Assembly: GCA_000004695.1 (NCBI GenBank) | Contig: CM000151.3 | Location: 8,352,001 to 8,416,000, forward strand | Direction of reading: 5' to 3' | Length of the DNA stretch: 64,000 bases | From: Dictyostelium discoideum | Lineage: Eukaryota | In this document: in pieces, positions 1-64,000 of the stretch | Layout: every line of letters begins with the position of its first letter | How positions within the stretch are numbered: the stretch's first letter is position 1 | Translations under genes and position numbers: made by a program | The notes under the pieces: model-generated | What the model was told of the DNA's origin: nothing | The model's database searches: none | Seen by the model: only the letters and a program-made list of their open reading frames with translations

Positions 1-570
1 GAAGAATATTATATTATAAAAATTTAAGGTTGTTATGTTGTTGTTGTGGCACACTATACCATTTGAATTAAATTTATCTAAAATTTTTTGATATTGTTAA
101 ATTTTTTTTTTTTTTTTTTTTTTTGATCCTAAAATTGAACAATCGTCTGTAAAGTTTTTAATTATAGAAAGAAAAAAAAAATAAAAAAAATAAAATCACA
201 CCTAAACACACTAGATCCACACAAACACAAATTAAAATTTTTTTTTTTTTTTTTTAATTTATCTTCTTATATTAGGTCATAAATACATATTTATTTAATA
301 AAATAAAATAAAATTTTTTTTTTTTTTTAATTTAAAGAAATTATTTTATTGTTTTTAATAAAATTTTTTAAATAAACCGATCATATTTTTTATCGCTTTA
401 TTTATTTTCTTTATTATTTGAATTAAAATGTAATTTTGTAAAAAAATAAAATAAAATAAAATTTATTAAGATTACAAAAATACAAATATTTGTATTTAAA
501 AATAAAATTTATTTTTACACAATATTATTTATTATTACTACTATTATTTCTACTACTACTACTAATATTG

Positions 571-577
571 TCAAATA

Positions 578-608
<31 letters not shown>

Positions 609-2094
609 TTATATTATTATTATTATAATTATCTATAATTTCTTGTTTCTTTTGAATTTGTTCAATTTTAGATTCTAAATTATTTAATTTTAATAATAAT
701 AAATCTAAAATTTGTTTAGTTGTTGGTGGTTTATTTTGTTTATTTCTCTCTCTTTCTAATTGTTTTTCTTTTCTTTTATTTTCTTTTTCTAGTTTTAATG
801 CTTCTTTTTCCAATTTTAATGATTCTTTTTCTTTTTTTAATAATTCTCTTTGTTCTTTTTTTGTTAAAGAATTTATATTAGAGGGGGAAGAGGAAGAAGA
901 AGAAGAAGAAGAAAATGATTGTTGTAATTCTAAATTTAATAAATTATTTTCTCTTTCTTTTTGTTTGTGAATTAATGATAATAATTCATCATCTTGATCA
1001 ATAATATTTTTATTATTACCATCATCTAAAGTTGAAGATAAATTATCAAATTCTTTATCGGCACCTGTAAATTTCCAACTTTTTCTCATTGAATTTGGAT
1101 AAACATAATATTTTTTAAAGAAATTATTTACATAGCTTATAGTTAGGGGATCACTTGGATAACCTGAACCAATGATGTGAGAGGTATTGGTTTCCAATTG
1201 TTTCATCCAACGATCACGTTCAACTTTTGCAATTATTGATGCAGCACCAACTGAAATGAATTTATGATCGGCTTTAGTCTCACAATAGATTTGGTAAAGT
1301 GGTGGTGGGAATTCCATTTTAAAAGGTTGAGAATACTTTTGAGTATTCATTTCAATCGAGTCAATTATAATCTTACATTGTTGATTCTTTGGTAAATTAT
1401 TAATTGAATCTTTAATTAATTGGTAGAATAGATTGGTTTCAATTTGATTCATAGTATGAAGTTCACGACGTTGATCTATCTTTTCAGAGGTGAGTATAAT
1501 AGTTTGATAGTATAATGCATGTTCAATGATAATATCGTATAGATATTCCCTTCGTTTTGGTGATAACTTTTTACTATCAGTTACTCCCATACTTTTTAAA
1601 TATTTCTCACTTTCATCATCTAATACTACACATGATATAAATAATGGTCCTAATAATGCACCTTTACCAGCTTCATCCATACTAATTGATAAAACTTCTT
1701 CAAATACTTCTAATTTATCTTTATAACTAGTTTTTGGTTGAACCATTAAATTATCAACTCCACCACCACCACCATTGATTGTTGTTGTTGCTGCTAATAT
1801 ATCATCATATGGATAATTAAATTCTTCAATAAATTTATTAATACCATAATTATTAATTTTAATTGTTTCACCATTATTTTTAATCTTAATTTGTTTTTTA
1901 TTTATAGTTGATGATGTTGATGTTGATGTTAATGTTGATGTTAATGTTAATGTTGATCTACTATTACTATAATATAATTTATTATTATTATTTTCATATA
2001 TATTATTATATATTAAATTTTGATTAAAATATATATTATTTATTTGTTTTGATAAATTTTTAAATTTTTGGTGTTTATTTATTATTGATAACAT
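571..2094 (-). CDS. Ribonuclease H2 catalytic subunit A (RNase HII family), 507 aa, with low-complexity N-terminal and Lys/Glu-rich C-terminal extensions
   Basis: Single continuous minus-strand ORF with ATG at 2094 (atg tta tca ata ata aat...). The core carries the RNase HII/H2A active-site region (SMDEAGKGALLGPLFISCVVLDD) and the conserved downstream GSGYPSDP motif. Long Asn/Thr/Ser and KE-rich extensions are typical of Dictyostelium orthologues. Confidence 0.85.
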
Positions 2095-2486
2095 TTTTAT
2101 TATTTATTTTTTTTTTTTTTTTATTAGATTTACAAAAAAAAAAATAAAAAAAAGTGAAAATATGAAAAATTTCATGTGACGAAAAAAAAAGGGTGGGAAT
2201 ATTATAAAAAAAAAAAAAAAGAAAAAATAAAAAATATCTCTATTTTTTTTTTTTTAATTATTATTTTTATATATTTTATTATATATTAAATTTTTAGTAA
2301 AACATATATTATTGATTGGTTTGAAAAAATTTTAAATTTTTGGTTTTTATTTATTATTGATACCATTTTTTTTATTATTATTTTTTATTGGATTTATAAC
2401 TAAGAAATAATAAAAAAAAATAATAAAAAAAAAGAGAAAAAGAAAAAAAGTAATTTTAATTGTTAACAATATAAACTTATTAACAT

Positions 2487-2519
<33 letters not shown>

Positions 2520-2613
2520 TTTTTTTTTAAAAACTGGATATTATTTTTTATTTAATTATTTTTATTATTTTTAGAAATCTATGTATATTTATATTTTTTT
2601 TTATATTTTCTTG

Positions 2614-4626
2614 TTATTGAATTTCCATCCATTCATCTGAAAATTTTGTAAATAATGGAAAAGTTTCAGAAATATGTTCAAAACTTGAAATATAATTATA
2701 AGTAATTGATCCTAAAGTTTCAGGACCTATATAAAGATAATGAACTGTATCATTTTCATTATATTCTTTTCTAGTAAAAATTTCAGACCAAATACTCTTA
2801 TTTGCATGTGTTTTGAAAGTATCACGTTCTGAATTTAATTTTAAAGTGATTTGAACAATAAAGAATCTAAGATAAACTGCATCCCAAATATAAAATTCAA
2901 TATCTTTATTATTTTGTAAAAAGTTATAACAATTGTTATTAATATAATTATTGATATTAATATTCTTTATATTATTATTATTACTATAATTATTAATTGT
3001 TGTTATTGAATGTGGTAACATAATGAAAGAGTAGTTCCAATCAATTGCATTATCATCGAAACAGAAATCATATAAATGCACAGTTCTAATTAAATTTATT
3101 CTTAAATGTTCAATCTTTGGAAACTCGAATTCGTTTGCTGTAAATATAGTTTTCAAATTAAAATCTTTTTCATCTAGAATTTTATTTGATAAATAACTTT
3201 TAGCAGCATTGAAACAAATATCACGAGAATAATAATTAAATCCAATTGAAAATATTTTCTCAATGAATTCATTTAAAAACGATTGATAAGCGTCACCCAA
3301 TTTCTCTTTCAATACTGTCAATGCAATTGGTGATTTTGCTCTAATAATTGAATAACCACCTTTTTTATGAAAACATGGTTCTTCTGGTAAATATTGGGTT
3401 ACCATAAATTGTGATAATATCAATATCTTTTCATTATCAATTGGTAACATCAATTCTAACAATGCCATACTTCTCTCAAACAATACCTTTTGCTCATTTG
3501 TTAATTTTTTGAATACAATTTCTAAATCCCCTTTATACTCTCTATATCTATTGGAATAATAATTATCAAATAATCCTTTACAATTATTTTTAAATTTATT
3601 TTCACATGAAATAAAATAATTTAATTCACCCCTAATAATAATAATAATAATAAAATAAAAAAATTAATATATTTTGTATTATTATTTTGTATTTATTATT
3701 ATTAAAGTTATAAATACTTACGGTATCATATTTGTAGTATAACAAATTTTTGATTGGAAATATAGATTATTTAACCATGATATATTGTTTTTAAATTTAT
3801 TTAAATTAAATGATCTCCATTCTAAAAATTCATTAAATTGGAAACCAACATTCATTGAATAAATTGTCCATGAATTTTGATTATTATTATTAACAAAATT
3901 CACCAATGGTTGATTCTTACCCTCAGAAATTGAAACAACTACCAAATCACATTTTATTAAATTTTGAATTATCTCTGGTAAATTATATGGAAATTTGGTT
4001 TTCTTACTATTGATTAATGTTGTTGTAATTAGTGTATGTTGATCAAAAAATATAAAAAAATTTAATTCTTTACTTTTATTATAAATCGAAAGATCTTTTA
4101 AAAATAATAAAATATTTTCAAATGTAAATGATTTTTTTTTTGAATTTCTCTTTTTACCACCACCACCACTATTAATTGATTTTATAAAATCCTTTTTCCA
4201 CCAATTTGATACGAATTTGTCATTATTTATTTCATAAGCAATGAAAATTGAAAATATGAATAAGAAATTGGCTTCTCTTTCATTTTCATATTTAAACCAA
4301 TTTCCATAATCTGGTATATAAACACATCTATTATTATTATTAATATTATTATTATTTGGTTTTTTGCTTTCTATGTAATTTGAACTTTCGATTTCGAATA
4401 ATCCATTTCTAATTTCGGATACAATTTGATAGATTGAATATGATTTACCAATACCACTGACACCTTTTATTAAAACATTTTTATTTTCAAATCTTTCTCT
4501 ATTTAACAGTTCTTTTATATTTGATGTTTCACTAGTATTTTGGATGAAAATATAATCACCACCACTAATACCATTTGAAACAAAATCTAAACTATTTCTT
4601 GGAAATATTGAAAATAATGGATCCAT
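2614..4626 (-). CDS. P-loop NTPase domain protein of unknown function; 2 exons, complement(join(2614..3631,3722..4626)), about 640 aa
   Basis: ATG at 4626. Walker A motif KNVLIKGVSGIGKSYS near the N-terminus. Minus-strand donor GTAAGT begins at plus-strand 3721; acceptor ...ttattattag| with the downstream exon starting at 3631. Phase-2 junction joins the track ORFs 3718..4626 and 2614..3483 into one frame. The 90-nt intron is AT-rich. Confidence 0.6.
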
Positions 4627-5516
4627 TGGGAATCTTCTTCTTGAATTTAATGTTTTATGTGTTTTATAATAATTTAATGATTCATTTAATATTTTTTCAA
4701 TATTATTTTCATTTTCTGAAAGAAAAAAAAAAAAAAAAAATTAATAATCAAAAATTAATAATTAATAATTAAAATCTAAAAATAAAAAAGGTGAGTGAAA
4801 ATAAAATATTTGTGAATTTTTTTTTTTTTCATCCAGGCCAAAAAAAAAAAATGAAAAACGAAAAATGAAAAATGTGAAAAAAAAAAAAAATTGTGATGAA
4901 GAAAAAAGAGAGAGATAGAAAAAAAAAAAAGTGAGATCTTTAAAAAGACAAACTAAAAATAAATTAATTAAAAATGAAAAAAAAAATAATCAAATAACTT
5001 ACCACCAATCACTTTGGTTTTTTTTTTAATAATCATTTTTAATAATATTTAACTTTTTATGTTCTTTTTTTATTTTATTTTTTTATTTATTTTTTTATTT
5101 TTTTATGATGGATGGTTTGTAAAATCAATTGAAAAAAAAAAAAAGAAAAATTATAAAAAAATTAAAAAAAAAAAAAAAAAATAAAAAAAGATAAAAAAAA
5201 AAAAAATTTGGTCTGAAAAATCTGCTGATTTTGATCATGTTTGTCATTCTTTGAACTCACTTTTTTTTTTTTTTGGGCTTTTTAGGGGTAATTTTTATAT
5301 TTAAATAAAAAAAAAAAAAAATTAAACCATTTAATAAAATTAAAATCACGATTTTTCAATTGAATTTATTTTTTTTTTTTTTTTTATTTTAGATTTTTAA
5401 AAATAATTATTTTATTTTATTTTTTTTTTATTTTATTTTTTTTTTTCTCTTTTTCCTTTTTTAGATTAAATAGATTTAAATTTATATTTTTATTATTTTT
5501 ATTTTTATATTAATGT

Positions 5517-5549
<33 letters not shown>

Positions 5550-5627
5550 CCTTAACAAAAAAAAAAAAAAAAAATTTTGTAATTTTTAAATATTATAAAT
5601 AATAATAATAATATGTTATAAATAAAA

Positions 5628-5933
5628 ATGAAAACAATTCAAATATATATTTTAACATTATTTTTAATAATGTTATCATTTCAAACTTTACTTGTGGTTG
5701 TAGTTGCCAAAGAATTTGAAAAGTATGACTATGACAAATTAAGGGAATGTATTGCAGAATGTGAAGATACAGATTATATTTTAAATATTTGTTATCAAGG
5801 TCACCCAAAGAAAAATGTTGCCAAAGAGTTAGCCAATGTATGTCTTGATTATGCCACTGCTTATGAAAAAGGTAATCAAGATAAATACCTTTCAAAATGT
5901 TATGACCTTTGTAAACTTTATTCTCATAAATAA
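5628..5933 (+). CDS. Small secreted cysteine-rich protein (101 aa), unknown family
   Basis: ATG in an aaaaATG context after a poly-T/TATA-like region. N-terminal hydrophobic signal peptide followed by a 6-Cys mature region. Ends in a long A70 tract. No homolog recognised. Confidence 0.4.
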   Translation: MKTIQIYILTLFLIMLSFQTLLVVVVAKEFEKYDYDKLRECIAECEDTDYILNICYQGHPKKNVAKELANVCLDYATAYEKGNQDKYLSKCYDLCKLYSHK

Positions 5934-5947
5934 ATTTTACATTTTTC

Positions 5948-6014
<67 letters not shown>

Positions 6015-6292
6015 TTTTAAAAATAAAATCCGTTAAGTTTTAAAACAATTTTAAAAATATTAGTATTTAATAGTATTTTTATTTAAAAATAAAATAAAAT
6101 AAAAACTATCTTAATTTTAAAAATATCAGAAATAAATTTTATTAATTTTGATCTATTAATTTTTTATAAAATATAAATAATATTGTTTTTTTTTTTTTGA
6201 ATTGGATAACGCAATTATTAGTTGCTTCTCCTTGAGATGCTAGATCTCATTTTATTTATAGTTTTTTACAGGGTCTCTAAAAGAGGGGTTAG

Positions 6293-6358
<66 letters not shown>

Positions 6359-6607
6359 TTATATAGAGTACTGAGTGAATTATTGTATTTTTTGAAATGT
6401 TTGGGAAGTGCTATTGCGTGAAGAGGTGAGTTCCATTGTCTGCTAAATTGTAATAACTTTAGCGAGATTAGTGAGTCTAATTTATTTTGTTCTTCTGGCC
6501 GTTGCTTTGATTTGATTCTTAATGTTTTGTTAATAAACCGCAAATTAATATTGTTTTTTTTTTTTTTTAATAACATCACTCAATTTGAGTGTGTTCTAGG
6601 AGAGTTT

Positions 6608-6611
<4 letters not shown>

Positions 6612-6655
<44 letters not shown>

Positions 6656-7533
6656 CTTGTTATTCTTATTTTTTTTATTATTATTATTATTATTATATTA
6701 TTATTATTATTATATTATTATTATTATATTATTATTATTATTATATTATTATTATTATTATTATTCACAGCAAAGAAAAATGCACCTTTAAAGCAAATTT
6801 AAAGAAAAGTTGATTTAAATTGGATTTAAATTGAATTTAAAGCCGCGTTTAAAAAATTCATTTTTAAGGTAATTTTTAAGGTAATTTTTAAGATATTTAA
6901 AAATGCCTTTAAAATTTGCTTTAAAATAATTTTTTAAGCAATTTTAAAGGTGATTTTAAAGGTGATTTTAAAGGTGATTTTTAAGGTAATTTTTAAGATA
7001 ATTTTTAAGATATTTAAAAATACCTTTAAAATTTATTTTAAATTAATTTTAAATAGGATTTAAAGTAGATTTAAAGTAGATTTAAAGTGAATTTAAATTT
7101 CCTTTAAACATAAATTTAAGGTTTTTAATAAAAAAGATCTAATTTTAGAACAAAAAAATGGGGATAAAATATTCTATCATTTTTAAATTTTCATCAAAGC
7201 AATCAAATGGTGTAATGGTTGATGAGATTACCCTTTGATAGAGGGTCGGGGGATCGAATCCCTTTTGGTAATTTTTGAAAAATTAAAAAAAAAATTTTAA
7301 AAAATTTATCCGTTAAATAACGGCTTCGAACTCAGGACCTCGCTTTTAAAGCGATTAAAAAGGTAATTTTAAAGGTAATTTTAAAGGTAATTTTTAAGGT
7401 GATTTTAAAGTAACCTTAAAAATTACCTTTAAAATTACCTTTAAAATTGCTTTAATTCAGGACTTTAAAGCAAATTTAAATTTAATTTAAAGCGAATTTA
7501 AAGGTGGTTTTTCTTCGTTGTGTTGTTATAATT
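6612..7533. repeat. Repeat-dense region 3' of the TRE ORF2: tandem and inverted arrays of about 21-bp units (TTTAAAGGTAATTTTTAAGGT / GGTGATTTTAAAGGTGATTTT) flanking a tRNA-like fragment; bounded on the left by a T48 tract at 6612-6660
   Basis: Direct reading. Units recur in forward orientation at 6870-7000 and 7350-7410 and as reverse complements at 7410-7450, forming long imperfect palindromes. May be the terminal B/C-type module of the adjacent TRE element or an independent element. Confidence 0.5.
7201..7345. other. tRNA-derived fragments embedded in the repeat region. Plus strand 7201-7268 has a D-arm-like ATGGTGTAATGGTT, a perfect anticodon-type stem-loop ACCCT-TTGATAG-AGGGT and a T-arm-like GGGGGATCGAATCCC. 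Minus strand 7311-7342 has a B-box-like AGTTCGAAGCC, a CCGTTATTTAACGG hairpin and T-runs (Pol III terminator-like).
   Basis: Pattern recognition against the tRNA cloverleaf and B-box consensus GGTTCGANTCC. No acceptor stem or proper D-stem can be formed, so this is not a functional tRNA. Confidence 0.4.
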
Positions 7534-7556
7534 TTTTTTTTTTTTTTTTTTTTTTT

Positions 7557-10500
7557 TTATGAGTAGTTGGTGTTATATGAGCAGTATGGTATGAAGTGTT
7601 CCGGGATGTTTATGGTCATGAGTTTCGAGTTCCAGTTGTGGCTGAATTTTTCGAGTCTTCTTTTTATTGATGCGGTCCGATTGATTGACTCTCGGTTATC
7701 AGTGCATCTTAGTTCTTGACGTAGTTGTTTTTCTACTATCTTTCTTGTTCTATCCCATTCGGCATCTCTCGCTTTTTTGATTTTATGAATTATTTGGTTC
7801 TCTGTTATTATTGTAGTGTTATCGTTGAATTTTATTTGATTTCTTCTGTACCATATCGATTCCATAATGGCTCCTATCAGATTTGATGAGAATGGTGTGA
7901 GTAGTTTTCCGAGAACTTTTTCGCTCCATGGACCGTGGTAAGTGTTGTTGGAGTCTTTACAGACCTTTTGATAGATTGAGTCGATATTCTGTTTTATTGA
8001 TTTGCATTCGAAGAAGATGTGCATAGACGATTCTTCTTCTTTACATGAGTGGCAATTCTCCCCATGGTGTTTTGGAAGTGCCTTGAGTAGATATCTCCAT
8101 GCTAAGTCTCTTCCTTTGATAGTTGTGATTGATCTGGCTTCTCTAAATGGTAGAATTGGGTGATTAATGTTCTTTTGAATCAGTTTTTGACCTGTTGTTG
8201 GCTGGTGTTTGTTCCATCCCTTGTATTTGATATCCATCATGTTTCTATAGATTACTTTTAATTTTTGTTTGTTTTCGTATTTGGGTTTGACTTGGTTTAG
8301 TTTGAGAGTTATTCGCTCTCTTGGGTGGTGCAACAACTTCCAGGCTTTCCAGCATTTGATATGAATCCTTGATAGTGAGTTTTCTTTTTCCGACTTCCAG
8401 ACTTCCATATGTGGAGGGCAGTTCTGGTCGTCTTTTTCTCTGAGGTATTGTTCGTATATCCATGCTTTCTGGGCATTGGATCTGGTTGCCATATTCCAGA
8501 GTTCCAGGCCTCCAATTTCATAGTCTCTTCTGCTCCTTTCTTTTGAGATAGCCCACCTGTCCCCTTTGAATAACATGTTGGCATTAACGTTCTCCAGTTT
8601 CTTTATGTCATTTATTTCGTTGATGTATAGTTGGAATGTTAGTTGGGACAGGAGGTATGATTTGAGGATTGTGATTCTACCTTTTAGCGTTGATGACACG
8701 CTCGAGTAGCATTTTGTGAGGTTTTCCAGTTTGTTCACCGTATCATCTACTTTGCTTATTACACCTTTGCGGTTGAAGAAAAAGCCAAGATATCTTTCTT
8801 CTTCTTTCGCCCCAATTGTCTTATATTTGGTCTTTATCTTTGGGTTTTTAGTGATGCATACACATTTATTATCGTTTATTTTTGCTGCTGTGGCTTGGCA
8901 AAATTTTATAACTTTCATATCCATTTTATCTGCGTCATCTATGTTACTGGCTAGTGTGACTGTGTCGTCTGCATATTGTCCAATCTTCATCGAATTGTTC
9001 TGATTGAGTTTTATGCCTATTATGGTATTGTCTTTTCTTATTGATGTTGATAAGCATTCACATACTATAGCGAAGAGAGTTGGTGAAATTGGGTCGCCCT
9101 GTTTTGTACCTCTTCCTGCTCTGAAGGATTCAGAGAGTTGTCCATTTACCATGACCCTTATGTTGGTGTTCGTTAACATGCTTAGTATTGTGTTTGTTAT
9201 TTTCCGAGGGAACTTTAGATGGTTTAGAGTCCTTATTAACGCTTTATGAGATATTGAATCGAAGGCTTTTTCGAAGTCATAAAAGGTGATTATCGTGTTT
9301 CTATCACTCTTTTCCATTGCTAAATCCAAAGCTATAATGTTGTTGTGGAGTAGCCTTCCTGGTATAAAACCGTTCTGGTACTTTGAGATTATGTTTGGCA
9401 GGATTTTTAGTATTCTATTGTTGATTATTTTTGAGTAGATTTTGTAGTCTACGTTGAGTAACGTTATTGGTCTTCTGTTTGAGATTTCCAAGACATCCCC
9501 TTTACCTTTGTATATTGATGTAAGGATACCGTTCTTGAATTCTGTTGGAATTTCATTGTTTAAAAAGAAGTTGAATAGTTCTGTGAGGATTGGAATTAGT
9601 TTGTGTTGGTGGATTTTATAGAATGAAGATGTTATTCCATCTTCTCCTGGTGATTTACCTTCTGCTATCTTTTCTATTGCTAGCTTAACCTCATATTCTT
9701 CGATTCTGTCTTCCATCTCTGTTAATTTTTTTTTATCTATTGGTGGGTTCCAGGTGCTTAGAAGTTCTGTATGTGTTTCTTGGTCGCATTCTTTCTCTTT
9801 GAAGAGTGTCTCGTAATATTTTCTGAAGCAATCTGTTATTTCTTTTTGTTCTGTTTCGATTTCTCCATTGGATGGGTTCTTTATTCTGTGAATCTGGGAG
9901 CCCGAGTCTCTTTTTTTAAGAATAGATGTAAGGAGATTTGATGCTATTTCTTTATTGTTGATGTAGTTGATTGAGCTTTTGATCATTCTGTCTATTCTTT
10001 CTTCTTCTTGAAGTATTGTTATTTCGTTCGATATTGTTTCTTTTTCATATTTGTTTTTTGTTTTTGTGTGTTCATTTGCTAGATTTGATAGCGTTTTTTT
10101 TCTCTCTAGTATTCTTTTCTTTTCTGTTGTAATGCATTGTTTTTTTATTTTTTTTTTGAACTTAATCCAGTATTCCGTTATGTTAAGGTTTTTTCTTTTG
10201 GTTTCCTGGTAGTGGTCGATTATTTTTTCTATCTTTTTTATTGTTTTATCTTCTTTAATTATTATTGAGTTCATTTTCCATAGGGGTGATTTGTATATTT
10301 TTGTGAAATTTGGTATTTTGAAATCCATCACTACTATGTTATGGTCTGATTTGTTTATTTTATCTATTATCTTGTACGAGTGATTGAGTTGGTGCATCTT
10401 TGTTGATAAGAATGTTCTATCGATTAGTTTATCTTTGAAGGTTGTTTTAGTTGTTGAATTTGGTAGTATTTCGGTGAGTCCTACTTCCATCATTAGGAAT

Positions 10501-10988
10501 TCTATTGTTTCATTTTCTGTGAATTTTCTCTTATCGGATGATCCATCTTTGAACTTGATTTTTGCATATTTGTTGATGTTAAAGTCACCAGTAACTATGT
10601 CTGCCTGTTCTAGATCTTCAAGGGAAATATTGTTTGAAAACCATCCTTTTCTTCTGTCATATGAGGCTGGTGCATAGATGCAAATTATGTTGATTTCCAT
10701 ATTGTTTAGAATTGCAGTAAATTTTAAGATTCTGCCTTCTTTTTCTTCCAAGTTTTTAATTTCTATTTGTTCTAGGTGATTTATTGCCATTACTCCTTTT
10801 CCTCTTGCTTCTTTTCCTTTTCCTCCTGTTGAGTAATGGTTTTTGATTTGCGCTAGATTTTGATCCTTTTTTAGATTTGTTTCTGTTAGTATTGATATAT
10901 CAGGTTTTATTAGGTTAATTGTATTTTTTGTCTGATTCATGCTTTTGATTGTTGAGCAACCTTGGCAATTCCAGGTCATTATTTTTAT

Positions 10989-10991
<3 letters not shown>
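7557..10991 (-). CDS. Retrotransposon ORF2 polyprotein (1144 aa): APE-type endonuclease, reverse transcriptase, C-terminal Cys/His domain
   Basis: ATG at 10991. N-terminal L1/APE-like endonuclease (MTWNCQG...ILTETNL). RT motifs FIPGRLL...FYDFEKAFDSISH...QYADDTVTLA. C-terminal CHSC...HIFFECK zinc-knuckle-like domain. Confidence 0.9.
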
Positions 10992-11037
<46 letters not shown>

Positions 11038-11052
11038 TTTTTTTTTTTTTTT

Positions 11053-11090
<38 letters not shown>

Positions 11091-11096
<6 letters not shown>

Positions 11097-12446
11097 AAAT
11101 GAGACAGATGGAAGTATGTCTTGGAGTACTTTGGGCAATTTGTCTCTTAGTGCTGCTTCCATTAGATCTGATTCTTCCTTTGTTATTTTAGTTGGAGTTT
11201 TGTAAGGTGTTGATATTTCTTGGTGATTAGTTGTTGGGTTTGGAGATGAGTTGGATCTTTTTCTTTTTACTGTCTCTGGGGTTGCTGGAGATTCTGGATT
11301 TTGGATAGGTGACATTGTTTGTCTTTTTTTGATTGAGGCTAACCTTGGGGTTTCCTTCTTTTTTTGGTTATTTATTTTTTCTTCAAACATTCTGTTCTCT
11401 TCTTCATTTTCGAACATCTTTCTTACCACTTCTAATGCTTCTTCATCTTCAGTTAACTCCATTTTCCTTTTCTCTTTGCTGTCAACACTATATGTTACTG
11501 TTATTGGTGGGACACGAAGTACTTTTCTCTTTTCAATGTTGTTTATTGTGTTTGTCGTTTCTGTCGTTGTAGTTGCTCTAATTGTTGTGGGTTTTTTATT
11601 TTCAATTTCGTTTTCCTTTACTTTTTCGTTTTTGCTCTTGTCTTTGATGTTGTCATTTTTGATTTCTTTATTATTTTCTTTTCTGTTTTCTATTTTGTTT
11701 TTGTTGTTATTTTTTGATTCGCTAGTGTTTTTATGATTGGATTCTTCTTTTGATTTTATGTTTATTCTTGTGTTTTCCTTTATCTCGGGGTTTGGTAGTT
11801 CCGTGATTTTTGAATTTTCTGAGATTTCGTCTTCGATTTCCTTATTTGTTTTTCTTTGATTTTTTGTTTCTTCTGTTGTAGTGAGGAATAGTATTGTTAT
11901 GTGTTTACAATGTATTAGCTGGTCTTTGTGCTCTGGACTGATAATTGAGTTGAATGAGTGTATTATCAGGTTTTCACCTAAATTATCTAATTTGATTATT
12001 TCCAGTCCTTCTTCATGCAATGTTTTTTCTACTATGTCCATTGATTTTTCCCAGTTGAATGTTTTGAAGATCTTTTTTGGTTTTATTATTGCTCTGTGAA
12101 CTCCTTTTAGTACTCCGTTGAAAACGTTAGAGTACTTGATTACTTGAGTTCTGCAGTCAGTTAGGATTTTGAATTTATTCTTACTTATTATTATCTTATC
12201 ATCTCCTTGTAAATGAATTTCCAATTCTGCTTTTAAGTTGTTGGAAATCTCATCTGGGATATTGATCATGAATTTATATTGTTTTAGTTCAATTTGAGTG
12301 TGGTATATTGCTTCGCTTATTTTATCAAGTGTTCTGTACGTATTTTTTAAATATTTGAACTTTGTTCTGAGTTCATTTGATTTCTTGATTTTATCTGCCA
12401 ATGTTTCTGTTGATTCTGTCATTATTGTATTTGCCAATTTATTCAT
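11091..12446 (-). CDS. Retrotransposon ORF1 protein (451 aa), coiled-coil/basic nucleic-acid-binding protein
   Basis: ATG at 12446. Lys/Glu/Asn-rich, lies upstream of and on the same strand as the EN-RT ORF2. Separated from ORF2 by an A-rich spacer of about 95 nt (10992-11090). Confidence 0.75.
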
Positions 12447-12524
12447 TTCTTTTTTTTTCTTTAAAATCTTTATTCGACTTTAAAAATTTAAAATTCTGGA
12501 AATTCCCTGAAAGAATGTTTTCGG

Positions 12525-12588
<64 letters not shown>

Positions 12589-12591
<3 letters not shown>

Positions 12592-12862
12592 TCTTTTTTT
12601 TATATGAAAAATGAAATAATCAAATAAAAAAAGTGTTGTTGTTGATGTTTTTTCTCTTACTGATTATTTTTTCCTTTTTTTTTCAATTTTGCTTCGCAAA
12701 ATTTTCAAAAAAAAGAAAAAAATAAATTACAATAAAATAAAGAAATAAAGTAGTTTACTCTAAGTGTATTTTATTTTATTTTTTTTAAGTCTTTTTTTTA
12801 TATGAAAAATGAAATAATCAAATAAAAAAAGTTGTTGTTGATGTTTTTTCTCTTACTCATTA
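12589..12862. repeat. Tandem direct repeat with period about 198 bp (1.4 copies). A 72-bp block at 12589-12662 recurs at 12787-12858. Consistent with duplicated TRE5 A-modules at the element 5' end.
   Basis: Direct comparison: aagtcttttttttatatgaaaaatgaaataatcaaataaaaaaagt(g)ttgttgttgatgttttttctcttact present twice. The period matches the roughly 200-bp A-module length reported for TRE5-A. Confidence 0.7.
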
Positions 12863-12903
12863 ATATTGTAAAATCACGTATAAATATTTAAAATATCATC
12901 AAA

Positions 12904-12976
12904 GGGGATGTAGCTCAGATGGTAGAGCGCTCGCTTAGCATGCGAGAGGTAAAGGGATCGATACCCTTCTTCTCCA
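12904..12976 (+). tRNA. tRNA-Ala (anticodon AGC), 73 nt
   Basis: Cloverleaf: acceptor GGGGATG/CTTCTCC with the G3:U70 alanine identity pair; D-arm GCTC-AGATGGTA-GAGC; anticodon arm CTCGC-TTAGCAT-GCGAG (AGC); T-arm AAGGG-ATCGATA-CCCTT. One T6:T67 acceptor mismatch and an unusual A54, so it may be a slightly degenerate copy. An ex-B-box-like GTTCAATTCC lies about 33 bp downstream. Confidence 0.75.
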
Positions 12977-13006
12977 TTTTTCCTTGGGAAATCAAATAAG
13001 ATCGCA

Positions 13007-13020
13007 TGTTCAATTCCTAT
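13007..13020 (+). promoter_or_regulatory. Extra B-box (ex-B)-like motif downstream of the tRNA gene
   Basis: atgTTCAATTCCtat resembles the B-box consensus GGTTCGANTCC and sits about 33 bp 3' of tRNA-Ala, as described for D. discoideum tRNA loci. Confidence 0.45.
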
Positions 13021-13044
13021 CCTTTTGGAGTCTCTTAACAAAAA

Positions 13045-13942
13045 ACATAGATATATTTCTTAGAGATTTATTAATACTTCTAAAGGTATTCATTTCCACT
13101 CAGCTATAATCAACTCTTCAACAACATACTGAAGATAAAAGACCCTAAAACAAGAGACACAATGTTTAGATTCCATGCCAGATGCCTTCCAATAAACTAC
13201 CTTCACAACAAACAATGCCCACTCTGCAAAGAAGATATGAGCAAAGACCCATACGGTCACCTGTTCTTCTCATGCAAGAAAACAAAACAATTCATAAAAA
13301 TAAATAAACTCAAAAATTTCATCTATATTACCACAGGCAAAGGTAAAAACTGGCACCATACAAGAATTAGGCAAAATAACAATTTCATTAATAGAATAAC
13401 TCCAAAATTATCACCGACAGCCAAAAAAGATCAAGAAGTGAATGCAGATTACGCCAACCACAGATTCCACAAAGAATACTTTGAATGGAACTATAAAGCA
13501 ATAGACTATGATCTAACCAGATCATTCGCATATAGAAACCTAATGGCCCTTATCCTCCACAACATTTGGATTTGGATTTGCAATCAAATATACAGTGAAG
13601 ATCCTTTAACAGATGAATCACTATCATACAGCTCCCTTCTAAAGAAATGGCACAAATTGGCCACTCTAGAATACATCAAAAAAGCAAAAGATCTGAAAAA
13701 CTTATCAGCAAAAGACCATAATAACTTCAAAGATCCTAAGATCCTTCTCACTTCAACGATCAAGCTAAGAAAAACAACAGCTAATTACTATTGTATTCCA
13801 GAATCATCTCTCCCAAATATTATATCTTTTGATCAATTCATATGATTAAAATAACCCTTCAGCTTAAATGATAAGCCTTTAAATAAATATTAAATAAAAC
13901 TCGTATTAACACAGATGGACATATATCAATCTTGTTAATCCA

Positions 13943-13980
<38 letters not shown>
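13045..13980 (+). mobile_element. 5'-truncated TRE3-type non-LTR retrotransposon fragment: ORF2 C-terminal Cys/His domain, about 90-nt 3' UTR and an A43 tail
   Basis: The reading frame is open from about 13051 through 13845. The ORF track starts at an internal Met at 13162. The CPLC...HLFFSCKK motif parallels CHSC...HIFFECK of the intact TRE ORF2. It lies about 70 bp downstream of tRNA-Ala in the same orientation, which is TRE3 geometry, and ends in poly(A) at 13938-13980. Confidence 0.7.
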
Positions 13981-13984
<4 letters not shown>

Positions 13985-14190
13985 TCATTTCCAGATTTGA
14001 TTACGGACACATGAAACACCTAATATCAGAAAGAAAATTGCAAATAAAATCATACCAATTATACCCTCCTATATAATTTCATAAACTCCATTGTTTCGTT
14101 AATTAATTGAATAATAAAATCAAAATTAGATTTAAATGGTATTTAAAGTTTTAACAATTCTATTTATTTATTTTATTTATAATTTATTTA

Positions 14191-14240
<50 letters not shown>

Positions 14241-14248
14241 TTTATTGT

Positions 14249-14726
14249 TTATTGTTTAAAACCTAAAAGGAAACCACTACCAAAACCAACTTTAAATGGT
14301 AAATTACTAGTTAATAAATTATAAAAGGAACGAATGTATTGACGTCTTTTTTCTTTTGTGAATTTTGGTGAATGTTCTTCACTAACTTTATCCCATTTAA
14401 CAACGATATAACCTTTTGAAGATAATAATTGAACTACAATGAAAATGGCACCAACGAAAACTAATACCATTGTACCAATCTTTCTAGTGGCAATACCACA
14501 ACAATATCCTAATGCACCACCCATTGTTGTAACACCTGCAACTTTTTGAATCTTTTGTGTTGTTGTTGGAACATTTTTAATTTCAACATGATGTGTAACA
14601 ACTGTTGCATCTTTATCTTTATTAATTGTATCACATGATACTGTTGTTGCTGTTAATCCACTTAAAATTGTAAATCCACTTATTAAAACTCCTGGTAATA
14701 AAAATTTATTATTATTTTCATTTTGA

Positions 14727-14758
<32 letters not shown>

Positions 14759-14937
14759 TTTTTCATAATCATTTTTAAAATTATTATTATTAATACAGCT
14801 AATACTACCAAAAAATGATTTATTTATTTGGTTAATATTATTTTTAAATAATAAACTTGAATTTAATTTCAATAATCCTAAAAAAAATAAAAAAATAAAA
14901 AAATAAAAGAAATTAATATTTTATTTAAATTTGTACA

Positions 14938-14969
<32 letters not shown>

Positions 14970-15026
14970 ATTACCATTATTATTTAAAACCATAGTTTTT
15001 TGTAAAAATTTTGAAGTGTTAAACAT
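14249..15026 (-). CDS. FUN14 domain-containing mitochondrial outer-membrane protein; 2 exons, complement(join(14249..14877,14975..15026)), about 226 aa
   Basis: FUN14 signature (GGALGYCCGIATRKIG...GYIVVKWDKV) and a central TM segment. The track ORF starts at TTG. Upstream exon ATGTTTAACACTTCAAAATTTTTACAAAAAACTATGGTTTTAAATAATAATG|gtaataat with donor at 14974; acceptor ...ttttttttag| with the exon starting at 14877; phase-1 junction is in frame. Confidence 0.7.
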
Positions 15027-15168
15027 TTTATTATTTGTGAATATTTAATTTTGAACTAAACAAAGGAAAAAAAATGAAAAAAAATAAAAAATAGAATTAT
15101 GTATTGTCTTTTTTAAAATGTGCGAATTATATTACAAAAATAGATAAAACTAAAAATTGATAAAATTT

Positions 15169-15204
<36 letters not shown>

Positions 15205-15481
15205 AAAAAAATAAAATTAAATCCAATGAAGTTCACAAATTTAATTTTTTCTTAATTGTTTTATTCTTTTAAAATGAATTGTTTTTTTTTAATTGTTTTA
15301 TTCTTTTAAATAACAATTATTAAATTTTTTTTTTTTTTTTTTTTAATTCTAAAATAAACTATTTTTTTTTTATTTTGTTATTTTTTTTTGGAGTTAAAAT
15401 AAAATAAAAATTTAAAAATAGTATTAAATTAAAATTTAATAATGAATTAAAATTGAATATTAATAAAAAAATGGTACAGAT

Positions 15482-15520
<39 letters not shown>

Positions 15521-15612
15521 AAGATAACATTTGATGAAATCTTATATTTCTTATAAAATGATGCTGCTTTTTTTTTTTTTTTTTTTTTTAGTTTTTTTTT
15601 TTTTTGATATTT

Positions 15613-15645
<33 letters not shown>

Positions 15646-15689
15646 TTTCATTAAAAGTATAAATTAAGTTTAACAACTTTAAAAAAAAA

Positions 15690-16775
15690 ATGACTAGCAG
15701 AACAAAGAAATTAAAAATGGATGAAGAAGAAATTTTAAAAAAAGAAGATGGTAGTGAAACAACATCTGAAGAGGAAAAAGAAGAAGTAGAGGAGGAAGAA
15801 GAAGAAGATAAAAAGAGAAAACTAGTTAAAAAAACACCTGCAAAGAAAGCACCTGCAAAAAAAGCTGCTGCAAAGAAAAAGAGTAAAGATGAAGATGAAG
15901 ATGAAGAAGAAAAAGAAGAAGAAGAAGAAACAAACAAAACAACAGCATCAGTATCAATTGCAATAGATAATTTAGATGAACCAAAAGTTGAAGAAAACCA
16001 AATGAAAATTATTTCATGGAATGTTGCAGGATTTAAATCAGTATTGAGTAAAGGATTTACAGAGTATGTTGAAAAGGAGAATCCAGATGTATTATGTTTA
16101 CAAGAGACAAAGATTAATCCATCCAATATAAAGAAGGATCAAATGCCAAAAGGATATGAATATCATTTCATTGAAGCCGATCAGAAAGGTCATCATGGCA
16201 CTGGGGTTTTGACAAAGAAGAAACCAAATGCCATCACATTTGGCATTGGTATTGCTAAACATGATAACGAAGGACGTGTAATTACATTAGAGTATGACCA
16301 ATTCTATATTGTCAATACCTACATCCCAAACGCAGGCACAAGGGGATTACAACGTTTAGATTACCGTATTAAGGAATGGGATGTTGATTTCCAAGCTTAC
16401 TTAGAGAAATTAAATGCTACCAAACCAATCATTTGGTGTGGTGATTTAAATGTTGCTCATACTGAAATCGATTTAAAGAATCCAAAAACTAATAAAAAAT
16501 CAGCTGGTTTCACAATCGAAGAGAGAACAAGTTTTTCAAATTTCTTAGAGAAAGGTTATGTTGATAGCTATAGACATTTCAATCCTGGTAAAGAAGGTTC
16601 TTACACTTTTTGGTCTTATTTAGGTGGTGGTAGATCAAAGAATGTAGGTTGGAGATTAGATTATTTCGTTGTATCAAAAAGATTAATGGATTCTATTAAA
16701 ATTTCACCTTTCCATAGAACAAGTGTTATGGGTTCTGATCATTGTCCAATTGGTGTTGTAGTTGATTTAAATTAA
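15690..16775 (+). CDS. apeA: DNA-(apurinic/apyrimidinic site) endonuclease, APE1/ExoIII family, 361 aa with an acidic/Lys-rich N-terminal extension
   Basis: ExoIII/APE1 catalytic core (ISWNVAG...LCLQETK...WCGDLNVAHTEIDL...GSDHCPI). N-terminal poly-E/KKxPAKK extension matches the known D. discoideum AP endonuclease. Single exon, ATG at 15690. Confidence 0.9.
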   Translation: MTSRTKKLKMDEEEILKKEDGSETTSEEEKEEVEEEEEEDKKRKLVKKTPAKKAPAKKAAAKKKSKDEDEDEEEKEEEEETNKTTASVSIAIDNLDEPKVEENQMKIISWNVAGFKSVLSKGFTEYVEKENPDVLCLQETKINPSNIKKDQMPKGYEYHFIEADQKGHHGTGVLTKKKPNAITFGIGIAKHDNEGRVITLEYDQFYIVNTYIPNAGTRGLQRLDYRIKEWDVDFQAYLEKLNATKPIIWCGDLNVAHTEIDLKNPKTNKKSAGFTIEERTSFSNFLEKGYVDSYRHFNPGKEGSYTFWSYLGGGRSKNVGWRLDYFVVSKRLMDSIKISPFHRTSVMGSDHCPIGVVVDLN

Positions 16776-17130
16776 AAAAAAAAAAAACAAAATAAAAAAA
16801 AACTATTTATAATAATAATAAAAAAAAAAAATAAATAAATAAAAAAAAGTGTATTATTCATTATAATAATTTTAAAGTTTAATTTTATTATTTTATTTTA
16901 TTTTTGTTAATTAATAAAAATAAAATAAAATAAAATAATAATTATAATAAAAAAAATTAGTTTAATTAAAATAAACCAAAATAAAAAAATAATTATAATT
17001 ATAAAATATAACCCCCTTTGATCAATATGTTTTCGTTTAAAAACCAGTCAAACAAAAGTTATCAAAATAATAAATTAAATTTAATGAAATTTCAAAATGG
17101 ACTAAGTATTACAAACAAAAAAAAAAATAA

Positions 17131-17164
<34 letters not shown>

Positions 17165-17438
17165 ACCGTTTTTACCAGTGCAAACGGAAAACAAGTTCTT
17201 GTTTTTTTCGAACCAAGGTGTCGGTTATCCTGGTTAAGTTTTAATTTATTTATTTTTATTAAAAGAAAGAAGTAAATAAAAAAAAAAAAAAAATATAAAT
17301 AGCTAATTTTTTTTTTTTTTATTCAATATTGAAAAATAAATAAATAAATTAAATATAAAAAAATAATAATAGAAAAAATATAAAATCGTCAACTATTATT
17401 TAAATAATAAACACATATATAAATAGATAAATAAAAGA

Positions 17439-18133
17439 ATGAGATTATTTTTATTATTATTATCAATTTTAACAATTTCAACTACAACTGTGAATGCATT
17501 GACTTGTGAATTATGTCAATTCTCAGTTAAAGCAGCTGAAGATTTAGTTACACAAAATTTCACACAAAGTCAAATTATTCCTTATTTAGATTCCGCTTGT
17601 TCACTATTACCAAATCAATGGGCTAGTAATTGTGAAATTATTGTAAATACCTATGGTTTATCAATGATTAAATTAGTATTAGAAAATGAAACACCAGAAG
17701 TTGCTTGTACTCAATTAGGTCTTTGTGGGTCAAATTCATTCTTTACAGAAACTAAAAAAGAAACTTTAGGAAAATGGCATTGGAATAAACACCATTTAAA
17801 TCCAATCAAGAAATTAGAATGTAGTGCTTGTCATTTTGCTGTTGGTAAAGCTGAAAATGTTGTAAATAAAGATATTAATACCGCAAGAGCATATGTTGAT
17901 GGCCAATGTGATACTTTTGCAATTAAAGAAGCTATTCATATTTGTAAAAGAGTAAGTTAACAATATTTTTTTTTAAAAAAAAAACAAATAGTAATATGTT
18001 AAATAAAAATTTATTAACTTTTTTTTTTAACTTTTATTATTAGATTGTTGATAAAGAAATTGGAAGAATTATTACTGAATTAAAGAACCATGAAAGTAAA
18101 GAAACCGTTTGTAAACATATTCATATGTGTTAA
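17439..18133 (+). CDS. Saposin-like (amoebapore-like, SAPLIP) secreted protein with two SapB domains; 2 exons, join(17439..17951,18044..18133)
   Basis: Signal peptide, then two saposin-B Cys patterns (CELCQF...C...C...LGLC and CSACHF...C...C...C). The second domain is completed only after splicing GTAAGT (17952) to ...ttattattag| (18043). Exon 2 encodes IVDKEIGRIITELKNHESKETVCKHIHMC. Confidence 0.8.
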
Positions 18134-18653
18134 AACTACTTTAATTGTATATATATATAAAAAATAAATTATTTAAATAATTTTAAAATTGTAATTTTTT
18201 TATTTTTATTTTTTTATTTTTATTATTATTATTATTTTCTTAAAAATAAAAGTTTATAATCCTCAATTGAAATTAAATTAAAATTATTTGAATTAATTAA
18301 TGATAATTTAAAACCTTGAAAATAAAAATAAAGTGTTAATTTAAATTTTGAAATTGAATTACAATTTGAAATATAATTTAAAATTGTATTTGTATTATCT
18401 AATTGTGGTGAATTTTCTGAAATAATTAAAGAAATATAATCAATTGATGAATTGAAATTAATCGATTCTAAAATTTGTTGATAATCTTGAAAATTTAATG
18501 ATTGATTAAAATTAATAGTTGATAAATTTTTATTACCTTTAATGAAATCACAAAAGAATGGTACTAATTCATTTGAACAATTATTAATTTCAATAATATT
18601 AATTTGACAATTGTTATTATTTTTATTTAATTGACAATAATCTTGAAATGAGT

Positions 18654-18753
18654 NNNNNNNNNNNNNNNNNNNNNNNNNNNNNNNNNNNNNNNNNNNNNNN
18701 NNNNNNNNNNNNNNNNNNNNNNNNNNNNNNNNNNNNNNNNNNNNNNNNNNNNN
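18654..18753. other. Assembly gap (100 N)
   Basis: Run of N in the sequence. Confidence 1.
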
Positions 18754-18775
18754 ACAACACCACCAACAACAACAA

Positions 18776-20338
18776 ATGCATAATCAACAACACCAACAAC
18801 AAATGCATCATCAACACCAACAACAAATGCATCAACAAATGCATCAAATGCATCATCATCACCAACAACATCATCAACCACAAATTCAACAACAGCAACA
18901 TACCTCACAACAACAAACTCCCCAACCATCCCCACAACATACTTCAAATGCTATTTCATCAGTTTTATCGATGTCTGGTTCAGTTTCTTCAGATTCTATC
19001 CAATCACCATTATATGAAATGCCACATTCACTTCTTTCACAGCAACAACCTCAAACTCAACCTCAAACACAAACTCAAACACAAACTCAAACTCAAGCTC
19101 AACCTCAAACACAACCTCAACAACATCAATTACAATCTTCAAATAACCAAATTAATTCATCTTCAAGCGGTATTCCAATTCCTCCAACACATCAACCTCA
19201 ACAACCAAGCCAAACTCAACAACAAAACCAATCAACTTCTCAACAACAAAACCAACCAACAACTTTACAACAATCACAATTATCACCAAGTCTTAATAAT
19301 AATGTAAATAATCCAATTAGTAGCCCATCAGATGACCAAACTCCAACAACCCAAACACCTTCATCAGTTGTTGGTTCACCAAAAAATAAATCAAAGAAAT
19401 CAAAAACCTCAACTACATCCTCATCAACAACTTCAACCAATGGTACAACATCAACCACATCAAATACCACATTAAATGGTGCATCATCATCATCATCGTC
19501 AACATCATCATCATCATCCAATAAACAAAAGAATAAAACTAGTACAAATGGCGTAGGACAAAGTCCATTAGAAAGCTCATTGAATTCATTAACCAAAGAA
19601 CAATTGGTTCAACTATGTACACATTTCTTAGAGGTTGAACATCCTGATTTAATCCAAGAGTTTGAAAATGCAATGCCACCACCAGATCTTCATGATATCA
19701 TGCAAGAGTTGGATGATCTCCAAAAGAAATATAACAAACTCTATCCAAACAACAAATTTTGTTATGATAATCAATCTTATAACCGTGTGAAAAGTGGTTT
19801 GGCCTCTTTTAAAAAGGCATTAATTGAGTATGGCGATAACTTTAAAGAGAAGAGTGGTTGGGCCACTTTATTACAATATGTAATTTTGGCAATTCCTTAC
19901 GCTCTTCGTATGCCTCTTTGGGATGACGAAAAGAATAATGCATCCAGAATATCGGCATTAAGTAAAATGGATGTTTTTGGTAAGGCTGCAGTCAAAGGTT
20001 TACTCCAAAATGATATACCCCTCGAGAAATGGGAAAGACATAGAAATAGTTTACATCCTCACTCTTTCTATCTAAAATGTACAATTGAAGAGATCGATAA
20101 ATGTATTGAAAAAAGAAGAAAAAAAGAAGAAAAATCTGATAAACAACAATCAAAAAAAAGAAAAAAATTAAATCATATTAATGGAAATAATACTAATACC
20201 ACTACTACTACTACTACTAATAATAATAATAATAATAATAGTAATAATAATAGTAATAGTAATAGTAATAGTAATAGTATTAGTAATAATAGCAATAATA
20301 GTAATAATAATAATAGTAATAACAATAGCAGTAATGGC

Positions 20339-20380
<42 letters not shown>

Positions 20381-20608
20381 AATAGTAGTAATAATATGAA
20401 TAATATGAATAATAGTAATAATATGAATAGTATGAATAATAGTAATAATAATAACATTATGAATGGTGTTAATATGAATAGTGGTAATATACTCAATAAT
20501 ATGCACAATAATATGATTAGTAATGGTATCGGTAATATTAGCATGAACGGAAGCCTTCTACAAATGGGTATGGGCAATGGCGATATTAATATTAATAAGT
20601 ATTTGTAA
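18776..20608 (+). CDS. Gln/Asn-rich protein, 5'-partial (interrupted by the gap). Central conserved domain is possibly Cut8/Sts1-like. C-terminal basic NLS-like KRRKKEEK...KKRKK and a poly-Asn tail.
   Basis: Open frame from the gap to the stop at 20608. The conserved block ...PPPDLHDIMQELDDLQKKY...SYNRVKSGLASF...SGWATLLQYVILAIPYALRMPLWDDE... resembles the Cut8/Sts1 nuclear-proteasome tethering family as I recall it (uncertain). The true start is upstream of, or within, the gap. Confidence 0.5.
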
Positions 20609-20650
20609 AAAAAAAGAAAAAAAAAAAAAAAGAAAAAAAAAAAAAATTAA

Positions 20651-20755
20651 AGCCAAACCAAATCAAAATCAAACCAAATCAAAATCAAACCAAATCAAAA
20701 TCAAACCAATTCAAAATCAAACCAAATCAAACCAAATCAAATCAAACCAAACTCA
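20651..20755. repeat. Tandem repeat (CAAAATCAAACCAAAT)n, about 6.5 copies, in the 3' flank
   Basis: Direct reading. Confidence 0.9.
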
Positions 20756-21297
20756 AATAATTATTTATTTTACTCTTCAATCAATAAATCTATTGATAAA
20801 ACCCTATAAAATCCATCTTTGATCTAAAATTTATTCAACTTTTTTTTTTTTTTTTGTAAAAAAGAAAAAAAAAAAAAAAAAAGAAAAAAAAAAAGAAAAT
20901 AATAAAAAATAGATTAAATAGTTGTAAATATAAAAAAAAAAAAAAATTCACAACCATATCGAATTGATATTTTGGTTTTATACTCCAAAAATAAAAAAAA
21001 TAAAAAAAAGTTTAAAAGTTATTTGTTTTTTTTTATTTTTAAAAATCTATTTACTACTTTATCTTTCAATTTTTTTTTTTTGTTTTTTAAAAATTTAATA
21101 ATACTGTGTTTCTGGCTTGGTATCTAAAACCACTTTAATTATCAATTTAAAATAAATTTATTTTTGTAAAAAAAAAAACAAAACAGCTAGAATTAAGTGA
21201 TTATATATATATATATATATATATTTGGAAACTTTATTTAAATATTTAATTTTAATTGTTTTAAATATTTATTAAAAAAAAAAAAAAAAAAAAAAAA

Positions 21298-23811
<2,514 letters not shown>

Positions 23812-23986
23812 AATTATACATGTTGTTAAAAAATAAAAAATTAAAAAAAAAAATCTTTGTAAAAAGTCGTCATCCAAAAAAAAAAAAAAATCTTTTAAAA
23901 AAAAATTATTTATCACTTTTTTTTTTTTTTTTTCATTTTTTTTTTTTTTTTTTTTATATTAATACAAAACAATTTATTTTATTTAT

Positions 23987-25795
23987 TTAATTGAATTTTA
24001 AAGGGATACTATTATTATTGGTATTATTATTATTATTTTGTTGAGAAGTTAACATTGGTGAATTATAATAACTACCATTATTTGTATTAACCATTGGTGA
24101 AGAATTTGAAGAACAATTATTATTATTTAAATTATTACCATTAGTATTACCATTATAAGTACCATTTGTTAAATCGAAATGATTTGATTTTAATAATGAA
24201 ACAACTTTTGAGAAAACTTTTTCAGCTGCATCTTTACCCCACATAAAGTCCAAATGTTCATAAGAGGGTTCTTCGTGAACCATTACAACTCTATCACGTG
24301 GTAAATGAGAGAGGAGGGCTTTAGTATTTGGAAGATTATCACTACCACCATAAAAGAGAGCACATTTTGTTAAGATTTGAGCAGGATGATAACCAGGAAT
24401 TACACGACCATGATAACGATGAGGTTTCTTTGAGTTTTCATTTGGAGTGATACCCAATAGGATATCATCAAACATTTGGAAACGATTAGTTTGAATGATT
24501 TGAAACCAATGTACGACCGATTTAACCGAAGTATAGGAGAAGATATGAGAGTATAACATCTTCTTCTCTTGTTGTGAGATATTCTCGGTTGTCCAACCAA
24601 AGAGGAATCTAACTGAAGTATCAATCACACGAACAAATACATCCTTTGGTAAGAAATTTCTCCAAAATATAGTGCTTGGTAACATTGATTTCTTACCAAA
24701 GAGAAGGAAAATGAAATCTGGTCTACTTCTAGCCAAACTGTCTATCATTGGGTTACTAAATCCCTTAACGGTTGCAACTGGAGCCAAGGCGATGAAAAGA
24801 TTAATCTTTTTTGAAATCACAGTATTGGTTGATAGTGCTGCCCATCCTTGTGCTGTACCTTGTGAGAATCCAATATAGGATATCGATGGTGCACCAGTAC
24901 GTTCACAAATGAAATTTACAATTGATGGATAATCATAACGTACCAATTCATCCAATGACCAATTCCAAAATCCCTCTTGATTTGGTGTATAGTTGGTATG
25001 TTTAAAACTATACTTATTACCACGATTATTACCCAACCAAACATCAAATCCTGCATCTGCCAATATGAATGGTAATGAATCCTTTGGATCACTTCTACAT
25101 AACCATGCCTCTGATGTTTGCATAAATCCATGCATTATAACTACAACTGGTTTACCATTATAAATTGAAAAATTTGATGTTGATGATGCTGATGACATCA
25201 TATCTGTTGATGTCATATTATTATTATTGTTATTATTATTACCGCTTGAAGTTGTTGTTGTAGTTGTTGTGTTTGCATTTGAATTATGAATTTCTTGATC
25301 AATATCGACATGTTGTTGTAATTTTTGTGCTAATTTACTTTTACGATTAGTAGTTGTTGTTGTTGTTGTTGATGATGATGATGTACCATTACTATTATTG
25401 CTAGATCTACTATGATTATGATTATTATTATTATTTGATCTTGGTGAAGTTGGTGGTGAATCAGGTGGTGTATTAAATTGCTTTGGACCAGTGATTCTAT
25501 GAAGTCCTAAAATGAAACCATCTGGTGTTGTTACGAAATGTTCTTCAACTGGATATCCTCTTGCTGTGATCATTTCAATTGCATCACGTTCTAAATCTTT
25601 CTCTGCTTCTGTGGCATCTTTTGATACAGGCTTACTAAAACTAATATTATCAAAATAATATTTAAATGGTACAAATCCAAATATAGTTGTTACAAAAAAT
25701 CTTGTGATTCTCTCTGCAATCAATATTGATAATGTTAAATATAATTGACTCCATCTCCATATTGTTCTTAAAATACTAACAATAATTAATCCCAT
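23987..25795 (-). CDS. Acid lipase / sterol esterase-like alpha/beta-hydrolase (602 aa) with an N-terminal membrane anchor and low-complexity inserts
   Basis: ATG at 25795. N-terminal abhydrolase-lipase region (HGFMQTSEAWL...GFDVWLGNNRGN), GFSQG nucleophile elbow (GXSXG) and a downstream conserved acid-lipase-like C-terminal region. Single exon. Confidence 0.8.
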   Translation of the reverse strand: MGLIIVSILRTIWRWSQLYLTLSILIAERITRFFVTTIFGFVPFKYYFDNISFSKPVSKDATEAEKDLERDAIEMITARGYPVEEHFVTTPDGFILGLHRITGPKQFNTPPDSPPTSPRSNNNNNHNHSRSSNNSNGTSSSSTTTTTTTNRKSKLAQKLQQHVDIDQEIHNSNANTTTTTTTSSGNNNNNNNNMTSTDMMSSASSTSNFSIYNGKPVVVIMHGFMQTSEAWLCRSDPKDSLPFILADAGFDVWLGNNRGNKYSFKHTNYTPNQEGFWNWSLDELVRYDYPSIVNFICERTGAPSISYIGFSQGTAQGWAALSTNTVISKKINLFIALAPVATVKGFSNPMIDSLARSRPDFIFLLFGKKSMLPSTIFWRNFLPKDVFVRVIDTSVRFLFGWTTENISQQEKKMLYSHIFSYTSVKSVVHWFQIIQTNRFQMFDDILLGITPNENSKKPHRYHGRVIPGYHPAQILTKCALFYGGSDNLPNTKALLSHLPRDRVVMVHEEPSYEHLDFMWGKDAAEKVFSKVVSLLKSNHFDLTNGTYNGNTNGNNLNNNNCSSNSSPMVNTNNGSYYNSPMLTSQQNNNNNTNNNSIPLKFN

Positions 25796-25893
25796 TATTT
25801 ATTATTTATTATTATTTATTATTTATTATTTATTGAATGTTTTGAAATTCTACATTAATTATTTAACATATAGTTTTTTTTTTTTATTAATAT

Positions 25894-25924
<31 letters not shown>

Positions 25925-27007
25925 GTTTTGTTTTGTTTTTTTTTTTTTTTTTATAAAGAAAAATAAAAAAATAAATTTATTAATAAAAGGCTCTTTTTGT
26001 TTTTATTTATTTATTTATTTATTTTTTATTTTTGTGTGTAACTTTTTTTTTTTTTTTTTTTTTTTTTTATTTTATTATTAATAAATTAATAATTACCTAA
26101 AAAAAAAAAAAAATAAAAAAAATAAAAATAAAATTTAAATAAAAAAATAAATTATATTAAAATATTTACTTTGTTGTATATATTTCAGAAAGTTTTGTTG
26201 ATTTTTTAATTTAAAAAATATTATCGGGTTTTTAAAATAAATATCTTTTTTTTTATTTTTTTTTATAAAAATAAAAAAAAAAAAAAATAATAAAAATGGG
26301 TGTTATGTAAATGTGTGTTTTTAGTGTGCGTGGGTTTTTTATTTTTTTATTTTTAAATTTAATGATACAAATTCAAATAATTAATAGATTTATTTGATTT
26401 AAGTTTATTTTTAGAATGAAAAATAAATTCTATTAATATGAATGAATTTCACACACAAAAGTGGTATTTTTCCACCAAAAAAAAAATAAAATAAAATAAA
26501 ATAAAAAATGTTATTTGAATGTGATAAAAAGAATGAAAACTATTTTAAAAAAAAAAAAAAAAATAAAAAAAAAAAAAAATAAAAATAAAAATAAAAATAA
26601 AAAATAAAAAAAATAAAAATAAATTTTTAAAAAAATGGGAACAAAAAAAACAAAAATAAAAAAAAATGCACCCAACAACGTTTTTGTTTGAATTAAAATT
26701 TCACAAAATTATTTCTTTTAACCACAAAATTCCAACTGTTTAAAAAAAAAAACTGACATATGAAATTTCATAGGCAAGGCTGAGGAGTGAGGACCTTTTT
26801 ATTTTTGTTACATATAATATAAATAAAGACACAAAGATCAACGAATGGCTATGTTTTTTTTTTTAATTAAATTCAAAGCCAGTTTTTATTTTTTTACAAA
26901 TCAACAACAACAACAAGATTTTAATCAAAATCACCTCCAATATTTTTAACTCTCAACAATAATTTAATAAATGTGTAGTATACTTTTAATTAGTTTAATA
27001 TTTTTTT

Positions 27008-27044
<37 letters not shown>

Positions 27045-27877
27045 AATTAGCAAAACTTTAAGTTTTTTGTTGATTTATTTTTTGTAAATCTAACAAGCGA
27101 GACAAAATAAAAAAAAAAAAAAAATAGTGTTCGTTGGTAAAATAAAATAAAATAAAAAATAATAGAATAAAATGGACCAAGTTTTTAAATTTATTTAGAA
27201 ATAAAATTAGATGGTATTTCAAATATTTTAAAACTTCAAAATTTAATAAAAATAATTTTTTTTTTTTTTTTTTATTTAATATTTTGTTTAATTAAATATT
27301 AAATATTCTATTTAATTTTGTATATTTTCTTGGACTATTTTAAATGGTAGTAAAGTGTTTTTGTTAAAATTCTTATTTTTTTAAATAATTAATGTCTTTA
27401 TTTTTTTTTTCTTTAAATTTATTTATGGTGGATTGTACCTGTGATGATTGAGATATGTCTGTAAGTAACCAACAAGTCATTGCCCATCACTGAACTTTCT
27501 ACTTTACTATTTACACAAAAACACACCAAGGCTGTTTTTATTGGCCACCAGGATAGGAAGCATAGCAAGATCCAACTGATTTGTAAAATTAAAAGTTATT
27601 CAGCCTAATACTATTCATTGATATCACTTATTTGTGGGATTTTGAAAAAAAAAAAAAAAAAAAACAACTTTCAATTTTTTTTTTTTTTTTTTTTTTTTTT
27701 GCCAAATGAAAAACTCGAATGTTTTAAATGTTACAAATTAAAACTTTATCAAGCGAAAGAATATAATATATCTTTTAATAATGGTGATATAGGTGAAGAT
27801 AATATATAATAATAATAATAGTAATAATAATAATAATAAAAATCTAATTTTTTTTTTTTTTTTCTTAAAAAAAACTT

Positions 27878-28741
27878 TTATTTATTTGAAATTTGATTAT
27901 TAAATAAACGTAATAAATTTCTTTCCAACATTGCAATTGTAACTTTACCAATTGTTGGAACTAAAATTGATTTCTCTTGGATTGATTCATCAACATTTAA
28001 ACAACCAGCGAAATTTATAACAATAGTACCATCTTGAATTAGGTCAGAGTTTACTTTATAGTTTGGAGAAGGTACACCCAATATTAGGATATCAGATTTT
28101 GAGATTGCTTCTTCACGTGTAACATTAGTTTCAGACATTTTAATAGTACCATGTCTTTTACCAGACTGAAATATGATGATGCCATTGATATCGATTGAAT
28201 ACACTATCGCACCGTCGTTTGCCAACATTGCAGCCAATGGACGACCCACGATTTCACTACGATTGACGATTGTCACAGTCTTACCTTTTAAATGCTCACC
28301 CATTGCTAATGATTTATCGTAGATTCCTAAATTATCAATTATCTTTACCATTGCCAATGGTGTGCATGGTATGACACATTTCTTGGTAGCGGTTTCGCCA
28401 TCCATGAAACGAATGTTGTGATAGAGATTGAAACGATTTTGGGTTGATAAACCTTCAATATCCTTAGTTGGACTAACAACATCTTGTAAATAAGAATCCA
28501 TCATACCTCCAAATACTGGATAATAAACTAAAATACCATGTACACATGAATCATTATTTGCTTCTATAATTAAATCCTCTAAATCAACTCTTTCAACTCT
28601 TTTCAATATAAATTCAATACCATCTTTTTGACATGCTAATTTTGTCCATTTTGAATAATCAATTGCACCTTGATCATCACTTGTTAAAAATGCAACAACT
28701 CTTTAAAAAAAAAAAAAAAATAGGTTAATTATTTTTAATTT

Positions 28742-28782
<41 letters not shown>

Positions 28783-28938
28783 CAGATTCGTGAAGGTTTT
28801 TTTTTTTAATATTTTAAATTACCTTGGTTTCCAACAATTTTTTGTAATTTGTTGTTTAACTTCCTCCCTAAAAAAGTTTGCAATGGGTGTAACATCAACC
28901 TTTCCTTTTTTATTTTGCATAATTTCTTTATATTCTTC

Positions 28939-28941
<3 letters not shown>
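27878..28941 (-). CDS. NAD-dependent 5,10-methylenetetrahydrofolate dehydrogenase, monofunctional fungal Mtd1-type; 2 exons, complement(join(27878..28700,28823..28941)), about 313 aa
   Basis: Collinear with S. cerevisiae Mtd1 (GILVYYPVFGG...YLQDVV...CTPLAMVKII...VNRSEIVGRPLAAMLANDGAIVYS...TIAMLERNLLRL). Exon 1 (MEEYKEIMQNKK...NCWKP) ends at donor GTAATT (28822). Acceptor ...tttaaag| has the exon starting at 28700. Phase 2. Confidence 0.75.
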
Positions 28942-28969
<28 letters not shown>

Positions 28970-29889
28970 ATTTATATGTACAAGTGCTTGTTTATTTATT
29001 AAAAAAAGATTTTTATTATTTGTAGATAATGAATTATTTTTTTAATGAGGTGGTGTTGGTTTTTTTTTTTTACAATAATGAAAAAAATTAATAAAACACT
29101 AAAAAGTAAAATAAAAAAAAAAAAATGAAATAAAAAAAAAAATAAAATAAAAAAAAAAAAATAAAATAAAAAATGTAAATAGGCGAAATCGGCGGTGTGT
29201 ATTAAAAAAACTAAAAATAAAATTCATTTTTTTTTTTTTTTTTTAAAAATTATGGTTAATGCTTAAACAGATAAAATATAAATCACGAAATCTCTTTTTT
29301 TTTTAATAATTATTATTAGTGTTAAAAATAAAAAAAAAAAAAAAAAAAAAAAAAGTTAGACATATTCTGCCTTTATAAATATACAGAAAAAAATTAATTT
29401 CTTTTAATCATTTTTTATTTATAAATATTTTTATTTTTTATTTTATATTTTATTTTATTTTTTTTTTTCTGGTTTTAGTTTATGATATTACTAATTAATA
29501 TCCAGAATGAAAACCACTTTATCAAATCGAATTTTTAACCCTAAAAAATATTTTTTTATTTTTTTTTTTATTTTTTTTATTTTCCTAATTCTTCTAATCC
29601 TAGTTCTATTAAGATAAAAAAAAAATATCTTAACTGACTTTTTCAAAAAAAAAATAAAAAATTAAAAAAAAATAAAAATAATTATATATTGACATAGTGA
29701 TTTTTCAAATAATTTCATATTTTTTTTTTATTTTTTATTTTTTTTATTTTTTTATTTTTTTTTAATATTAACCCAAATTTTTTTTTTTTTTACAAGTAAT
29801 TAAAAAAAAAAAATATAATTAAAATCTTTTCCCACACATAATCATTACAAATAACAAATAACAAATAATAATAATTTAATTATTAAATT

Positions 29890-31182
29890 ATGATAGAAGA
29901 TAAAGAAAATATTGAAAGAAAAGAGGGTACAGAGGTGAAAACCACTATTGATATAAATATTCAAAGTATAAAAGATGATGAAAATGGTATAAACGCAGCC
30001 ATTGTAACAGAGAGTATAACACAAGAAATTAGTACTGTTTCGCTTCAACAAAATAATTCCGATAATAATAATAAATTATTGAGTAGTAGCGAAAATTCAA
30101 TTAGTCAATTAGAACAATTATTATCAAAAGATGAATTGATAATAAATAATGAAGATAAAACAAATCCATTAATAATAACTACACAATTAGATAATAAAAA
30201 TGAAGTAGAGGAACTAGTAGTAGAAGGAGAGGAAGAAGATAATATAAAACAATTAACAAAGAAAGAAATTCTTGGTGTTTTATTAGTTGATAGTTTTTCA
30301 AATTTTTATATTCAAGATAGTATATTATTCCCACAAAACCAGACGGTAGGTGTTGATGGTGAAATAGAGAAAACTACAACAACAACAGGAATGCCAACAT
30401 TAAGTAATGATATAAATTTAACATCACCAACTTCAATCATTGGAAATGGTTATAAAGATAATGAAGTTACAAGTTTCTTAGTGAATGCTTTTCATTATCT
30501 TTCAATACCAATGACAGTTTTAAATTATCTATTATTAACGAATAAACAATCGATTAGTTCAGCAACTATATCAACATCAACATCAAAACAAATTTCAAAA
30601 GTTTCTTCATTCAGTTCAATTACATCCTTATTACATACACCAACATTAACAAGTTCAACATCAAATAGTAATCTATTAAATATTGTGGATTCTTCAAATT
30701 TTGAAATTACACCAACACCTTTATCACCATTAATATCACCACAGCAAACTACAATTACATCGAGCACCACCACCACCACCACTGCAATGTTAAAACCACA
30801 AAAAAATAAAGAAAATATATTACCAAATAAAGTTGATAAAAATATAATAATGGAATTGGAAATGTTATATGATAATCATTATAATATGGAAATATTTGAA
30901 TATTCTAAAAAAATTTCTCAAGCTCAAAATGATATAGATACAAAGAGTAAACTTTATTTTCAATATCTTTCAGATTTAACAAGGCGTTCACTGGCAATTT
31001 GCCCACCAAAATATTCAGATTTAATTACATCTTCATCACAAAACTCATCAACTTCAAATCAATTTTATATAACTATTCGTGAATCTGTTGAATATTTTTT
31101 AATTCAAAATTTATTTCATCAGTAGGTTATTATTTTTTTTATTATTATTAATTTTTATTATCATTTATTAATTTTTTTATCT

Positions 31183-31231
<49 letters not shown>

Positions 31232-33404
31232 ATTCCAAATTGACTATGATTTGGATTATCAATTTTCAAAAAGAGTTGAATCATTAAAATTTATAGAATT
31301 ATCACATTTAGGTGTAAATAATAATAATAGTAATAATGGTAATAATAGTGGTGGTAGTAGTAATCAATTCAATAAAGAATTATGTCCAACATTATTAAAA
31401 ATAAATGTTTATCAAACACCAATTGATAAACAAAGATGTTTAGCGAGAACATTAGTAAAACTTTTAAAAATTAATGGAGGTGAAGAATTATTATTACCAA
31501 ATTTAGTTTATTTAATACTTTTATCAAACCCACCAAATATTTATTCAAATTATAAATTTTTGGAGAAATTTATTGATCATGAAACTCAAAATCCAATTTA
31601 TGAATATTCTTTCTTACTATTTTCAATGGCAATTCAATTTATTGAAAAGTTAGATCATAATCATCTTTCAATTGATCCATTATATTTTCAATCAAAATTA
31701 TTTGAATATAATCAAAAAAACAATAATAATAATAATAATTTAGCTGCTACAACAACAAATACAACTACAACAACTACAACTACAACAATAGTTAATAATA
31801 TTAATAATTTAGAAATTTCAAATAATAATTTATCAGTTCAATTTTCAAATTTATTAATTAATGAACCAGATTTAAATAATAGTAATAATAATAATGAACA
31901 ATTAAATAATTTTTTAACAGATAATGAAAATAGATTTAAATTATTTAAAGAGAATAATAGAATTCAAACAATGATTGAATTATGTAAAAGTCAAATTACA
32001 GAAAATGAAATTGAAGAGTTATTATTAAAGTTTATATCAATTTCATTGATTAAAGAAAATCCTTCTTATCATTCATTGATTAGATATTCTTTAAAGAGAT
32101 TTTTCATTTATTATTTAGGTATTGAAAAGAATGTTTTCCTTTCAACAGAGATGCATACAATTGGTGCTTTACAAGATGATAATCAAACTAATGGTACTCA
32201 ATTGGATTTATTACCAGATGGTAGTTTAGCAAATAATGCAAATAACAATAGTTCAAATAAAGATAGAGCAATTAAAACTGCAAAGATTGCAGGTGCCGCT
32301 GTAACTGGTGCTGTTTTGGTTGGTATGACTGGTGGTTTAGCTGCACCTTTTATTGGTATGATGTTAAATTTCGTTGGTGCTGGTAGTATTGTTGCTGGTA
32401 TAACGGGTGCAACTGGTTTAAGTAGTGCTACAATGTTATCAGTTATTTTTGGTGCTGCTGGTGCTAAAGTCTCTGCCGGTGCTATGATTTCTGCAACTAG
32501 TGGTATTAAAGATTATCAAATTCATAAGATTAAAAGTCAAACTTCATTACATGCAATCATTGGTGTCTATGGTATTTGTAATGATATGGGTGGTGTTTCA
32601 GATTATTATCAAACCAAATCTGTATGGGATAGAGTCATTAGATCGGTAACCGATGATTATGGTGATATTTTCATTGTTGAATGGGAAAAGGAAGTAATGT
32701 TAAAATTAAAACAATTGGTATCAGAATATCAAGGGACCATCGTTCAAGGAGTTATTAGATCCGCTGCAACCAATATTATCTCTCAATCTTTAGCATCTGC
32801 ATTGGTACCATTATCAGTTTTAAAAGCTGCATCAGTTTTAGATAATCCATGGTCATTATTAAAAGATCGTTCAGAAAAGGCAGGAAAAGTATTGGCTCAA
32901 CAAATTATTGATGGTTATTTTGGAAATAGACCATTGACTTTGGTTTCAACATCAATGGGATCAAGAATGGTTTTCTATGCTTTGGAGGAACTTTATAATC
33001 AGTCTTTAACTAATCCAAAAATCTATTCACTCATTGAATCGGTTGTTTTCATTGGTTCACCAATAACATCGGATCAAAAACGTTGGAGTAAAATTTTAAG
33101 ATTAATAAGTGGCCGTATGGTTAATTGTTATACACCCAATGATTTACTCTTAAAATATGTTTGTCGTTCAATCAATTGTTTATCCGATGGTATTTTACCT
33201 GCTGCTGGTGTTGCACCAATTCATATACCTGGCTCAAGTTTAGTAATTGAAAATGTTGATCTTTCAAATCTTGTTAAAAGTCATTTAGATTATGAAAAAG
33301 AAGAAATACTTTGTAAAATTTTACAACATATTGATATTAATAATATTAAATATTGTTTACCAAAAATTTCACCATTATATAGTGGTAAGGTTTATGATAT
33401 TTAA
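29890..33404 (+). CDS. DUF726/TMCO4-family membrane protein with a long low-complexity N-terminal region; proposed 2 exons, join(29890..31121,31229..33404), about 1136 aa
   Basis: The downstream ORF carries the DUF726 hallmarks: a Gly-zipper TM cluster (AGAAVTGAVLVGMTGGLAAPFIGMMLNFVGAG...) and an abhydrolase-like core (LVSTSMGSRMVFYALEEL...VVFIGSPI). It has no in-frame ATG before residue about 125; the track start is TTG. The upstream ORF ends at a GTAGGT donor (31122) in the correct phase for the aaaaag| acceptor (31228), giving ...NLFH-H-LFQIDYDLDYQFSK... Confidence 0.55.
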
Positions 33405-33797
33405 AATTAAAAAATAAAATTAAAATTATTATTATTTAAAAATGTTTTTTTTTTTTTTTTTTTTTAAAAAAAAGAATAAAGAAATAATAAAATAATCTTT
33501 TTTTAAATAATCACTTTATTTTAAATTCTTATTAATTCAAATAAATTATATTGTCTACAATAACATATTTTTATCTTTTTTGTTATTTTTTTTTTTTTTA
33601 ATCAAAAATCTTTAAAATATAATAATATTGGAATCTATTTGAAAATCAGTTTGTTTTAGTAATTTTTTAAATAAAAAAATTTGATATTAAAATGAATTCA
33701 TTGTAATTTTTAGAATTTATTTATATATATTTTTAAAAAAAAAAAAATAAAAGAAAAAAATTTTATATATTTATATTATTTGTATTTTGTTTTTTTT

Positions 33798-35691
33798 TTA
33801 AAAATTTAAAGAATTAATTAAATCATCGCTTGTATGATTTGGAATTGTAACTTTTAAAGATGGATCTAATTCCATTGCTCTTTTAATTGTATTTTCAGCG
33901 TTATCATTATATGACCAAGAACGACGAGCAATACCATTATTAACATCCCAATTTAACATCATTCTAGCTTTTTCTTCTTGTAATTTACTACCACATAAAT
34001 AGAGACCAAAACCACCATTGATAGCTTCACCAAAACCTGTACCACCACCATTATGAATGGCAACCCAAGTTGCACCTCTAAATGAATCACCAATAACATT
34101 ATGAATAGCCATATCAGCACAAAATTGGGAACCATCTTTAATGTTTGAAGTTTCTCTCCATGGTGCATCAGTACCAGAGACATCATGATGATCTCTACTA
34201 ATTACGACTGGAGCTGATAATGTACCATCGGCAACAGCTTTATTGAAAGCAACTGCTAATTCTGAACGACCAATACAATCACTATAAAGGATACGAGCTT
34301 GTGAACCAACAACTAATTTATGTTCACCTGCTTGACTAATCCAAAGATGATTATCATTAAATTGTTGTTGAACATTCTTTGGTACACCTGGTTGAGATCT
34401 TAATTTTTCAATTAATTCTTTGGCGATACGATCGGTGATTTCTAAATCCTTTGGATTGCCACTGGTACAAACCCAACGGAATGGACCAAAACCCAATGAA
34501 AATATATCACCCATAATATCTTGTACATAGGATGGATAAATGAATTCTTTACCATCTGTGCCTGGTTTAATAATGTCAGCTTTTGCTCTTGATGCCTCTA
34601 ATAGGAAAGAGTTACCATAATCCCAGAATTTCATACCACGTGCAGAGAGTGCATTGATTGCAGTGGTATGTCTTCTAAGGGTTTCTTGTACCATCTCTTT
34701 GAATTTAGTAGGTTCTTGAACCATGAGACGATTTGATTCTTCAAACGAACATTGTACTGGATAATAACCACCATTGAATGGATTGTGTAATGAAGTTTGA
34801 TCTGAACCTAAATCCACAGTAATATCTTTCTCTTCTACTAATTTTTCCCAAAGTGTAACGACATTACCTTGATAAGCTATTGAAAGTGGTTTCTTTTCTT
34901 TACTGCAACTCTAACCCCGAGCAAATAATTCATTTAAATCTGAATATACCTCCATAACCCAATTTTGAGCGTGTCTCTTTTTAACTGCAGCTGGACTAAC
35001 CTCTGCAACAATACAAATTGCACCACAGATGTAGGCAGCTTTAGTTTGAGCACCACTCATACCACCCAAACCTGATGAAACAAATACTTTACCAATGAGT
35101 GATTCAACACCTAAATATTTTCTACCAGCATTTAATAGAGTGATGGTTGTACCATGTACAATACCTTGTGGACCAATGTAACAATAGCTTCCAGCAGTCA
35201 TTTGACCGTATTGTGTAACACCTTGTGCATACATACGTTCATAATCTTTATGGGAGGAATAATTTGGAATCACCATACCATTGGTAACGATAACACGTGG
35301 TGAACTTTCATTTGATGGGAATAAACCCATTGGATGACCACTATACATTGTTAGGGTTTGTTGATCTGTCATCTCTGAAAGATATTTCATGGTTAAATGA
35401 TATTGTGCCCAATTTTGAAAAACACTACCATTACCACCATAGGTTACCAATTCATTTGGAAATTGTGCAACCTCTCTATCTAAATTATTCATAATCATTA
35501 ACATAATCGATGCTGCTTGTCTTGATTTTGCTGGATATTCTTCAATTGGATATGCTTTCATCTCATAATGAGTTGGTCTAAATCTATACATATAAATATG
35601 TCCATATTTATTTAATTCTTCTAAAAATTCATTTGCTAAAATTGAATGTAATGAATTTGGGAAATATCTTAATGAATTTTTAATTGCTAAC

Positions 35692-35722
<31 letters not shown>

Positions 35723-35972
35723 AGATAAATAATAATAATAATAATAACAAATTTAAAAATAAAATAAAAAAAATTAAAAATTAAAAAGCGTGTTAGTTTT
35801 TTAAAATTTTAAATATTTAATAAAAGATATTTTAAATTTTTACCTTTTTTTCGTTTAATGTTAAATTAATTGGACGACCTGGAGCATGTGGTACAGTTGA
35901 ATCTAATCCTGGGTGCTCTGGTAATGGCTCAAAAGGAATACCTTTTGATAATGATGATAATAAATCTTTCAT
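33798..35972 (-). CDS. Urocanate hydratase (urocanase, histidine catabolism); complement(join(33798..35690,35844..35972)); contains an in-frame TAG at 34911-34913
   Basis: Exon 1 (MKDLLSSLSKGIPFEPLPEHPGLDSTVPHAPGRPINLTLNEKK) has donor GTAAAA at 35843 and acceptor at 35691. Exon 2 is collinear with bacterial HutU/human UROC1 (GHIYMYRFRP..., GGNGSVFQNW, QMTAGSYCYIGPQGIVHGT, GLGGMSGAQ, GTDAPWRETS, VAIHNGGGTGFGEA) apart from one amber codon at a residue position that is occupied in orthologues. Confidence 0.8.
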
Positions 35973-36209
35973 TCTTAATTAACTATGTTTAATATTTCAA
36001 ATAATGCTTGGTATCGAAAAAAGAAAAAAAAAAAAAAAAAAATGAATGATTTTTATGAAATTTCCAAACGAAAAAAAAAATAAAAAAAAAAAAAAAATAT
36101 AAAAAAAATTAATTATTTTTATTTTTCTTTATAAAAAATAATTTTAAAATAATTTTAAAATAATATTAAAACTAACCCCAAACACACATTTTATTATGTC
36201 GTTTGAATA

Positions 36210-36248
<39 letters not shown>

Positions 36249-36781
36249 CATGAAATATAAAAAAAAATAATTATTTTTAAATAAAAAAAAAATAAAAAAA
36301 AAATAATATTTTTGTTGACGAAATTAATTTAATACTAATTATAATTTTATTTGTTTTTAAGAGTATAAAATAAACCTATACCAATAATTAAAAAAATTAA
36401 ATATTTTGGTAATTTCGATTGGATATAGTAAATAAAAATATTAAAATAAAAATTAATTTAAATTTTGGTGGTTTCAAAATTTTATTTTAAATAATATTTT
36501 AAATAATATTTTAATAAAATTGTTTTAAAAATTAAAAAATTAAAATTAATTTGGGGCATTAAATAATATGAATTTGGCAAGAATTGAACGCTTGACCAGT
36601 TTATAGTTATGAGCAATTCTCAATAAAGAAATATTGAAAAAATTTTGTATTCATTTAATTATTTTTAAACTAATCAAAATTATTTAGTTAAATTATTGAA
36701 ATCCAATTCAAAAAAAAGTTAAATTATTGAAATTAAAATATAATAAATAAAGAAAATAATGGATTAATTTTCAATTAAAAT

Positions 36782-36817
<36 letters not shown>

Positions 36818-37167
36818 CGTGATAATTCAATGGAAAAATCAATTCACATTCAGGTTTTCTTTGTTTAGGAATATCAAAAATAAAAAAAAAAAACAAAAAA
36901 AATCGTTAGACAATTATTTTAATTTTTTTAAAATATAGATTTAAAAGCTGTTGTTGATATTTAGATTTTTTTTCTTTTATTTTTCACATTATTAAAAATT
37001 TAATAGAAAAAAAATATTAGGATATTTTCTACTTTTTTTTTTTCTAACAGAATTTTCTGCTCATATGTTTCAGTATCGGGTGAAAATCAAAAAGAATTTA
37101 AAATAAAAAAAATAGATTTTATTTTTGCGAGCTGTTAAACAATTCCCACTTTTTGTTATATGTTATG

Positions 37168-37204
<37 letters not shown>

Positions 37205-37300
37205 CGGTTGGCTGATTTTTTTTTTTTTTTTTTTTTTTTAATAATTTTATAATTTTATAATTTTAATCATTTCTGAAATATTAAATAAATAAAAAATAAA

Positions 37301-38209
37301 ATGAGATTAAGCGGTATTCTTTTATTATTATCAGCATTTGCAGGTATTATCAACTCACAATATGTTTTAGTTGAAGAGTTCCAATACCAAGGTGGCAGTT
37401 GCTCTGGTTCACAATCATCAATTGATTCACAATCATCATTCGATTCACAATCATCATGGGGTTCACAATCATCATGGGGTTCACAATCATCATGGGGTTC
37501 ACAATCATCATGGGCCTCACAATCATCATGGGGTTCATCAGATTCATCAAACTTTTTAACAGCATCTGAATCATCAGGTGAAGCATGTCCATCTTCTTCA
37601 ATTGGTGGTAATATCGTTCAAGAAGGTGTTTGCTTCTATTATGCTGATAGATTACCATCAATTTATACCGTCTCTGGTGATAACATTGTTCAAACATTTT
37701 ATAATCAAACTGATTATAATTGTGAAGGTAATTTTTTTTTTTTTTTTTTTTTTTCTCTTCATTAAACTTTAAACTAATATTTATTTTTATTTTTATTTAT
37801 TTATTATTTTAAAATAGGTAAACCAATTGATACTGTTACCGCAGTTAGTGGTGACTGTTACTCTGCATGTAACCAAGGTACTGGTATTACATTCCAATTA
37901 TCAGCAGTTGCAACTCCAGTTATTCCAACTACCAATACAATTGTAGAAGCTGTTTACACTGGTGAATGTAATGGTAATTATAAGAATTCATTCGTTTCAG
38001 TCTATTACAAATCATTAAATACTTGTAATGATAATGTTGTTGCACAACAAGGTACCTTTTCATTTGAAATCTCTTGTAACTCAACTTCATCAGCTGTTAC
38101 TATCTTTGGAAATGATGACTGTGGTGGTAGCCCAGTTTACTCTTTACACGAACCAATGGTCAACCAATGTGGTGATCAATATAATGTCATTGAAGTTTGT
38201 TACAATTAA
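37301..38209 (+). CDS. Secreted Cys-rich glycoprotein with (SQSSWG)n repeats, possibly ponticulin-like; 2 exons, join(37301..37727,37818..38209)
   Basis: Signal peptide; a Ser-rich repeat SQSSWGSQSSWG...; donor GTAATT after tgt gaa g (phase 1); acceptor aaaatag|; exon 2 is a 130-codon Cys-rich domain (CYSACNQGTG...CNGNY...CNDN...CNSTS...CGGSP...CGDQYNVIEVCYN). Confidence 0.6.
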
Positions 38210-38718
38210 ATTATTGTAAAATTAATCTAAAAAATTTCAATCAAATAAAATTAATATTTAATTTATTTTATTAAACTAAATTATTATTATTATTATTTTT
38301 AATTTTTTTTTTTTTATAAAATGGTAAAACTGGAAAATTTTGGAAAAACAATTTTTTATAAAATGGTGTTTCAAACTCTACATGTAATTCATTATTAAGT
38401 AAAATCAATGTTTTTTGTATGAAATCTGTGTCATAAATAAAAATAAAAAAAAAAAGTTCAAAAAAAAAAATAAAAAAGTTGATTTTTTTTTTTTTTTTTC
38501 ATTTGATAAAATTTATTGATCACGCATAAAAGAAATGTTTTGTGTAAGAAATATATTAGATTTTTTTTTTTTTTTTGATATTTTTTCTATTAACAAAATA
38601 AAATAAAAAATATCTTTTTTTTGAAGATATTTTATGAAACACAATACTCTTTCACAATATTTTTTTTTATTTTTTTCTTTCTTTTTTAATTTACATACAC
38701 ATGCACTAAATTTTGAAA

Positions 38719-40199
38719 ATGAATAAAATTATAATATTAATAATAATATTATTTTTTAAATTTATTCAAAGTCAAATAGATATTATAGAAATTAAATCAG
38801 ATAATACACTCTATATAAAAAATCCAGAAAAATCAAAATCAGATTTTTGTAGTTTCTCTTTTACGTATCTAACAATTTTCCCAGAACCTAAATTTGAAAC
38901 TGAAGGATCTATAATAGGTATTTTCGAAAATGCCCCATTTACTCAATTATATTTACTAGCAAATGATACATGTTCTCTTAATGAATATATTATTCCAAAG
39001 ATTACTTTTGGTAATTATGTTTTTTCTGTAAAATCAAACTCAACATCAGGTGAAAAATTTTTATCTACTTATTTTTCATGTGAACGTATGTGTATTAATA
39101 ATTATTAAATAAAATAAATAAATAAATTAATAAATATTTTATTAAAATAAAATGTTTACTCTTTTTTATAGCAATTGATGTTTCAAAATTAAAATTTTCA
39201 TTTACCCCATATCCAATATCTCTAAGACATACACCTTATCAAAAGGGTGTTTTGAGAATTGTTGGATTAAATAGCTCATGCTCTTTAGAAAGTATACCTT
39301 ATTATCAATTACAAGATACTGGATTTGGTTATTATTATATACCAAACTTTAATGATTTTTCTTTGAATGATGAAAATGCAACTTTTCTTTTTTTTAATTC
39401 AAGTTATACAATGACAATTCCAACAATTTATAAAAGTAATTATACTATTTTTAATAAATCTTGTAAAAAAAAAAAAAAAAATAATAATAATTATTTATTT
39501 TTAGATTATAGTAATATTATTGGTGAAATAAAACCATATCCAAATAAGGATAATGTAATTAAATTAGGAAAGTATCAAGGCCCATTCTTTACATTTCAAA
39601 CTTATTTTAGTTCAGATGATACTCCATATTTTATAATAAAACCAGATTTTTCTCCTCCAGTTTTATTATATGGATCAGAGATAAATAATAGTTACACATA
39701 TGCAAATACTCAATCATTTGGTAATTTCAATGCATCTTTATACTCTCAAAAATTTAGTGAAGTAGTAAATGTTTATAATTTTCTTAAAAATGTTAAACGT
39801 GAGTATTGTTTAATTAAAAAAAAAAAAAAAAATAATAATAAAAAATTAATTATATTTTTTTATTTTTATTATTTTAGAATATAATTTGAGTGTTATGCCT
39901 TCAAGTGCAGATATATCATATAAAAATATTGGTAATTTTTCATTATTTACTATTGAAATTACAAATTCAGACCATTATGATTTCAGTAAATATGTTTATA
40001 TGATTAATTCATTTAGCTCTCCTTTATTGCAATGGCCTTATGGTTTTCTTAGTGGAAATAATAATAAGTATAATTTTCAAATAAGAGGTTTCAACTTACC
40101 CATACCAATGACTCAAACTTCTTCTTTTGTCAATATTAATTTTTTAAATAGTAACGGTATAACCCTTGGTATAAATTATAATACTATTGGTATGTGTTT

Positions 40200-40249
<50 letters not shown>

Positions 40250-40627
40250 ATTTAAATTCTAAACTTTTTTTTTACCAAATAAAAGAACCAGGATTTACAG
40301 AAATTGTAATGTTTAATTTTTCTCATTTATTTGACTCTACATATATTTTTAGAATAACAGTAAAACAAAATGGTGAAAATCTAGCAATCAAAGAGATTTT
40401 ATTAGGAACTCGATCATTTTCTTTCGATAAAATGATACCTGGTGGTAATAAAACTTTTGCAACATTTGAAATTGTTTATGATTATAGAAATGAATATTTT
40501 GAAACTATTGCTTTAGTAAATTCTCTTAATTTAATAAACACTTACCATAATGGTGATTGGTATTCAATTAATCCAATGTTACAACTTAAATTTCCGAATT
40601 TAAATGGTTAGTTATTTAGTTATTTAG

Positions 40628-40698
<71 letters not shown>

Positions 40699-40716
40699 TA
40701 TATTTTAATATTAATT

Positions 40717-40753
<37 letters not shown>

Positions 40754-43307
40754 GAAATTGATATCTTTTCAATAAAAGATATATCGTTTTTATATAATAA
40801 TGTTATAGTTTCAAATGAAAATGTATCAAATATAATTTATTTTAATATTTCAAATTTAGATAGTCACAATATACCTATATTTTCAATGAAATTAAATGAT
40901 CCAGTTTCAGAGAAAAATTTGAAATATTATTATTCAACATGGAGTGATAAATTGAAAATGTTTCAAATTGAATTCTTTATTCCTGCAAATACTTTATCAG
41001 GTATCTTACCTTATATTTTATTTTTATCACATACAGTACTTCTTAAAAGTTCTATTTTATCTTCTCAATTATATATAAAATCAAAATGTATGTATTTTTA
41101 AATAAAAAAAAAAAATAAATAAAAAAAACTAATTTTATATTTTTATAGATTTAGATAGTTATGGACCAATATTTAGTGAATTTAAAAATAAAACAATTAA
41201 CAGTACAACATTTGGATGGGAATTTTATATTGAAGATTCAATTAATGGATTTGATCATGGTGAAATTATAGTTAGAGGTGATTTAGATAGTTCGATTTAT
41301 AAATTTCAAATTTCATCATTAAATAATTTATTAATTGGTAATAAATATAGAGGAAAATATGAAATATTAATTAATTTACAAACTAATGTTTGTGCATCAC
41401 AAAATTATATAATAACAAATGTAAATTTATATGATACACAATCGAATTTAGCAACTTTTTCAAAATTAGATAATAATCAACAAATATCATATAAAACACC
41501 ATTTATAAATTATATGGATAATCCAGATATTTTAAAACATTTTAAAGATTGTGGAAACTATGAAGATGTAACACCACCAAAAGTAAACCATTTTGAAATG
41601 AAAAAGAATGGTAGTGAAATACTAGTATTTGATATATTGGTTGAAGATATTGAATCTGGTTTAAAGTATGACCAATATCCAATTGTATATTTAACAAGTG
41701 AATATTTAGATGTGGTTGAATGTATTTCAGAAATTATATCAATTAATTCAACCAATGCTAAATATAGATGTGAAATGAAGGTACCATATGGGTTTGGCTA
41801 TGGTTGTGGTGTATTAGTTGGTGTTTATGGTTTTATTAATAATGGAGGTTTTTATTCAGGTTTTGAAGAAAATTATGATGGTTCAATCATGGATTATAGT
41901 ATTTATCCAAATTTGGTAATTACCAATACAAGTTCTATAACTTCCAATGGTGATGGTAGTTTATGGATAATGGGTAGTGGATTCAATGGTTATATCAATG
42001 TTAAAGTTTATTATTCTGATACCAAATTAACGCCACCATCAGATAATTTGTCACCAATAATTATTTATTATTCAGCACTAATCATTACAGGATTAAAAGC
42101 AACTGATAAACCATTTACTATTCAAATTGAAATGACTAAAAGTTCAGAAACATATCTATCAAATATTTATACAGTTAATCCAGTTGTATTTGATTATAGT
42201 TATGTTGAACCAACAACAACACCATTACCAACAACTCCACCACAAAAATGTATAGGTTCACCAGAATGTGGTGGTTCAGGTCATGGTTATTGTAATGGGT
42301 TACAAGGATGTATATGTTATTCGCCATGGGTTGGATTGGGTTGTACTTCAAAAGTTGTAGTTATACCACCACCAAAATTAAATTCAACAACACCAACATC
42401 TGAATTACCAGTATTAGGTGAAGGTGAAAATAATAATAATAATAATAATTCAACAAATATATTATTTAAATCATTAATATCAATTGTATCATTAAGAGAA
42501 TTAAATTTTCAAGGTAATGTTGTAAATGAATTTAAATTTGAAAAATGGATTTATTCAGAAATCAATTCAAATAAACATCAATATTTTACAAATATTTCAG
42601 TATCACCAACAGTAAACTTTTTAACAACAAGTACTACTGATATTAAAGTAACAATTCAATGGTTCCCAAATCAAACTACAATAGAATTTGCTAATCAATC
42701 ATTAATAATGAATCCATCAACTGTTAAATATACAATTGAAGTTGGTAGTTATAATTTTAAGAATAAATTAAATCAACTTCAATTAGTTTTATCAGCATCA
42801 ATGGATTCAAGTAATACTAACAACATTTGTTCAAAATCTGAATTTGGTAATACAAATTCTGCAGACAATTCAAATTATGTTAAAATTCAAGTTGATAATC
42901 ATTCATTGTATGGTAGATTTATAAAGAGAGCGATAATTGATTCTCAAGTGATATCAATTGAAAATGAACAATTAGATTCTTCAATGAATCCGATTAATAA
43001 TGGATCATCATCCCAATCATTCATTGGTATTACAATTCCATATTATTTATATAATATAATACTTGATCCTGATTTCTCTGTATTAATAGATAGTAAAAAA
43101 GTTTCATCAAATGATGAAAACTCAATTTGTTCAAAATCATCATCAAATTCATCACTGACTGTTTCTCAATTAGCTGGTATCATTATAGCTTCTGCCGTCA
43201 TATTTTTAAGTATTTGTGCAGCTTTAATATTTATTTTAATTAAAAAAAGAAAACATACATTATTATTAATAATGGCAAAAGATATAGTTTTAAAAAGAAA
43301 GAAATAA
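38719..43307 (+). CDS. Large type-I membrane glycoprotein, paralog A: signal peptide, Cys-poor N-terminal repeats, IPT/TIG-like domain, EGF-like Cys module, TM helix, short basic tail; 7 exons, join(38719..39085,39172..39435,39505..39798,39878..40189,40286..40606,40755..41087,41149..43307); possibly Tgr (tiger)-family-like
   Basis: All six introns are phase 1 with GTATGT/GTAATT/GTGAGT/GTTAGT donors and (t)nAG acceptors; every junction is in frame. IPT-like motif YPNLVITNTSSITSNGDGSLWIMGSGF. EGF-like CIGSPECGGSGHGYCNGLQGCICYSPWVGLGCTS. TM LAGIIIASAVIFLSICAALIFILI followed by KKRKH. Confidence 0.65.
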
Positions 43308-43973
43308 ATAAATTAATTTTATTTTTGAAAACTAATAAAAAAAAAATAAAAAAAAAAAAAAAAAAGAAATGACCTAAAACCACATTTAGTATTCAAAATT
43401 ATCTTTTTAAATTTACTAAAAAAAATATATATAATATAACAATATTTTTTTTTTTTTTTTTTTTTTTTATTAATATTACTAATATCACACTCACAAAATA
43501 ATAATAAAACCATAAAAAAGTACATACCAAAAAAAAAAAAAAAAATAAATAAAACAACCAAATAATTTAAAAAAGTTGTTTTTTTTTTTGGTTATGAAAA
43601 TAGATCATTGATCTTTCTTTTATTTTTTTTTATATATTTTCTCATTTTTTTGTACTTTTCTTTGAAAAAATAAAAAATATATCAGATTTTTAAGTAAGTC
43701 CTCAGAATGTGCAAAGAACCACAAAAAAATTTTGAAAAGTGTAAAGAAAATTACTGGTTTCATATTTTTAAATAAAAATTGAAAATACCCATAAAAAAAA
43801 ACCCCATAAAATATCCAAAGATATTTTTTTAAAAATTATTAAAAAAACATTTTTTTTGAGAACCGCATTCTTTTCTTTTCACTTCATTTTTCAATCCTTT
43901 TTTTTTTTATTTTTAAATTTTGATATAAAAAAAAATTTTATTTTATTTTTACCAAAATGATTTCATAAATATG

Positions 43974-43974
<1 letters not shown>

Positions 43975-44048
<74 letters not shown>

Positions 44049-44085
44049 AATAAATAAAATAAATAAATAAAATAAATAAATAAAA
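43975..44085. repeat. (AAAT)n microsatellite immediately upstream of paralog B. A similar (TATTTATT)n run at 40617-40700 lies inside paralog A intron 5.
   Basis: Direct reading. Confidence 0.9.
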
Positions 44086-44088
44086 AAA

Positions 44089-47000
44089 ATGAAAAATATA
44101 AATATTATTATTTTATTATTTTTATTAAATGTTTATAATATCAATTGTCAAAGTTTAAATATAATTGATGTATCTCTTGGGAGTAATAGTTTATATCCTT
44201 TGACATCGGATCAAATTGTTTGTTATCTTCAATTAGAAATTCAAGTAATTTCCACATTTAGTGGTTGGTATTCATTTAGTATACCATATTCAAGTGATCC
44301 TTATTTCCCAAATTCAAATTATGTTTTAACATCTCCCGTTTCAAATTCAACTAATACGATTTTTATATATCAAAATCAACCAATACCTTATGGGACTCAT
44401 TCATTTACGATATATTCAGATTTACTACTTTATAATGGTACAGGTTTTGTTCAAATCCTTACAAGTTCTTTTCAAACTGAATATACATGTAATAGTAAGT
44501 ATGAAAATTATATATATACAAATAAATTATTTTAAAAATGATTTTTTTATTAATCACAAATAAATAAATAATAATAAAAAAAAAAAAAAAAGGAATTGAT
44601 GTAAATTTAATACAATTAAATTTCATACCTACAATAAGATCATTTGATCCCAATTCAATGAGAATGGGTGTGTTAAAAGTAAATGGATTACATAATAGTT
44701 GTACTCTTTCGACATCAATTGGTTTTTTACCAGATGGAGGTTCAAATAATTATTGGGTTTTAAATTTTCAAACTCCTTTATCAATTGCTACCAATTCTTT
44801 AAATTTAACAATTTGGTTTGCTGATAAAACTTTTTATATTGATATACCGTCAATATATAAAAGTAGGTAAATTAATTTATTATTATTATTATAATTATTT
44901 TTATTGAATGATTATTTTAAATTATTAATTAAAATTTATTAAGCATTTATTGGTAGCTTTAGTCCTATTACACTATATCCAAATCAAATTAATATTACTA
45001 GATTTGGAATTAATGAATTTCCATTATTCTCTTTTACTGTGGATTCTAAAGATTATCCATATATATTTTATGATAGAGATGTAAGAAGTCCAGTAGTAAT
45101 TGCATATGGTTCAAATGATAATTATACGTATATTGGTATTTTAAGTAATTCTGGTGCATTAACTCAAACTGGTATATATGCACTACAAGGTGACAATATT
45201 AATTTAATTAATAATGTTACAACAGATATTTCAAGTAAGATTAATTATATATATATAAAAAGGATAAAAATTATAATTTATAATATTAATAGGTCATTTT
45301 GATTAATAATAATAATAAATAAATAGGCTTTGTTACAAATGTGATACCATCAACAGGAACCGTTTCAAATTTTTCAAAGATTGGTTCATCAAATATATTT
45401 TCAGTATCATTTGATGGATTTCAAAGTTATGATTTAAATGATTACCAAATAACATTTCAAACTTTATATTCAATAACTCAATGGCCATTTGGTTTCTCTG
45501 GATCAAATAAGAATTTTACATTTGATGCATCATTTTTATTGTCACAAAACTCATCATTAGGAGATCAAAGCATGTTATCAATTTTTCCTTTAAATAATTA
45601 CGGAACTCAATTTAGTGTATACATACCTTTAAATTACCCTGAAAATGGTGGTATGTATTATTAATAATTATAATTTTATTGGGTTTATAATATATATTTA
45701 TTATTCTTTATATTTTTTTTTTAAAAAAATGATAGTAAGTTCACGTATTATTATTACAGATTTTAAAGTGATTCATTTGTTTGATTTCAAATATATTGTT
45801 AGAATGGCCTTTATAATTAATGGTCAACCTTATCCTTTGACATCTATTTCAATAAATGATAAAATATATAAATATGAAAATTTGGCATCAGGTGATTTGA
45901 GTAATGGTGTTTTTGAATTTATTTGGGATTATAAATTCTACATTAATACGATATCCATTAGAACTTTTGCAAATAACGTTTATACTTTAAATTCAAATGA
46001 TTTTTACTCAATAGGCCCAAATAAAAGAATTACTTTCCCTACTTTTAAAAGTAATTATAAATTTATTTATATTTTTATATATTGATTATATATATACTAA
46101 CCAATTAATTTATTATTATTATAATAGCATATGATATTAGTTCAATAAAAGATATTACCTTTTTATATAATAACGTCAATATAACAAATAAATCAGTTTC
46201 AAATATAATGTATTTCAAAATTAATGGATTTAATCCACAAAATCAAACTGCACCAACAATTTGTCTTTTATTAGTGGACCCAGTTTCAACATTTGCTCCT
46301 ACATTAGAACCAGATTCTGGAAAATATTGTTCGAAATGGAATAAAGTTATGGGTGTATTTCAAATTGAATTTATTATACCTTCAAATACACTTTCTGGAG
46401 TTTTACCATACAATTTAATATTTAATCAATATTATTCAATTGAAAGTTCAACACTTTCAAATTCTTCACAACTCTTTATATATTCAAATTGTATGTATTT
46501 TTTTAAAAAAAAAAAAATAATAAAAAAAAAAAAAATTATTAACTTTTAATTTCTATTTTTATAGATTTTGATGCTTATGGACCAATATTTAGTGAATTTA
46601 AAAATAAAACAATTAATAGTACAACATTTGGATGGGAATTTTATATTGAAGATTCAATTAATGGATTTGATCATGGTGAAATTATAGTTAGAGGTGATTT
46701 AGATAGTTCGATTTATAAATTTTATTTAACAATAAATAATTTATTAATTGGTAATAAATATAGAGGAAAATATGAAATATTAATTAATTTACAAACTAAT
46801 GTTTGTGCATCACAAAATTATATAATAACAAATGTGAATTTATATGATACACAATCAAATATAGCAATACATACAAGATTGAATGGTTATAAATATGATT
46901 CGGTAAAAACACCTTTTATAAATTATTTAGATAATTCAGACATTTTACTATTTAATTTACAATGTGGTAGTTTTATTGATGATACTCCGCCACTATTAAA

Positions 47001-48726
47001 ATCATTTGAAATGATTAATTTAATAAATGTAAATCAAAGTTTAATATTTAATTTTGAAGCACAAGATATTGAATCTGGTTTAAAGTATGCTCAATATCCA
47101 ATTGTTTATGCAACCACTTTACATACTGGTATAATTGAATGTGTTTCAAAAATTGTATCAATTAATTCAACCTATGCTAAATACAGATGTGATATGGAAT
47201 TACCTTTTGGCTTTGCTTATGGTCATGATGTAATTTTCACAGTTTATGGGTTTGTTAATAATGGTGGTTATTATTCTGGTTATTCATATGATAAGTTGGT
47301 TGAAATGGGGTTAAATCATAGTATCACATCAATGAATATATATTGGAAATTAGTGATTACCAATTCAAGCTCAATAACGCCAAGTGGTGGAGATTTATGG
47401 GTAATGGGTAAAAGTTTTTCAAATTTTATTTTTAAAAGTGTAAATGTAATTTATTCAGATACTTCATTGACACCTGATAATTTAAAACCAATTGATAGTT
47501 CATTCTATAGTAGTGTATTTTTAATAAGTGGTATTAAAGCAACCAATAAATCATTTACAATTCAAATTATTTCAACAAATGGTAATTCAAATATTTATAC
47601 AGTTCAACCAATTAATTTCCTTTATGATTATATTGATACAAATCAACCACCACCAACAAACCCACCACAAAAATGTATAGGTTCACCAGTATGTGGAGGT
47701 TTAGATCATGGTTATTGTAATGGGCTACAAGGATGTGTATGTTATTCGCCATGGGTTGGATTAGGTTGTACTTCAAAAGTTGTAGTTATACCACCACCAA
47801 AATTAAATTCAACAACACCAACATCTGAATTACCAGTATTAGGTGAAGGTGAAAATAATAATTCAACAAATATATTATTTAAATCATTAGTATCAATTGT
47901 ATCATTAAGAGAATTAAATTTTCAAGGTAATGTTGTAAATGAATTTAAATTTGAAAAATGGATTTATTCAGAAATCAATTCAAATAAACATCAATATTTT
48001 ACAAGTATAAATGTACCATCAACAACATTAAACTCGAATGAAACTACTAGTACTAATATTATGGCAACAATTCAATGGTTCCCAAATCAAACAAATATTC
48101 AATTTGCTAATCAACTATTAACAATGAATCCATCAACTGTTAAATATACAATTGAAATTGGTAGTTATAATTTTAAGAATAAATTAAATCAACTTCAACT
48201 AGTTTTATCAGCATCAATGGATTCAAGTAATACTAATAACATTTGCTCAAAATCTGAATTTGGTAATACAAATTCCGATGATAATTCAAACTATGTTAAA
48301 ATTCAAGTTGATAATCATTCATTGTATGGTAGATTTATAAAGAGAGCGATAATTGATTCTCAAGTGATATCAATTGAAAATGAACAATTAGATTCTTCAA
48401 TGAATCCAATTAATAGTGCATCATCATCTCAATCATTCATTGGTATTACAATTCCATATTATAGATTTGGTATTACACTTGATCCTGATTTCTCTGTATT
48501 GGTTGATGATAAATCTGTTTCAAGTGGTGATGATTCCATTTGTTCAAAATCATCATCATTAACCAATGGTCAATTGGCTGGTATTATAGTTGGTGCCACT
48601 ATATTTGCAAGCATTTGTATTGTTGCTTTAATTATTTTAATTAAAAAAAGAAGACATCTCCTATTATTATTAAGAGCAAAAGATATAGTTTTAGCTGTTA
48701 GAAAACCAAATTATTCAAATAATTAA
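44089..48726 (+). CDS. Large type-I membrane glycoprotein, paralog B (tandem duplicate of paralog A, same 7-exon phase-1 structure); join(44089..44494,44593..44862,44944..45234,45327..45650,45736..46050,46128..46490,46565..48726)
   Basis: Exon-by-exon collinear with paralog A (135/89/96/107/104/120/719 codons versus 122/87/97/103/106/110/718). N-terminal exons are about 30-40% identical. The last roughly 800 bp of the final exon, including the EGF-like module and TM, is nearly identical to paralog A at the nucleotide level. Confidence 0.65.
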
Positions 48727-48862
48727 AATATTGTAAAAAAAAATAAAAAATAAAAAATTAAATTTAAAACAACTCCATTGTCTTTTAAAAATATAAAACC
48801 ATTACCATTACTATTTTGTAAAGATTTACAACAAATTTATGAAATTTAAATAATGAATAATT

Positions 48863-48893
<31 letters not shown>

Positions 48894-49300
48894 GATAATA
48901 ATTAATAATTTAAAAAATAATATTTTCATAATTCTAAAAAAACCCTTTTCAACTTTCCTTTCTTTAAGTTTTTCTTTAATTTCGAATATAATTTTTTTGG
49001 TAAAAAATAAAATGTTAATAATATTTGGTTAGCACTTTTTTTTTTTTTTTTGAATTAAAATTATTATTGATACTTTTTTTATTGTTCTATATTTTCACCA
49101 CTACTAACTCTTATATTAAGATTTTGTAAAGAAGCACCAGGAGATAAAGCTGGAGTAGAAGGATGTTTGAACCAATATTAAAAAAAAAAAAAAAAAAAAA
49201 AATGAAAACAAAAGAAAATAATTAAGAAAAAAAGAAAAAAAAAAATAATAAGCCAACAATACTAAGTAACAAAATAAGAATTTCTTAGTCCACAAAAGTG

Positions 49301-49331
<31 letters not shown>

Positions 49332-49461
49332 AAAAATTTGAGATATACCAATATTAATACATTTTTTTTTTTTATTTTATTTTTTTAAACTTTTTTTTTT
49401 TTTTATTTTTATTTTTTTTTTATCAAAACTAAAAATAAATATAATAATAATAATAATAAAA

Positions 49462-50411
<950 letters not shown>

Positions 50412-50662
50412 AATTATACCAAAAAAAAAAAAATATATTCTTGCTTTTTTCAAAGGTTACCTAAAGAAACCAAAACAAGAAGTGGGACAAATGTAAGAAA
50501 TTAAATATATTTGGGTTGCGTTTAATTTAACTATTTTTTATTTTTTTTTTATTTTTTTTATTTTTATTTTTATTTTTAATTTTTTTTTATTTTTTTAAAA
50601 TTTTCAATTTTATTTTTTTTTTTTTTTTTTTTTCGTCAAAAAAATCAAATATCGGCAACAAA

Positions 50663-50702
<40 letters not shown>

Positions 50703-50742
50703 TAAAACCATTATTGAAAAAGACATAAATATATAATAAATA

Positions 50743-53700
50743 ATGTCAGAACCAAAACCAACTCAACCAATCAAAGAGATTGATGAGGAAACTAAAAGAA
50801 AGAATGAAGAGAAAAAGAAAGCCAAAGAGGCAGAGAAAGCAGAGAAATTAGCAAAAATGAAAGAAAAGGAAGCTAAACAAGCAGCAGCAAAAGAAAAAGA
50901 ATTACAAAATAAACTTAAAAAAGAACAAGAGAAAAAAGAAAAAGAAGCTGAAGAAAAAGAAAAACAAGAAGCTGAAGAAAAAATTGTTAGAGAACATATT
51001 GAAAAAATTTTAAAAACCCCAAAGGGTGAAAAGAAAGGTAAATAATTTTATATTTTATATATATATATTATTTTTTTTCAAATGATTTATTAATATAAAA
51101 ATTTTATTATTATTATTAAAAAAAAAAAAAAAAAAGATGTTTCAAGTTTATTATCATCATATCATCCAACAGCAGTTGAATCAATTTGGTATGATTATTG
51201 GTTAGATAATGGATATTTTTCACCAGAGAAACAAATGGAGATTCAACCACATGTAGTTAAAGATAAAAAGTTTGTAATTGTTATTCCACCACCAAATGTT
51301 ACAGGTAGTTTACATTTAGGACATGCATTAACCAATTCAATTCAAGATGCAGTTGTTCGTTATCATCGTATGAAGGGTGAAGTTTGTTTATGGGTACCAG
51401 GTACAGATCATGCAGGTATTGCAACACAAGTAGTTGTAGAGAAAAAGATTTGGAAAGAGAATAAGATCACTCGTCATGATTTAGGTCGTGAAGGATTTAT
51501 AAAGAAAGTTTGGGAATGGAAAGGTGAATATGGTGCACGTATTCAAGGTCAATTGAAAAAGATGGGTTCATCAGTTGACTGGAGTCGTGAGGTATTCACA
51601 ATGGATGATCAACGTTCAAAAGCAGTAAATACAGCATTCATTCGTATGTTTAATGATGGTTTAATCGTTAGAACCACACGTTTAGTCAATTGGTCATGTG
51701 CATTGAAGACTGCCATCTCTGATATTGAGGTAGATTTCATCGATTTAGAGAAACACACTAAAATGTCAGTACCAGGTCATCAAGGTCAATATGATTTTGG
51801 TGTACTCTTTGAATTTGCCTACCAAGTCGAAGGTAGTGGTGAGGAATTGGTAGTTGCAACCACTCGTATCGAAACTATGTTGGCAGATACAGCAATTGCC
51901 ATTCATCCAGATGATACACGTTACACTCATCTTCATGGTAAATTTGCAATTCATCCATTGAATGGCCGTAAGATTCCAATCATTACCGATTCAGTTTTGG
52001 TAGATAAAGATTTTGGTACTGGTGTTGTCAAGATTACTCCATCACATGATCCAAACGATTATGAAACTGCACTTCGTCATGGTTTAGAGTTTATCAATCT
52101 TTTCACTGATGAAGGTTTAATCAATGAGAATGGTGGTGAACGTTTTGCTGGTATGAAACGTTTCGATGCTCGTAATGCTGTTGTTGAAGCATTGAAAGAG
52201 AAGAATCTTTTCAAGGGTATGAAGGATAACAAGATGAGATTAGGTCTTTGTTCACGTTCAAAGGATGTCATTGAACCAATGATTAAACCACAATGGTATG
52301 TTAAATGTGACGATATGGCAGCACGTGCCGTTAAGGCTGTTCGTGATGGTGATTTGAAAATCACTCCAAAGACTCATGAAGTAACTTGGTATCGTTGGTT
52401 AGAAGGTATTAAAGATTGGTGTGTCTCTAGACAATTATGGTGGGGTCATCGTATTCCAGCCTACCATTGTATTATCAAAGGTGTTAAATCAAATCCATAC
52501 GATACCAATCAATGGGTCGTTGGTGCCAATCAAGAGGAGGCCACTCAAAATGCAATCGAGAAATTTAAACTTTCAAGCAAAGATGATATCTTATCATTGG
52601 AACAAGATCCAGACGTTTTAGATACTTGGTTCTCAAGTGGTTTATTCCCATTCAGTGTTATGGGTTGGCCAGAACAAACTCAAGATATGCAAGATTATTA
52701 TCCAACAAGTCTCTTGGAAACTGGTTCCGATATTTTATTCTTTTGGGTTGCTCGTATGGTTATGATGGGTCAACAATTAACTGGTAAATTACCATTTGAA
52801 CAAGTTTTCCTTCATGCAATGGTTAGAGATTCACATGGTAGAAAAATGTCAAAATCATTGGGTAACGTTATCGATCCAAATGATGTAATTAAAGGTATCT
52901 CTTTGGATGAATTAATCGCTAAACTCTATGAAGGTAATTTAGATTCTAAAGAAATTGAAAAAGCAACCTCTGGTGTTAAATCCGATTTCCCAACTGGTAT
53001 TGCAGAGTGTGGTACTGATGCAATGAGATTTGCCCTTTGTGCTTACACTTCACAAGGTCGTGATATCAATTTAGATATTCAACGTGTCGTTGGTTATCGT
53101 AATTTCTGTAATAAGATTTGGAATGCCACTAGATTCGCTCATATGAAATTGGGTGATTCTTTCAAACCGGAATCATTTGATGCCTCAAAACTTTTACAAC
53201 AATCAAATGCTATCAATCTTTGGATTCTTAACGCTGCTCAACGTGCTATCACCCTCTCTGAAGAAGGTTTCAAAGAGTACGATTTTAGTAAGGTTACCAC
53301 TGCTATCTATAGTTTCTGGTTGAATGAAATGTGTGATGTTTATCTCGAAATGACCAAATCCATTTTCTCACTCGAAGAAGATTCACCAATTAAACAAAAA
53401 ACCAAAGAAACCCTTTACACTTGTATCGATATTGGTCTTCGTTTATTACATCCATTCATGCCATACCTCACCGAGGAGTTGTATCAATCATTACCACGTC
53501 GTCCAGAAGATGTCATTCCAACCATTATGTTATGTCCATACCCACAATCTCAATCATGTTGGGCCAATTCTGACATTGAGGAAGAAATGAAACAATGTCA
53601 AGATATCATCAAATCAATTCGTTCACTTCGTGCTACCTATACCATTCCAGCCTCTAAAAAACTTCACACTTATCTTCACGTTAAAAATCAAGAGAATCTC

Positions 53701-54060
53701 GAACGTTTCACTAAAAACTCTTCATTCATTCGTGTTTTAGCTTATGCCTCTGAACTCGAAGTTTCCATTAGTGATGAATCTCGTCCTGGTTGTATCGTTA
53801 ATGTTGTCAATGAAAATGTTTCAACCCTTTTAGATGTTAGAGGATCTGTTGATTTCAATCTTGAAATTGCTCGTCTCGAAACAAAGAAACAACAATTGGT
53901 CAAAAACTATGAAACTTTAGTTTCAAAAACTACCATACCTTCTTATGATAAAGTTCCACAAAATATCAGAGATGATAATACTCAAAAAATTAAAGCTTTA
54001 GATGAAGAAATTAATATTACAAACAAAACCATTGAAAGTTTTACAAAATTAAATATTTAA
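50743..54060 (+). CDS. Valyl-tRNA synthetase (class I aaRS) with a Lys-rich N-terminal extension; 2 exons, join(50743..51037,51137..54060), about 1072 aa
   Basis: HIGH motif (LHLGHALT), KMSKS ([12 protein letters not shown]), ValRS editing/CP1 and anticodon-binding regions, and a C-terminal coiled coil. Exon 1 is a KE-rich appended domain ending at g|GTAAAT. Acceptor aaaaag| is in frame (phase 1) with [22 protein letters not shown]... Confidence 0.9.
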
Positions 54061-54381
54061 AATTATAAATAATAATTAATAATAATAATAATAAAGTTTT
54101 AATTACTAAATTTAGTAATAAATAATAAAATAAAATAAAATAAAATAAAATAATTTAAAAAAAAAAAAATAAGTTTAATGTCAAAATTTTTGATTTCTTT
54201 TCTAAATTAAACTATTTTTTTTTTCAAATAATACTAATAAAATAATAAATAATTATTTAATAATTATTTTTTTTTTTTTGAATTTATTAATTTAATCAAA
54301 TTTTTTTTATTTTTTTTTTTATTGATTTTATTAATTTTTTATTTATTTGTTTAATTTATTTGTTTAGAGAAAAAAAAAAAA

Positions 54382-55197
54382 ATGATAATTATTCTAATTG
54401 TTTTTATTATATTGACATTTAATAATATAGTTAAAAGTGAAGTTATTCAATTTATTGAATGGGATAATATAACACAAATAAATAATTTGCATTTAGAGTT
54501 TAAAATGGGTTCAACAGTTTTATTTTCAGTTTCAAATAATACAGGTGATCATAACATAGTTATTAAAGAATCTTTTTTTAATTCTTCAGAAACATTAATA
54601 AAATCACCAATACTAAATTTTAATAATAATCAAATTTACTTTATATATACATTTATTAAAGATGGAAATTATTTAATAACTGATGATTTCTCAAAAAATT
54701 CAATGGATATTAAAATTTCCTCTCCTCAATTTAATCAACAATCTTCAAACTCTTCAAAATCTTTAAATTATGATTCTTTAAATAATATCACATTCAGTAG
54801 TAGTAGTAATGACAATGATGGTAATAGTAATGAAATTTCTCAAGAAAATGAAAATTTGGATTTTAATAAATTTTTTAAAGATTCAAAAGAGGAATTGAAT
54901 TATACTTATTCAACAAATTTAAATAATAAAAAATCAATTTATGACTTTTTTTCAAATTTTACAATTTCTTCATCAAATTCAACAATTAAAAATTCAACAA
55001 AATCAAAAAAACCAACCACTATAATTGTTCGTAGTCATCATAATGAAAACTCAGACATTCTTTTAAACTCTGATTCAAACTCAAATTCAAACTCAATTTC
55101 TAACCAAAATTCACACCAAAATTCAAATTCTAATTCAATACAACCACCTTCTATATATTATTTAATTATCTATGTATCGATTTTATTTATATTTTAA
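54382..55197 (+). CDS. Ser/Asn-rich putative GPI-anchored surface protein (271 aa); paralog of the gene at 61951
   Basis: Signal peptide; conserved N-terminal domain (...GSTVLFSVSNNTGDHNIVIKESF...); Ser/Asn-rich linker; C-terminal hydrophobic tail consistent with a GPI-attachment signal. Confidence 0.6.
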   Translation: MIIILIVFIILTFNNIVKSEVIQFIEWDNITQINNLHLEFKMGSTVLFSVSNNTGDHNIVIKESFFNSSETLIKSPILNFNNNQIYFIYTFIKDGNYLITDDFSKNSMDIKISSPQFNQQSSNSSKSLNYDSLNNITFSSSSNDNDGNSNEISQENENLDFNKFFKDSKEELNYTYSTNLNNKKSIYDFFSNFTISSSNSTIKNSTKSKKPTTIIVRSHHNENSDILLNSDSNSNSNSISNQNSHQNSNSNSIQPPSIYYLIIYVSILFIF

Positions 55198-55366
55198 ATA
55201 AAATTTTTTTTTTAAAGCCAGTGTGGTTTGGGGTGTTTTTTTTTTTTAAAAAAAAAAATTAATGCCAGAAAGTTTTGTAATTTCAAAAAATACCTAGAAA
55301 GTTTTGTAATTTCAAAAAATACTCAGAACTCTTAACTTTTCAACAATTTTTAATTTTTTTTTAATT

Positions 55367-55415
<49 letters not shown>

Positions 55416-55483
55416 GAAACCACAAACCGGGAAAAAAAAAAAGTTTTAAAAAATTTTTTTTTTTTCTTTGTTTTTCTTAAAAA

Positions 55484-55633
55484 ATGTCAGGAGATTCAAA
55501 CTATGATATAGTTAAGAAAGAGTTTTTTAATTTATCTCATTATGTTATCTCTATATATGATTCATTAAATATTTATTGTACTTCTTTAAAAGGTAATTTA
55601 ACTTTATTACTATTATTTTTTTTTATCTACACA

Positions 55634-55668
<35 letters not shown>

Positions 55669-58405
55669 CTCTTTTGAAAATAAAGAATTATATTTAGGTT
55701 CAGATAGTTTTATAAATACAACAAGTAAATGTTTAGAACCAGATCATCCATTATCAAAATATAGTTTAGGTATAAAAAGTGAAATTGAAAATAGCTTTAA
55801 TGGTTGGAGTAATAATCAACAAGAGAATTTTCAAAAGTTGGTTAATTATTTAAATGGTTTAGAGAGTGCAAGATTAAAGATTGAAAATTTTGATAATAAT
55901 GGTTTTAGAGATTTTAAATTAAAAACTGAAATATTTAAAGATGTTAACAATCTATTCGATTCAAAATCTGAAAATTTCGATATCCCATTAATCAATATAC
56001 AATTCTCATTTAATAGTTTATTTCAATCAATTAATTCAATTCATAATAGTTTTTCTTTTATCTTACAACAGCAAATTAAATTTAAAAGTCCAGTTTCATC
56101 TTTACAACCTGTATCACAACCAATTTCTAAACCAAGACCAACTTCTGTAATATTACAAAATCAACAACAGCAACAACAACAACAACAAAATGATAATAAT
56201 AATAATAATGTTCAAACAACACCTATTGTACCAAATAGACCAACATATAAGCCACCAATACAAAGACCATTGTCTACTAATTTAAATAATGTTAATAATG
56301 GTAATTCTAATGTTGGTAGTTTGAGAGCTGCACCTGCTCCTATTTCATCTTCAAATGTTGAACAACCACAAAAACCAGTTACACCAACATATAAACCACC
56401 AACCCAAAGACCATTATCAACAAATTTAAGTAGTGGTGTTGTGAGACCTGCTCCTATTCCTATTTCTACTTCAACTGAAGAACCACAAAAACCAGTAACG
56501 CCAACATATAAACCACCAACACAAAGACCATTATCAACAAATTTAAGTAATGGTGTTGTGAGACCTGCCCCTATTCCTATTTCTTCTTCAACTGAAGAAC
56601 CACAAAAACCAGTAACACCAACATATAAACCACCAACACAAAGACCACTATCTACAAATTTAAGTAATGGTGTTTTAAGACCTGCACCACCACCATCTAT
56701 AAATTCTACACCTACATCTTTACCTTCTCAACCCACACCTAATACATTTAAAAAACCAAATTATATAAAACCAATGCCAGCATCACAAGAACAACAACAT
56801 CAACAACAACAACAGCAACTACAACAACAGGAGCAGCAATCAATAAAACCTCAACCAACTCCATCTTTCCAACGTCCAACTCCATCTTTTAATAAACCAT
56901 CACCATCACCATCACCATCAACTCTTGCTCAACAAACACAAACAACAGACTTTCAACCTCAAAGACCCCCACCACCATCAATTCAACCTCAAAGACCTCC
57001 ACCACCATCAACTCAACCTCAAAGACCTCCACCACCATCAATTCAACAACAACCAGTTCCAGTTGATAATAGCTATAATAAAAATGAAAAGAAAAAGGAT
57101 TCACTATCACTTTTTGGAAAGAAATTATCAACAGCATTCAAAAGTTTGGATGTTTCAAGTGGTTCTAGTTCTGGAAGATCTTCAATGATGGGATTTGGAT
57201 TTCCTACTGATATGCTTGGTCCAAAACTTGAAGATATAGTAAATGATTTTGAATATCATAAAAAAAGTAAAGTATCTACATTTTTTTTTATTATTATTTT
57301 TATTATTATTATTATTTTTAATTATTTATTTTACTAATTTTTATTATTTTTTAGAATGGGATGGATATGGTAAAAGATTTAAATTGGTTAAAAAGTATAC
57401 ACAATCAATAAGATGGGTTGGCCATGGTAGTGCAAAGATTGAAAGTGGTAAACCAATTCCAAATCAATTGATTACAATGATTCTTACAACACCAATAACT
57501 ATGCAATCACAAGTGATAACCTATTCACAAGTTGAATTTAAAAATTCAAGAGGTAATGTCGTAACACCAACCATTGTTGAAATTCCAAATTCAGAGGTAT
57601 CCATTTATCAAGCAGATTTTCATGGTCCTCAAGAGTTTGATGAATTCTTTTGCGAGAACATTGTTGAGGCGGATTTATTCTCAATCAATTTGGAAGAGAT
57701 AAAGTCAACTCAGGAACAATCACCTTATGTTGAACCATTATCAGAGAAAGAGAATGAAATTTATTTAGTTTTTACACCAACTTTGAATTTTAATGAACCA
57801 GAGTTTGCACAATTTATTGAAAGAGAAGGATTATATCCTCAAATTGATGGAGCAAACCAACAACAAGAGACATTGTTATGTTTTGCCTATAGAGTTAGTT
57901 TATATATCAAATTACATATCTCTTATGAGATCAGTTGTGGTGATCAAAAACCATTGGTAACAATTAATAAAGGTTTAGGAAATTGTTCATCTTATTCAAA
58001 TCTATTCTGTTCAATTATGAGATATAATGGTATACCTTGTAGAATAGTTAGTGGTGTGGTTTCAAGAAAAAATAATGTCATTGATGAACCTCATGGTCAA
58101 AATGAATTTTATTTACCAAATATTGGTTGGATACCTTATAATGGTGCTGTAATGGGTGGTCCAAATGATAATTCAATCGCTTTTGCAAAATGTTTTGGTG
58201 ATCTTTACTCTTATATGATTGATACTCATATCAATTTAAGTTATGATCAACAATCTAAATCAGAACATACAGAGAGACAAAGTATTTGTGGTGAAATGGT
58301 ACCAACAAAATGTTATTTTCAACATGGTTCAACACCTTCTTTTGGTGCTCCTAAAAGTGAACATGAATTCACAAGAATTGATAATGGCGGAGTTTTAGAA
58401 TTTTA

Positions 58406-58406
<1 letters not shown>
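55484..58406 (+). CDS. Transglutaminase-like (TGc superfamily) domain protein with an N-terminal Pro-rich repeat region; 3 exons, join(55484..55592,55686..57266,57355..58406), about 913 aa
   Basis: Exon 1 MSGDSNYDIVKKEFF...CTSLK with GTAATT donor; polypyrimidine acceptor at 55685; exon 2 contains four copies of a roughly 40-aa repeat (PVTPTYKPPTQRPLSTNLSNGVVRPAPIPIS...EEPQK) and poly-Q; donor a|GTAAAG at 57267; exon 3 has TGc core GLGNCSSYSNLFCSIMRYNGIPCRIVSG...EPHGQNEFYL...WIPYNG. Confidence 0.7.
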
Positions 58407-58446
<40 letters not shown>

Positions 58447-58518
58447 TAATAAATTTAAATGTTTTTCATTTTGTAATAGTATAATAAATGTTACAATAAT
58501 TTTTGTACAATTTTTTAT

Positions 58519-58833
58519 TTAATGACAAGCACCACATTTTGCAGAGGCAGCGGCAGCAGCTGAAAGTGAGAGATCAACTTTGGCTTTAATATCAATGTTT
58601 GCAAGGATTGCTGCACCTGCTGCTGGTTTATCACATCCACCACATGCAACACTGTTTGAACCCATTGATAATGATGAACCACTGAAAGAATTTAAACTTG
58701 ATTTTGATGAAGTGTTAGTTTTTGAGATTGAGGTAATTGAAGCTATATTTTTTGGATAAAAAAAAAAAAGTTAATATATTTTAATAAATAAATATATAAA
58801 ATTAATTAATAAACATTTACAAAAGAGTGTCAT
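58519..58833 (-). CDS. hssA/2C/7E-family small Ser/Gly/Ala-rich protein, copy 1; complement(join(58519..58742,58821..58833)), 78 aa
   Basis: Micro-exon 1 ATGACACTCTTTT|gtaaat (MTLF-); acceptor atatag|; exon 2 ...[63 protein letters not shown]. Confidence 0.55.
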
Positions 58834-59529
58834 TTTTAATTAATTTTTTATTTTGATTTGAAAAAAAAAAAATAAAAAAAAATAACTATTTATAGTTTTT
58901 ATAAATTAAATATAAATGATTAATTATCTTAAAAATAAAATTTTTTGTTGTAAAACATTTTTTCAAAATATTTTATCGTTTCATAATTTTTTTTTTGTTT
59001 AAATCTAATATCTATTAATCATATATCTAAAAACCACATTTTAATTTTTTTTTTTTTTTTTTATTTTTATTTTTATTTTTTTTTTATTTATTTATTTATT
59101 TATTTTTTTTAGACATAATTGACATTTTAAATTATATTTAATTTTTTAATTTATTTTTTAATTTCAAAATAGTCTTTCTATTTTTAAAATGTTTTTTTGA
59201 CAATCTTTATGAAATAAAATAAAATTTTATCTGAATGTAATGTTTTTTTTTTTTTATCAGATAAACATTAACTACTTCTTTTAAAAGATATATTAATTAT
59301 TAATTATAATAAAGATGATATATTATGGATTTGGGTGTGATTTTTATAGTAAAAAATTAAAAACTCATTATAATTAATAAAATAAAAATATAAATAAAAA
59401 AAAAATAAAAAAAATAAAAATAAAAAAAAAAGAAAAAAGAAAAAAGAAAAAAATAAAAAAAAAAACTATAAATTAAAATTAAAATTAATTATATTTTCAT
59501 TAAACAATCAATCAAAACAAATTATTAAA

Positions 59530-59881
59530 ATGACACTTTTCTGTAAATATAATATAAAATAAATATTATTTATTAAATATTTTATAATATTTTTATTTTA
59601 AATACTAATATTTAATTATTTATTTTCCAAATTTTGTTAAAAAAAAAAAATAATTAGCTTCTATTACTTCAATCTCAAAAACTAACACTTCATCAAAATC
59701 AAGTGTAAATTCTCTCAGTGGTTCATCATTATCAATGGGTTCAAACAGTGTTGCATGTGGTGGATGTGATAAACCAGCAGCAGGTGCAGCAATCCTTGCA
59801 AACATTGATATTAAAGCAAAAGTTGATCTCTCACTTTCAGCTGCTGCCGCTGCCTCTGCAAAATGTGGTGCTTGTCATTAA
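59530..59881 (+). CDS. hssA/2C/7E-family small protein, copy 2 (inverted duplicate of copy 1); join(59530..59542,59658..59881), 78 aa
   Basis: ATGACACTTTTCT|gtaaat; acceptor taattag|; exon 2 nearly identical to copy 1 ([10 protein letters not shown] versus [10 protein letters not shown]). The track ORF 59620..59805 is its antisense. Confidence 0.55.
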
Positions 59882-60295
59882 ATAAAAAAAAAAAAAATTG
59901 CAAAAAATTATTGTAATTTTAATCAGTAACATTACCAAATAAATTTTAAAAATATAAACAACCAATATAAAAAAAAAAAAAAAAAAAAAATTGATTATTT
60001 GTGAATTTTAAAGAATTGAGAAACACTAATAAAAAATTATCAATGAAATGATTTTTAAAATAATCATTTTCATATCCAAAAAGGTTTTTTAGTTTTTTTT
60101 TAAAAAAATACTTAAATTTTAAAGTGCCAAAAAAATTTTTCTAAAAATATCTTTTTCTAATATCTAATTTTTTATTTTTTTAATTTTTATTTTTATTTTT
60201 TTTTTTTTATTGACGTTTTTCAATTTTATTTTTAATATAAAATCCAAACAAAAAAAACCATTGTCATTATTTTTAAAATCAATACTCTATTTAAA

Positions 60296-60932
60296 ATGCT
60301 TACTAATAGATTTTCAATTATTTATATAATATTTTTAACTGTGTTCACATTCACTGGTGTAAATTCAACTAGCTTGTTTTCATTTACTCATGAAACTGAT
60401 AATTTTTTCCAACTTGATTTATTAAATGGTGATTTAGCTGTAAATCATACCATTTATCAAACTCTTAAATATTATCATGTTATTAATTATGATTCAAATT
60501 CCCAAGTAGTAAGTATAAAAAAAATAAAAAAAATGAAAAAAAAAAAAAAAATAAAAAAATAAAAAAAAAAATAAAAAATCTCATCTTTAAATCTAACAAA
60601 AAAAAAAAAAATAAAAAAAAAAAAAAATAGTTTACCTTATTTTGTAGTAATGGTAGTATGTATGATGGAGGTATCAATTATATGTCATTAAAATATAGCG
60701 TAAAACATAATAAATTCTATGACGAAAGTGAATCAGTTTTAGTAGATGCTCAATTTGTATACACTTCACTTTTTCAATTGGTTAACAATGTTTATTATGT
60801 ACCAATTATTTTAGATTCTTATCAAAGATATTCAATGTTGGCAATTGATTTTAATCATAATTCAAGGTATTTAATTATTATTATTATTAATATTATTATT
60901 TTATACGTAATTAATTATTCTAATCTTTTTTT

Positions 60933-60964
<32 letters not shown>

Positions 60965-61542
60965 CTACAAATAAAAGTAATATTATTGATTTTGAAATGG
61001 ATGATTTTAATTTAGGATATTATCCAACAAGTAATTTTAACAATCAAACTAATAAACTTTATACATTATATTTTGGTGCATATGGAAATCCATATATTCA
61101 AGTTTTAAATTTACCAATTAATAATGGAAGTGAAAGTGGTCAAGAAGTTTATAAATTCAAAGCACAAATGCCAGTTCTCTCAAATTTAAATCCAATTGGT
61201 CAATTATTTAGTGTTCGAAATAATGAACAAATTTATTATATTACAAGAATTAATGATAATCTTGTTGTTTGTGAAATTGATTTAGAGAATTTAGAATGTA
61301 ATAATGTATTTTCAATTGGAAATATATATACCAATATGGATACCTCATACTTTTTCTCTTATGAAAATTCAGAATTAATTTCAATTCAAGAAATTTTAGA
61401 TCAACATAGTAATCCAATTGGTGCTGAATATCAAGTGGTTGATTTAAATAATTTCAAAGTTAAAAATACCTATAAAAGTTCTGATCTCTTTAGTAAAGGT
61501 CCAAATAGTCTTGATAATTTCTTTTATTTTTCAAATAATTAA
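60296..61542 (+). CDS. Secreted protein of unknown function; 3 exons, approximately join(60296..60508,60631..60866,60978..61542), about 337 aa
   Basis: Signal peptide MLTNRFSIIYIIFLTVFTFTGVNS. Donor GTAAGT near 60509, acceptor aaaaatag| (60630), second donor ag|GTATTT (60867), acceptor ataaaag| (60977). All junctions are in frame with the track ORFs 60296.. and 60658..61542. Coordinates around 60480-60560 have a possible +/-1 uncertainty. Confidence 0.5.
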
Positions 61543-61643
61543 AAAAAATATATATTGTCACGATTTCATTAAAATTAATAATATTTTAATAAAATATATT
61601 CATTTGTGGTTTGAATAAATGATATATGATTTCTTTTGGAATT

Positions 61644-61693
<50 letters not shown>

Positions 61694-61800
61694 ATAATCT
61701 ATTTTAAGAAATAATTTGTATAATCACCTATCCAAAAAAATAAATTTGTTTTGTGGTTAAAATGTTTTCAGTAAAATTATATCACTATTTTAAATAATTT

Positions 61801-61837
<37 letters not shown>

Positions 61838-61950
61838 CTCTAAACAAAAAAACTATAAATAATTAAAAAAAAATTTAATAATTATTAAATATAGATTCAT
61901 ATTTTAAAATAATATAAAAGATTTAATTTTATAATAAAAAAAAAAAAAAA

Positions 61951-62547
61951 ATGTTTAATTCTATTAAAACTTTAATTTTATTAATATTATGTTTTTCCAA
62001 TTATTTTATTTTTTGTCAAGAATCAGTACATACAGTTAATATAGATAATTTTCCACCATTGTTGACATTATTTAATGGTTCAACAATATTATTTGTAGTT
62101 GGATTGAATACTGGTGATCATATTATTTTTACCAAGGTAACACCAAAAGGTGTTCAACCATTTACATCACCAGTTTTAAATTTACGTAGATTACAACCAT
62201 CATTTTCATATACTTTCAGTGATGCCGGCAAATATGTTATAATGGATATGTATACCTCTGAAGAAATGAATTTAACAATTATTGATACCTTATCACCATT
62301 GTCATCATCATCATCATCATCTGATTCAACCAATAATCAATCAAAATCTTCCTCTTCCAACTCTGTAAATGCAAGTTCATCATCAACAAAACCTCCAATT
62401 TCATCTTTGGAAACTGATTCTTTAAATAATTCAACTTCAACCACAACTACAACTTCTAAATCGTCACATGAAAAGAATGAATCAATTCAACTTTTAAGTT
62501 CATTTAGTAATTTGATATTCATTTCTATCATATTATTATCACTTTAA
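61951..62547 (+). CDS. Ser-rich putative GPI-anchored surface protein (198 aa); paralog of 54382..55197
   Basis: Signal peptide; shared domain (...GSTILFVVGLNTGDHIIFTKV...); poly-Ser linker; C-terminal hydrophobic tail. Confidence 0.6.
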   Translation: MFNSIKTLILLILCFSNYFIFCQESVHTVNIDNFPPLLTLFNGSTILFVVGLNTGDHIIFTKVTPKGVQPFTSPVLNLRRLQPSFSYTFSDAGKYVIMDMYTSEEMNLTIIDTLSPLSSSSSSSDSTNNQSKSSSSNSVNASSSSTKPPISSLETDSLNNSTSTTTTTSKSSHEKNESIQLLSSFSNLIFISIILLSL

Positions 62548-62919
62548 AAAATTTAATAAATAATAAAATTTATATTTTTTTTTTTTTACACTCTTTGTTT
62601 TTTTGGATACCAAAAAAAACGATAAACGAAAATCTAAAAAAAAAACACCCCACTGTTTTTTTTTTAATTGTTTTTTAATTTTTTTTTTTAATTTTTATTT
62701 TTATTTATTTTTAAAACAATGTGATCTCTGATTATTTTTAAAAAAAAAAAAAAAATAATAAAAACAATTAAATAAAACTACACAAACTTTAAGAAGTTTT
62801 TAATTGTTGATTAGATTATTTTAATTAACGTTTTAAGACTGATTTTAAAATTCCAATATTTTTTTAGGAAAAGATGATTTGAATTTATTTATTTTTTTAT
62901 TTTTTTAAATCTTTTTTTT

Positions 62920-62950
<31 letters not shown>

Positions 62951-63809
62951 TTTAAAATAAAAAATAAAAATAAAAATAAAAATTGTAGTTATTATTTATT
63001 TTTTAAAATATTATGATTATTAGTATTATTTTTAAATATAAATTAATAAAATAAATGTAATTAGGCAAAATTACTATTTCAATATCAAAATCATAAAACT
63101 TATCAAAATAAATTTATAAAATATTTTTTGGTGGATAACTAAAATCAATGAGTTCAAACAATTGTGTTTCAAGTATTAAAAAATTTTAATAACCATGTGG
63201 TTTCTATATATTTTTAACCTCTCCATTTTAACTGGTTGTTATTAGTAATACCAGTGGTTTTTTTCAAATATTGCTAAAAAAAATAATTAAAAAATTAAAA
63301 ATGTTTAAAAATTAAAACAAAATATATATAATCATACAATACAAAATTACAAAAAATAAAATTTTTATTTTTAGATTTCCTCATGTGTGGTTTTTTTTTT
63401 TTTTATCAGTAAAAAGAAAAATTGTTAATATCACTTTTACATGATGAATTAATTTGGTTGTGAATTATTCTATCATCAAAAATTCTTATTAAAATAAAAT
63501 TTCTTTGTTCAAATGTATAATAATAATAAAAAAATTAATAAATTCAAATAATAAAATTTTAAAAAAAAATAATAATAAAATTTTGAATTAAAAAAAAAAA
63601 AAAAAGTATAAATAAAAAAAAAAAAATAATAATAATAACAACAACAATAAATAATATTAAACAAAAACTTCTAAAAAAAAATATATAATTAAAATGACAA
63701 TTATTGGTAAATTATTTATAAAAACTTAAAAACTATTTTAAAATTTTATTTATTTTATTAATTTATTTATTTCATTTAAATAATAAAAAAATAAAATAAT
63801 AGAATCTAT

Positions 63810-64000
63810 TTATTCATTATCCCCAGCATTATCACCAAAAACTGGACCAACTAACTCAAATCTTACTCCAATAAATGATCCATTGTTATTATCACCAAAT
63901 CCAAGTGGACTACACGGTGGCGCATCACCAAACCTAAAAGCTTGCCTTAGAAACAAACCCTTACTCATAAATTTTGATCTTAACATGACTACAATCTCAT
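63810..64000 (-). CDS. 3' end of a minus-strand gene, partial; continues beyond the window end
   Basis: Open frame from the window edge to TAA at 63810-63812 (...FGDAPPCSPLGFGDNNNGSFIGVRFELVGPVFGDNAGDNE*). No upstream stop within the window. Confidence 0.4.
   Translation of the reverse strand, partial: EIVVMLRSKFMSKGLFLRQAFRFGDAPPCSPLGFGDNNNGSFIGVRFELVGPVFGDNAGDNE

Follow-up and report, generated by a model that had tools for sequence, protein, structure and literature searches.

A 757-bp mobile element with a tRNA-gene-like core nested in a TRE5-type retrotransposon of Dictyostelium discoideum

Does a palindromic block that carries tRNA-like sequence, and that lies directly downstream of the last ORF of a tRNA-targeting retrotransposon, belong to that retrotransposon? 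The locus lies in a 64-kb stretch of the Dictyostelium discoideum genome, called the window here. A preliminary description, made from the letters alone, considered two answers: the block could be a 3' module of the retrotransposon with captured tRNA sequence, or it could be an independent element at a second, decayed tRNA locus. We argue that the block is an independent mobile element, separate from the retrotransposon that surrounds it. The case is an ordinary nested insertion with one curiosity, the remnant of a tRNA-gene-like promoter at its centre.

The retrotransposon and its 3' end

It is worth settling where the retrotransposon ends before asking what interrupts it. The host features are as follows.

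7557-12860, minus strand: body of a TRE5-type non-LTR retrotransposon (5' UTR 12447-12860; ORF1 12446-11091; ORF2 10991-7557)
12904-12976, plus strand: tRNA-Ala(AGC), the gene targeted by the TRE, which starts 44 bp upstream of it in head-to-head orientation
7532-7556, minus strand: A25, an internal A-run of the TRE 3' UTR, directly after the ORF2 stop
6554-6763, minus strand: displaced remainder of the TRE 3' UTR, contiguous with the ORF2 end in nine other TRE copies
6656-6763, minus strand: (TAA)n-rich stretch of the 3' UTR, (TTA)n on the plus strand
6615-6655, minus strand: A41 of the 3' UTR, T41 on the plus strand
6569-6614, minus strand: 46-nt unique end, in which 6572-6595 form a stem-loop (-9.2 kcal/mol, z -4.1)
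6554-6568, minus strand: terminal oligo(A)15, with the real TRE end at about 6554

Alignment with other copies placed the 5' end. ORF2 encodes 1144 aa, stops at TAA in 7557-7559 and matches a D. discoideum protein at 100% identity. Pfam returns RVT_1 at 128 bits and a weak N-terminal match to Exo_endo_phos. Every TRE copy that has an adjoining called tRNA gene, whether full or truncated, lies about 33-45 bp upstream of that gene in head-to-head orientation. The gap measures 44 bp in the window and ~33-45 bp in loci L002, L005, L006 and L007, and across the copies the genes are for Ala, Asp, Arg, Cys and Phe.

The ORF2 stop had been described as fused to A25, and the plus-strand T-run at 7532-7558 agrees with this. 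The same organisation of stop and A-run is found in L002, L003 and L005-L012. A25 had also been treated as the tail of the retrotransposon, and that premise does not hold. Eight further copies (L003, L005, L006, L007, L008, L009, L011 and L012) have an uninterrupted 3' UTR free of the block, which reads stop, A-run, TTATAACAA, (TAA)n, A-run, 46-nt end and oligo(A). It follows that A25 is internal, and that the TRE goes on through (TAA)n, A41 and the 46-nt end to the oligo(A) at 6554-6568. In the window, ORF2 with its stop and A25 is parted from its own remaining 3' UTR by 757 bp. The long T tract, given before as T48 at 6612-6660, is T41 at 6615-6655. It is not the end of the block, which stops sharply at 6766; the (TTA)n and the T41 both belong to the TRE 3' UTR. 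The anatomy of the locus is corrected accordingly: a TRE5-B-like element has a composite 3' UTR of ~250 nt, made of A-runs, (TAA)n and the 46-nt unique end, which closes with a conserved stem-loop and oligo(A).

Among the TRE5 families, TRE5-B is the one that lacks a C-module (PMC3159450). The host is TRE5-type and most likely TRE5-B, a name given by description rather than by reference sequence. The two are alike in having two ORFs (APE-like and RT) and in integrating upstream of tRNA genes in head-to-head orientation, which TRE5-B does at a distance of about 48 bp. The 3' end of TRE5-B contains neither a C-module-like sequence nor a duplicated B-module, and the host may resemble it in this: when the TRE is aligned against the window, its 5' UTR does not recur at the 3' end. 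The block itself does not belong to TRE5-B. A 227-aa ORF at 13162-13845 was considered as a member of the same TRE family, but nucleotide comparison shows that it is not one; it is a different, TRE3-like fragment.

The nested element and its empty sites

The comparison set consisted of 12 loci retrieved through the TRE ORF proteins, several of them overlapping, for ~186 kb in all. It holds one extra copy of the block, 760 bp long and 98.4% identical, at L002 7156-7915 (chromosome CM142511.1). Recurrence at an unlinked locus shows that the block is more than a product of chance. The L002 copy interrupts ORF2 of a different TRE, at the junction equivalent to window positions 7838/7837, which is 313 bp further upstream than in the window. 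In L002 the ORF2 end, the A-run, TTATAACAA and (TAA)n are contiguous and the UTR is intact. The window insertion is also present in a second assembly of the same locus (L001 7467-8224), and the evidence for the L002 insertion comes from one assembly only. In a three-way alignment, identity begins and ends exactly at CACAG...CTGTG. This delimits the following features.

6766-7522, no strand assigned: the 757-bp non-coding element (the block), with exact edges at two unlinked loci
6766-6780, plus strand: terminal inverted repeat at the distal end, CACAGCAAAGAAAAA
7508-7522, minus strand: terminal inverted repeat at the TRE-proximal end, CACAACGAAGAAAAA, with 2 mismatches against the consensus
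7523-7524, no strand assigned: left copy of the target-site duplication AA, with the empty site in L002 and L003
6764-6765, no strand assigned: right copy of the AA duplication, with the empty site in L002 and L003
6781-7100, no strand assigned: long arm, with 12-bp (AAGGTRATTTTW) and 11-bp (RATTTAAAKTR) arrays, direct and inverted
7101-7345, no strand assigned: unique central core, which carries the tRNA-like material
7346-7507, no strand assigned: short arm, with units as in the long arm and a 41-bp near-perfect hairpin

The inverted repeats are 15 bp long and take the form CACAGCAAAGAAAAA ... TTTTTCTTTGCTGTG. In L002 both ends carry a perfect CACAGCAAAGAAAAA, and the window has its 2 mismatches at one end. 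The empty UTR site in L002 and L003 is TTATAACAATAATAA, where the window has TTATAACAA, then the element, then AATAATAA. The L002 insertion adds AA too, with GAAATCAA before the element and AAATAAAATTC after it, against an intact GAAATCAAATAAAATTC in the window. Clean empty sites are reciprocal between the window and L002, and the empty UTR site is found in L003 and others as well. It must be noted that two independent copies were retrieved, so the 2-bp duplication and any target preference rest on two sites, both of them AA in an A-rich context.

Repeats of the TTTAAAGG type are dense over ~6780-7505. They run in both orientations as first described, but the unit is not ~21 bp; the periods are 12 bp (AAAGGTAATTTT) and 11 bp (GATTTAAAKTR). 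The repeat core AAGGTRATTTTWAAGGT occurs 11 times in the block, against 0.03 occurrences expected in the window. TTTAAA is enriched 11-fold in the block and is phased every 11-12 bp along the long arm; the 11-12-bp units of the arms are in helical phase. Folded in full, the element doubles back on itself and pairs its termini (-222.5 kcal/mol, z -16.9), and the 41-bp hairpin at 7360-7453 reaches -56.6 kcal/mol (z -13.3). The best miRNA precursor in Rfam is mir-548, whose 42.6 bits fall short of the gathering score of 90. The miRNA-family matches were dropped as sub-threshold look-alikes of the kind that any long A/U-rich hairpin gives.

The longest open stretch in the element is 45 aa. Concatenated six-frame peptides of the core and the arms have no match among 5.8 billion proteins, and a 26-mer from the core has no exact match in the JGI metagenome contigs. 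The terminal inverted repeat occurs nowhere else in ~250 kb (window and loci, in part overlapping). Gene-calling programs take the nested transposon for an intron, and the L002 ORF2 gene model spans the insertion.

We put the probability at about 85% that the block is a MITE/foldback-type DNA transposon, non-autonomous and moving by cut-and-paste, inserted in the A/T-rich 3' UTR of a TRE5-type element. Its movement would depend on the transposase of an autonomous relative, acting in trans by binding the terminal repeats and the subterminal 12-mers. The element would be excised and then reinserted through a 2-bp staggered cut.

The tRNA-like core

[quoted passage not shown]

7201-7271, plus strand: tRNA-like unit with A box, B box and T-runs
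7208-7218, plus strand: A box TGGTGTAATGG at position +8, stringent (TRRYNNARYNG)
7251-7261, plus strand: B box GGATCGAATCC, after a 33-bp gap from the A box
7263-7266 and 7272-7276, plus strand: T4 and T5, the oligo(T) runs of the tRNA-like unit
7322-7332, minus strand: second, convergent B box AGTTCGAAGCC, which is AGTTCGAATCC in L002
7310-7323, minus strand: hairpin after the minus-strand B box, then T6 and T10 (plus-strand A-runs 7299-7304 and 7285-7294)

The stretch 7208-7276 has the layout of a Pol III type-2 promoter, whose marks are an A box at +8, a B box that follows within 30-60 bp and an oligo(T) terminator. These smaller motifs named in the preliminary description are present: the ACCCT-TTGATAG-AGGGT stem-loop at 7230-7246, the T-arm-like GGGGGATCGAATCCC at 7248-7262, and the minus-strand B-box-like sequence with its hairpin and T-runs. 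A mitochondrial or bacterial tRNA-Ile(GAU) origin of the TTGATAG loop found no support and the idea was dropped.

One could argue that the tRNA-likeness is a coincidence, and that this is a plain MITE whose A-box and B-box motifs have neither tRNA ancestry nor function. The tRNA covariance model (Rfam RF00005) gives 12.4 bits in the window and 13.6 bits in L002, below the threshold of 29, and scores like these are expected by chance alone about 0.5 times per 64-kb window. ARAGORN is silent on the block at its default and finds the unit only at an 80% threshold. Against coincidence stand the promoter motifs. B boxes with <=1 mismatch to GGTTCGAANCC number two in the 64-kb window against 0.79 expected, and both fall in the core, 71 bp apart. 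The stringent A box is exactly at +8, T-runs adjoin the unit, and the 33-bp spacing of the A and B boxes is that of genuine D. discoideum tRNA genes. Over ~250 kb (window and partly overlapping loci) a pair with this spacing is confined to real tRNA genes, every occurrence of the element and 2 further sites. Structure sides with coincidence again: the unit has no cloverleaf fold, its energy is no better than that of shuffles (z -0.4), and globally the core is no more similar to nine D. discoideum tRNAs than unrelated tRNAs are to each other. Composition does not, since the motifs lie in a GC-richer island (28-34% in the core versus 18-22% in the arms) of an element with 22% GC overall. On balance we consider coincidence unlikely.

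The retention of an A box at +8, a B box, T-runs and a convergent B box suggests that the core cassette is probably derived from a tRNA gene, in degenerate form and no longer encoding a foldable tRNA. Given the low tRNA-model score and the missing cloverleaf, it is the architecture of the promoter motifs that carries the argument for a tRNA origin. The 3' half is similar to the T arm and acceptor of tRNA-Lys(UUU), with a z of about 6. The likeliest origin is a capture of DNA at tRNA-gene 3' ends. The tRNA-like sequence is near-identical in the L002 copy on the other chromosome; it is cargo of the mobile element and not a decayed resident tRNA gene.

Other histories, known families and wider meaning

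One can imagine a single insertion in a TRE master copy that hitch-hiked by retrotransposition, followed by a local hop of ~313 bp in one descendant. Both copies fall within the final 6% of one and the same TRE family and have the same orientation relative to the TRE, and it is general knowledge that cut-and-paste elements often reinsert locally. However, this history needs a perfect repair of the vacated site that includes loss of the AA duplication. The two hosts are 98.4% alike, which is no closer than they are to element-free TRE copies (98.3-99.6%). Pairwise identities give no support to a MITE-bearing ancestor shared by both hosts, and that idea was rejected. We regard such a history as very improbable.

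The two earlier answers fare worse still. A genuine B/C-type TRE 3' module, or a tRNA-capturing 3' transduction copied with the retrotransposon, would fit a block placed between the ORF2 stop with A25 and what is, on the element strand, a long run of A, and the C-module of TRE5-A is thought to have been acquired by 3' transduction (PMC4559204), but this is refuted by the eight TRE copies without the block, by its relocation into ORF2 in L002 beside an intact UTR, and by its own inverted termini and 2-bp duplication. A decayed second tRNA locus that is resident here, with local microsatellite-like expansion of TTTAAAGG, could account for the A-box-like and B-box-like motifs and T-runs at 7201-7332 in a genome whose intergenic DNA is rich in short tandem repeats, and yet it has practically no chance of being right, since the core and both arms recur with equal edges and 98.4% identity in a TRE ORF2 on another chromosome, and the window site is an interrupted but otherwise conserved TRE UTR. 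The word independent in the second answer stands; the resident tRNA gene does not, with the core present in L002 too.

A non-autonomous DNA transposon agrees better with what is known of MITE and foldback elements. Short terminal inverted repeats, a short target-site duplication, no coding capacity and unlinked copies with clean empty sites are shared with them, and so are arms of short tandem units in both orientations and a strong hairpin over the whole length. At 757 bp the element is at the large end of the MITE range. Unlike these elements it has a 2-bp AA duplication and a tRNA-gene-like core; the duplication is TA in Stowaway/Tc1 and 9 bp in FB. CACTA/En-Spm (CMC) elements share CAC-starting termini, subterminal 12-bp motifs in direct and inverted orientation, and a very short duplication. 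That group is defined by CACTA termini and a 3-bp duplication, whereas the element has CACAG and 2 bp. We rejected membership on these features, which are general knowledge of the group. The En/Spm terminal repeat is CACTACAAGAAAA, and Mirage-type members make 2-bp duplications.

Closer to home, Glockner et al. (2001) reportedly described the small DNA-transposon families DDT-S and thug-S/thug-T from D. discoideum. They share their host with the element, and DDT-S and thug-T were compared by description only. The literature on thug-T and DDT-S yielded no sequence information, and the element was matched to no named Dictyostelium family. thug-S, a multicopy repeat that forms hairpins, is a source of miRNAs (PMC6161686, PMC4894637). 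Its published miRNA (miRNA_can_D3, UAUGGCUGCUGAAAUUAAUGUGG) is absent from the window, element included, even with <=3 mismatches allowed, and has no exact match in 9 loci, so the element is not thug-S as defined by that hairpin. Thug and DDT are putative DNA transposons listed among the complex repeats of D. discoideum, where they make up 0.1% and 0.9% of the genome, and the transposases of Dictyostelium DNA transposons are reported to resemble no known ones (PMC5633606).

The nearest parallel to the cassette is another kind of locus. A-box and B-box loci without tRNA context in the rDNA palindrome of D. discoideum are experimentally known targets of TRE5-A (PMC5391098). The element is like them in having an A box of the form TRRYNNARYNG, a B box at 30-60 bp, oligo(T) and no functional tRNA. 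Its B box has A for T at the second position (GATCGAATC), like the tRNA-Ala of the window (GATCGATAC). The cassette differs in that it rides on a mobile DNA element. No TRE is integrated ~48 bp upstream of the cassette at either copy of the element.

The motifs could mean that this is an uncatalogued D. discoideum MITE family with a still-functional TFIIIC/Pol III entry site and a convergent solo B box, a proposal that we find quite doubtful. If it is true, a mobile DNA transposon would be seeding new sites for the Pol III complex. The element could then create landing pads for TRE5 and TRE3 retrotransposons, and it could drive Pol III transcripts beside the 41-bp hairpin as a source of small RNA. 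If the cassette is inactive, the locus is a routine nested insertion. If it is active, a DNA transposon would couple two classes of transposon.

The second copy and the empty sites

The repeat-rich, non-coding block at window 6766-7522 of this Dictyostelium discoideum sequence lies in a TRE5-type retrotransposon (the TRE) on the minus strand. Comparison loci were found through close relatives of the TRE's ORF2, and the sampling was entirely through TRE loci. Two of them (L001 and L010) are the window locus in another assembly, 98.6-99.2% identical and with the block present. Many differences between the window and this second assembly are homopolymer lengths. The same look-up also gave independent TRE copies elsewhere in the genome. 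One of these, L002 on another chromosome, has the block inside ORF2, between the equivalents of window 7838 and 7837. Nothing interrupts the sequence on its downstream side, which comprises the rest of ORF2 with its stop codon, then A29, TTATAACAA and (TAA)n. ORF2 of the window is intact at the position of the L002 insertion. Each locus is therefore the empty site of the other.

In a three-way alignment the identity starts and stops exactly at CACAG...CTGTG. These sharp edges set the limits of the element at window 6766-7522 (757 bp) and L002 7156-7915 (760 bp), and the two copies are 98.4% identical. The preliminary description ended the block in a T48 tract at 6612-6660. That tract is T41 at 6615-6655, and it is not the end of the block since the element edges fall at 6766 and 7522. 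The element ends are 15-bp inverted repeats, CACAGCAAAGAAAAA, perfect in L002 and with 2 mismatches at one end in the window. Two bases are added by each insertion. The window reads TTATAACAA[element]AATAATAA against the empty site TTATAACAATAATAA, and L002 reads GAAATCAA[element]AAATAAAATTC against GAAATCAAATAAAATTC. The NCBI model of the L002 ORF2 (P0002, 1027 aa; L002 4001-8196) spans the 760-bp insertion, so that the nested element has apparently been annotated as an intron.

One can also imagine one original insertion, copied along with the TRE when this retrotransposed, after which the element hopped locally. We consider this quite improbable. The vacated site would have to be perfectly restored, and the two host TREs are 98.4% alike, which is no closer than they are to element-free hosts (98.3-99.6%). 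We argue instead for insertion of the element at each locus. The block had also been proposed as a 3' module of the TRE. It was not found within 4-10 kb in 8 other TRE copies (L003, L005-L009, L011, L012) and is inside ORF2 in L002; the empty sites refute both a TRE module and 3' transduction. The other early proposal, an independent element at a decayed second tRNA locus, was right about independence, but the tRNA-like core travels with the element, which refutes a resident decayed tRNA gene.

The host retrotransposon and its 3' end

Host TRE and neighbouring tRNA gene
10991-7557, minus strand, ORF2 (1144 aa)
12446-11091, minus strand, ORF1 (451 aa), upstream of ORF2
12904-12976, strand opposite to the TRE, tRNA-Ala(AGC)

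ORF2 has 100% identity to an NCBI D. discoideum protein over the aligned part, and its protein cluster has 39 D. discoideum members. It matches RVT_1 at 128 bits; an N-terminal endonuclease/exonuclease/phosphatase match is weak. Alignment to other copies puts the 5' end of the TRE at about 12860, and 44 bp separate it from the tRNA-Ala 5' end. The head-to-head arrangement recurs in five other copies, which sit about 33-45 bp upstream of genes for tRNA-Asp, -Arg, -Cys and -Phe and of a second tRNA-Ala gene. This placement is TRE5 behaviour, and since TRE5-B is the TRE5 family described as being without a C-module (PMC3159450), TRE5-B is the likely name of the host.

Several observations concern this end of the TRE. 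The 5' UTR holds a direct duplication of about 90 bp that is A-module-like (12571-12661 and 12769-12862, about 200 bp between units). Between the duplicated units there is a homopolymer of about 60 T (12529-12588, plus strand; an A-run on the TRE strand). Another TRE copy (L007 2092-2988) has about 5 tandem repeats of the 5' unit at a spacing of about 199 bp ahead of ORF1. On the other side of tRNA-Ala, 32 bp downstream of it on the plus strand, is a B-box-like GTTCAATTC at 13008-13016. It is similar to the external B boxes described for Dictyostelium tRNA genes. Beyond it on the same strand lies a 5'-truncated retroelement fragment. Its 227-aa ORF (13162-13845) has a CPLCK motif resembling a zinc finger, and its tail is A34 (13948-13981). 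At the DNA level this fragment shows no similarity to the window TRE5, so it presumably belongs to a TRE3-type element located downstream of tRNA-Ala.

The 3' UTR is uninterrupted in the 8 copies where the block was not found. From the stop it runs through an A-run, TTATAACAA, (TAA)n, another A-run and (T)ACAAATAAACTCTCCTAGAACACACTCAAATTGAGTGATGTTATT to oligo(A)12-15, after which the flanks diverge. The ORF2 stop at 7557-7559 does run into A25 on the TRE strand (plus-strand T-run 7532-7558), as first described. Since the window equivalent of the shared tail sits at 6554-6763, sequence comparison places the end of the TRE at about 6554 and makes the A25 beside the stop codon an internal A-run.

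The 46-nt unique end of the TRE has a small stem-loop, ACACACUCAAAUUGAGUGAUGU, at window 6572-6595 on the minus strand (-9.2 kcal/mol, z -4.1). It is conserved a few bases ahead of the terminal oligo(A) and is also seen in L003 at about 7624-7647 (z -3.1). TRE5-A needs a 3' hairpin, that of its C-module, for retrotransposition (PMC3159450), and the stem-loop of this TRE5-B-like 3' end recalls it. L004, a copy from a diverged subfamily (86% identical), keeps the A-run/(TAA)n/A-run/unique/oligo(A) layout. Its unique part is different, and so is its sequence at the stem-loop site, which has no significant fold. Immediately beyond the terminal oligo(A) of the window TRE, at 6298-6553 on the minus strand, is a unique segment of 193 bp that ends in A63 (T63 at 6298-6360, plus strand). 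Its counterpart at L008 9236-9415 is 95.6% identical over 181 bp and is followed by a long A-run; another TRE 3' end is located about 330 bp upstream of this counterpart. The segment appears to be the 3' end of a second poly(A) retroelement in tandem, with a severe 5' truncation.

Anatomy and affinities of the element

Behind the terminal repeats are arrays of 12-bp (AAGGTRATTTTW) and 11-bp (RATTTAAAKTR) units, direct and inverted. The block and its two orientations were thus described correctly at the outset, with a unit of about 21 bp where we find 12 and 11.

Arms of the element
6781-7100, long arm, 12-/11-bp unit arrays
7346-7507, short arm, 12-/11-bp unit arrays

Chance is far from explaining the repeat block: there are 11 copies of AAGGTRATTTTWAAGGT, always inside 6866-7441, against 0.03 expected. 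TTTAAA shows an 11-fold enrichment and recurs in phase, at about one per turn of the helix. The short arm forms a near-perfect 41-bp hairpin at 7360-7453 (-56.6 kcal/mol, z -13.3), and the fold of the whole element pairs its termini (z -16.9). The only Rfam hits are look-alikes of miRNA hairpins that derive from MITEs, and they score below threshold (mir-548, 42.6 bits against 90). No open stretch exceeds 45 aa, and six-frame peptides have no match in a 5.8-billion-protein collection. This combination characterises a non-autonomous cut-and-paste transposon of foldback/MITE-like type. It would be mobilised by a transposase supplied in trans that binds the termini and the subterminal 12-mers. 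Both retrieved copies are in the 3' part of TRE5-B-like elements, and since sampling was only through TRE loci an insertion preference cannot be claimed from them.

The element is a MITE/foldback, possibly of an already named family. It is like CACTA/CMC elements in its CAC... termini, its 12-bp subterminal repeats in both orientations and its very short duplication. However, CACTA/CMC elements are defined by a CACTA terminus and a 3-bp duplication, and the element has neither. The small putative DNA transposons catalogued in D. discoideum are DDT-S, thug-S and thug-T; Thug accounts for 0.1% of the genome and DDT for 0.9% (PMC5633606). The element does not contain the miRNA that has been published as a product of thug-S, and so it is not thug-S if this family is defined by that miRNA hairpin.

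The tRNA-like core

The core (7101-7345) does contain the motifs first reported in it: an anticodon-type stem-loop at 7230-7246, a T-arm-like GGGGGATCGAATCCC at 7248-7262 and, on the minus strand, a B-box-like AGTTCGAAGCC at 7322-7332 with a hairpin and T-runs. ARAGORN finds no tRNA in it at default settings and reports one only at an 80% threshold. With the Rfam tRNA model, whose threshold is 29 bits, window 7201-7271 scores 12.4 bits and the L002 copy 13.6 bits. The tRNA-like segment folds no better than shuffles (z -0.4), and in global comparison it is no more similar to nine D. discoideum tRNAs than unrelated tRNAs are to each other. The core is therefore not a tRNA gene or a recognisable pseudogene.

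The promoter motifs are another line of evidence. The B-box consensus GGTTCGAANCC, with at most one mismatch, has only two matches in the 64-kb window (0.79 expected), both in the core. They are convergent and 71 bp apart, at 7251-7261 (+) and 7322-7332 (-); the second is AGTTCGAATCC in L002. The core was scanned with published D. discoideum motifs, in which the A box is TRRYNNARYNG at +8 and the A-B distance is 30-60 bp (PMC5391098). The plus-strand unit has an A box, TGGTGTAATGG, at 7208-7218, exactly +8 of the tRNA-model start. Its B box follows 33 bp on, and the spacing is 33-35 bp in real tRNA genes of the retrieved loci. T4/T5 runs come directly after this B box (7263-7276), and the convergent one is followed on its own strand by a small hairpin and T6/T10 runs. 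Across about 250 kb of D. discoideum DNA (the window and the loci, several overlapping) the A/B-box combination is confined to bona fide tRNA genes, all occurrences of the element and two further sites. These two are probably chance matches, and could be orphan A/B-box loci.

Other A/B-box sites
Window 58289-58335, plus strand, TGGTGAAATGG ... GTTCAACAC, 27-bp gap, T-run nearby
L005 (a further TRE locus) 9526-9583, plus strand, TGGTACAATAG ... GTTCGAAAC, 38-bp gap, without a T-run

In the tRNA-like core, the 3' half is similar to tRNA-Lys(UUU) in its T arm and acceptor (local z about 6). Judged by its sequence, the core most likely descends from tRNA genes, as degenerate DNA that the transposon carries as cargo. 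Its source may plausibly have been two tail-to-tail tRNA-gene 3' ends. The locus thus holds an ordinary nested insertion, and the 3' end of the TRE is corrected. What interest remains lies in the A/B-box cassette that a mobile DNA element carries here; the retrotransposons of this genome home to cassettes of that kind.

What the first reader, a model, noticed from the sequence alone, without database searches (positions are those of the whole stretch)
33798..35972. In-frame amber (TAG) codon inside an otherwise intact, highly conserved urocanase gene
The urocanase CDS is collinear with bacterial HutU and metazoan UROC1 across both exons, with no frameshift or indel nearby, yet it carries a single TAG at 34911-34913 on the minus strand (...ELFARG-TAG-SCSKEKKPLSIAYQGN...). 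The stop sits at an ordinary residue position: the 26-residue block spanning it aligns gap-free with [26 protein letters not shown]. All three frames are closed there, and the two conserved flanks are 9 nt apart, so an intron cannot bypass it. Possible explanations are a strain-specific nonsense allele or young pseudogene, a base-call error in a draft assembly (TAT/TAC/CAG/AAG/GAG/TGG to TAG is one substitution), or programmed readthrough.
Basis: partly seen in the sequence, partly recalled or inferred. Interest (0 to 1): 0.65.

Follow-up and report, generated by a model that had tools for sequence, protein, structure and literature searches.

The report
Reference sequencing error in urocanase gene
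The stop codon inside this Dictyostelium urocanase gene is almost certainly a local base-calling error in the AX4 reference genome, where an extra base and a missing base 15 nt apart garble five codons, so it is not a nonsense mutation or recoding signal.

Summary
The TAG at 34911-34913 (minus strand) is real in the window, and the gene is a two-exon urocanase. It is not a point nonsense change at an ordinary residue position. Every other Dictyostelium sequence recovered reads GCT CGT GTT AGA GTT GCA GTT AAA (A-R-V-R-V-A-V-K). These include an assembly identical to the window across the rest of the gene, 7 run assemblies, 2 diverged D. discoideum isolates, cf. discoideum, D. citrinum, D. dimigraforme and D. 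firmibasis. The window reads GCT CGG GGT TAG AGT TGC AGT AAA. That is TG>GGG plus loss of one T 15 nt downstream, a compensated +1/-1 frameshift in which the TAG is the out-of-frame GT-TAG-A. The window's +1 frame still spells VRVAV. The window's translation minus the TAG equals the AX4 reference protein Q86AX3/XP_642464.2 exactly, so curators simply skipped the codon. The position matches a 3-nt 'tiny intron' (chr2:8386911-8386913) that Singh et al. 2017 listed as an artificial fix for genome errors. In the surrounding 22 kb the window alone carries the odd base at 9 of 10 substitution differences. Verdict: reference artefact, low interest. The one practical result is that the reference protein carries a wrong GSCS patch where VRVAV belongs.

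The parts
35844..35972 (-). Urocanase exon 1 (ATG at 35972..35970; 43 codons, phase 0)
   Evidence: Exon 1 + exon 2 translation minus the TAG equals the AX4 protein P0122.
35691..35843 (-). Genuine intron (153 nt, GT..AG, very A/T-rich)
   Evidence: The junction is confirmed by identity of the spliced translation to P0122 and P0127.
33798..35690 (-). Urocanase exon 2, ending in TAA at 33800..33798
   Evidence: Pfam Urocanase_N, Urocanase and Urocanase_C on the repaired product P0127. 6UEK urocanase matches at E=2e-291.
34911..34913 (-). The in-frame TAG. It is skipped in the AX4 reference protein and corresponds to the dictyBase curated 3-nt 'tiny intron' chr2:8386911-8386913 of model DDB0234152.
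   Evidence: Table S1 of PMC5282741, with the window start inferred as chr2:8,352,001 = 261 x 32,000 + 1.
34902..34917 (-). Aberrant 16-nt patch, GGG TTAGAGTTGCAG T in the window versus TG TTAGAGTTGCAG TT in all other sequences. Codons 34916..34902 read G * S C S instead of V R V A V, and the preceding Arg codon is CGG instead of CGT.
   Evidence: DNA; protein. One search shows the +1 frame spelling GVRVAVKK. One search shows that the only CGG and the only TGC codon of the gene lie here.

Best explanation
The TAG is an artefact of the AX4 chromosome 2 reference sequence, which is an ~8x Sanger assembly. Over 16 nt the base caller or assembler wrote GGG for TG and T for TT. That is one miscall, one extra base and one dropped base, and the length stays the same. 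Five codons are therefore read one base out of register. The true GTT AGA GTT GCA GTT (V-R-V-A-V) appears as GGT TAG AGT TGC AGT (G-stop-S-C-S), and the frame then recovers. The living organism most likely makes a normal 673-residue urocanase. dictyBase curators kept the gene model alive by excising the TAG as an impossible 3-nt 'intron'. The reference protein (Q86AX3, XP_642464.2) is therefore 672 residues long, with GSCS where VRVAV belongs.

Shown directly: the exact nucleotide differences, the identity of the window with the AX4 protein, and the intactness of all other sequences. Inferred: that the AX4 cells themselves carry the intact sequence, that L008 is strain AX2-214, and the base-calling mechanism.
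For: 1. The window translation minus the TAG equals the AX4 reference protein P0122. The window with G*SCS changed to VRVAV equals P0127, from another D. discoideum assembly, at all 673 residues.

2. At DNA level L001/L008 (GCA_054883475.1) is identical to the window across the 2,175-nt gene except for the three changes at 34917-34902.

3. All other sequences keep CGT GTT AGA GTT GCA (G/A)TT AAA or synonymous variants. These are six Logan run assemblies read at DNA level (a seventh on record), and loci from diverged D. discoideum, cf. discoideum, two D. citrinum and D. firmibasis. At protein level the same holds for D. dimigraforme, D. purpureum and more distant species.

4. The window's +1 frame spells GVRVAVKK. 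The solved urocanase 6UEK has RVRAAS at this position.

5. The gene's only CGG codon (1 of 28 Arg) and only TGC codon (1 of 9 Cys) sit in the patch.

6. Three events within 17 nt among 12 non-homopolymer differences in 22.2 kb gives P about 3e-4.

7. In that 22 kb, outgroups L014 and L015 side with L008 against the window at 9 of 10 substitution differences. Seven of the nine window-only bases are G or C where all others have A or T (binomial p=0.02). This stretch of the reference therefore carries many reference-only calls.

8. PRJNA1300491 holds only three assemblies labelled D. discoideum: AX2-214, CR116C and OT3A, the last two described as diverged from AX4 (PMC12745789). L008 is 0.05% from the window, against 1.74% for L009, so by elimination L008 is AX2-214. 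Ax2 and AX4 share an identical axeB deletion and hence a very recent common ancestor (PMC4374526). At 2.9e-11 mutations per site per generation (PMC3466296), about 0.06 real substitutions are expected in 22 kb even over 1e5 generations.

9. Singh et al. 2017 (PMC5282741) found 119 introns shorter than 5 bp in dictyBase models and showed with RNA-seq that the examined cases are genome errors. Their Table S1 lists chr2 8386910..8386914, minus strand, length 3. That entry coincides with the TAG if the window starts at chr2:8,352,001.

10. No assembly on record encodes the truncated product.
Against: No reads from AX4 itself could be examined, so a genuine lesion in the AX3/AX4 lineage is not formally excluded. 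The identification of L008 as AX2-214 rests on elimination, not on a strain label seen in a record. The match to the Table S1 entry rests on coordinate arithmetic; I could not confirm that DDB0234152 is the urocanase model. One of the ten substitution differences (36341) has L008 as the outlier, so the comparison assembly is not error-free either. The absence of the truncated product from the protein collection is weak evidence, because no AX4-derived run assembly of this gene appears there in either form.
Confidence: 0.9

Rival explanations
1. The lesion is a genuine complex mutation in the AX3/AX4 laboratory lineage. AX4 would then really carry TG>GGG and delT, and would be a urocanase-null strain with a premature stop after residue 302, unable to complete histidine catabolism. 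The reference would be correct.
For: The sequence is what the reference assembly says. No AX4 reads were available to contradict it. The rest of the gene is undamaged, which a very young null allele would also show. A nutrient-rich axenic lab strain could tolerate loss of the pathway (inference).
Against: It needs three separate nucleotide events within 17 nt that happen to restore the frame, on a background of zero other changes in the gene. The measured mutation rate is 2.9e-11 per site per generation and the split from the Ax2 line is very recent. The same 22 kb holds eight further reference-only substitutions, mostly A/T>G/C. That pattern is typical of miscalls, not of mutation in an AT-rich genome. 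From memory and untested: AX3 was isolated after nitrosoguanidine treatment, which gives mainly G:C>A:T transitions, and that is not the pattern seen here. The tiny introns that Singh et al. examined against RNA-seq turned out to be genome errors.
Confidence: 0.07
2. The TAG is decoded. It would be translated by programmed stop-codon readthrough, by a suppressor tRNA or reassigned TAG, or bypassed by a real splicing or ribosomal event.
For: The downstream 370 codons are intact and conserved. The reference annotation treats the codon as removed.
Against: No orthologue has a stop or any special codon at this position. The conserved residues VRVAV are encoded in the +1 frame of the window, so reading through the TAG would give G-X-SCS, which no species has. 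In the window, 5 of 25 long stop-to-stop ORFs end in TAG, and no tRNA with a CUA anticodon was found. A 3-nt intron without GT..AG is mechanistically impossible (argued in PMC5282741).
Confidence: 0.01
3. The gene is an old pseudogene, decaying in D. discoideum.
For: There is an in-frame stop in the reference.
Against: There are no other disabling changes. Other D. discoideum sequences have an intact gene. The three substitutions outside the patch that separate the Logan run assemblies from the window are all synonymous. Identity is 97% to D. citrinum and 64-66% to animals and bacteria, and the columns invariant across the 14 aligned urocanases are all retained.
Confidence: 0.01

Closest known systems
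dictyBase 'tiny intron' artefacts in the AX4 annotation (Singh et al. 2017, BMC Genomics 18:120, PMC5282741). Examples are the 2-nt intron of clcD (DDB_G0278639) and the two 3-nt TAA 'introns' of DDB_G0279477.
   Same: This is a curated AX4 gene model with a 3-nt gap that removes an in-frame stop in an otherwise conserved ORF. The site coincides with an entry of their Table S1 (chr2 8386910..8386914, minus strand, length 3). Other sequences show that the genome sequence, not the gene, is at fault.
   Different: In DDB_G0279477 the error is a single miscalled base (TAA for TTA), and in clcD it is one missing base. Here the lesion is compound: a substitution, a +1 and a -1 within 16 nt. Excising the TAG therefore does not restore the true protein and leaves a wrong GSCS patch in place of VRVAV. 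That paper did not discuss this particular gene.
Urocanate hydratase (HutU / UROC1; Pfam PF17391, PF01175, PF17392; solved structures 6UEK and 1UWK)
   Same: The repaired product has all three domains over its full length. It gives E=2e-291 against 6UEK and is collinear with bacterial and animal enzymes.
   Different: Nothing differs once the patch is repaired. As written in the window, the ORF is interrupted after residue 302.
Programmed stop-codon readthrough or stop-codon reassignment
   Same: The only shared feature is an in-frame stop followed by conserved coding sequence.
   Different: The stop is absent from all orthologues. The residues flanking it are frame-shifted relative to the conserved sequence. 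TAG ends other long ORFs in the window.

Membership tests
Urocanate hydratase (HutU/UROC1) | Urocanase_N, Urocanase and Urocanase_C domains over the full length | tested here: met
   Precomputed Pfam hits are on P0127, which equals the window product with the patch repaired, and on all top homologues.
Urocanate hydratase (HutU/UROC1) | Full-length collinearity and high identity with characterised or solved urocanases | tested here: met
   6UEK matches at E=2e-291 over residues 1-669, and 1UWK/1UWL at about 1e-94. The 14-sequence alignment has 76% mean column identity.
Urocanate hydratase (HutU/UROC1) | Uninterrupted reading frame | tested here: not met
   As written in the window there is a TAG at codon 303. 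The frame is intact in every other Dictyostelium sequence, and the failure is attributed to reference error.
dictyBase tiny-intron artefact class (Singh et al. 2017) | Curated AX4 gene model with a gap of <5 nt | tested here: met
   The AX4 protein equals the window translation with exactly the TAG codon removed. Table S1 has an entry at chr2 8386910..8386914, minus strand, length 3. It matches by coordinate arithmetic, which is an inference.
dictyBase tiny-intron artefact class (Singh et al. 2017) | Independent sequence of the same species contradicts the reference at the site | tested here: met
   L001/L008, six Logan run assemblies and L009 all read CGTGTTAGAGTTGCA(G/A)TTAAA.
dictyBase tiny-intron artefact class (Singh et al. 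2017) | Reads from strain AX4 itself contradict the reference | not testable with these tools
   No AX4 read data were reachable. The look-ups found neither form from an AX4-labelled source.
Programmed stop-codon readthrough or recoding | Stop codon conserved in orthologues at the same position | tested here: not met
   None of the orthologues has a stop there. The aligned codon is AGA (Arg), in a different frame of the window.
Stop-codon reassignment (TAG as sense) | TAG not used as a terminator; cognate suppressor tRNA present | tested here: not met
   5 of 25 long stop-to-stop ORFs in the window end in TAG (a crude test, since exon ends were not separated from gene ends). The only tRNA in the window is Ala-AGC.
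Processed or decaying pseudogene | Several disabling lesions, relaxed constraint, loss of the intron | tested here: not met
   There is a single lesion patch. The intron is retained. Outside the patch there are no differences from L008 in the CDS.

The most novel reading that the evidence does not exclude
AX4, and perhaps AX3, the most widely used Dictyostelium laboratory lineage, really carries this compound lesion. It would then be a natural urocanase knockout that cannot catabolise histidine past urocanate, while its sister line AX2 is wild type. That would be an unrecognised metabolic difference between standard lab strains.
Probability: 0.06. Interest if true: 0.25.

Novelty: not a real feature. 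Interest (0 to 1): 0.06.

Why it matters
The biological significance is small. The practical consequences are as follows.

1. The reference protein for D. discoideum urocanase (UniProt Q86AX3, RefSeq XP_642464.2) is one residue short. It carries GSCS where every relative, including another D. discoideum lab-type assembly, has VRVAV. The corrected sequence is P0127 (KAM9946680.1).

2. Excising a stop codon as a 3-nt 'intron' hid a compensated frameshift. Other tiny-intron models in AX4 may hide similar wrong patches.

3. This 22-kb stretch of the chromosome 2 reference contains about nine further reference-only base calls, one of them a Pro/Thr missense in a VPS9-domain gene.

In-frame stops and odd residues found by scanning the AX4 reference should therefore be checked against the newer long-read assemblies before being read as biology.

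Tried and rejected
1. I tried to fetch the AX4 locus itself by the reference protein. No gene with that product is on record, presumably because the spliced model skips the TAG.

2. I looked for the truncated 226-aa product in all assemblies by exact look-up and by homology search. Nothing from Dictyostelium turned up. This is uninformative about AX4, because no AX4 run assembly of the gene appears in either form.

3. I scanned the JGI metagenome contigs for the aberrant 30-mer and for the corrected 30-mer. Both gave zero hits, so the test is uninformative.

4. I searched the literature for the protein accession and for 'Dictyostelium urocanase'. There were no papers.

5. I looked in the supplements of PMC12745789 for a strain-to-accession table to confirm that L008 is AX2-214. 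None is held, so the assignment stays an inference by elimination.

7. Readthrough, TAG reassignment and a real intron are rejected by the frame evidence.

8. MAFFT aligned the site without gaps because both versions have the same length. The indel pair shows up only in the gap-permitting pairwise alignments and by inspection.

Full report
**What is in the window**

The minus strand between 35972 and 33798 carries a two-exon gene. Exon 1 is 35972..35844 (43 codons). A 153-nt GT..AG intron lies at 35843..35691. Exon 2 is 35690..33798 and ends in TAA. The local reading is ...SDLNELFARG*SCSKEKKPLSIAYQGN....

The product is a urocanate hydratase. The top database hits are dictyostelid urocanases at 74-97% identity. 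Animal, oomycete and Bacteroidota enzymes follow at 63-66% over the whole length, all carrying Pfam PF17391, PF01175 and PF17392. The solved structure 6UEK matches at E=2e-291.

**The stop is not a point change**

In the 14-sequence alignment every other urocanase has R-[VIL]-[KR]-x-A at this place. The closest relatives read ELFAR-VRVAV-KEKKPL. The cluster around the best hit contains nine further Dictyostelium proteins.

- The three from other D. discoideum assemblies read VRVAV or VRVAI. Those from cf. discoideum, D. dimigraforme and D. firmibasis read VRVAI, VRAAI, VKVAV or VRLAL. A Logan-derived 597-aa protein reads VRVAV.
- The AX4 reference protein (P0122 = EAL68537.2 / XP_642464.2 / UniProt Q86AX3.2, 672 aa) reads ELFARG-SCSKEKK. 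That is the window's translation with the stop simply left out.
- A script confirmed that the window translation minus the TAG equals P0122 exactly.
- It also confirmed that the window with G*SCS replaced by VRVAV equals P0127 (KAM9946680.1) at all 673 residues.

So the window is the AX4 reference sequence, and its gene model steps over the TAG.

**Nucleotide anatomy**

I fetched the DNA encoding P0127 (L001/L008, GCA_054883475.1). I also fetched six Logan run assemblies (L002-L007: SRR28564540/41/43 and SRR26869256-58) and loci from a diverged D. discoideum isolate (L009), cf. discoideum (L013), two D. citrinum (L010, L011) and D. firmibasis (L012).

All of them read GCT CGT GTT AGA GTT GCA (G/A)TT AAA GAx AAG or synonymous variants. 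The window reads GCT CGG GGT TAG AGT TGC AGT AAA GAA AAG. Gap-permitting alignment resolves the difference into three events:

- an extra G,
- a G for T,
- a missing T.

In other words TG became GGG at 34917-34915, and GTT AAA became GTAAA at 34902. The net length change is zero. Five codons (34916..34902) are read one base out of register, and the TAG is the GT-TAG-A of the true GTT AGA. The window's +1 frame still spells GVRVAVKK. The gene's only CGG codon (1 of 28 Arg) and only TGC codon (1 of 9 Cys) lie inside the patch.

**Error or mutation?**

Across the 2.6 kb around the gene, L001 differs from the window only by these three events and by one poly-T length. Across 22.2 kb there are 25 difference events:

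- 13 are lengths of long A or T runs, with the window longer in 12.
- 12 are other changes.

Three of the 12 falling within 17 nt has P about 3e-4.

I then fetched 22-kb loci from two outgroups, L014 (1.7% diverged) and L015 (2.6% diverged). At 9 of the 10 substitution differences between the window and L008, both outgroups agree with L008, and the window alone has the odd base. Seven of those nine are G or C where everyone else has A or T (binomial p=0.02).

That asymmetry and direction are not what real divergence in a 77% A+T genome looks like. They point to miscalls in the reference.

**Which strain is L008?**

The assemblies come from PRJNA1300491 (Holland et al. 2025, PMC12745789). [quoted passage not shown] The same table gives AX4 8x coverage.

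L008 is 0.05% from the window in exon 2, against 1.74% for L009. By elimination L008 is AX2-214. This is an inference; no strain table was available.

Ax2 and AX4 share an identical axeB deletion-insertion and therefore a very recent axenic ancestor (Bloomfield et al. 2015, PMC4374526). With a mutation rate of 2.9e-11 per site per generation (Saxer et al. 2012, PMC3466296), about 0.06 substitutions are expected in 22 kb even over 1e5 generations. Nine are seen, plus the compound patch. Saxer et al. also reported 1,916 candidate differences from the reference that were shared between AX4 lines. They attributed these to reference errors, to differences between their ancestor clone and the reference, or to mutations that arose while the lines were being founded.

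**Already flagged in the literature**

Singh et al. 2017 (PMC5282741) inspected all dictyBase models and found 119 'introns' shorter than 5 bp in 102 genes. They showed with RNA-seq that the examined cases are genome errors, for example 3-bp TAA 'introns' that are really TTA. They concluded that arguably none are genuine and that all are artificial constructs to keep models in frame.

Their Table S1 lists chr2 8386910..8386914, minus strand, Parent=DDB0234152, Length=3. If the window begins at chr2:8,352,001, which is 261 x 32,000 + 1, that 3-nt gap is exactly window 34911-34913 on the same strand. No other chr2 entry gives a round start. This is arithmetic inference, and I could not confirm the model's name.

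**Rivals**

- A genuine AX3/AX4-lineage null allele cannot be excluded without AX4 reads. It needs three events in 17 nt that restore the frame, in a lineage only decades old, next to eight other reference-only calls. I give it about 0.07.
- Readthrough, TAG reassignment or real splicing are excluded. No orthologue has a stop. The conserved residues are in another frame. TAG ends 5 of 25 long ORFs in the window. The only tRNA in the window is Ala-AGC. A 3-nt intron is not spliceable.
- An old pseudogene is excluded, because there are no other lesions.

**How the artefact most likely arose (inference, own knowledge)**

In low-coverage Sanger data a compressed or noisy stretch is often called with about the right number of peaks but the wrong identities. 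The result is an inserted base and a dropped base close together. An 8x whole-chromosome shotgun would leave such a patch uncorrected.

**Dead ends**

- The AX4 locus could not be fetched through its protein.
- The truncated product is not on record anywhere.
- Neither 30-mer occurs in the JGI metagenome contigs.
- No paper mentions the protein.

**Verdict**

It belongs to a known class and is of low interest. The useful by-product is the nucleotide-level diagnosis. The curated fix of skipping the TAG leaves a wrong four-residue patch, GSCS for VRVAV, in the reference proteome, and P0127 gives the corrected protein.

Noticed in passing
window 31386 (+ strand C; VPS9/DUF726-domain gene at about 29937-33443, + strand): The window has CCA (Pro) in ...KELC-P-TLLK..., where L008 and both outgroups (L014, L015) have ACA (Thr). 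This is a reference-only missense call, probably another AX4 reference error.
   Followed up: partly
window 36207, 29321, 26475, 26472, 24021, 23993, 23961 (all intergenic): There are seven more substitutions where the window alone differs from L008, L014 and L015. Most are G or C in the window against A or T elsewhere, for example GGTGG versus GTTGT at 26475/26472. Together they suggest roughly 4 reference-only calls per 10 kb in this part of chromosome 2.
   Followed up: partly
window 43468, 40748, 40245, 37240, 36224, 36042, 31227, 28782, 26567, 25952, 25924, 23955 (and 37204): Thirteen long A or T homopolymer tracts differ in length between the window and L008. The window is longer in 12 of them, by 2-10 nt. 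This may reflect homopolymer shortening in the Nanopore-based assembly rather than reference error. It was not resolved.
   Followed up: no
window 36341: This is the one substitution where L008 (A) is the outlier, against the window and both outgroups (T). The comparison assembly therefore has its own error or private mutation.
   Followed up: partly
window about 38738-43312 and 44089 to about 48700 (+ strand): These are tandem paralogous large genes with DUF7035, DUF7034, DUF8390, DUF7949 and ComC_SSD domains. One copy matches the next at about 81% nucleotide identity over 2.4 kb. Short ~100-nt low-complexity repeats near 40608-40735 and 43936-44104 match each other.
   Followed up: no
L015 1-9000 versus window about 37000-46000: Upstream of the urocanase gene, the cf. 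discoideum locus has a different gene content from the window, L008 and L014. It has a CfaA_B_C-domain gene and two small genes in place of one ComC-like copy. This is a local synteny difference between D. discoideum and its possible cryptic sister species.
   Followed up: no
window 12904-12976 (+): A tRNA-Ala (AGC) gene, the only tRNA found in the window.
   Followed up: no
L002-L007 versus window 35710, 34140, 33858, 33828: Six Logan run assemblies from two SRA series share four substitutions relative to the window. The three in the CDS are all synonymous. The assemblies therefore come from a distinct natural D. discoideum genotype about 0.2% diverged, and they too have the intact VRVAV frame.
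   Followed up: partly

Follow-up and report, generated by a model that had tools for sequence, protein, structure and literature searches.

Two adjacent genes on chromosome 2 of Dictyostelium discoideum AX4, located in an analysed window of 64,000 nucleotides, raise the question of how tandem paralogues with largely diverged proteins came to carry stretches of nearly identical DNA, and whether they are Tgr-like genes as proposed in an initial annotation. The results indicate that the mosaic of identity reflects interlocus gene conversion between the two copies, termed here A and B, within exon 7 of members of a ComC-like family, a reading to which we assign a probability of roughly 0.88.

Gene models and protein architecture

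Gene A is located at 38719-43307 and gene B at 44089-48726, head-to-tail on the + strand with 781 bp between them. The spliced translation of A (1349 aa) contains no internal stop and matches the AX4 protein XP_642466.2 (Q54Z87) exactly, while that of B (1376 aa) is an exact match to XP_642467.1 (Q86AX2). Each gene contains seven exons, at 38719-39085, 39172-39435, 39505-39798, 39878-40189, 40286-40606, 40755-41087 and 41149-43307 in A and at 44089-44494, 44593-44862, 44944-45234, 45327-45650, 45736-46050, 46128-46490 and 46565-48726 in B. All 12 introns are bounded by GT..AG and are in phase 1, with lengths of 61-148 bp and an A+T content of 90-96%. The head-to-tail pair, its coordinates, the seven exons and the phase of the introns had been described correctly in the initial annotation. 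The intron positions, said there to be homologous, occupy the same column of the protein alignment in five of six cases, the fourth intron being shifted by three columns. The exon structure could be transferred by projection, with no internal stops, to four other assemblies. Both copies were present in AX4 and four other assemblies; D. dimigraforme, with B only, was used as the outgroup. Gene A is lost or pseudogenised in some lineages. The window also contains an N run, an assembly gap, at 18654-18753.

Hydropathy analysis revealed a hydrophobic N-terminus, read as a signal peptide, in both proteins and a peak at aa 1308 in A (value 3.0) and aa 1331 in B corresponding to a C-terminal transmembrane (TM) helix. 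There are 27-29 N-glycosylation sequons per protein. The topology of A and B is that of type I membrane glycoproteins, the signal peptide lying at one end and a single C-terminal TM helix with a short cytoplasmic tail at the other. Pfam models identified ComC_SSD (PF22933) with 62.9 bits in A and 63.2 bits in B against a cut-off of 24, and DUF7035, DUF7034 and the EGF-like DUF7949 above the cut-offs in both proteins; DUF7743 was significant in B only. The predicted domain order is a signal peptide, an all-beta distal ectodomain of ~630 aa derived from six phase-1 exons, DUF7035, DUF7034, one putative IPT/TIG-fold domain, DUF7949, the ComC supersandwich domain, the TM helix and a short basic tail. 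An exhaustive search returned 787 cluster representatives of ComC-like relatives, mostly ~1350-1400 aa in length. Among 33 relatives, DUF7949 was found in 33, DUF7035 in 32, DUF7034 and ComC_SSD in 31 each and DUF7743 in 20. The EGF-like module noted initially is present as DUF7949, and EGF_TEN was also matched in 9 of the 33 relatives. These results place A and B, as a tandem pair, in the large ComC-like family of dictyostelids, to the exclusion of Tgr. A literature search for the two genes found no papers and no described function. By analogy with ComC the proteins may serve as cell-surface adhesion or signalling molecules; the comC phenotype is given as aberrant aggregation in Table 1 of PMC2873529, citing Kibler et al. 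2003.

The distal ectodomain and the Tgr assignment

Exons 1-6 of A (38719-41087; counterpart in B, 44089-46490) encode the signal peptide and the fast-evolving, all-beta distal ectodomain. The dN/dS ratio of these exons was 0.4-1.1, compared with 0.03-0.16 in flanking genes, with between-lineage values of ~1.1 for A and ~0.5 for B and a value of ~0.5 at the longer distance to D. citrinum. Relative to flanking genes dN alone is raised and dS is not. The dS of exons 1-6 between AX4 and two related assemblies was 0.037-0.074, not exceeding the 0.063-0.089 of flanking housekeeping genes, which indicates that there are no deep allelic lineages. Thus, the diversification proposed for the distal ectodomain was recovered only as fast protein evolution, although between-lineage dS was not elevated; from the sequence comparisons, positive selection is a candidate reading only.

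These observations bear on whether A and B could be a Tgr-like allorecognition pair, with ectodomains under balancing or diversifying selection for self/non-self and conversion supplying the variation. The defining feature of Tgr proteins is a series of repeated IPT/TIG and Ig E-set domains; many tgr genes are arranged in head-to-head pairs of the tgrB1/tgrC1 type with a shared promoter, and tgrB1, tgrC1 and tgrB2 are extraordinarily polymorphic. The high dN of exons 1-6, with dN/dS of ~1.1 in A and ~0.5 in B, is in accord with such a pair, as are the putative IPT/TIG-fold domain and the fact that some lineages have lost A or carry it as a pseudogene, which recalls the birth-and-death dynamics described for tgr genes. 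The putative domain of A is located at aa ~900-990 (~41960-42227). Foldseek returned generic Ig-like matches only, and the N-terminal 620 aa gave generic beta-sandwich matches. The Pfam TIG model gave no match in the full-length A and B proteins at E <= 1. When isolated, the domain of A scored 16.6 bits, below the cut-off of 20.9, the domain of B gave no TIG match, and a TIG match was found in only one of 33 relatives. What stands of the IPT/TIG claim is one putative domain of this fold with no match to the TIG model above threshold. The Pfam domain set is of the ComC type, the genes are head-to-tail rather than head-to-head with a shared promoter, between-lineage dS (0.04-0.07) does not exceed that of flanking housekeeping genes (0.06-0.09), and dN/dS is ~0.5 over the distance to D. 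citrinum. The dN/dS of ~1 in A is explained equally well by relaxed constraint, given that one lineage carries A as a pseudogene. On these grounds the Tgr-like assignment is not supported, and an allorecognition pair of this kind is considered very improbable.

Mosaic of identity along exon 7

A profile of identity along the two genes showed that divergence is uneven, with near-identical blocks embedded in diverged sequence. Protein identity is 31% in exons 1-6, which encode 47% of the protein at its N-terminal end rather than the two thirds estimated earlier. At the very start of exon 7, a first block that had been overlooked (A 41159-41435; B 46575-46848) encodes the N-terminal part of DUF7035 and is identical at 268 of 274 nucleotides (97.8%). 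The middle of the exon (A 41436-42229), encoding the remainder of DUF7035, DUF7034 and the putative IPT/TIG-fold domain, shows 55% protein identity. The near-identical 3' block described initially is real and is located at A 42230-43045, not in the last 800 bp of the exon. Identity across this second block is 93.5% (752 of 804 nucleotides, divergent patch included), and the block is interrupted by that patch. The 5' portion, block 2a (A 42230-42591; B ~47655-48004), encodes the EGF-like DUF7949, a linker in which an (AAT)n indel occurs and the first part of ComC_SSD, and is 96.9% identical across 42230-42565; the short NNNN indel noted previously was found here as a 12-bp (AAT)4 at A 42431-42442. 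The patch that splits block 2 (approximately A 42592-42665; B 48005-48081) lies in ComC_SSD, is paralogue-specific and has not been homogenised. In the interval 42566-42665 identity between A and B is 79%, with dN of 0.26 and dS of 0.23, and there are no non-synonymous differences among the A orthologues of AX4 versus assemblies L001 and L002. Block 2b (A 42666-43045; B 48082-48461) encodes the core of ComC_SSD and is 94.5% identical. The final 262 bp of A (43046-43307; B 48462-48726) encode the juxtamembrane stalk, the TM helix (aa 1308-1328 of A, ~43179-43241), the basic tail and the stop codon. This 3' end is only 73.7% identical in nucleotides and 67% in protein, contrary to the proposal that the TM helix and tail are near-identical.

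Gene conversion and its alternatives

Outside the blocks, dS between A and B was 0.89 in exons 1-6, 0.70 in the middle of exon 7 and 0.55 in the TM/tail region, whereas within the blocks of AX4 it was 0.05 in block 1, 0.057 in block 2a and 0.16 in block 2b. The block 2a values in two other assemblies were 0.00 and 0.014. Synonymous differences per site amounted to 18/204 in the blocks versus 291/592 elsewhere (Fisher p = 8e-28). Runs of concordant polymorphic sites reached 21, 18 and 15, compared with a permuted maximum of 12 in 10,000 shuffles (GENECONV-like, p < 1e-4).

The mosaic was repeated in all five assemblies bearing both copies. In the quartet formed by A and B of AX4 and D. citrinum, 30 sites of block 2 grouped by species versus 2 by paralogue; in the diverged parts the counts were 4 and 202, respectively (p = 2e-31 versus block 2). 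The division followed the segments closely, with 12 sites by species and 0 by paralogue in block 2a, 2 and 13 in the patch at 42592-42665, 18 and 2 in block 2b, and 1 and 46 in the 3' end (43046-43307). A and B of D. citrinum differ by 1.3% in block 2a and 0.3% in block 2b, compared with 5.6-8.1% between orthologues; across 42690-43010 the distance between paralogues is 0.3% for D. citrinum and 0.6% for D. cf. discoideum. The block 2b sequences of A and B from assembly L003 were mutual nearest neighbours in 100% of bootstraps. Lineage-private variants are common to both paralogues; in block 1 the AX4-private states 41379C, 41384T and 41388G are present in both A and B, and B of AX4 carries A-type bases at 41334-41340. 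Gene A of D. cf. discoideum is a pseudogene with an internal deletion and a 29-bp frameshift and is nevertheless 99.4% identical to B across 321 nt of block 2b, an identity for which selection on A cannot account.

These data were weighed against purifying selection acting alone, whereby constrained blocks and extreme codon bias would yield near-identical DNA without exchange. Block 2, in the C-terminal region, is the most conserved region across the whole family, as judged from the family consensus, and GC3 of A and B is only 0.03-0.11, an extreme A+T codon bias, from which it follows that some of the high identity is owed to purifying selection. Conservation between species is also unusual in the core of block 1 (41159-41290), which is 97-98% identical between D. 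discoideum and D. dimigraforme B, and part of its identity may reflect constraint and not conversion. As a sole cause, purifying selection is very unlikely: the blocks show a paralogue dS of 0.05-0.16, much lower than the saturated 0.55-0.89 elsewhere and lower also than the 0.25-0.42 obtained in the blocks for B orthologues of D. discoideum and D. dimigraforme, the paralogues group there by species or strain, and the identity extends to the pseudogene copy.

Equally unlikely is a single chimeric origin, in which the 3' part of A or B was gained in one step of partial duplication or unequal crossing-over, with uneven divergence thereafter. The blocks are collinear within one exon, and the tandem arrangement favours unequal exchange, yet diverged segments with dS of 0.55-0.70 border and split the blocks, and the tract limits differ between lineages. 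An A-type stretch at 42213-42235 occurs in the B copy of L002 and partly in that of L001, full A/B identity at ~42350-42480 is restricted to L001 and L002, and full identity at 42700-42990 is restricted to L003 and D. citrinum. Moreover, the paralogues group by species in D. discoideum as well as in D. citrinum, and this pattern calls for separate events in the two species after they had split. Errors in the AX4 reference, whether by collapse or by cross-assembly of the paralogues, can be dismissed as a negligible possibility, despite the N run in the window (18654-18753) and reports of short-read cross-mapping between close paralogues in Dictyostelium gene families, since the mosaic recurs with lineage-specific differences in the other four two-copy assemblies, on contigs of 0.2-4.9 Mb.

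These observations establish that the mosaic exists, that it recurs in independent lineages and that it has persisted in a copy that is now a pseudogene. Gene conversion, as first proposed, was strongly corroborated by the collapse of dS, the species-wise grouping of the quartet and the independent recurrence in D. citrinum and three D. discoideum-complex assemblies. On the favoured reading, the duplication that gave A and B is old, having preceded the divergence of D. discoideum and D. citrinum, and was followed by repeated exchange of short tracts (~100-350 bp) in both directions by interlocus (non-allelic) gene conversion. Exchange is limited to two exon 7 segments, one at the beginning of DUF7035 and the other comprising the EGF-like module with ComC_SSD, probably because these are the most conserved parts of the family and retain enough identity to seed a heteroduplex. 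Tracts would stop at the diverged islands in the middle of exon 7, the patch at 42592-42665 and the TM/tail region. A third paralogue at another locus could also have served as donor for the blocks.

The partition of identity could also be maintained by selection, with A and B as a functionally coupled pair, although we regard this as unlikely. The membrane-proximal EGF/ComC_SSD module and the start of DUF7035 would then be held identical while paralogue-specific sequence and fast evolution would persist in the ~75 bp patch, the TM/tail region and all of the distal ectodomain. Such a pair might, for example, engage one cis partner through the homogenised module and present different, fast-changing distal binding surfaces, and would give Dictyostelium a recognition-type system in addition to Tgr and unrelated to it.

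The likeness of A and B to the ComC family is close, with ComC_SSD, DUF7035, DUF7034 and DUF7949 all present and the architecture and length found in 31-33 of 33 sampled relatives. ComC differs in having a developmental phenotype, and the likeness is one of domain content, not of alignment to ComC. The clustered paralogues tgrB1 and tgrB2 have been described as mosaic, with pseudogenisation and signs of exchange by interlocus gene conversion (bioRxiv 10.1101/2025.10.22.684067). A and B resemble the tgrB/tgrC cluster in being clustered, mosaic paralogues with a pseudogene A in D. cf. discoideum; they are also dictyostelid type I surface glycoproteins of Ig-like beta-sandwich domains, one with a putative IPT/TIG-type fold. 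They differ from Tgr in the single sub-threshold TIG match and ComC-type domain set, in the head-to-tail arrangement where tgrB1/tgrC1 are head-to-head with a shared promoter, and in showing no excess synonymous divergence (AX4 versus two related assemblies) where tgrB1, tgrC1 and tgrB2 are highly polymorphic.

Short-tract interlocus conversion leading to partial concerted evolution of tandem paralogues is an established process, as for example in primate gamma-globin and MHC genes. No GC-biased signature of conversion is present in A and B, which differ in this respect from the gamma-globin and MHC-type cases and also in the confinement of conversion to two segments of one exon, sparing the TM/tail region and the ~75 bp patch. 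The likeness lies in low-dS tracts within old duplicates, grouping of paralogues by species, recurrent bidirectional events and diverged sequence at tract borders. By this comparison, A and B represent clear but ordinary gene conversion, a known process with a new example in an annotated family.

Gene models and the A/B identity mosaic

Genes A (38719-43307) and B (44089-48726) are arranged in tandem, head-to-tail on the forward strand, in a region with an A+T content of ∼80%. The spliced model of gene A comprised exons 38719-39085, 39172-39435, 39505-39798, 39878-40189, 40286-40606, 40755-41087 and 41149-43307 encoding 1349 aa, and that of gene B exons 44089-44494, 44593-44862, 44944-45234, 45327-45650, 45736-46050, 46128-46490 and 46565-48726 encoding 1376 aa, with no internal stops in either model. 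The introns were short, 90-96% A+T and bounded by GT..AG, and all 12 were phase 1. Intron positions of A and B occupied the same columns of the protein alignment in five of six cases, the fourth intron lying within 3 columns. An exact-sequence look-up identified the products in D. discoideum AX4 as XP_642466.2/Q54Z87 (A) and XP_642467.1/Q86AX2 (B), both named 'EGF-like domain-containing protein' and assigned to the 8.48-Mb chromosome 2 record. The spliced models and the exact protein match confirm the two seven-exon genes with exclusively phase 1 introns proposed in the initial annotation. The same structure, including the GT/AG borders, projected in frame onto the orthologues of two further assemblies labelled D. 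discoideum and of D. cf. discoideum, D. citrinum and D. dimigraforme. No further A/B paralogues were found within the 64-kb window, and no literature was found on either accession or on 'ComC supersandwich'; A and B are annotated but unstudied genes.

A long (TTTA)n-type microsatellite is present in intron 5 of gene A (40608-40735), and the reverse-complement repeat, (AAAT)n, lies just upstream of gene B (43936-44085). The two gave an inverted BLAST match of ∼130 bp with 88-94% identity, which is probably mere simple-sequence similarity. A run of 100 N at 18654-18753 is a gap in the reference assembly outside the A/B finding.

Nucleotide alignment of A with B returned a single long match spanning exons 6 and 7, within which the sliding-window profile resolved two blocks of high identity. 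Block 1 (41159-41435), beginning 10 bp into exon 7, was identical at 268 of 274 nucleotides (97.8%; protein 94%), and block 2 (42230-43045), which includes a 12-bp (AAT)4 indel, at 752 of 804 (93.5%; protein 94%). Protein identity over exons 1-6 was 31%. The middle of exon 7 (41436-42229) was 66% identical in nucleotide and 55% in protein sequence, and the 3′ end encoding the transmembrane helix and basic tail (43046-43307) was 73.7% and 67% identical respectively. Block 2 is itself interrupted by a divergent patch at ∼42592-42665 (nucleotide 79% over 42566-42665; protein 64%). The near-identity and mosaic pattern described in the initial annotation are therefore real, although the boundaries needed correction: the single near-identical region of ∼800 bp was said to include the transmembrane helix and tail, whereas block 2 ends before them at 43045 and block 1 had been overlooked.

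Evidence for gene conversion between A and B

Syntenic loci from five other assemblies (L001-L005) were compared. Flanking housekeeping genes of the two assemblies labelled D. discoideum (L001 and L002) had dS values against AX4 of 0.06-0.09, and those of D. cf. discoideum (L003, GCA_054859205), D. dimigraforme (L004, GCA_054859025) and D. citrinum (L005, GCA_054859325) had values of 0.08-0.13, 0.32-0.36 and 0.30. Typical strains of D. discoideum are reported in recent literature to be ∼0.3% apart, and L001, L002 and L003 are best treated as sister lineages.

Nei-Gojobori estimates of dS between A and B of AX4 were 0.89 for exons 1-6, 0.05 for block 1, 0.70 for the middle of exon 7, 0.057 for block 2a (42230-42591), 0.23 for the patch, 0.16 for block 2b (42666-43045) and 0.55 for the transmembrane helix and tail; the value for block 2a was 0.00 in L001 and 0.014 in L002. 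Pooled synonymous differences amounted to 18 of 204 sites in the blocks versus 291 of 592 elsewhere (p = 8e-28). In the same blocks, the dS between B orthologues of D. discoideum and D. dimigraforme was 0.25-0.42. Since dS between the paralogues is lower than that between orthologues in the blocks and far higher outside, the results indicate that the paralogues are younger than the species within the blocks and much older elsewhere. A GENECONV-like permutation over 1687 polymorphic sites returned concordant runs of 21, 18 and 15, compared to a maximum of 12 in 10,000 shuffles.

Distance matrices with bootstrap nearest neighbours showed A and B to be reciprocally monophyletic and 26-37% apart in control segments. 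In the blocks, A and B of the D. discoideum complex all fell within 1-8% of one another, with B of D. dimigraforme outside. In D. citrinum, A and B differed at 1.3% of positions in block 2a and at 0.3% in block 2b, while the differences from the AX4 orthologues in block 2 were 5.6-8.1% for A and 6.0-7.8% for B. In the AX4/D. citrinum quartet, 30 informative sites of block 2 grouped by species and 2 by paralogue, versus 4 by species and 202 by paralogue in the middle of exon 7, the patch and the 3′ end combined (p = 2e-31). Block 1 has escaped recent conversion in D. citrinum, its A and B versions being 12% apart.

Bases 41379C, 41384T and 41388G are common to A and B in AX4. A-type bases at 41334-41340 in B of AX4 indicate transfer from A to B, and a B-type AACC replacing an (AAT)n run at ∼42441 in A of L001 and L002 indicates transfer from B to A. 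A-type sequence was also present at 42213-42235 in B of L002 and partly in that of L001, and A and B of L003 were identical over ∼42700-42990. These lineage-private shared variants and shifting tract ends show conversion to be recurrent and bidirectional, in tracts of ∼100-350 bp. GC-biased conversion was not in evidence, GC3 in the blocks not being raised.

Selection on gene A as the cause of the identity is excluded by L003, where A (L003:6825-9275) is a pseudogene that lacks A nucleotides 738-3017 and is shifted in frame by a 29-bp deletion at 42553-42581, yet in block 2b differs from the neighbouring B at no more than 0.6% of positions (∼99% identity). The dS collapse, permutation, species-wise grouping and pseudogene copy bear out the gene conversion initially proposed, an interpretation judged right on this strong comparative evidence.

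The core of block 1 (41159-41290) is also unusually conserved between species: B of AX4 and of D. dimigraforme differ at 3 of ∼130 positions there, compared to ∼16% in neighbouring exon 7 sequence, which exceeds what protein conservation alone would predict. The patch at 42592-42665 (48005-48081 in B), within the ComC supersandwich domain (ComC_SSD), is paralogue-specific in every lineage with converted tracts on both sides; between A and B, dN and dS are of about the same size, and orthologues are nearly unchanged. Selection may shield the patch against conversion, or its divergence may simply be too great for pairing.

Degeneration or absence of gene A, and rearrangement of the locus

The annotation of L003 splits the A remnants into separate genes of 200 and 492 aa. 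The syntenic locus of D. dimigraforme (L004:1-24898) contained B only, with no A remnant within 10 kb on either side; since A and B diverged (dS ∼0.9) before the species separated, gene A either has been lost from D. dimigraforme or is located elsewhere. Gene A thus seems dispensable, based on the pseudogene in L003 and its absence from the D. dimigraforme locus. In D. citrinum (L005:3001-13189), A and B are annotated as one protein of 2673 aa (P0172). Projection of the AX4 exons revealed two intact genes with a stop codon for A at 7648-7650, and the fusion therefore looks like an annotation artefact. At 1375 aa, the annotated B orthologue of L002 (P0008) falls 5 aa short of the model projected from AX4, the result of a different splice site picked by the annotators at intron 2 (L002:16492-16568), and reads IYKSSPITLYP where P0007 has IYKTFIGSFSPITLYP.

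Genes for urocanase and THF-dehydrogenase are located upstream of A in AX4 (28000-36400). In L003, the urocanase and THF-dehydrogenase genes are downstream of B and inverted (15494-20995), with CfaA_B_C-family genes upstream of the A remnant. The locus is rearranged between D. cf. discoideum and AX4, with breakpoints flanking the A/B pair.

Protein family and comparison with Tgr proteins

Pfam searches identified DUF7035, DUF7034, DUF7949 and ComC_SSD in both proteins and DUF7743 in B. No Pfam TIG or EGF family matched full-length A or B at E ≤ 1, although DUF7949 carries conserved cysteines and evidently represents the EGF-like part, so that the EGF-like module initially proposed stands in that form. 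An exhaustive representative search found 787 cluster representatives, 367 at E ≤ 1e-30 and most of ∼1350-1400 aa; a word-indexed protein search gave 3-16 matches with no named ComC among them. All relatives that carry a name are dictyostelid. The same domain set was present in 31-33 of 33 sampled members, and 9 of the 33 also matched teneurin-type EGF models (EGF_TEN). Hydropathy revealed a hydrophobic N-terminus and a single transmembrane helix near the C-terminus, and 27-29 N-glycosylation sequons were counted. In a structure model (pLDDT 73), the N-terminal 620 aa formed successive beta-sandwiches, with generic structural matches only. The six N-terminal exon modules showed no mutual profile similarity (hhalign probability ≤ 3%), leaving the notion that one exon equals one repeated Ig unit without sequence-level support.

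The IPT-like motif noted initially lies inside a domain of ∼95 aa between DUF7034 and DUF7949, listed as PF28405/DUF8390 in precomputed tables. In isolation, this domain gave a sub-threshold TIG match in A (E = 0.008; 16.6 bits, cut-off 20.9) and none in B; one relative matched TIG at 5e-8. Its AF2 model (pLDDT 85) retrieved generic Ig folds with Foldseek, and a profile search against PDB sequences returned nothing meaningful. The sub-threshold match, the match in the relative and the Ig-fold model make one IPT/TIG-fold domain plausible, though no TIG domain scored above threshold in A or B.

A passage of PMC4931340 describes ComC as an EGF-domain protein with a signal peptide and transmembrane segment, and Table 1 of PMC2873529, citing Kibler et al. 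2003, lists aberrant aggregation on its loss. By family membership, A and B may be adhesion or signalling molecules.

Inter-lineage dS over exons 1-6 was not raised (A 0.037-0.041, B 0.071-0.074, flanks 0.063-0.089), whereas dN was (0.035-0.044 versus 0.002-0.012 in the flanks). The dN/dS ratios for AX4 against L001/L002 were ∼1.1 for A, ∼0.5 for B and 0.03-0.16 for housekeeping genes, and against D. citrinum 0.53, 0.44 and 0.03. These values are consistent with rapidly evolving surface proteins subject to relaxed or episodic positive selection.

Tandem paralogues are well known to undergo partial concerted evolution, and A/B are a further case that alone raises no new biological question. The pair offers a clear-cut, sharply delimited case of recurrent short-tract conversion in the A+T-rich genome of a protist. 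With mapped tract ends and independent sister-species replicates, it can serve to study how long conversion tracts are in Dictyostelium and how much identity is required to initiate them. It also cautions against uncritical short-read variant calling, orthology and phylogeny across the very large ComC-like family.

Two recent papers define Tgr (tiger allorecognition) proteins by a transmembrane segment with repeated IPT/TIG and Ig E-set domains, report many tgr genes in head-to-head pairs, and describe tgrB1, tgrC1 and tgrB2 as extraordinarily polymorphic; mosaicism of tgrB1/tgrB2 has been ascribed to interlocus conversion or recombination (bioRxiv 10.1101/2025.10.22.684067). A and B differ from Tgr in sequence domains, arrangement and polymorphism, having a ComC-type domain set, a head-to-tail order and dS no higher than the flanks. 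The tempting assignment to Tgr allorecognition genes in the initial annotation is thereby put right: the Tgr-like label is wrong and the family is ComC-like, with one plausible IPT/TIG-fold domain.

Follow-up and report, generated by a model that had tools for sequence, protein, structure and literature searches.

An old head-to-head pair of hssA/2C/7E-family genes in Dictyostelium discoideum, with near-identical coding arms and a probably inverted centre

Introduction

How have two neighbouring genes that are transcribed away from each other in Dictyostelium discoideum come to be nearly identical in their second exons? A sequence-only reading of the 64,000-nucleotide stretch of DNA analysed here (the window) placed both genes in the hssA/2C/7E family, offered "recent inverted duplication or concerted evolution" as their history and noted that their palindromic arrangement might favour rearrangement.

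A 13-bp first exon followed by a second exon of roughly 200 bp is the hallmark of hssA, whose family comprises nearly 100 genes in D. discoideum (PMC6198379). hssA itself is expressed in prestalk (pstA) cells, and frame-shifted hssA transcripts still affect culmination; for the prestalk sigN genes antibodies were found to disaggregate mounds, and one clade of the family is very highly expressed in cup cells (PMC6198379). Many members are up-regulated in a mef2A mutant (PMC3640940). The family consists of small, Ser-rich, Cys-containing proteins that are reported from late development in prestalk or cup cells, and a comparable role may apply to the pair described here.

Results

A palindromic pair of two-exon genes

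The window belongs to the 8.48-Mb chromosome 2 of D. discoideum, as it encodes DDB_G0277735 and DDB_G0277769 exactly. Two 78-codon genes lie in it head-to-head, one at 58519-58833 on the minus strand (the M gene) and the other at 59530-59881 on the plus strand (the P gene), with the following predicted parts:

58519..58742, minus strand: exon 2 of the M gene, TAA stop included, and left repeat arm (224 nt; PF05710 match of 57.1 bits)
58743..58820, minus strand: intron of the M gene, GTAAAT...ATAG, phase 1 (78 nt)
58821..58833, minus strand: exon 1 of the M gene, 13 nt, ATGACACTCTTTT, identical in the D. firmibasis minus gene
59530..59542, plus strand: exon 1 of the P gene, 13 nt, ATGACACTTTTCT, from in silico splicing
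59543..59657, plus strand: intron of the P gene, GTAAAT...TTAG, phase 1 (115 nt)
59658..59881, plus strand: exon 2 of the P gene, TAA stop included, and right repeat arm (224 nt; PF05710 match of 57.8 bits)

When spliced in silico, both genes yielded intact frames of 78 aa each with GT..AG introns, and the layout matched to the base what had been proposed for the pair (13-nt exon 1, GTAAAT intron and 224-nt exon 2). That M and P are transcribed and spliced in this way in D. discoideum would be expected from the family pattern and from the annotation of D. firmibasis. A repeat search delimited an inverted repeat of 243 nt whose arms (58511-58753 and 59647-59889, 893 nt apart) correspond to exon 2 plus a few flanking bases and are 97% complementary, compared with an earlier estimate of about 95% over about 240 bp. 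The M and P coding sequences differ at 7/237 nt, five of these differences being synonymous and two being the protein substitutions already counted from the sequence, V21L and L24F. The centre, put beforehand at about 700 bp of AT-rich DNA, measures 696 nt from ATG to ATG with 9.5% G+C. The figures of the sequence-only reading were all right or slightly conservative. They included the antisense artefact at 59620..59805, an ORF that does exist and has a mirror twin at 58580..58759; the long ORFs that a six-frame scan returns at the pair are only such mirror-image antisense or out-of-frame artefacts and a 48-aa internal-Met fragment. No further copy of the pair was found by tblastn in the 64-kb window.

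The pair belongs to the hssA/2C/7E family

The assignment to the hssA/2C/7E family, for which a match to the family HMM had been set as the test in advance, was borne out by Pfam PF05710, which matched the P and M proteins with 57.8 and 57.1 bits (E 2e-15 and 3e-15, gathering cut-off 21.4 bits) over residues 1-62 only, equivalent to profile positions 1-54 of 90. Both genes have the 13-nt exon 1, short intron and ~200-bp exon 2, and both proteins have the size (~70-100 aa) and the N-terminal motif (M[TS]L[FL]S..[TS]SIS...SKSS...SMGSNS[VI]ACG) looked for in members. When a sigN-like protein and HssA/B-like protein 3 were aligned with the pair, 25 columns were invariant, SMGSNS.ACG among them; a 13-nt exon 1 of the ATGACACTTTTTT type and introns of 87-95 nt are also found in four sigN-like genes annotated in another D. 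discoideum assembly.

The pair thus has in common with the family its 78-aa size, the N-terminal MTLFSSITSISK...SKSS... motifs that are invariant in the alignment, a 13-nt exon 1 followed by a phase-1 intron of ~70-115 nt and an exon 2 of ~220 nt, and the restriction to Dictyostelium. By contrast, its C-terminal third is Ala-rich, whereas that of the family is Gly-rich and ends CGCN or CCGI, and its intron donor reads GTAAAT rather than the GTAAGG of the sigN-like array. On sequence and gene structure, the two genes are best classed as paralogues within the Dictyostelium-specific hssA/2C/7E (HssA/B-like, sigN) family, PF05710 'Coiled'.

Near-identical relatives did not emerge from the protein searches. 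With the exon-2 translation as query, HMMER run in full against 1.84 billion representative proteins returned only 6 relatives, and a word-indexed protein search with the 78-aa protein returned 2 matches only. A profile search returned 21 family members, none of them near-identical to the pair; the matches that bear an organism name are all from Dictyostelium, and one (P0007, metaclust) carries no name. The closest AX4 protein retrieved was HssA/B-like protein 3, with 49% identity. Absences from such homology searches are weak evidence, because a query with the C-terminal exon of the neighbouring transglutaminase-like gene gave no match though its protein is on record, a false negative of the tool. 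A neighbouring micro-exon gene, DDB_G0277795, scored a probability of 11% against the family in a profile-profile comparison.

Neighbourhood and annotation of the pair

The gene order around the pair is valS (encoding valyl-tRNA synthetase), DDB_G0277735, a 913-aa transglutaminase-core gene ending at 58406, M, P, a 337-aa gene, DDB_G0277769, DDB_G0277795 (81 aa) and guaD (encoding guanine deaminase). Two of these neighbours served to place the window:

54382-55197: DDB_G0277735, single-exon ORF, exact AX4 protein match
61951-62547: DDB_G0277769, single-exon ORF, exact AX4 protein match

A second D. discoideum assembly (GCA_054883475.1) is collinear across the pair, in the same orientation and with 99.84% identity over 2.5 kb, and its annotation leaves the interval from the transglutaminase-core gene to the 337-aa gene without any gene call. 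Exact look-up in a 15-billion-protein collection found neither the 78-aa proteins nor the 48-aa internal-Met ORF, and exact look-up in a gene-position index found no record of the 48-aa ORF or the antisense ORF. A 13-nt first exon hides such genes from ORF scans and from at least one recent annotation pipeline.

The pair is probably in the reference annotation already. In RefSeq, DDB_G0277735 is XP_642470 and DDB_G0277769 is XP_642475; the numbers in between, XP_642471 to XP_642474, allow for exactly four proteins, a gap that fits the transglutaminase-core gene, the M and P genes and the 337-aa gene. Similarly, the DDB_G series 33/35/37/39/41/43 would fit valS, the 271-aa gene, the transglutaminase-core gene, M, P and guaD; DDB_G0277735 and DDB_G0277743 (guaD) are confirmed, and the other assignments, that of valS to DDB_G0277733 included, would follow from the numbering. 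G0277741 is listed as an hssA-related prestalk gene (PMC3640940), and from the numbering of its neighbours it is plausibly the P gene. This entry in a Mef2A table was the only mention of DDB_G0277739 or DDB_G0277741 found in the literature and its supplements. As the arms are nearly identical, RNA-seq reads will multi-map, and M and P expression can be told apart only through reads from UTRs, exon 1 or introns.

The same pair occupies the syntenic site in D. firmibasis

The best homologue of the pair was D. firmibasis RB653_003228, encoded in a syntenic locus (L003). The assembly of this species is a chromosome-level Nanopore assembly whose annotation draws on mRNA-seq and on homology to D. 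discoideum proteins and was checked by hand (PMC11193728). In this locus valS adjoins a large gene that occupies the place of the D. discoideum transglutaminase-core gene; two PF05710 genes of 76 aa come next, arranged head-to-head, and beyond further genes lies the counterpart of guaD, an Amidohydro_1 gene. As a whole the locus runs opposite to the window. The pair consists of:

L003 9148-9449, minus strand: D. firmibasis minus gene (RB653_003270), 76 aa
L003 10001-10304, plus strand: D. firmibasis plus gene (RB653_003228), 76 aa

Both have a 13-nt exon 1, with introns of 71 and 73 nt, and their repeat arms (9148-9368 and 10084-10304, 221 nt) are 96% identical. The two species therefore share the syntenic site, the head-to-head layout, the exon structure and near-identical arms. 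They differ in that the D. firmibasis proteins are 76 aa long, with ~66% amino-acid identity to the D. discoideum proteins and an ancestral-looking CGCN C-terminus, that the D. firmibasis spacer is 551 nt instead of the 696 nt of D. discoideum, and that the central segment appears to be turned round with respect to the flanks. The Ala-rich C-terminus of the D. discoideum pair ends KCGACH, whereas the D. firmibasis orthologues end GGACGCN; on account of these GACGCN ends, the D. discoideum terminus would be the derived variant.

Each gene has its own putative core promoter

The spacer and the untranslated flanks of the pair contain the following candidate elements:

58834..59529, no strand: intergenic spacer with both predicted divergent promoters, 696 nt, 9.5% G+C versus 23.3% window-wide
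58888..58895, minus strand: M-gene TATA box, CTATAAAT, 55-62 nt before the ATG, with T runs after it; kept in D. firmibasis (L003 9502-9509)
59466..59473, plus strand: P-gene TATA box, CTATAAAT, 57-64 nt before the ATG
59016..59028, minus strand: block TAATCATATATCT (sense AGATATATGATTA), ~190 nt upstream of the M ATG; unique in the window and kept in D. firmibasis
58491..58502, minus strand: 3'-UTR motif AAATTATTGTAA, 17-28 nt past the M stop
59905..59916, plus strand: 3'-UTR motif AAATTATTGTAA, 24-35 nt past the P stop

The two TATA boxes lie ~570 nt apart and have counterparts in D. firmibasis. Of the central bidirectional promoter that had been proposed for the pair, the sequence shows the shared intergenic region but not the single promoter, each gene having its own TATA box 55-64 nt upstream; the spacer is predicted to hold two divergent core promoters, one per gene. 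The block AGATATATGATTA, which has GATA-like cores, is a candidate cis-regulatory element. In its other strand, TAATCATATATCT, the same block also serves as an orientation marker for the central segment. Downstream, AAATTATTGTAA was found 17-35 nt past the stop in 4/4 genes of both species.

Exon 2 has very probably been homogenised within each species

We compared the four coding sequences of the two species by the method of Nei and Gojobori, with this result:

Paralogues within D. discoideum: dS 0.090, dN 0.012
Paralogues within D. firmibasis: dS 0.119, dN 0.017
All four between-species comparisons: dS 0.63-0.81, dN about 0.23

Neighbouring single-copy genes gave between-species dS values of 0.50 (valS), 0.92 (DDB_G0277795) and 1.08 (DDB_G0277769), so that the between-species dS of the pair is an ordinary neutral distance and it is the paralogues that are 5-10 times too similar. 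The C-terminal third differs between the species, indels included, and is identical within each of them. The promoter, exon 1 and intron segments behave in the opposite way. Within a species little of them can be aligned apart from the start context and the TATA box (D. discoideum z 4.0, D. firmibasis z 2.8), whereas the 5' segment of M matches that of the D. firmibasis minus gene with 69% identity over 369 columns (z 9.5); likewise, the M intron does not align with the P intron but has an alignable counterpart in the D. firmibasis minus gene.

Since the 5' segments are kept across species and are unlike between paralogues, the duplication should be older than the species split, and since the paralogues within a species are far closer at synonymous sites than the orthologues are, exon 2 would have been homogenised instead of newly duplicated. 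Of the two histories offered at the outset the evidence favours the second, the same pair being present in D. firmibasis and dS being 0.09-0.12 within species versus 0.63-0.81 between them, and we hold with high confidence that the pair has evolved in concert. Gene conversion between the arms, the standard explanation for such a pattern, is the mechanism that we infer. In both species the residual differences between paralogues are concentrated over about 75 nt at the start of exon 2, and about 150 nt at its end are 99-100% identical; differences that lie nearest the intron are what would be expected if the diverged intron limits conversion tracts.

Two other accounts of the similarity were weighed against these data. 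Had the inverted duplication taken place recently, in the lineage of D. discoideum, youth without any conversion would explain the 97% identity of the arms and the mere 7 coding differences; a young copy should, however, also match in its introns and promoters, and the D. discoideum introns (78 vs 115 nt) and promoters are unalignable beyond core elements, while the M-side promoter and intron are 69% identical (z 9.5) to their counterpart in D. firmibasis, in which the syntenic site holds the same pair, likewise head-to-head. We regard a recent origin as extremely unlikely. An old duplication without conversion, in which exon 2 is held constant because changes to the protein or mRNA are very strongly selected against, could draw on a transcript-level function in the family, as frame-shifted hssA still suppresses the defect in culmination shown by a statA mutant (as relayed by PMC6198379). 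Exon 2 has nonetheless been free to change between the species, with a dS of 0.63-0.81, a dN of 0.23, indels and a rewritten C-terminus, and the derived changes are common to both copies within a species, an outcome that selection alone would not yield. The spliced mRNA, moreover, shows no unusual fold (z -1.0). Selection without conversion is thus a very improbable explanation, and concerted evolution by conversion between the arms is the reading that we carry forward.

As an observation on another locus of D. firmibasis, a cluster of three tandem copies and one inverted copy (L005) has inverted-repeat identities of 90-99%. Homogenised clusters with head-to-head members seem to be a habit of the family beyond the locus of the pair.

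The pair probably encodes proteins

The palindromic arrangement also raises the idea that the locus is chiefly a source of hairpin or small RNA, read-through across it folding into a 243-bp stem and the ORFs being incidental. An inverted repeat with an 893-nt loop is suited to this, the upstream gene is convergent with M and ends 113 nt from the M stop, and the literature on hssA contains a hint of RNA-level action in the family (PMC6198379). Against it, all four ORFs are intact in the two species (4/4), their splice sites, TATA boxes and start context are kept, and Pfam gave a match whereas Rfam gave none in 57500-61000. The intact ORFs, together with a dN/dS of about 0.3 between the species, speak for translation into protein, and we consider it highly improbable that RNA is the chief output. 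The pair is accordingly treated below as two protein-coding genes that would each be expressed from a TATA-box core promoter of their own, the 13-nt exon being spliced to the 224-nt exon.

The central segment is probably inverted between the species

The flanks of the pair are reverse-complementary between the window and the D. firmibasis locus, the distal flanks being syntenic, and this synteny would pair M, which is proximal to valS, with the plus gene of D. firmibasis and leave the minus gene as the predicted partner of P. Several observations on the central segment point the other way. First, the 5' segment of M matches that of the minus gene with z 9.5 but that of the plus gene, its positional orthologue, with z 1.3. 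Second, global alignment of the central segment scored 154 in the same-strand orientation and 98.5 in the flank-collinear one (shuffle null 49 +/- 10). Third, the 13-mer TAATCATATATCT lies on the same strand and side in both loci, about 190-220 nt upstream of the minus-gene ATG. Fourth, synonymous variants at codon 4 (TTT in minus genes, TTC in plus genes) and codon 8 (ACC vs ACT) sort by strand label and not by position.

Other comparisons were evenly balanced. Those of the P-side 5' segments gave z 3.9 vs 3.4, those of the proximal 3' flanks under the two orthology assignments gave z 3.9 vs 3.7, and shared short k-mers were about equally numerous in the two orientations in this AT-rich DNA. 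The high AT content makes alignment statistics fragile, and a first blastn dot-plot was dominated by low-complexity matches. On the basis of two species and mainly one promoter side, we consider it probable that the central segment is inverted between the species relative to its flanks. The suspicion that the palindrome is prone to rearrangement gains support from this apparent inversion between D. discoideum and D. firmibasis. Such a flip would be functionally silent, given the near-identity of the arms.

Discussion

We propose that the locus is an old divergent pair of paralogues whose arms have been homogenised by recurrent conversion and whose centre was probably flipped by at least one crossover, an explanation that we consider very likely as a whole. 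An inverted duplication before the split of D. discoideum and D. firmibasis would have created the pair, and recurrent intrachromosomal gene conversion would since have kept the arms (exon 2 and about 40 nt of 3' UTR) near-identical, with the unalignable introns bounding the conversion tracts on the 5' side. In one of the lineages at least one exchange was probably resolved as a crossover within the arms, which would have flipped the centre of roughly 0.9 kb, that is both promoters, the first exons and the introns, relative to the flanking genes.

A bolder extension, which we regard as very improbable, is that the central cassette flips recurrently via the 243-nt arms and is perhaps polymorphic in wild D. 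discoideum isolates, and/or that read-through of the palindrome yields a long hairpin RNA and small RNAs that act on the roughly 100-member hssA family. If the hairpin-RNA part were true, it would explain how hssA transcripts can be active without their protein, as has been reported.

The locus is an ordinary pair of an already known family, whose micro-exon structure and clustering have been described before; it adds no new kind of biology and its value is modest. New here are the syntenic pair of D. firmibasis, the case for concerted evolution and a likely repeat-mediated flip of the spacer. The 1.4-kb palindromic pair thereby offers a compact example in which coding arms appear to be homogenised and the spacer inverted while the promoters evolve independently.

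Inverted duplicates that undergo arm-to-arm gene conversion are known from the divergent Hsp70Aa/Ab pair of Drosophila and from the palindromes of the human Y chromosome. The Dictyostelium pair has in common with them the near-identity within a species, the divergence between species and, probably, the inversion of the spacer by a crossover between the arms. It differs from them in its tiny scale, with arms of 243 nt, and in the extent of the putatively homogenised tract, which is a single exon with a short 3' UTR, so that promoters and introns escape.

A shared 3' motif and spurious ORFs at the head-to-head genes

A conserved 12-nt motif, AAATTATTGTAA, lies 17-35 nt 3' of the stop codon in all four genes, i.e. 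the minus and plus genes of the head-to-head HssA/2C/7E (PF05710) pair in D. discoideum and those of the pair at L003, the syntenic D. firmibasis locus. It occurs at:

window 58491-58502 and 59905-59916, 12-nt motif
L003 9116-9127 and 10325-10336, 12-nt motif

AAATTATTGTAA is found only four times in the 64-kb window and twice in L003, and may be a 3'-end processing or regulatory element. Both arms of the inverted repeat also carry mirror-image ORFs of 55-61 aa, antisense and out-of-frame:

window 58580-58759 (+) and 59620-59805 (-), antisense ORFs
window 58515-58682 (-) and 59718-59885 (+), further ORFs of this set

They owe their existence solely to the arms being inverted copies of a comparatively G+C-rich exon, and are artefacts for ORF-based scans.

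The transglutaminase-core gene that neighbours the minus gene is convergent with it, the two stop codons lying just 113 nt apart. A run of ~35 A (58407-58443) is located between the transglutaminase-core stop (58406) and the minus-gene 3' end. The transglutaminase-core protein also has tandem coding repeats in its N-terminal half (~56314-56685, within the ORF 55838-57337), with a unit of ~120 nt at ~90% identity (off-diagonal blastn matches) that encodes ...PQKPVTPTYKPPTQRPLSTNLS....

Further copies and a third micro-exon gene

D. firmibasis harbours a further PF05710 cluster, L005, whose copies show inverted-repeat identities of 90-99%:

L005 3036-6351, three tandem copies (-) and one copy (+)

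The annotation fuses the three tandem copies into a single gene model of 230 aa, apparently a mis-annotation.

In the word-indexed protein search (E<=1e-20), a 334-aa exon query went unmatched although its protein stands in the same collection, so a negative from this search argues only weakly for absence.

A third micro-exon gene, DDB_G0277795, extends beyond the window end:

window 63695-64000 (L001 11738-12079), DDB_G0277795
L003 5077-5392 (-), D. firmibasis orthologue

Its 13-nt exon 1 (ATGACAATTATTG) is followed by a 96-nt intron that starts with GTAAAT. The D. firmibasis orthologue, with 80 aa and 64% identity, shares this gene structure, and the order of DDB_G0277795 relative to the orthologue of DDB_G0277769 (window 61951-62547) differs between the two species. 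The 81-aa product had no match in Pfam, and profile comparison with the HssA/B family returned a probability of 11%. The product ends in ...GPHCGCN, as do many HssA/B proteins. DDB_G0277795 could be a strongly diverged relative of this family.
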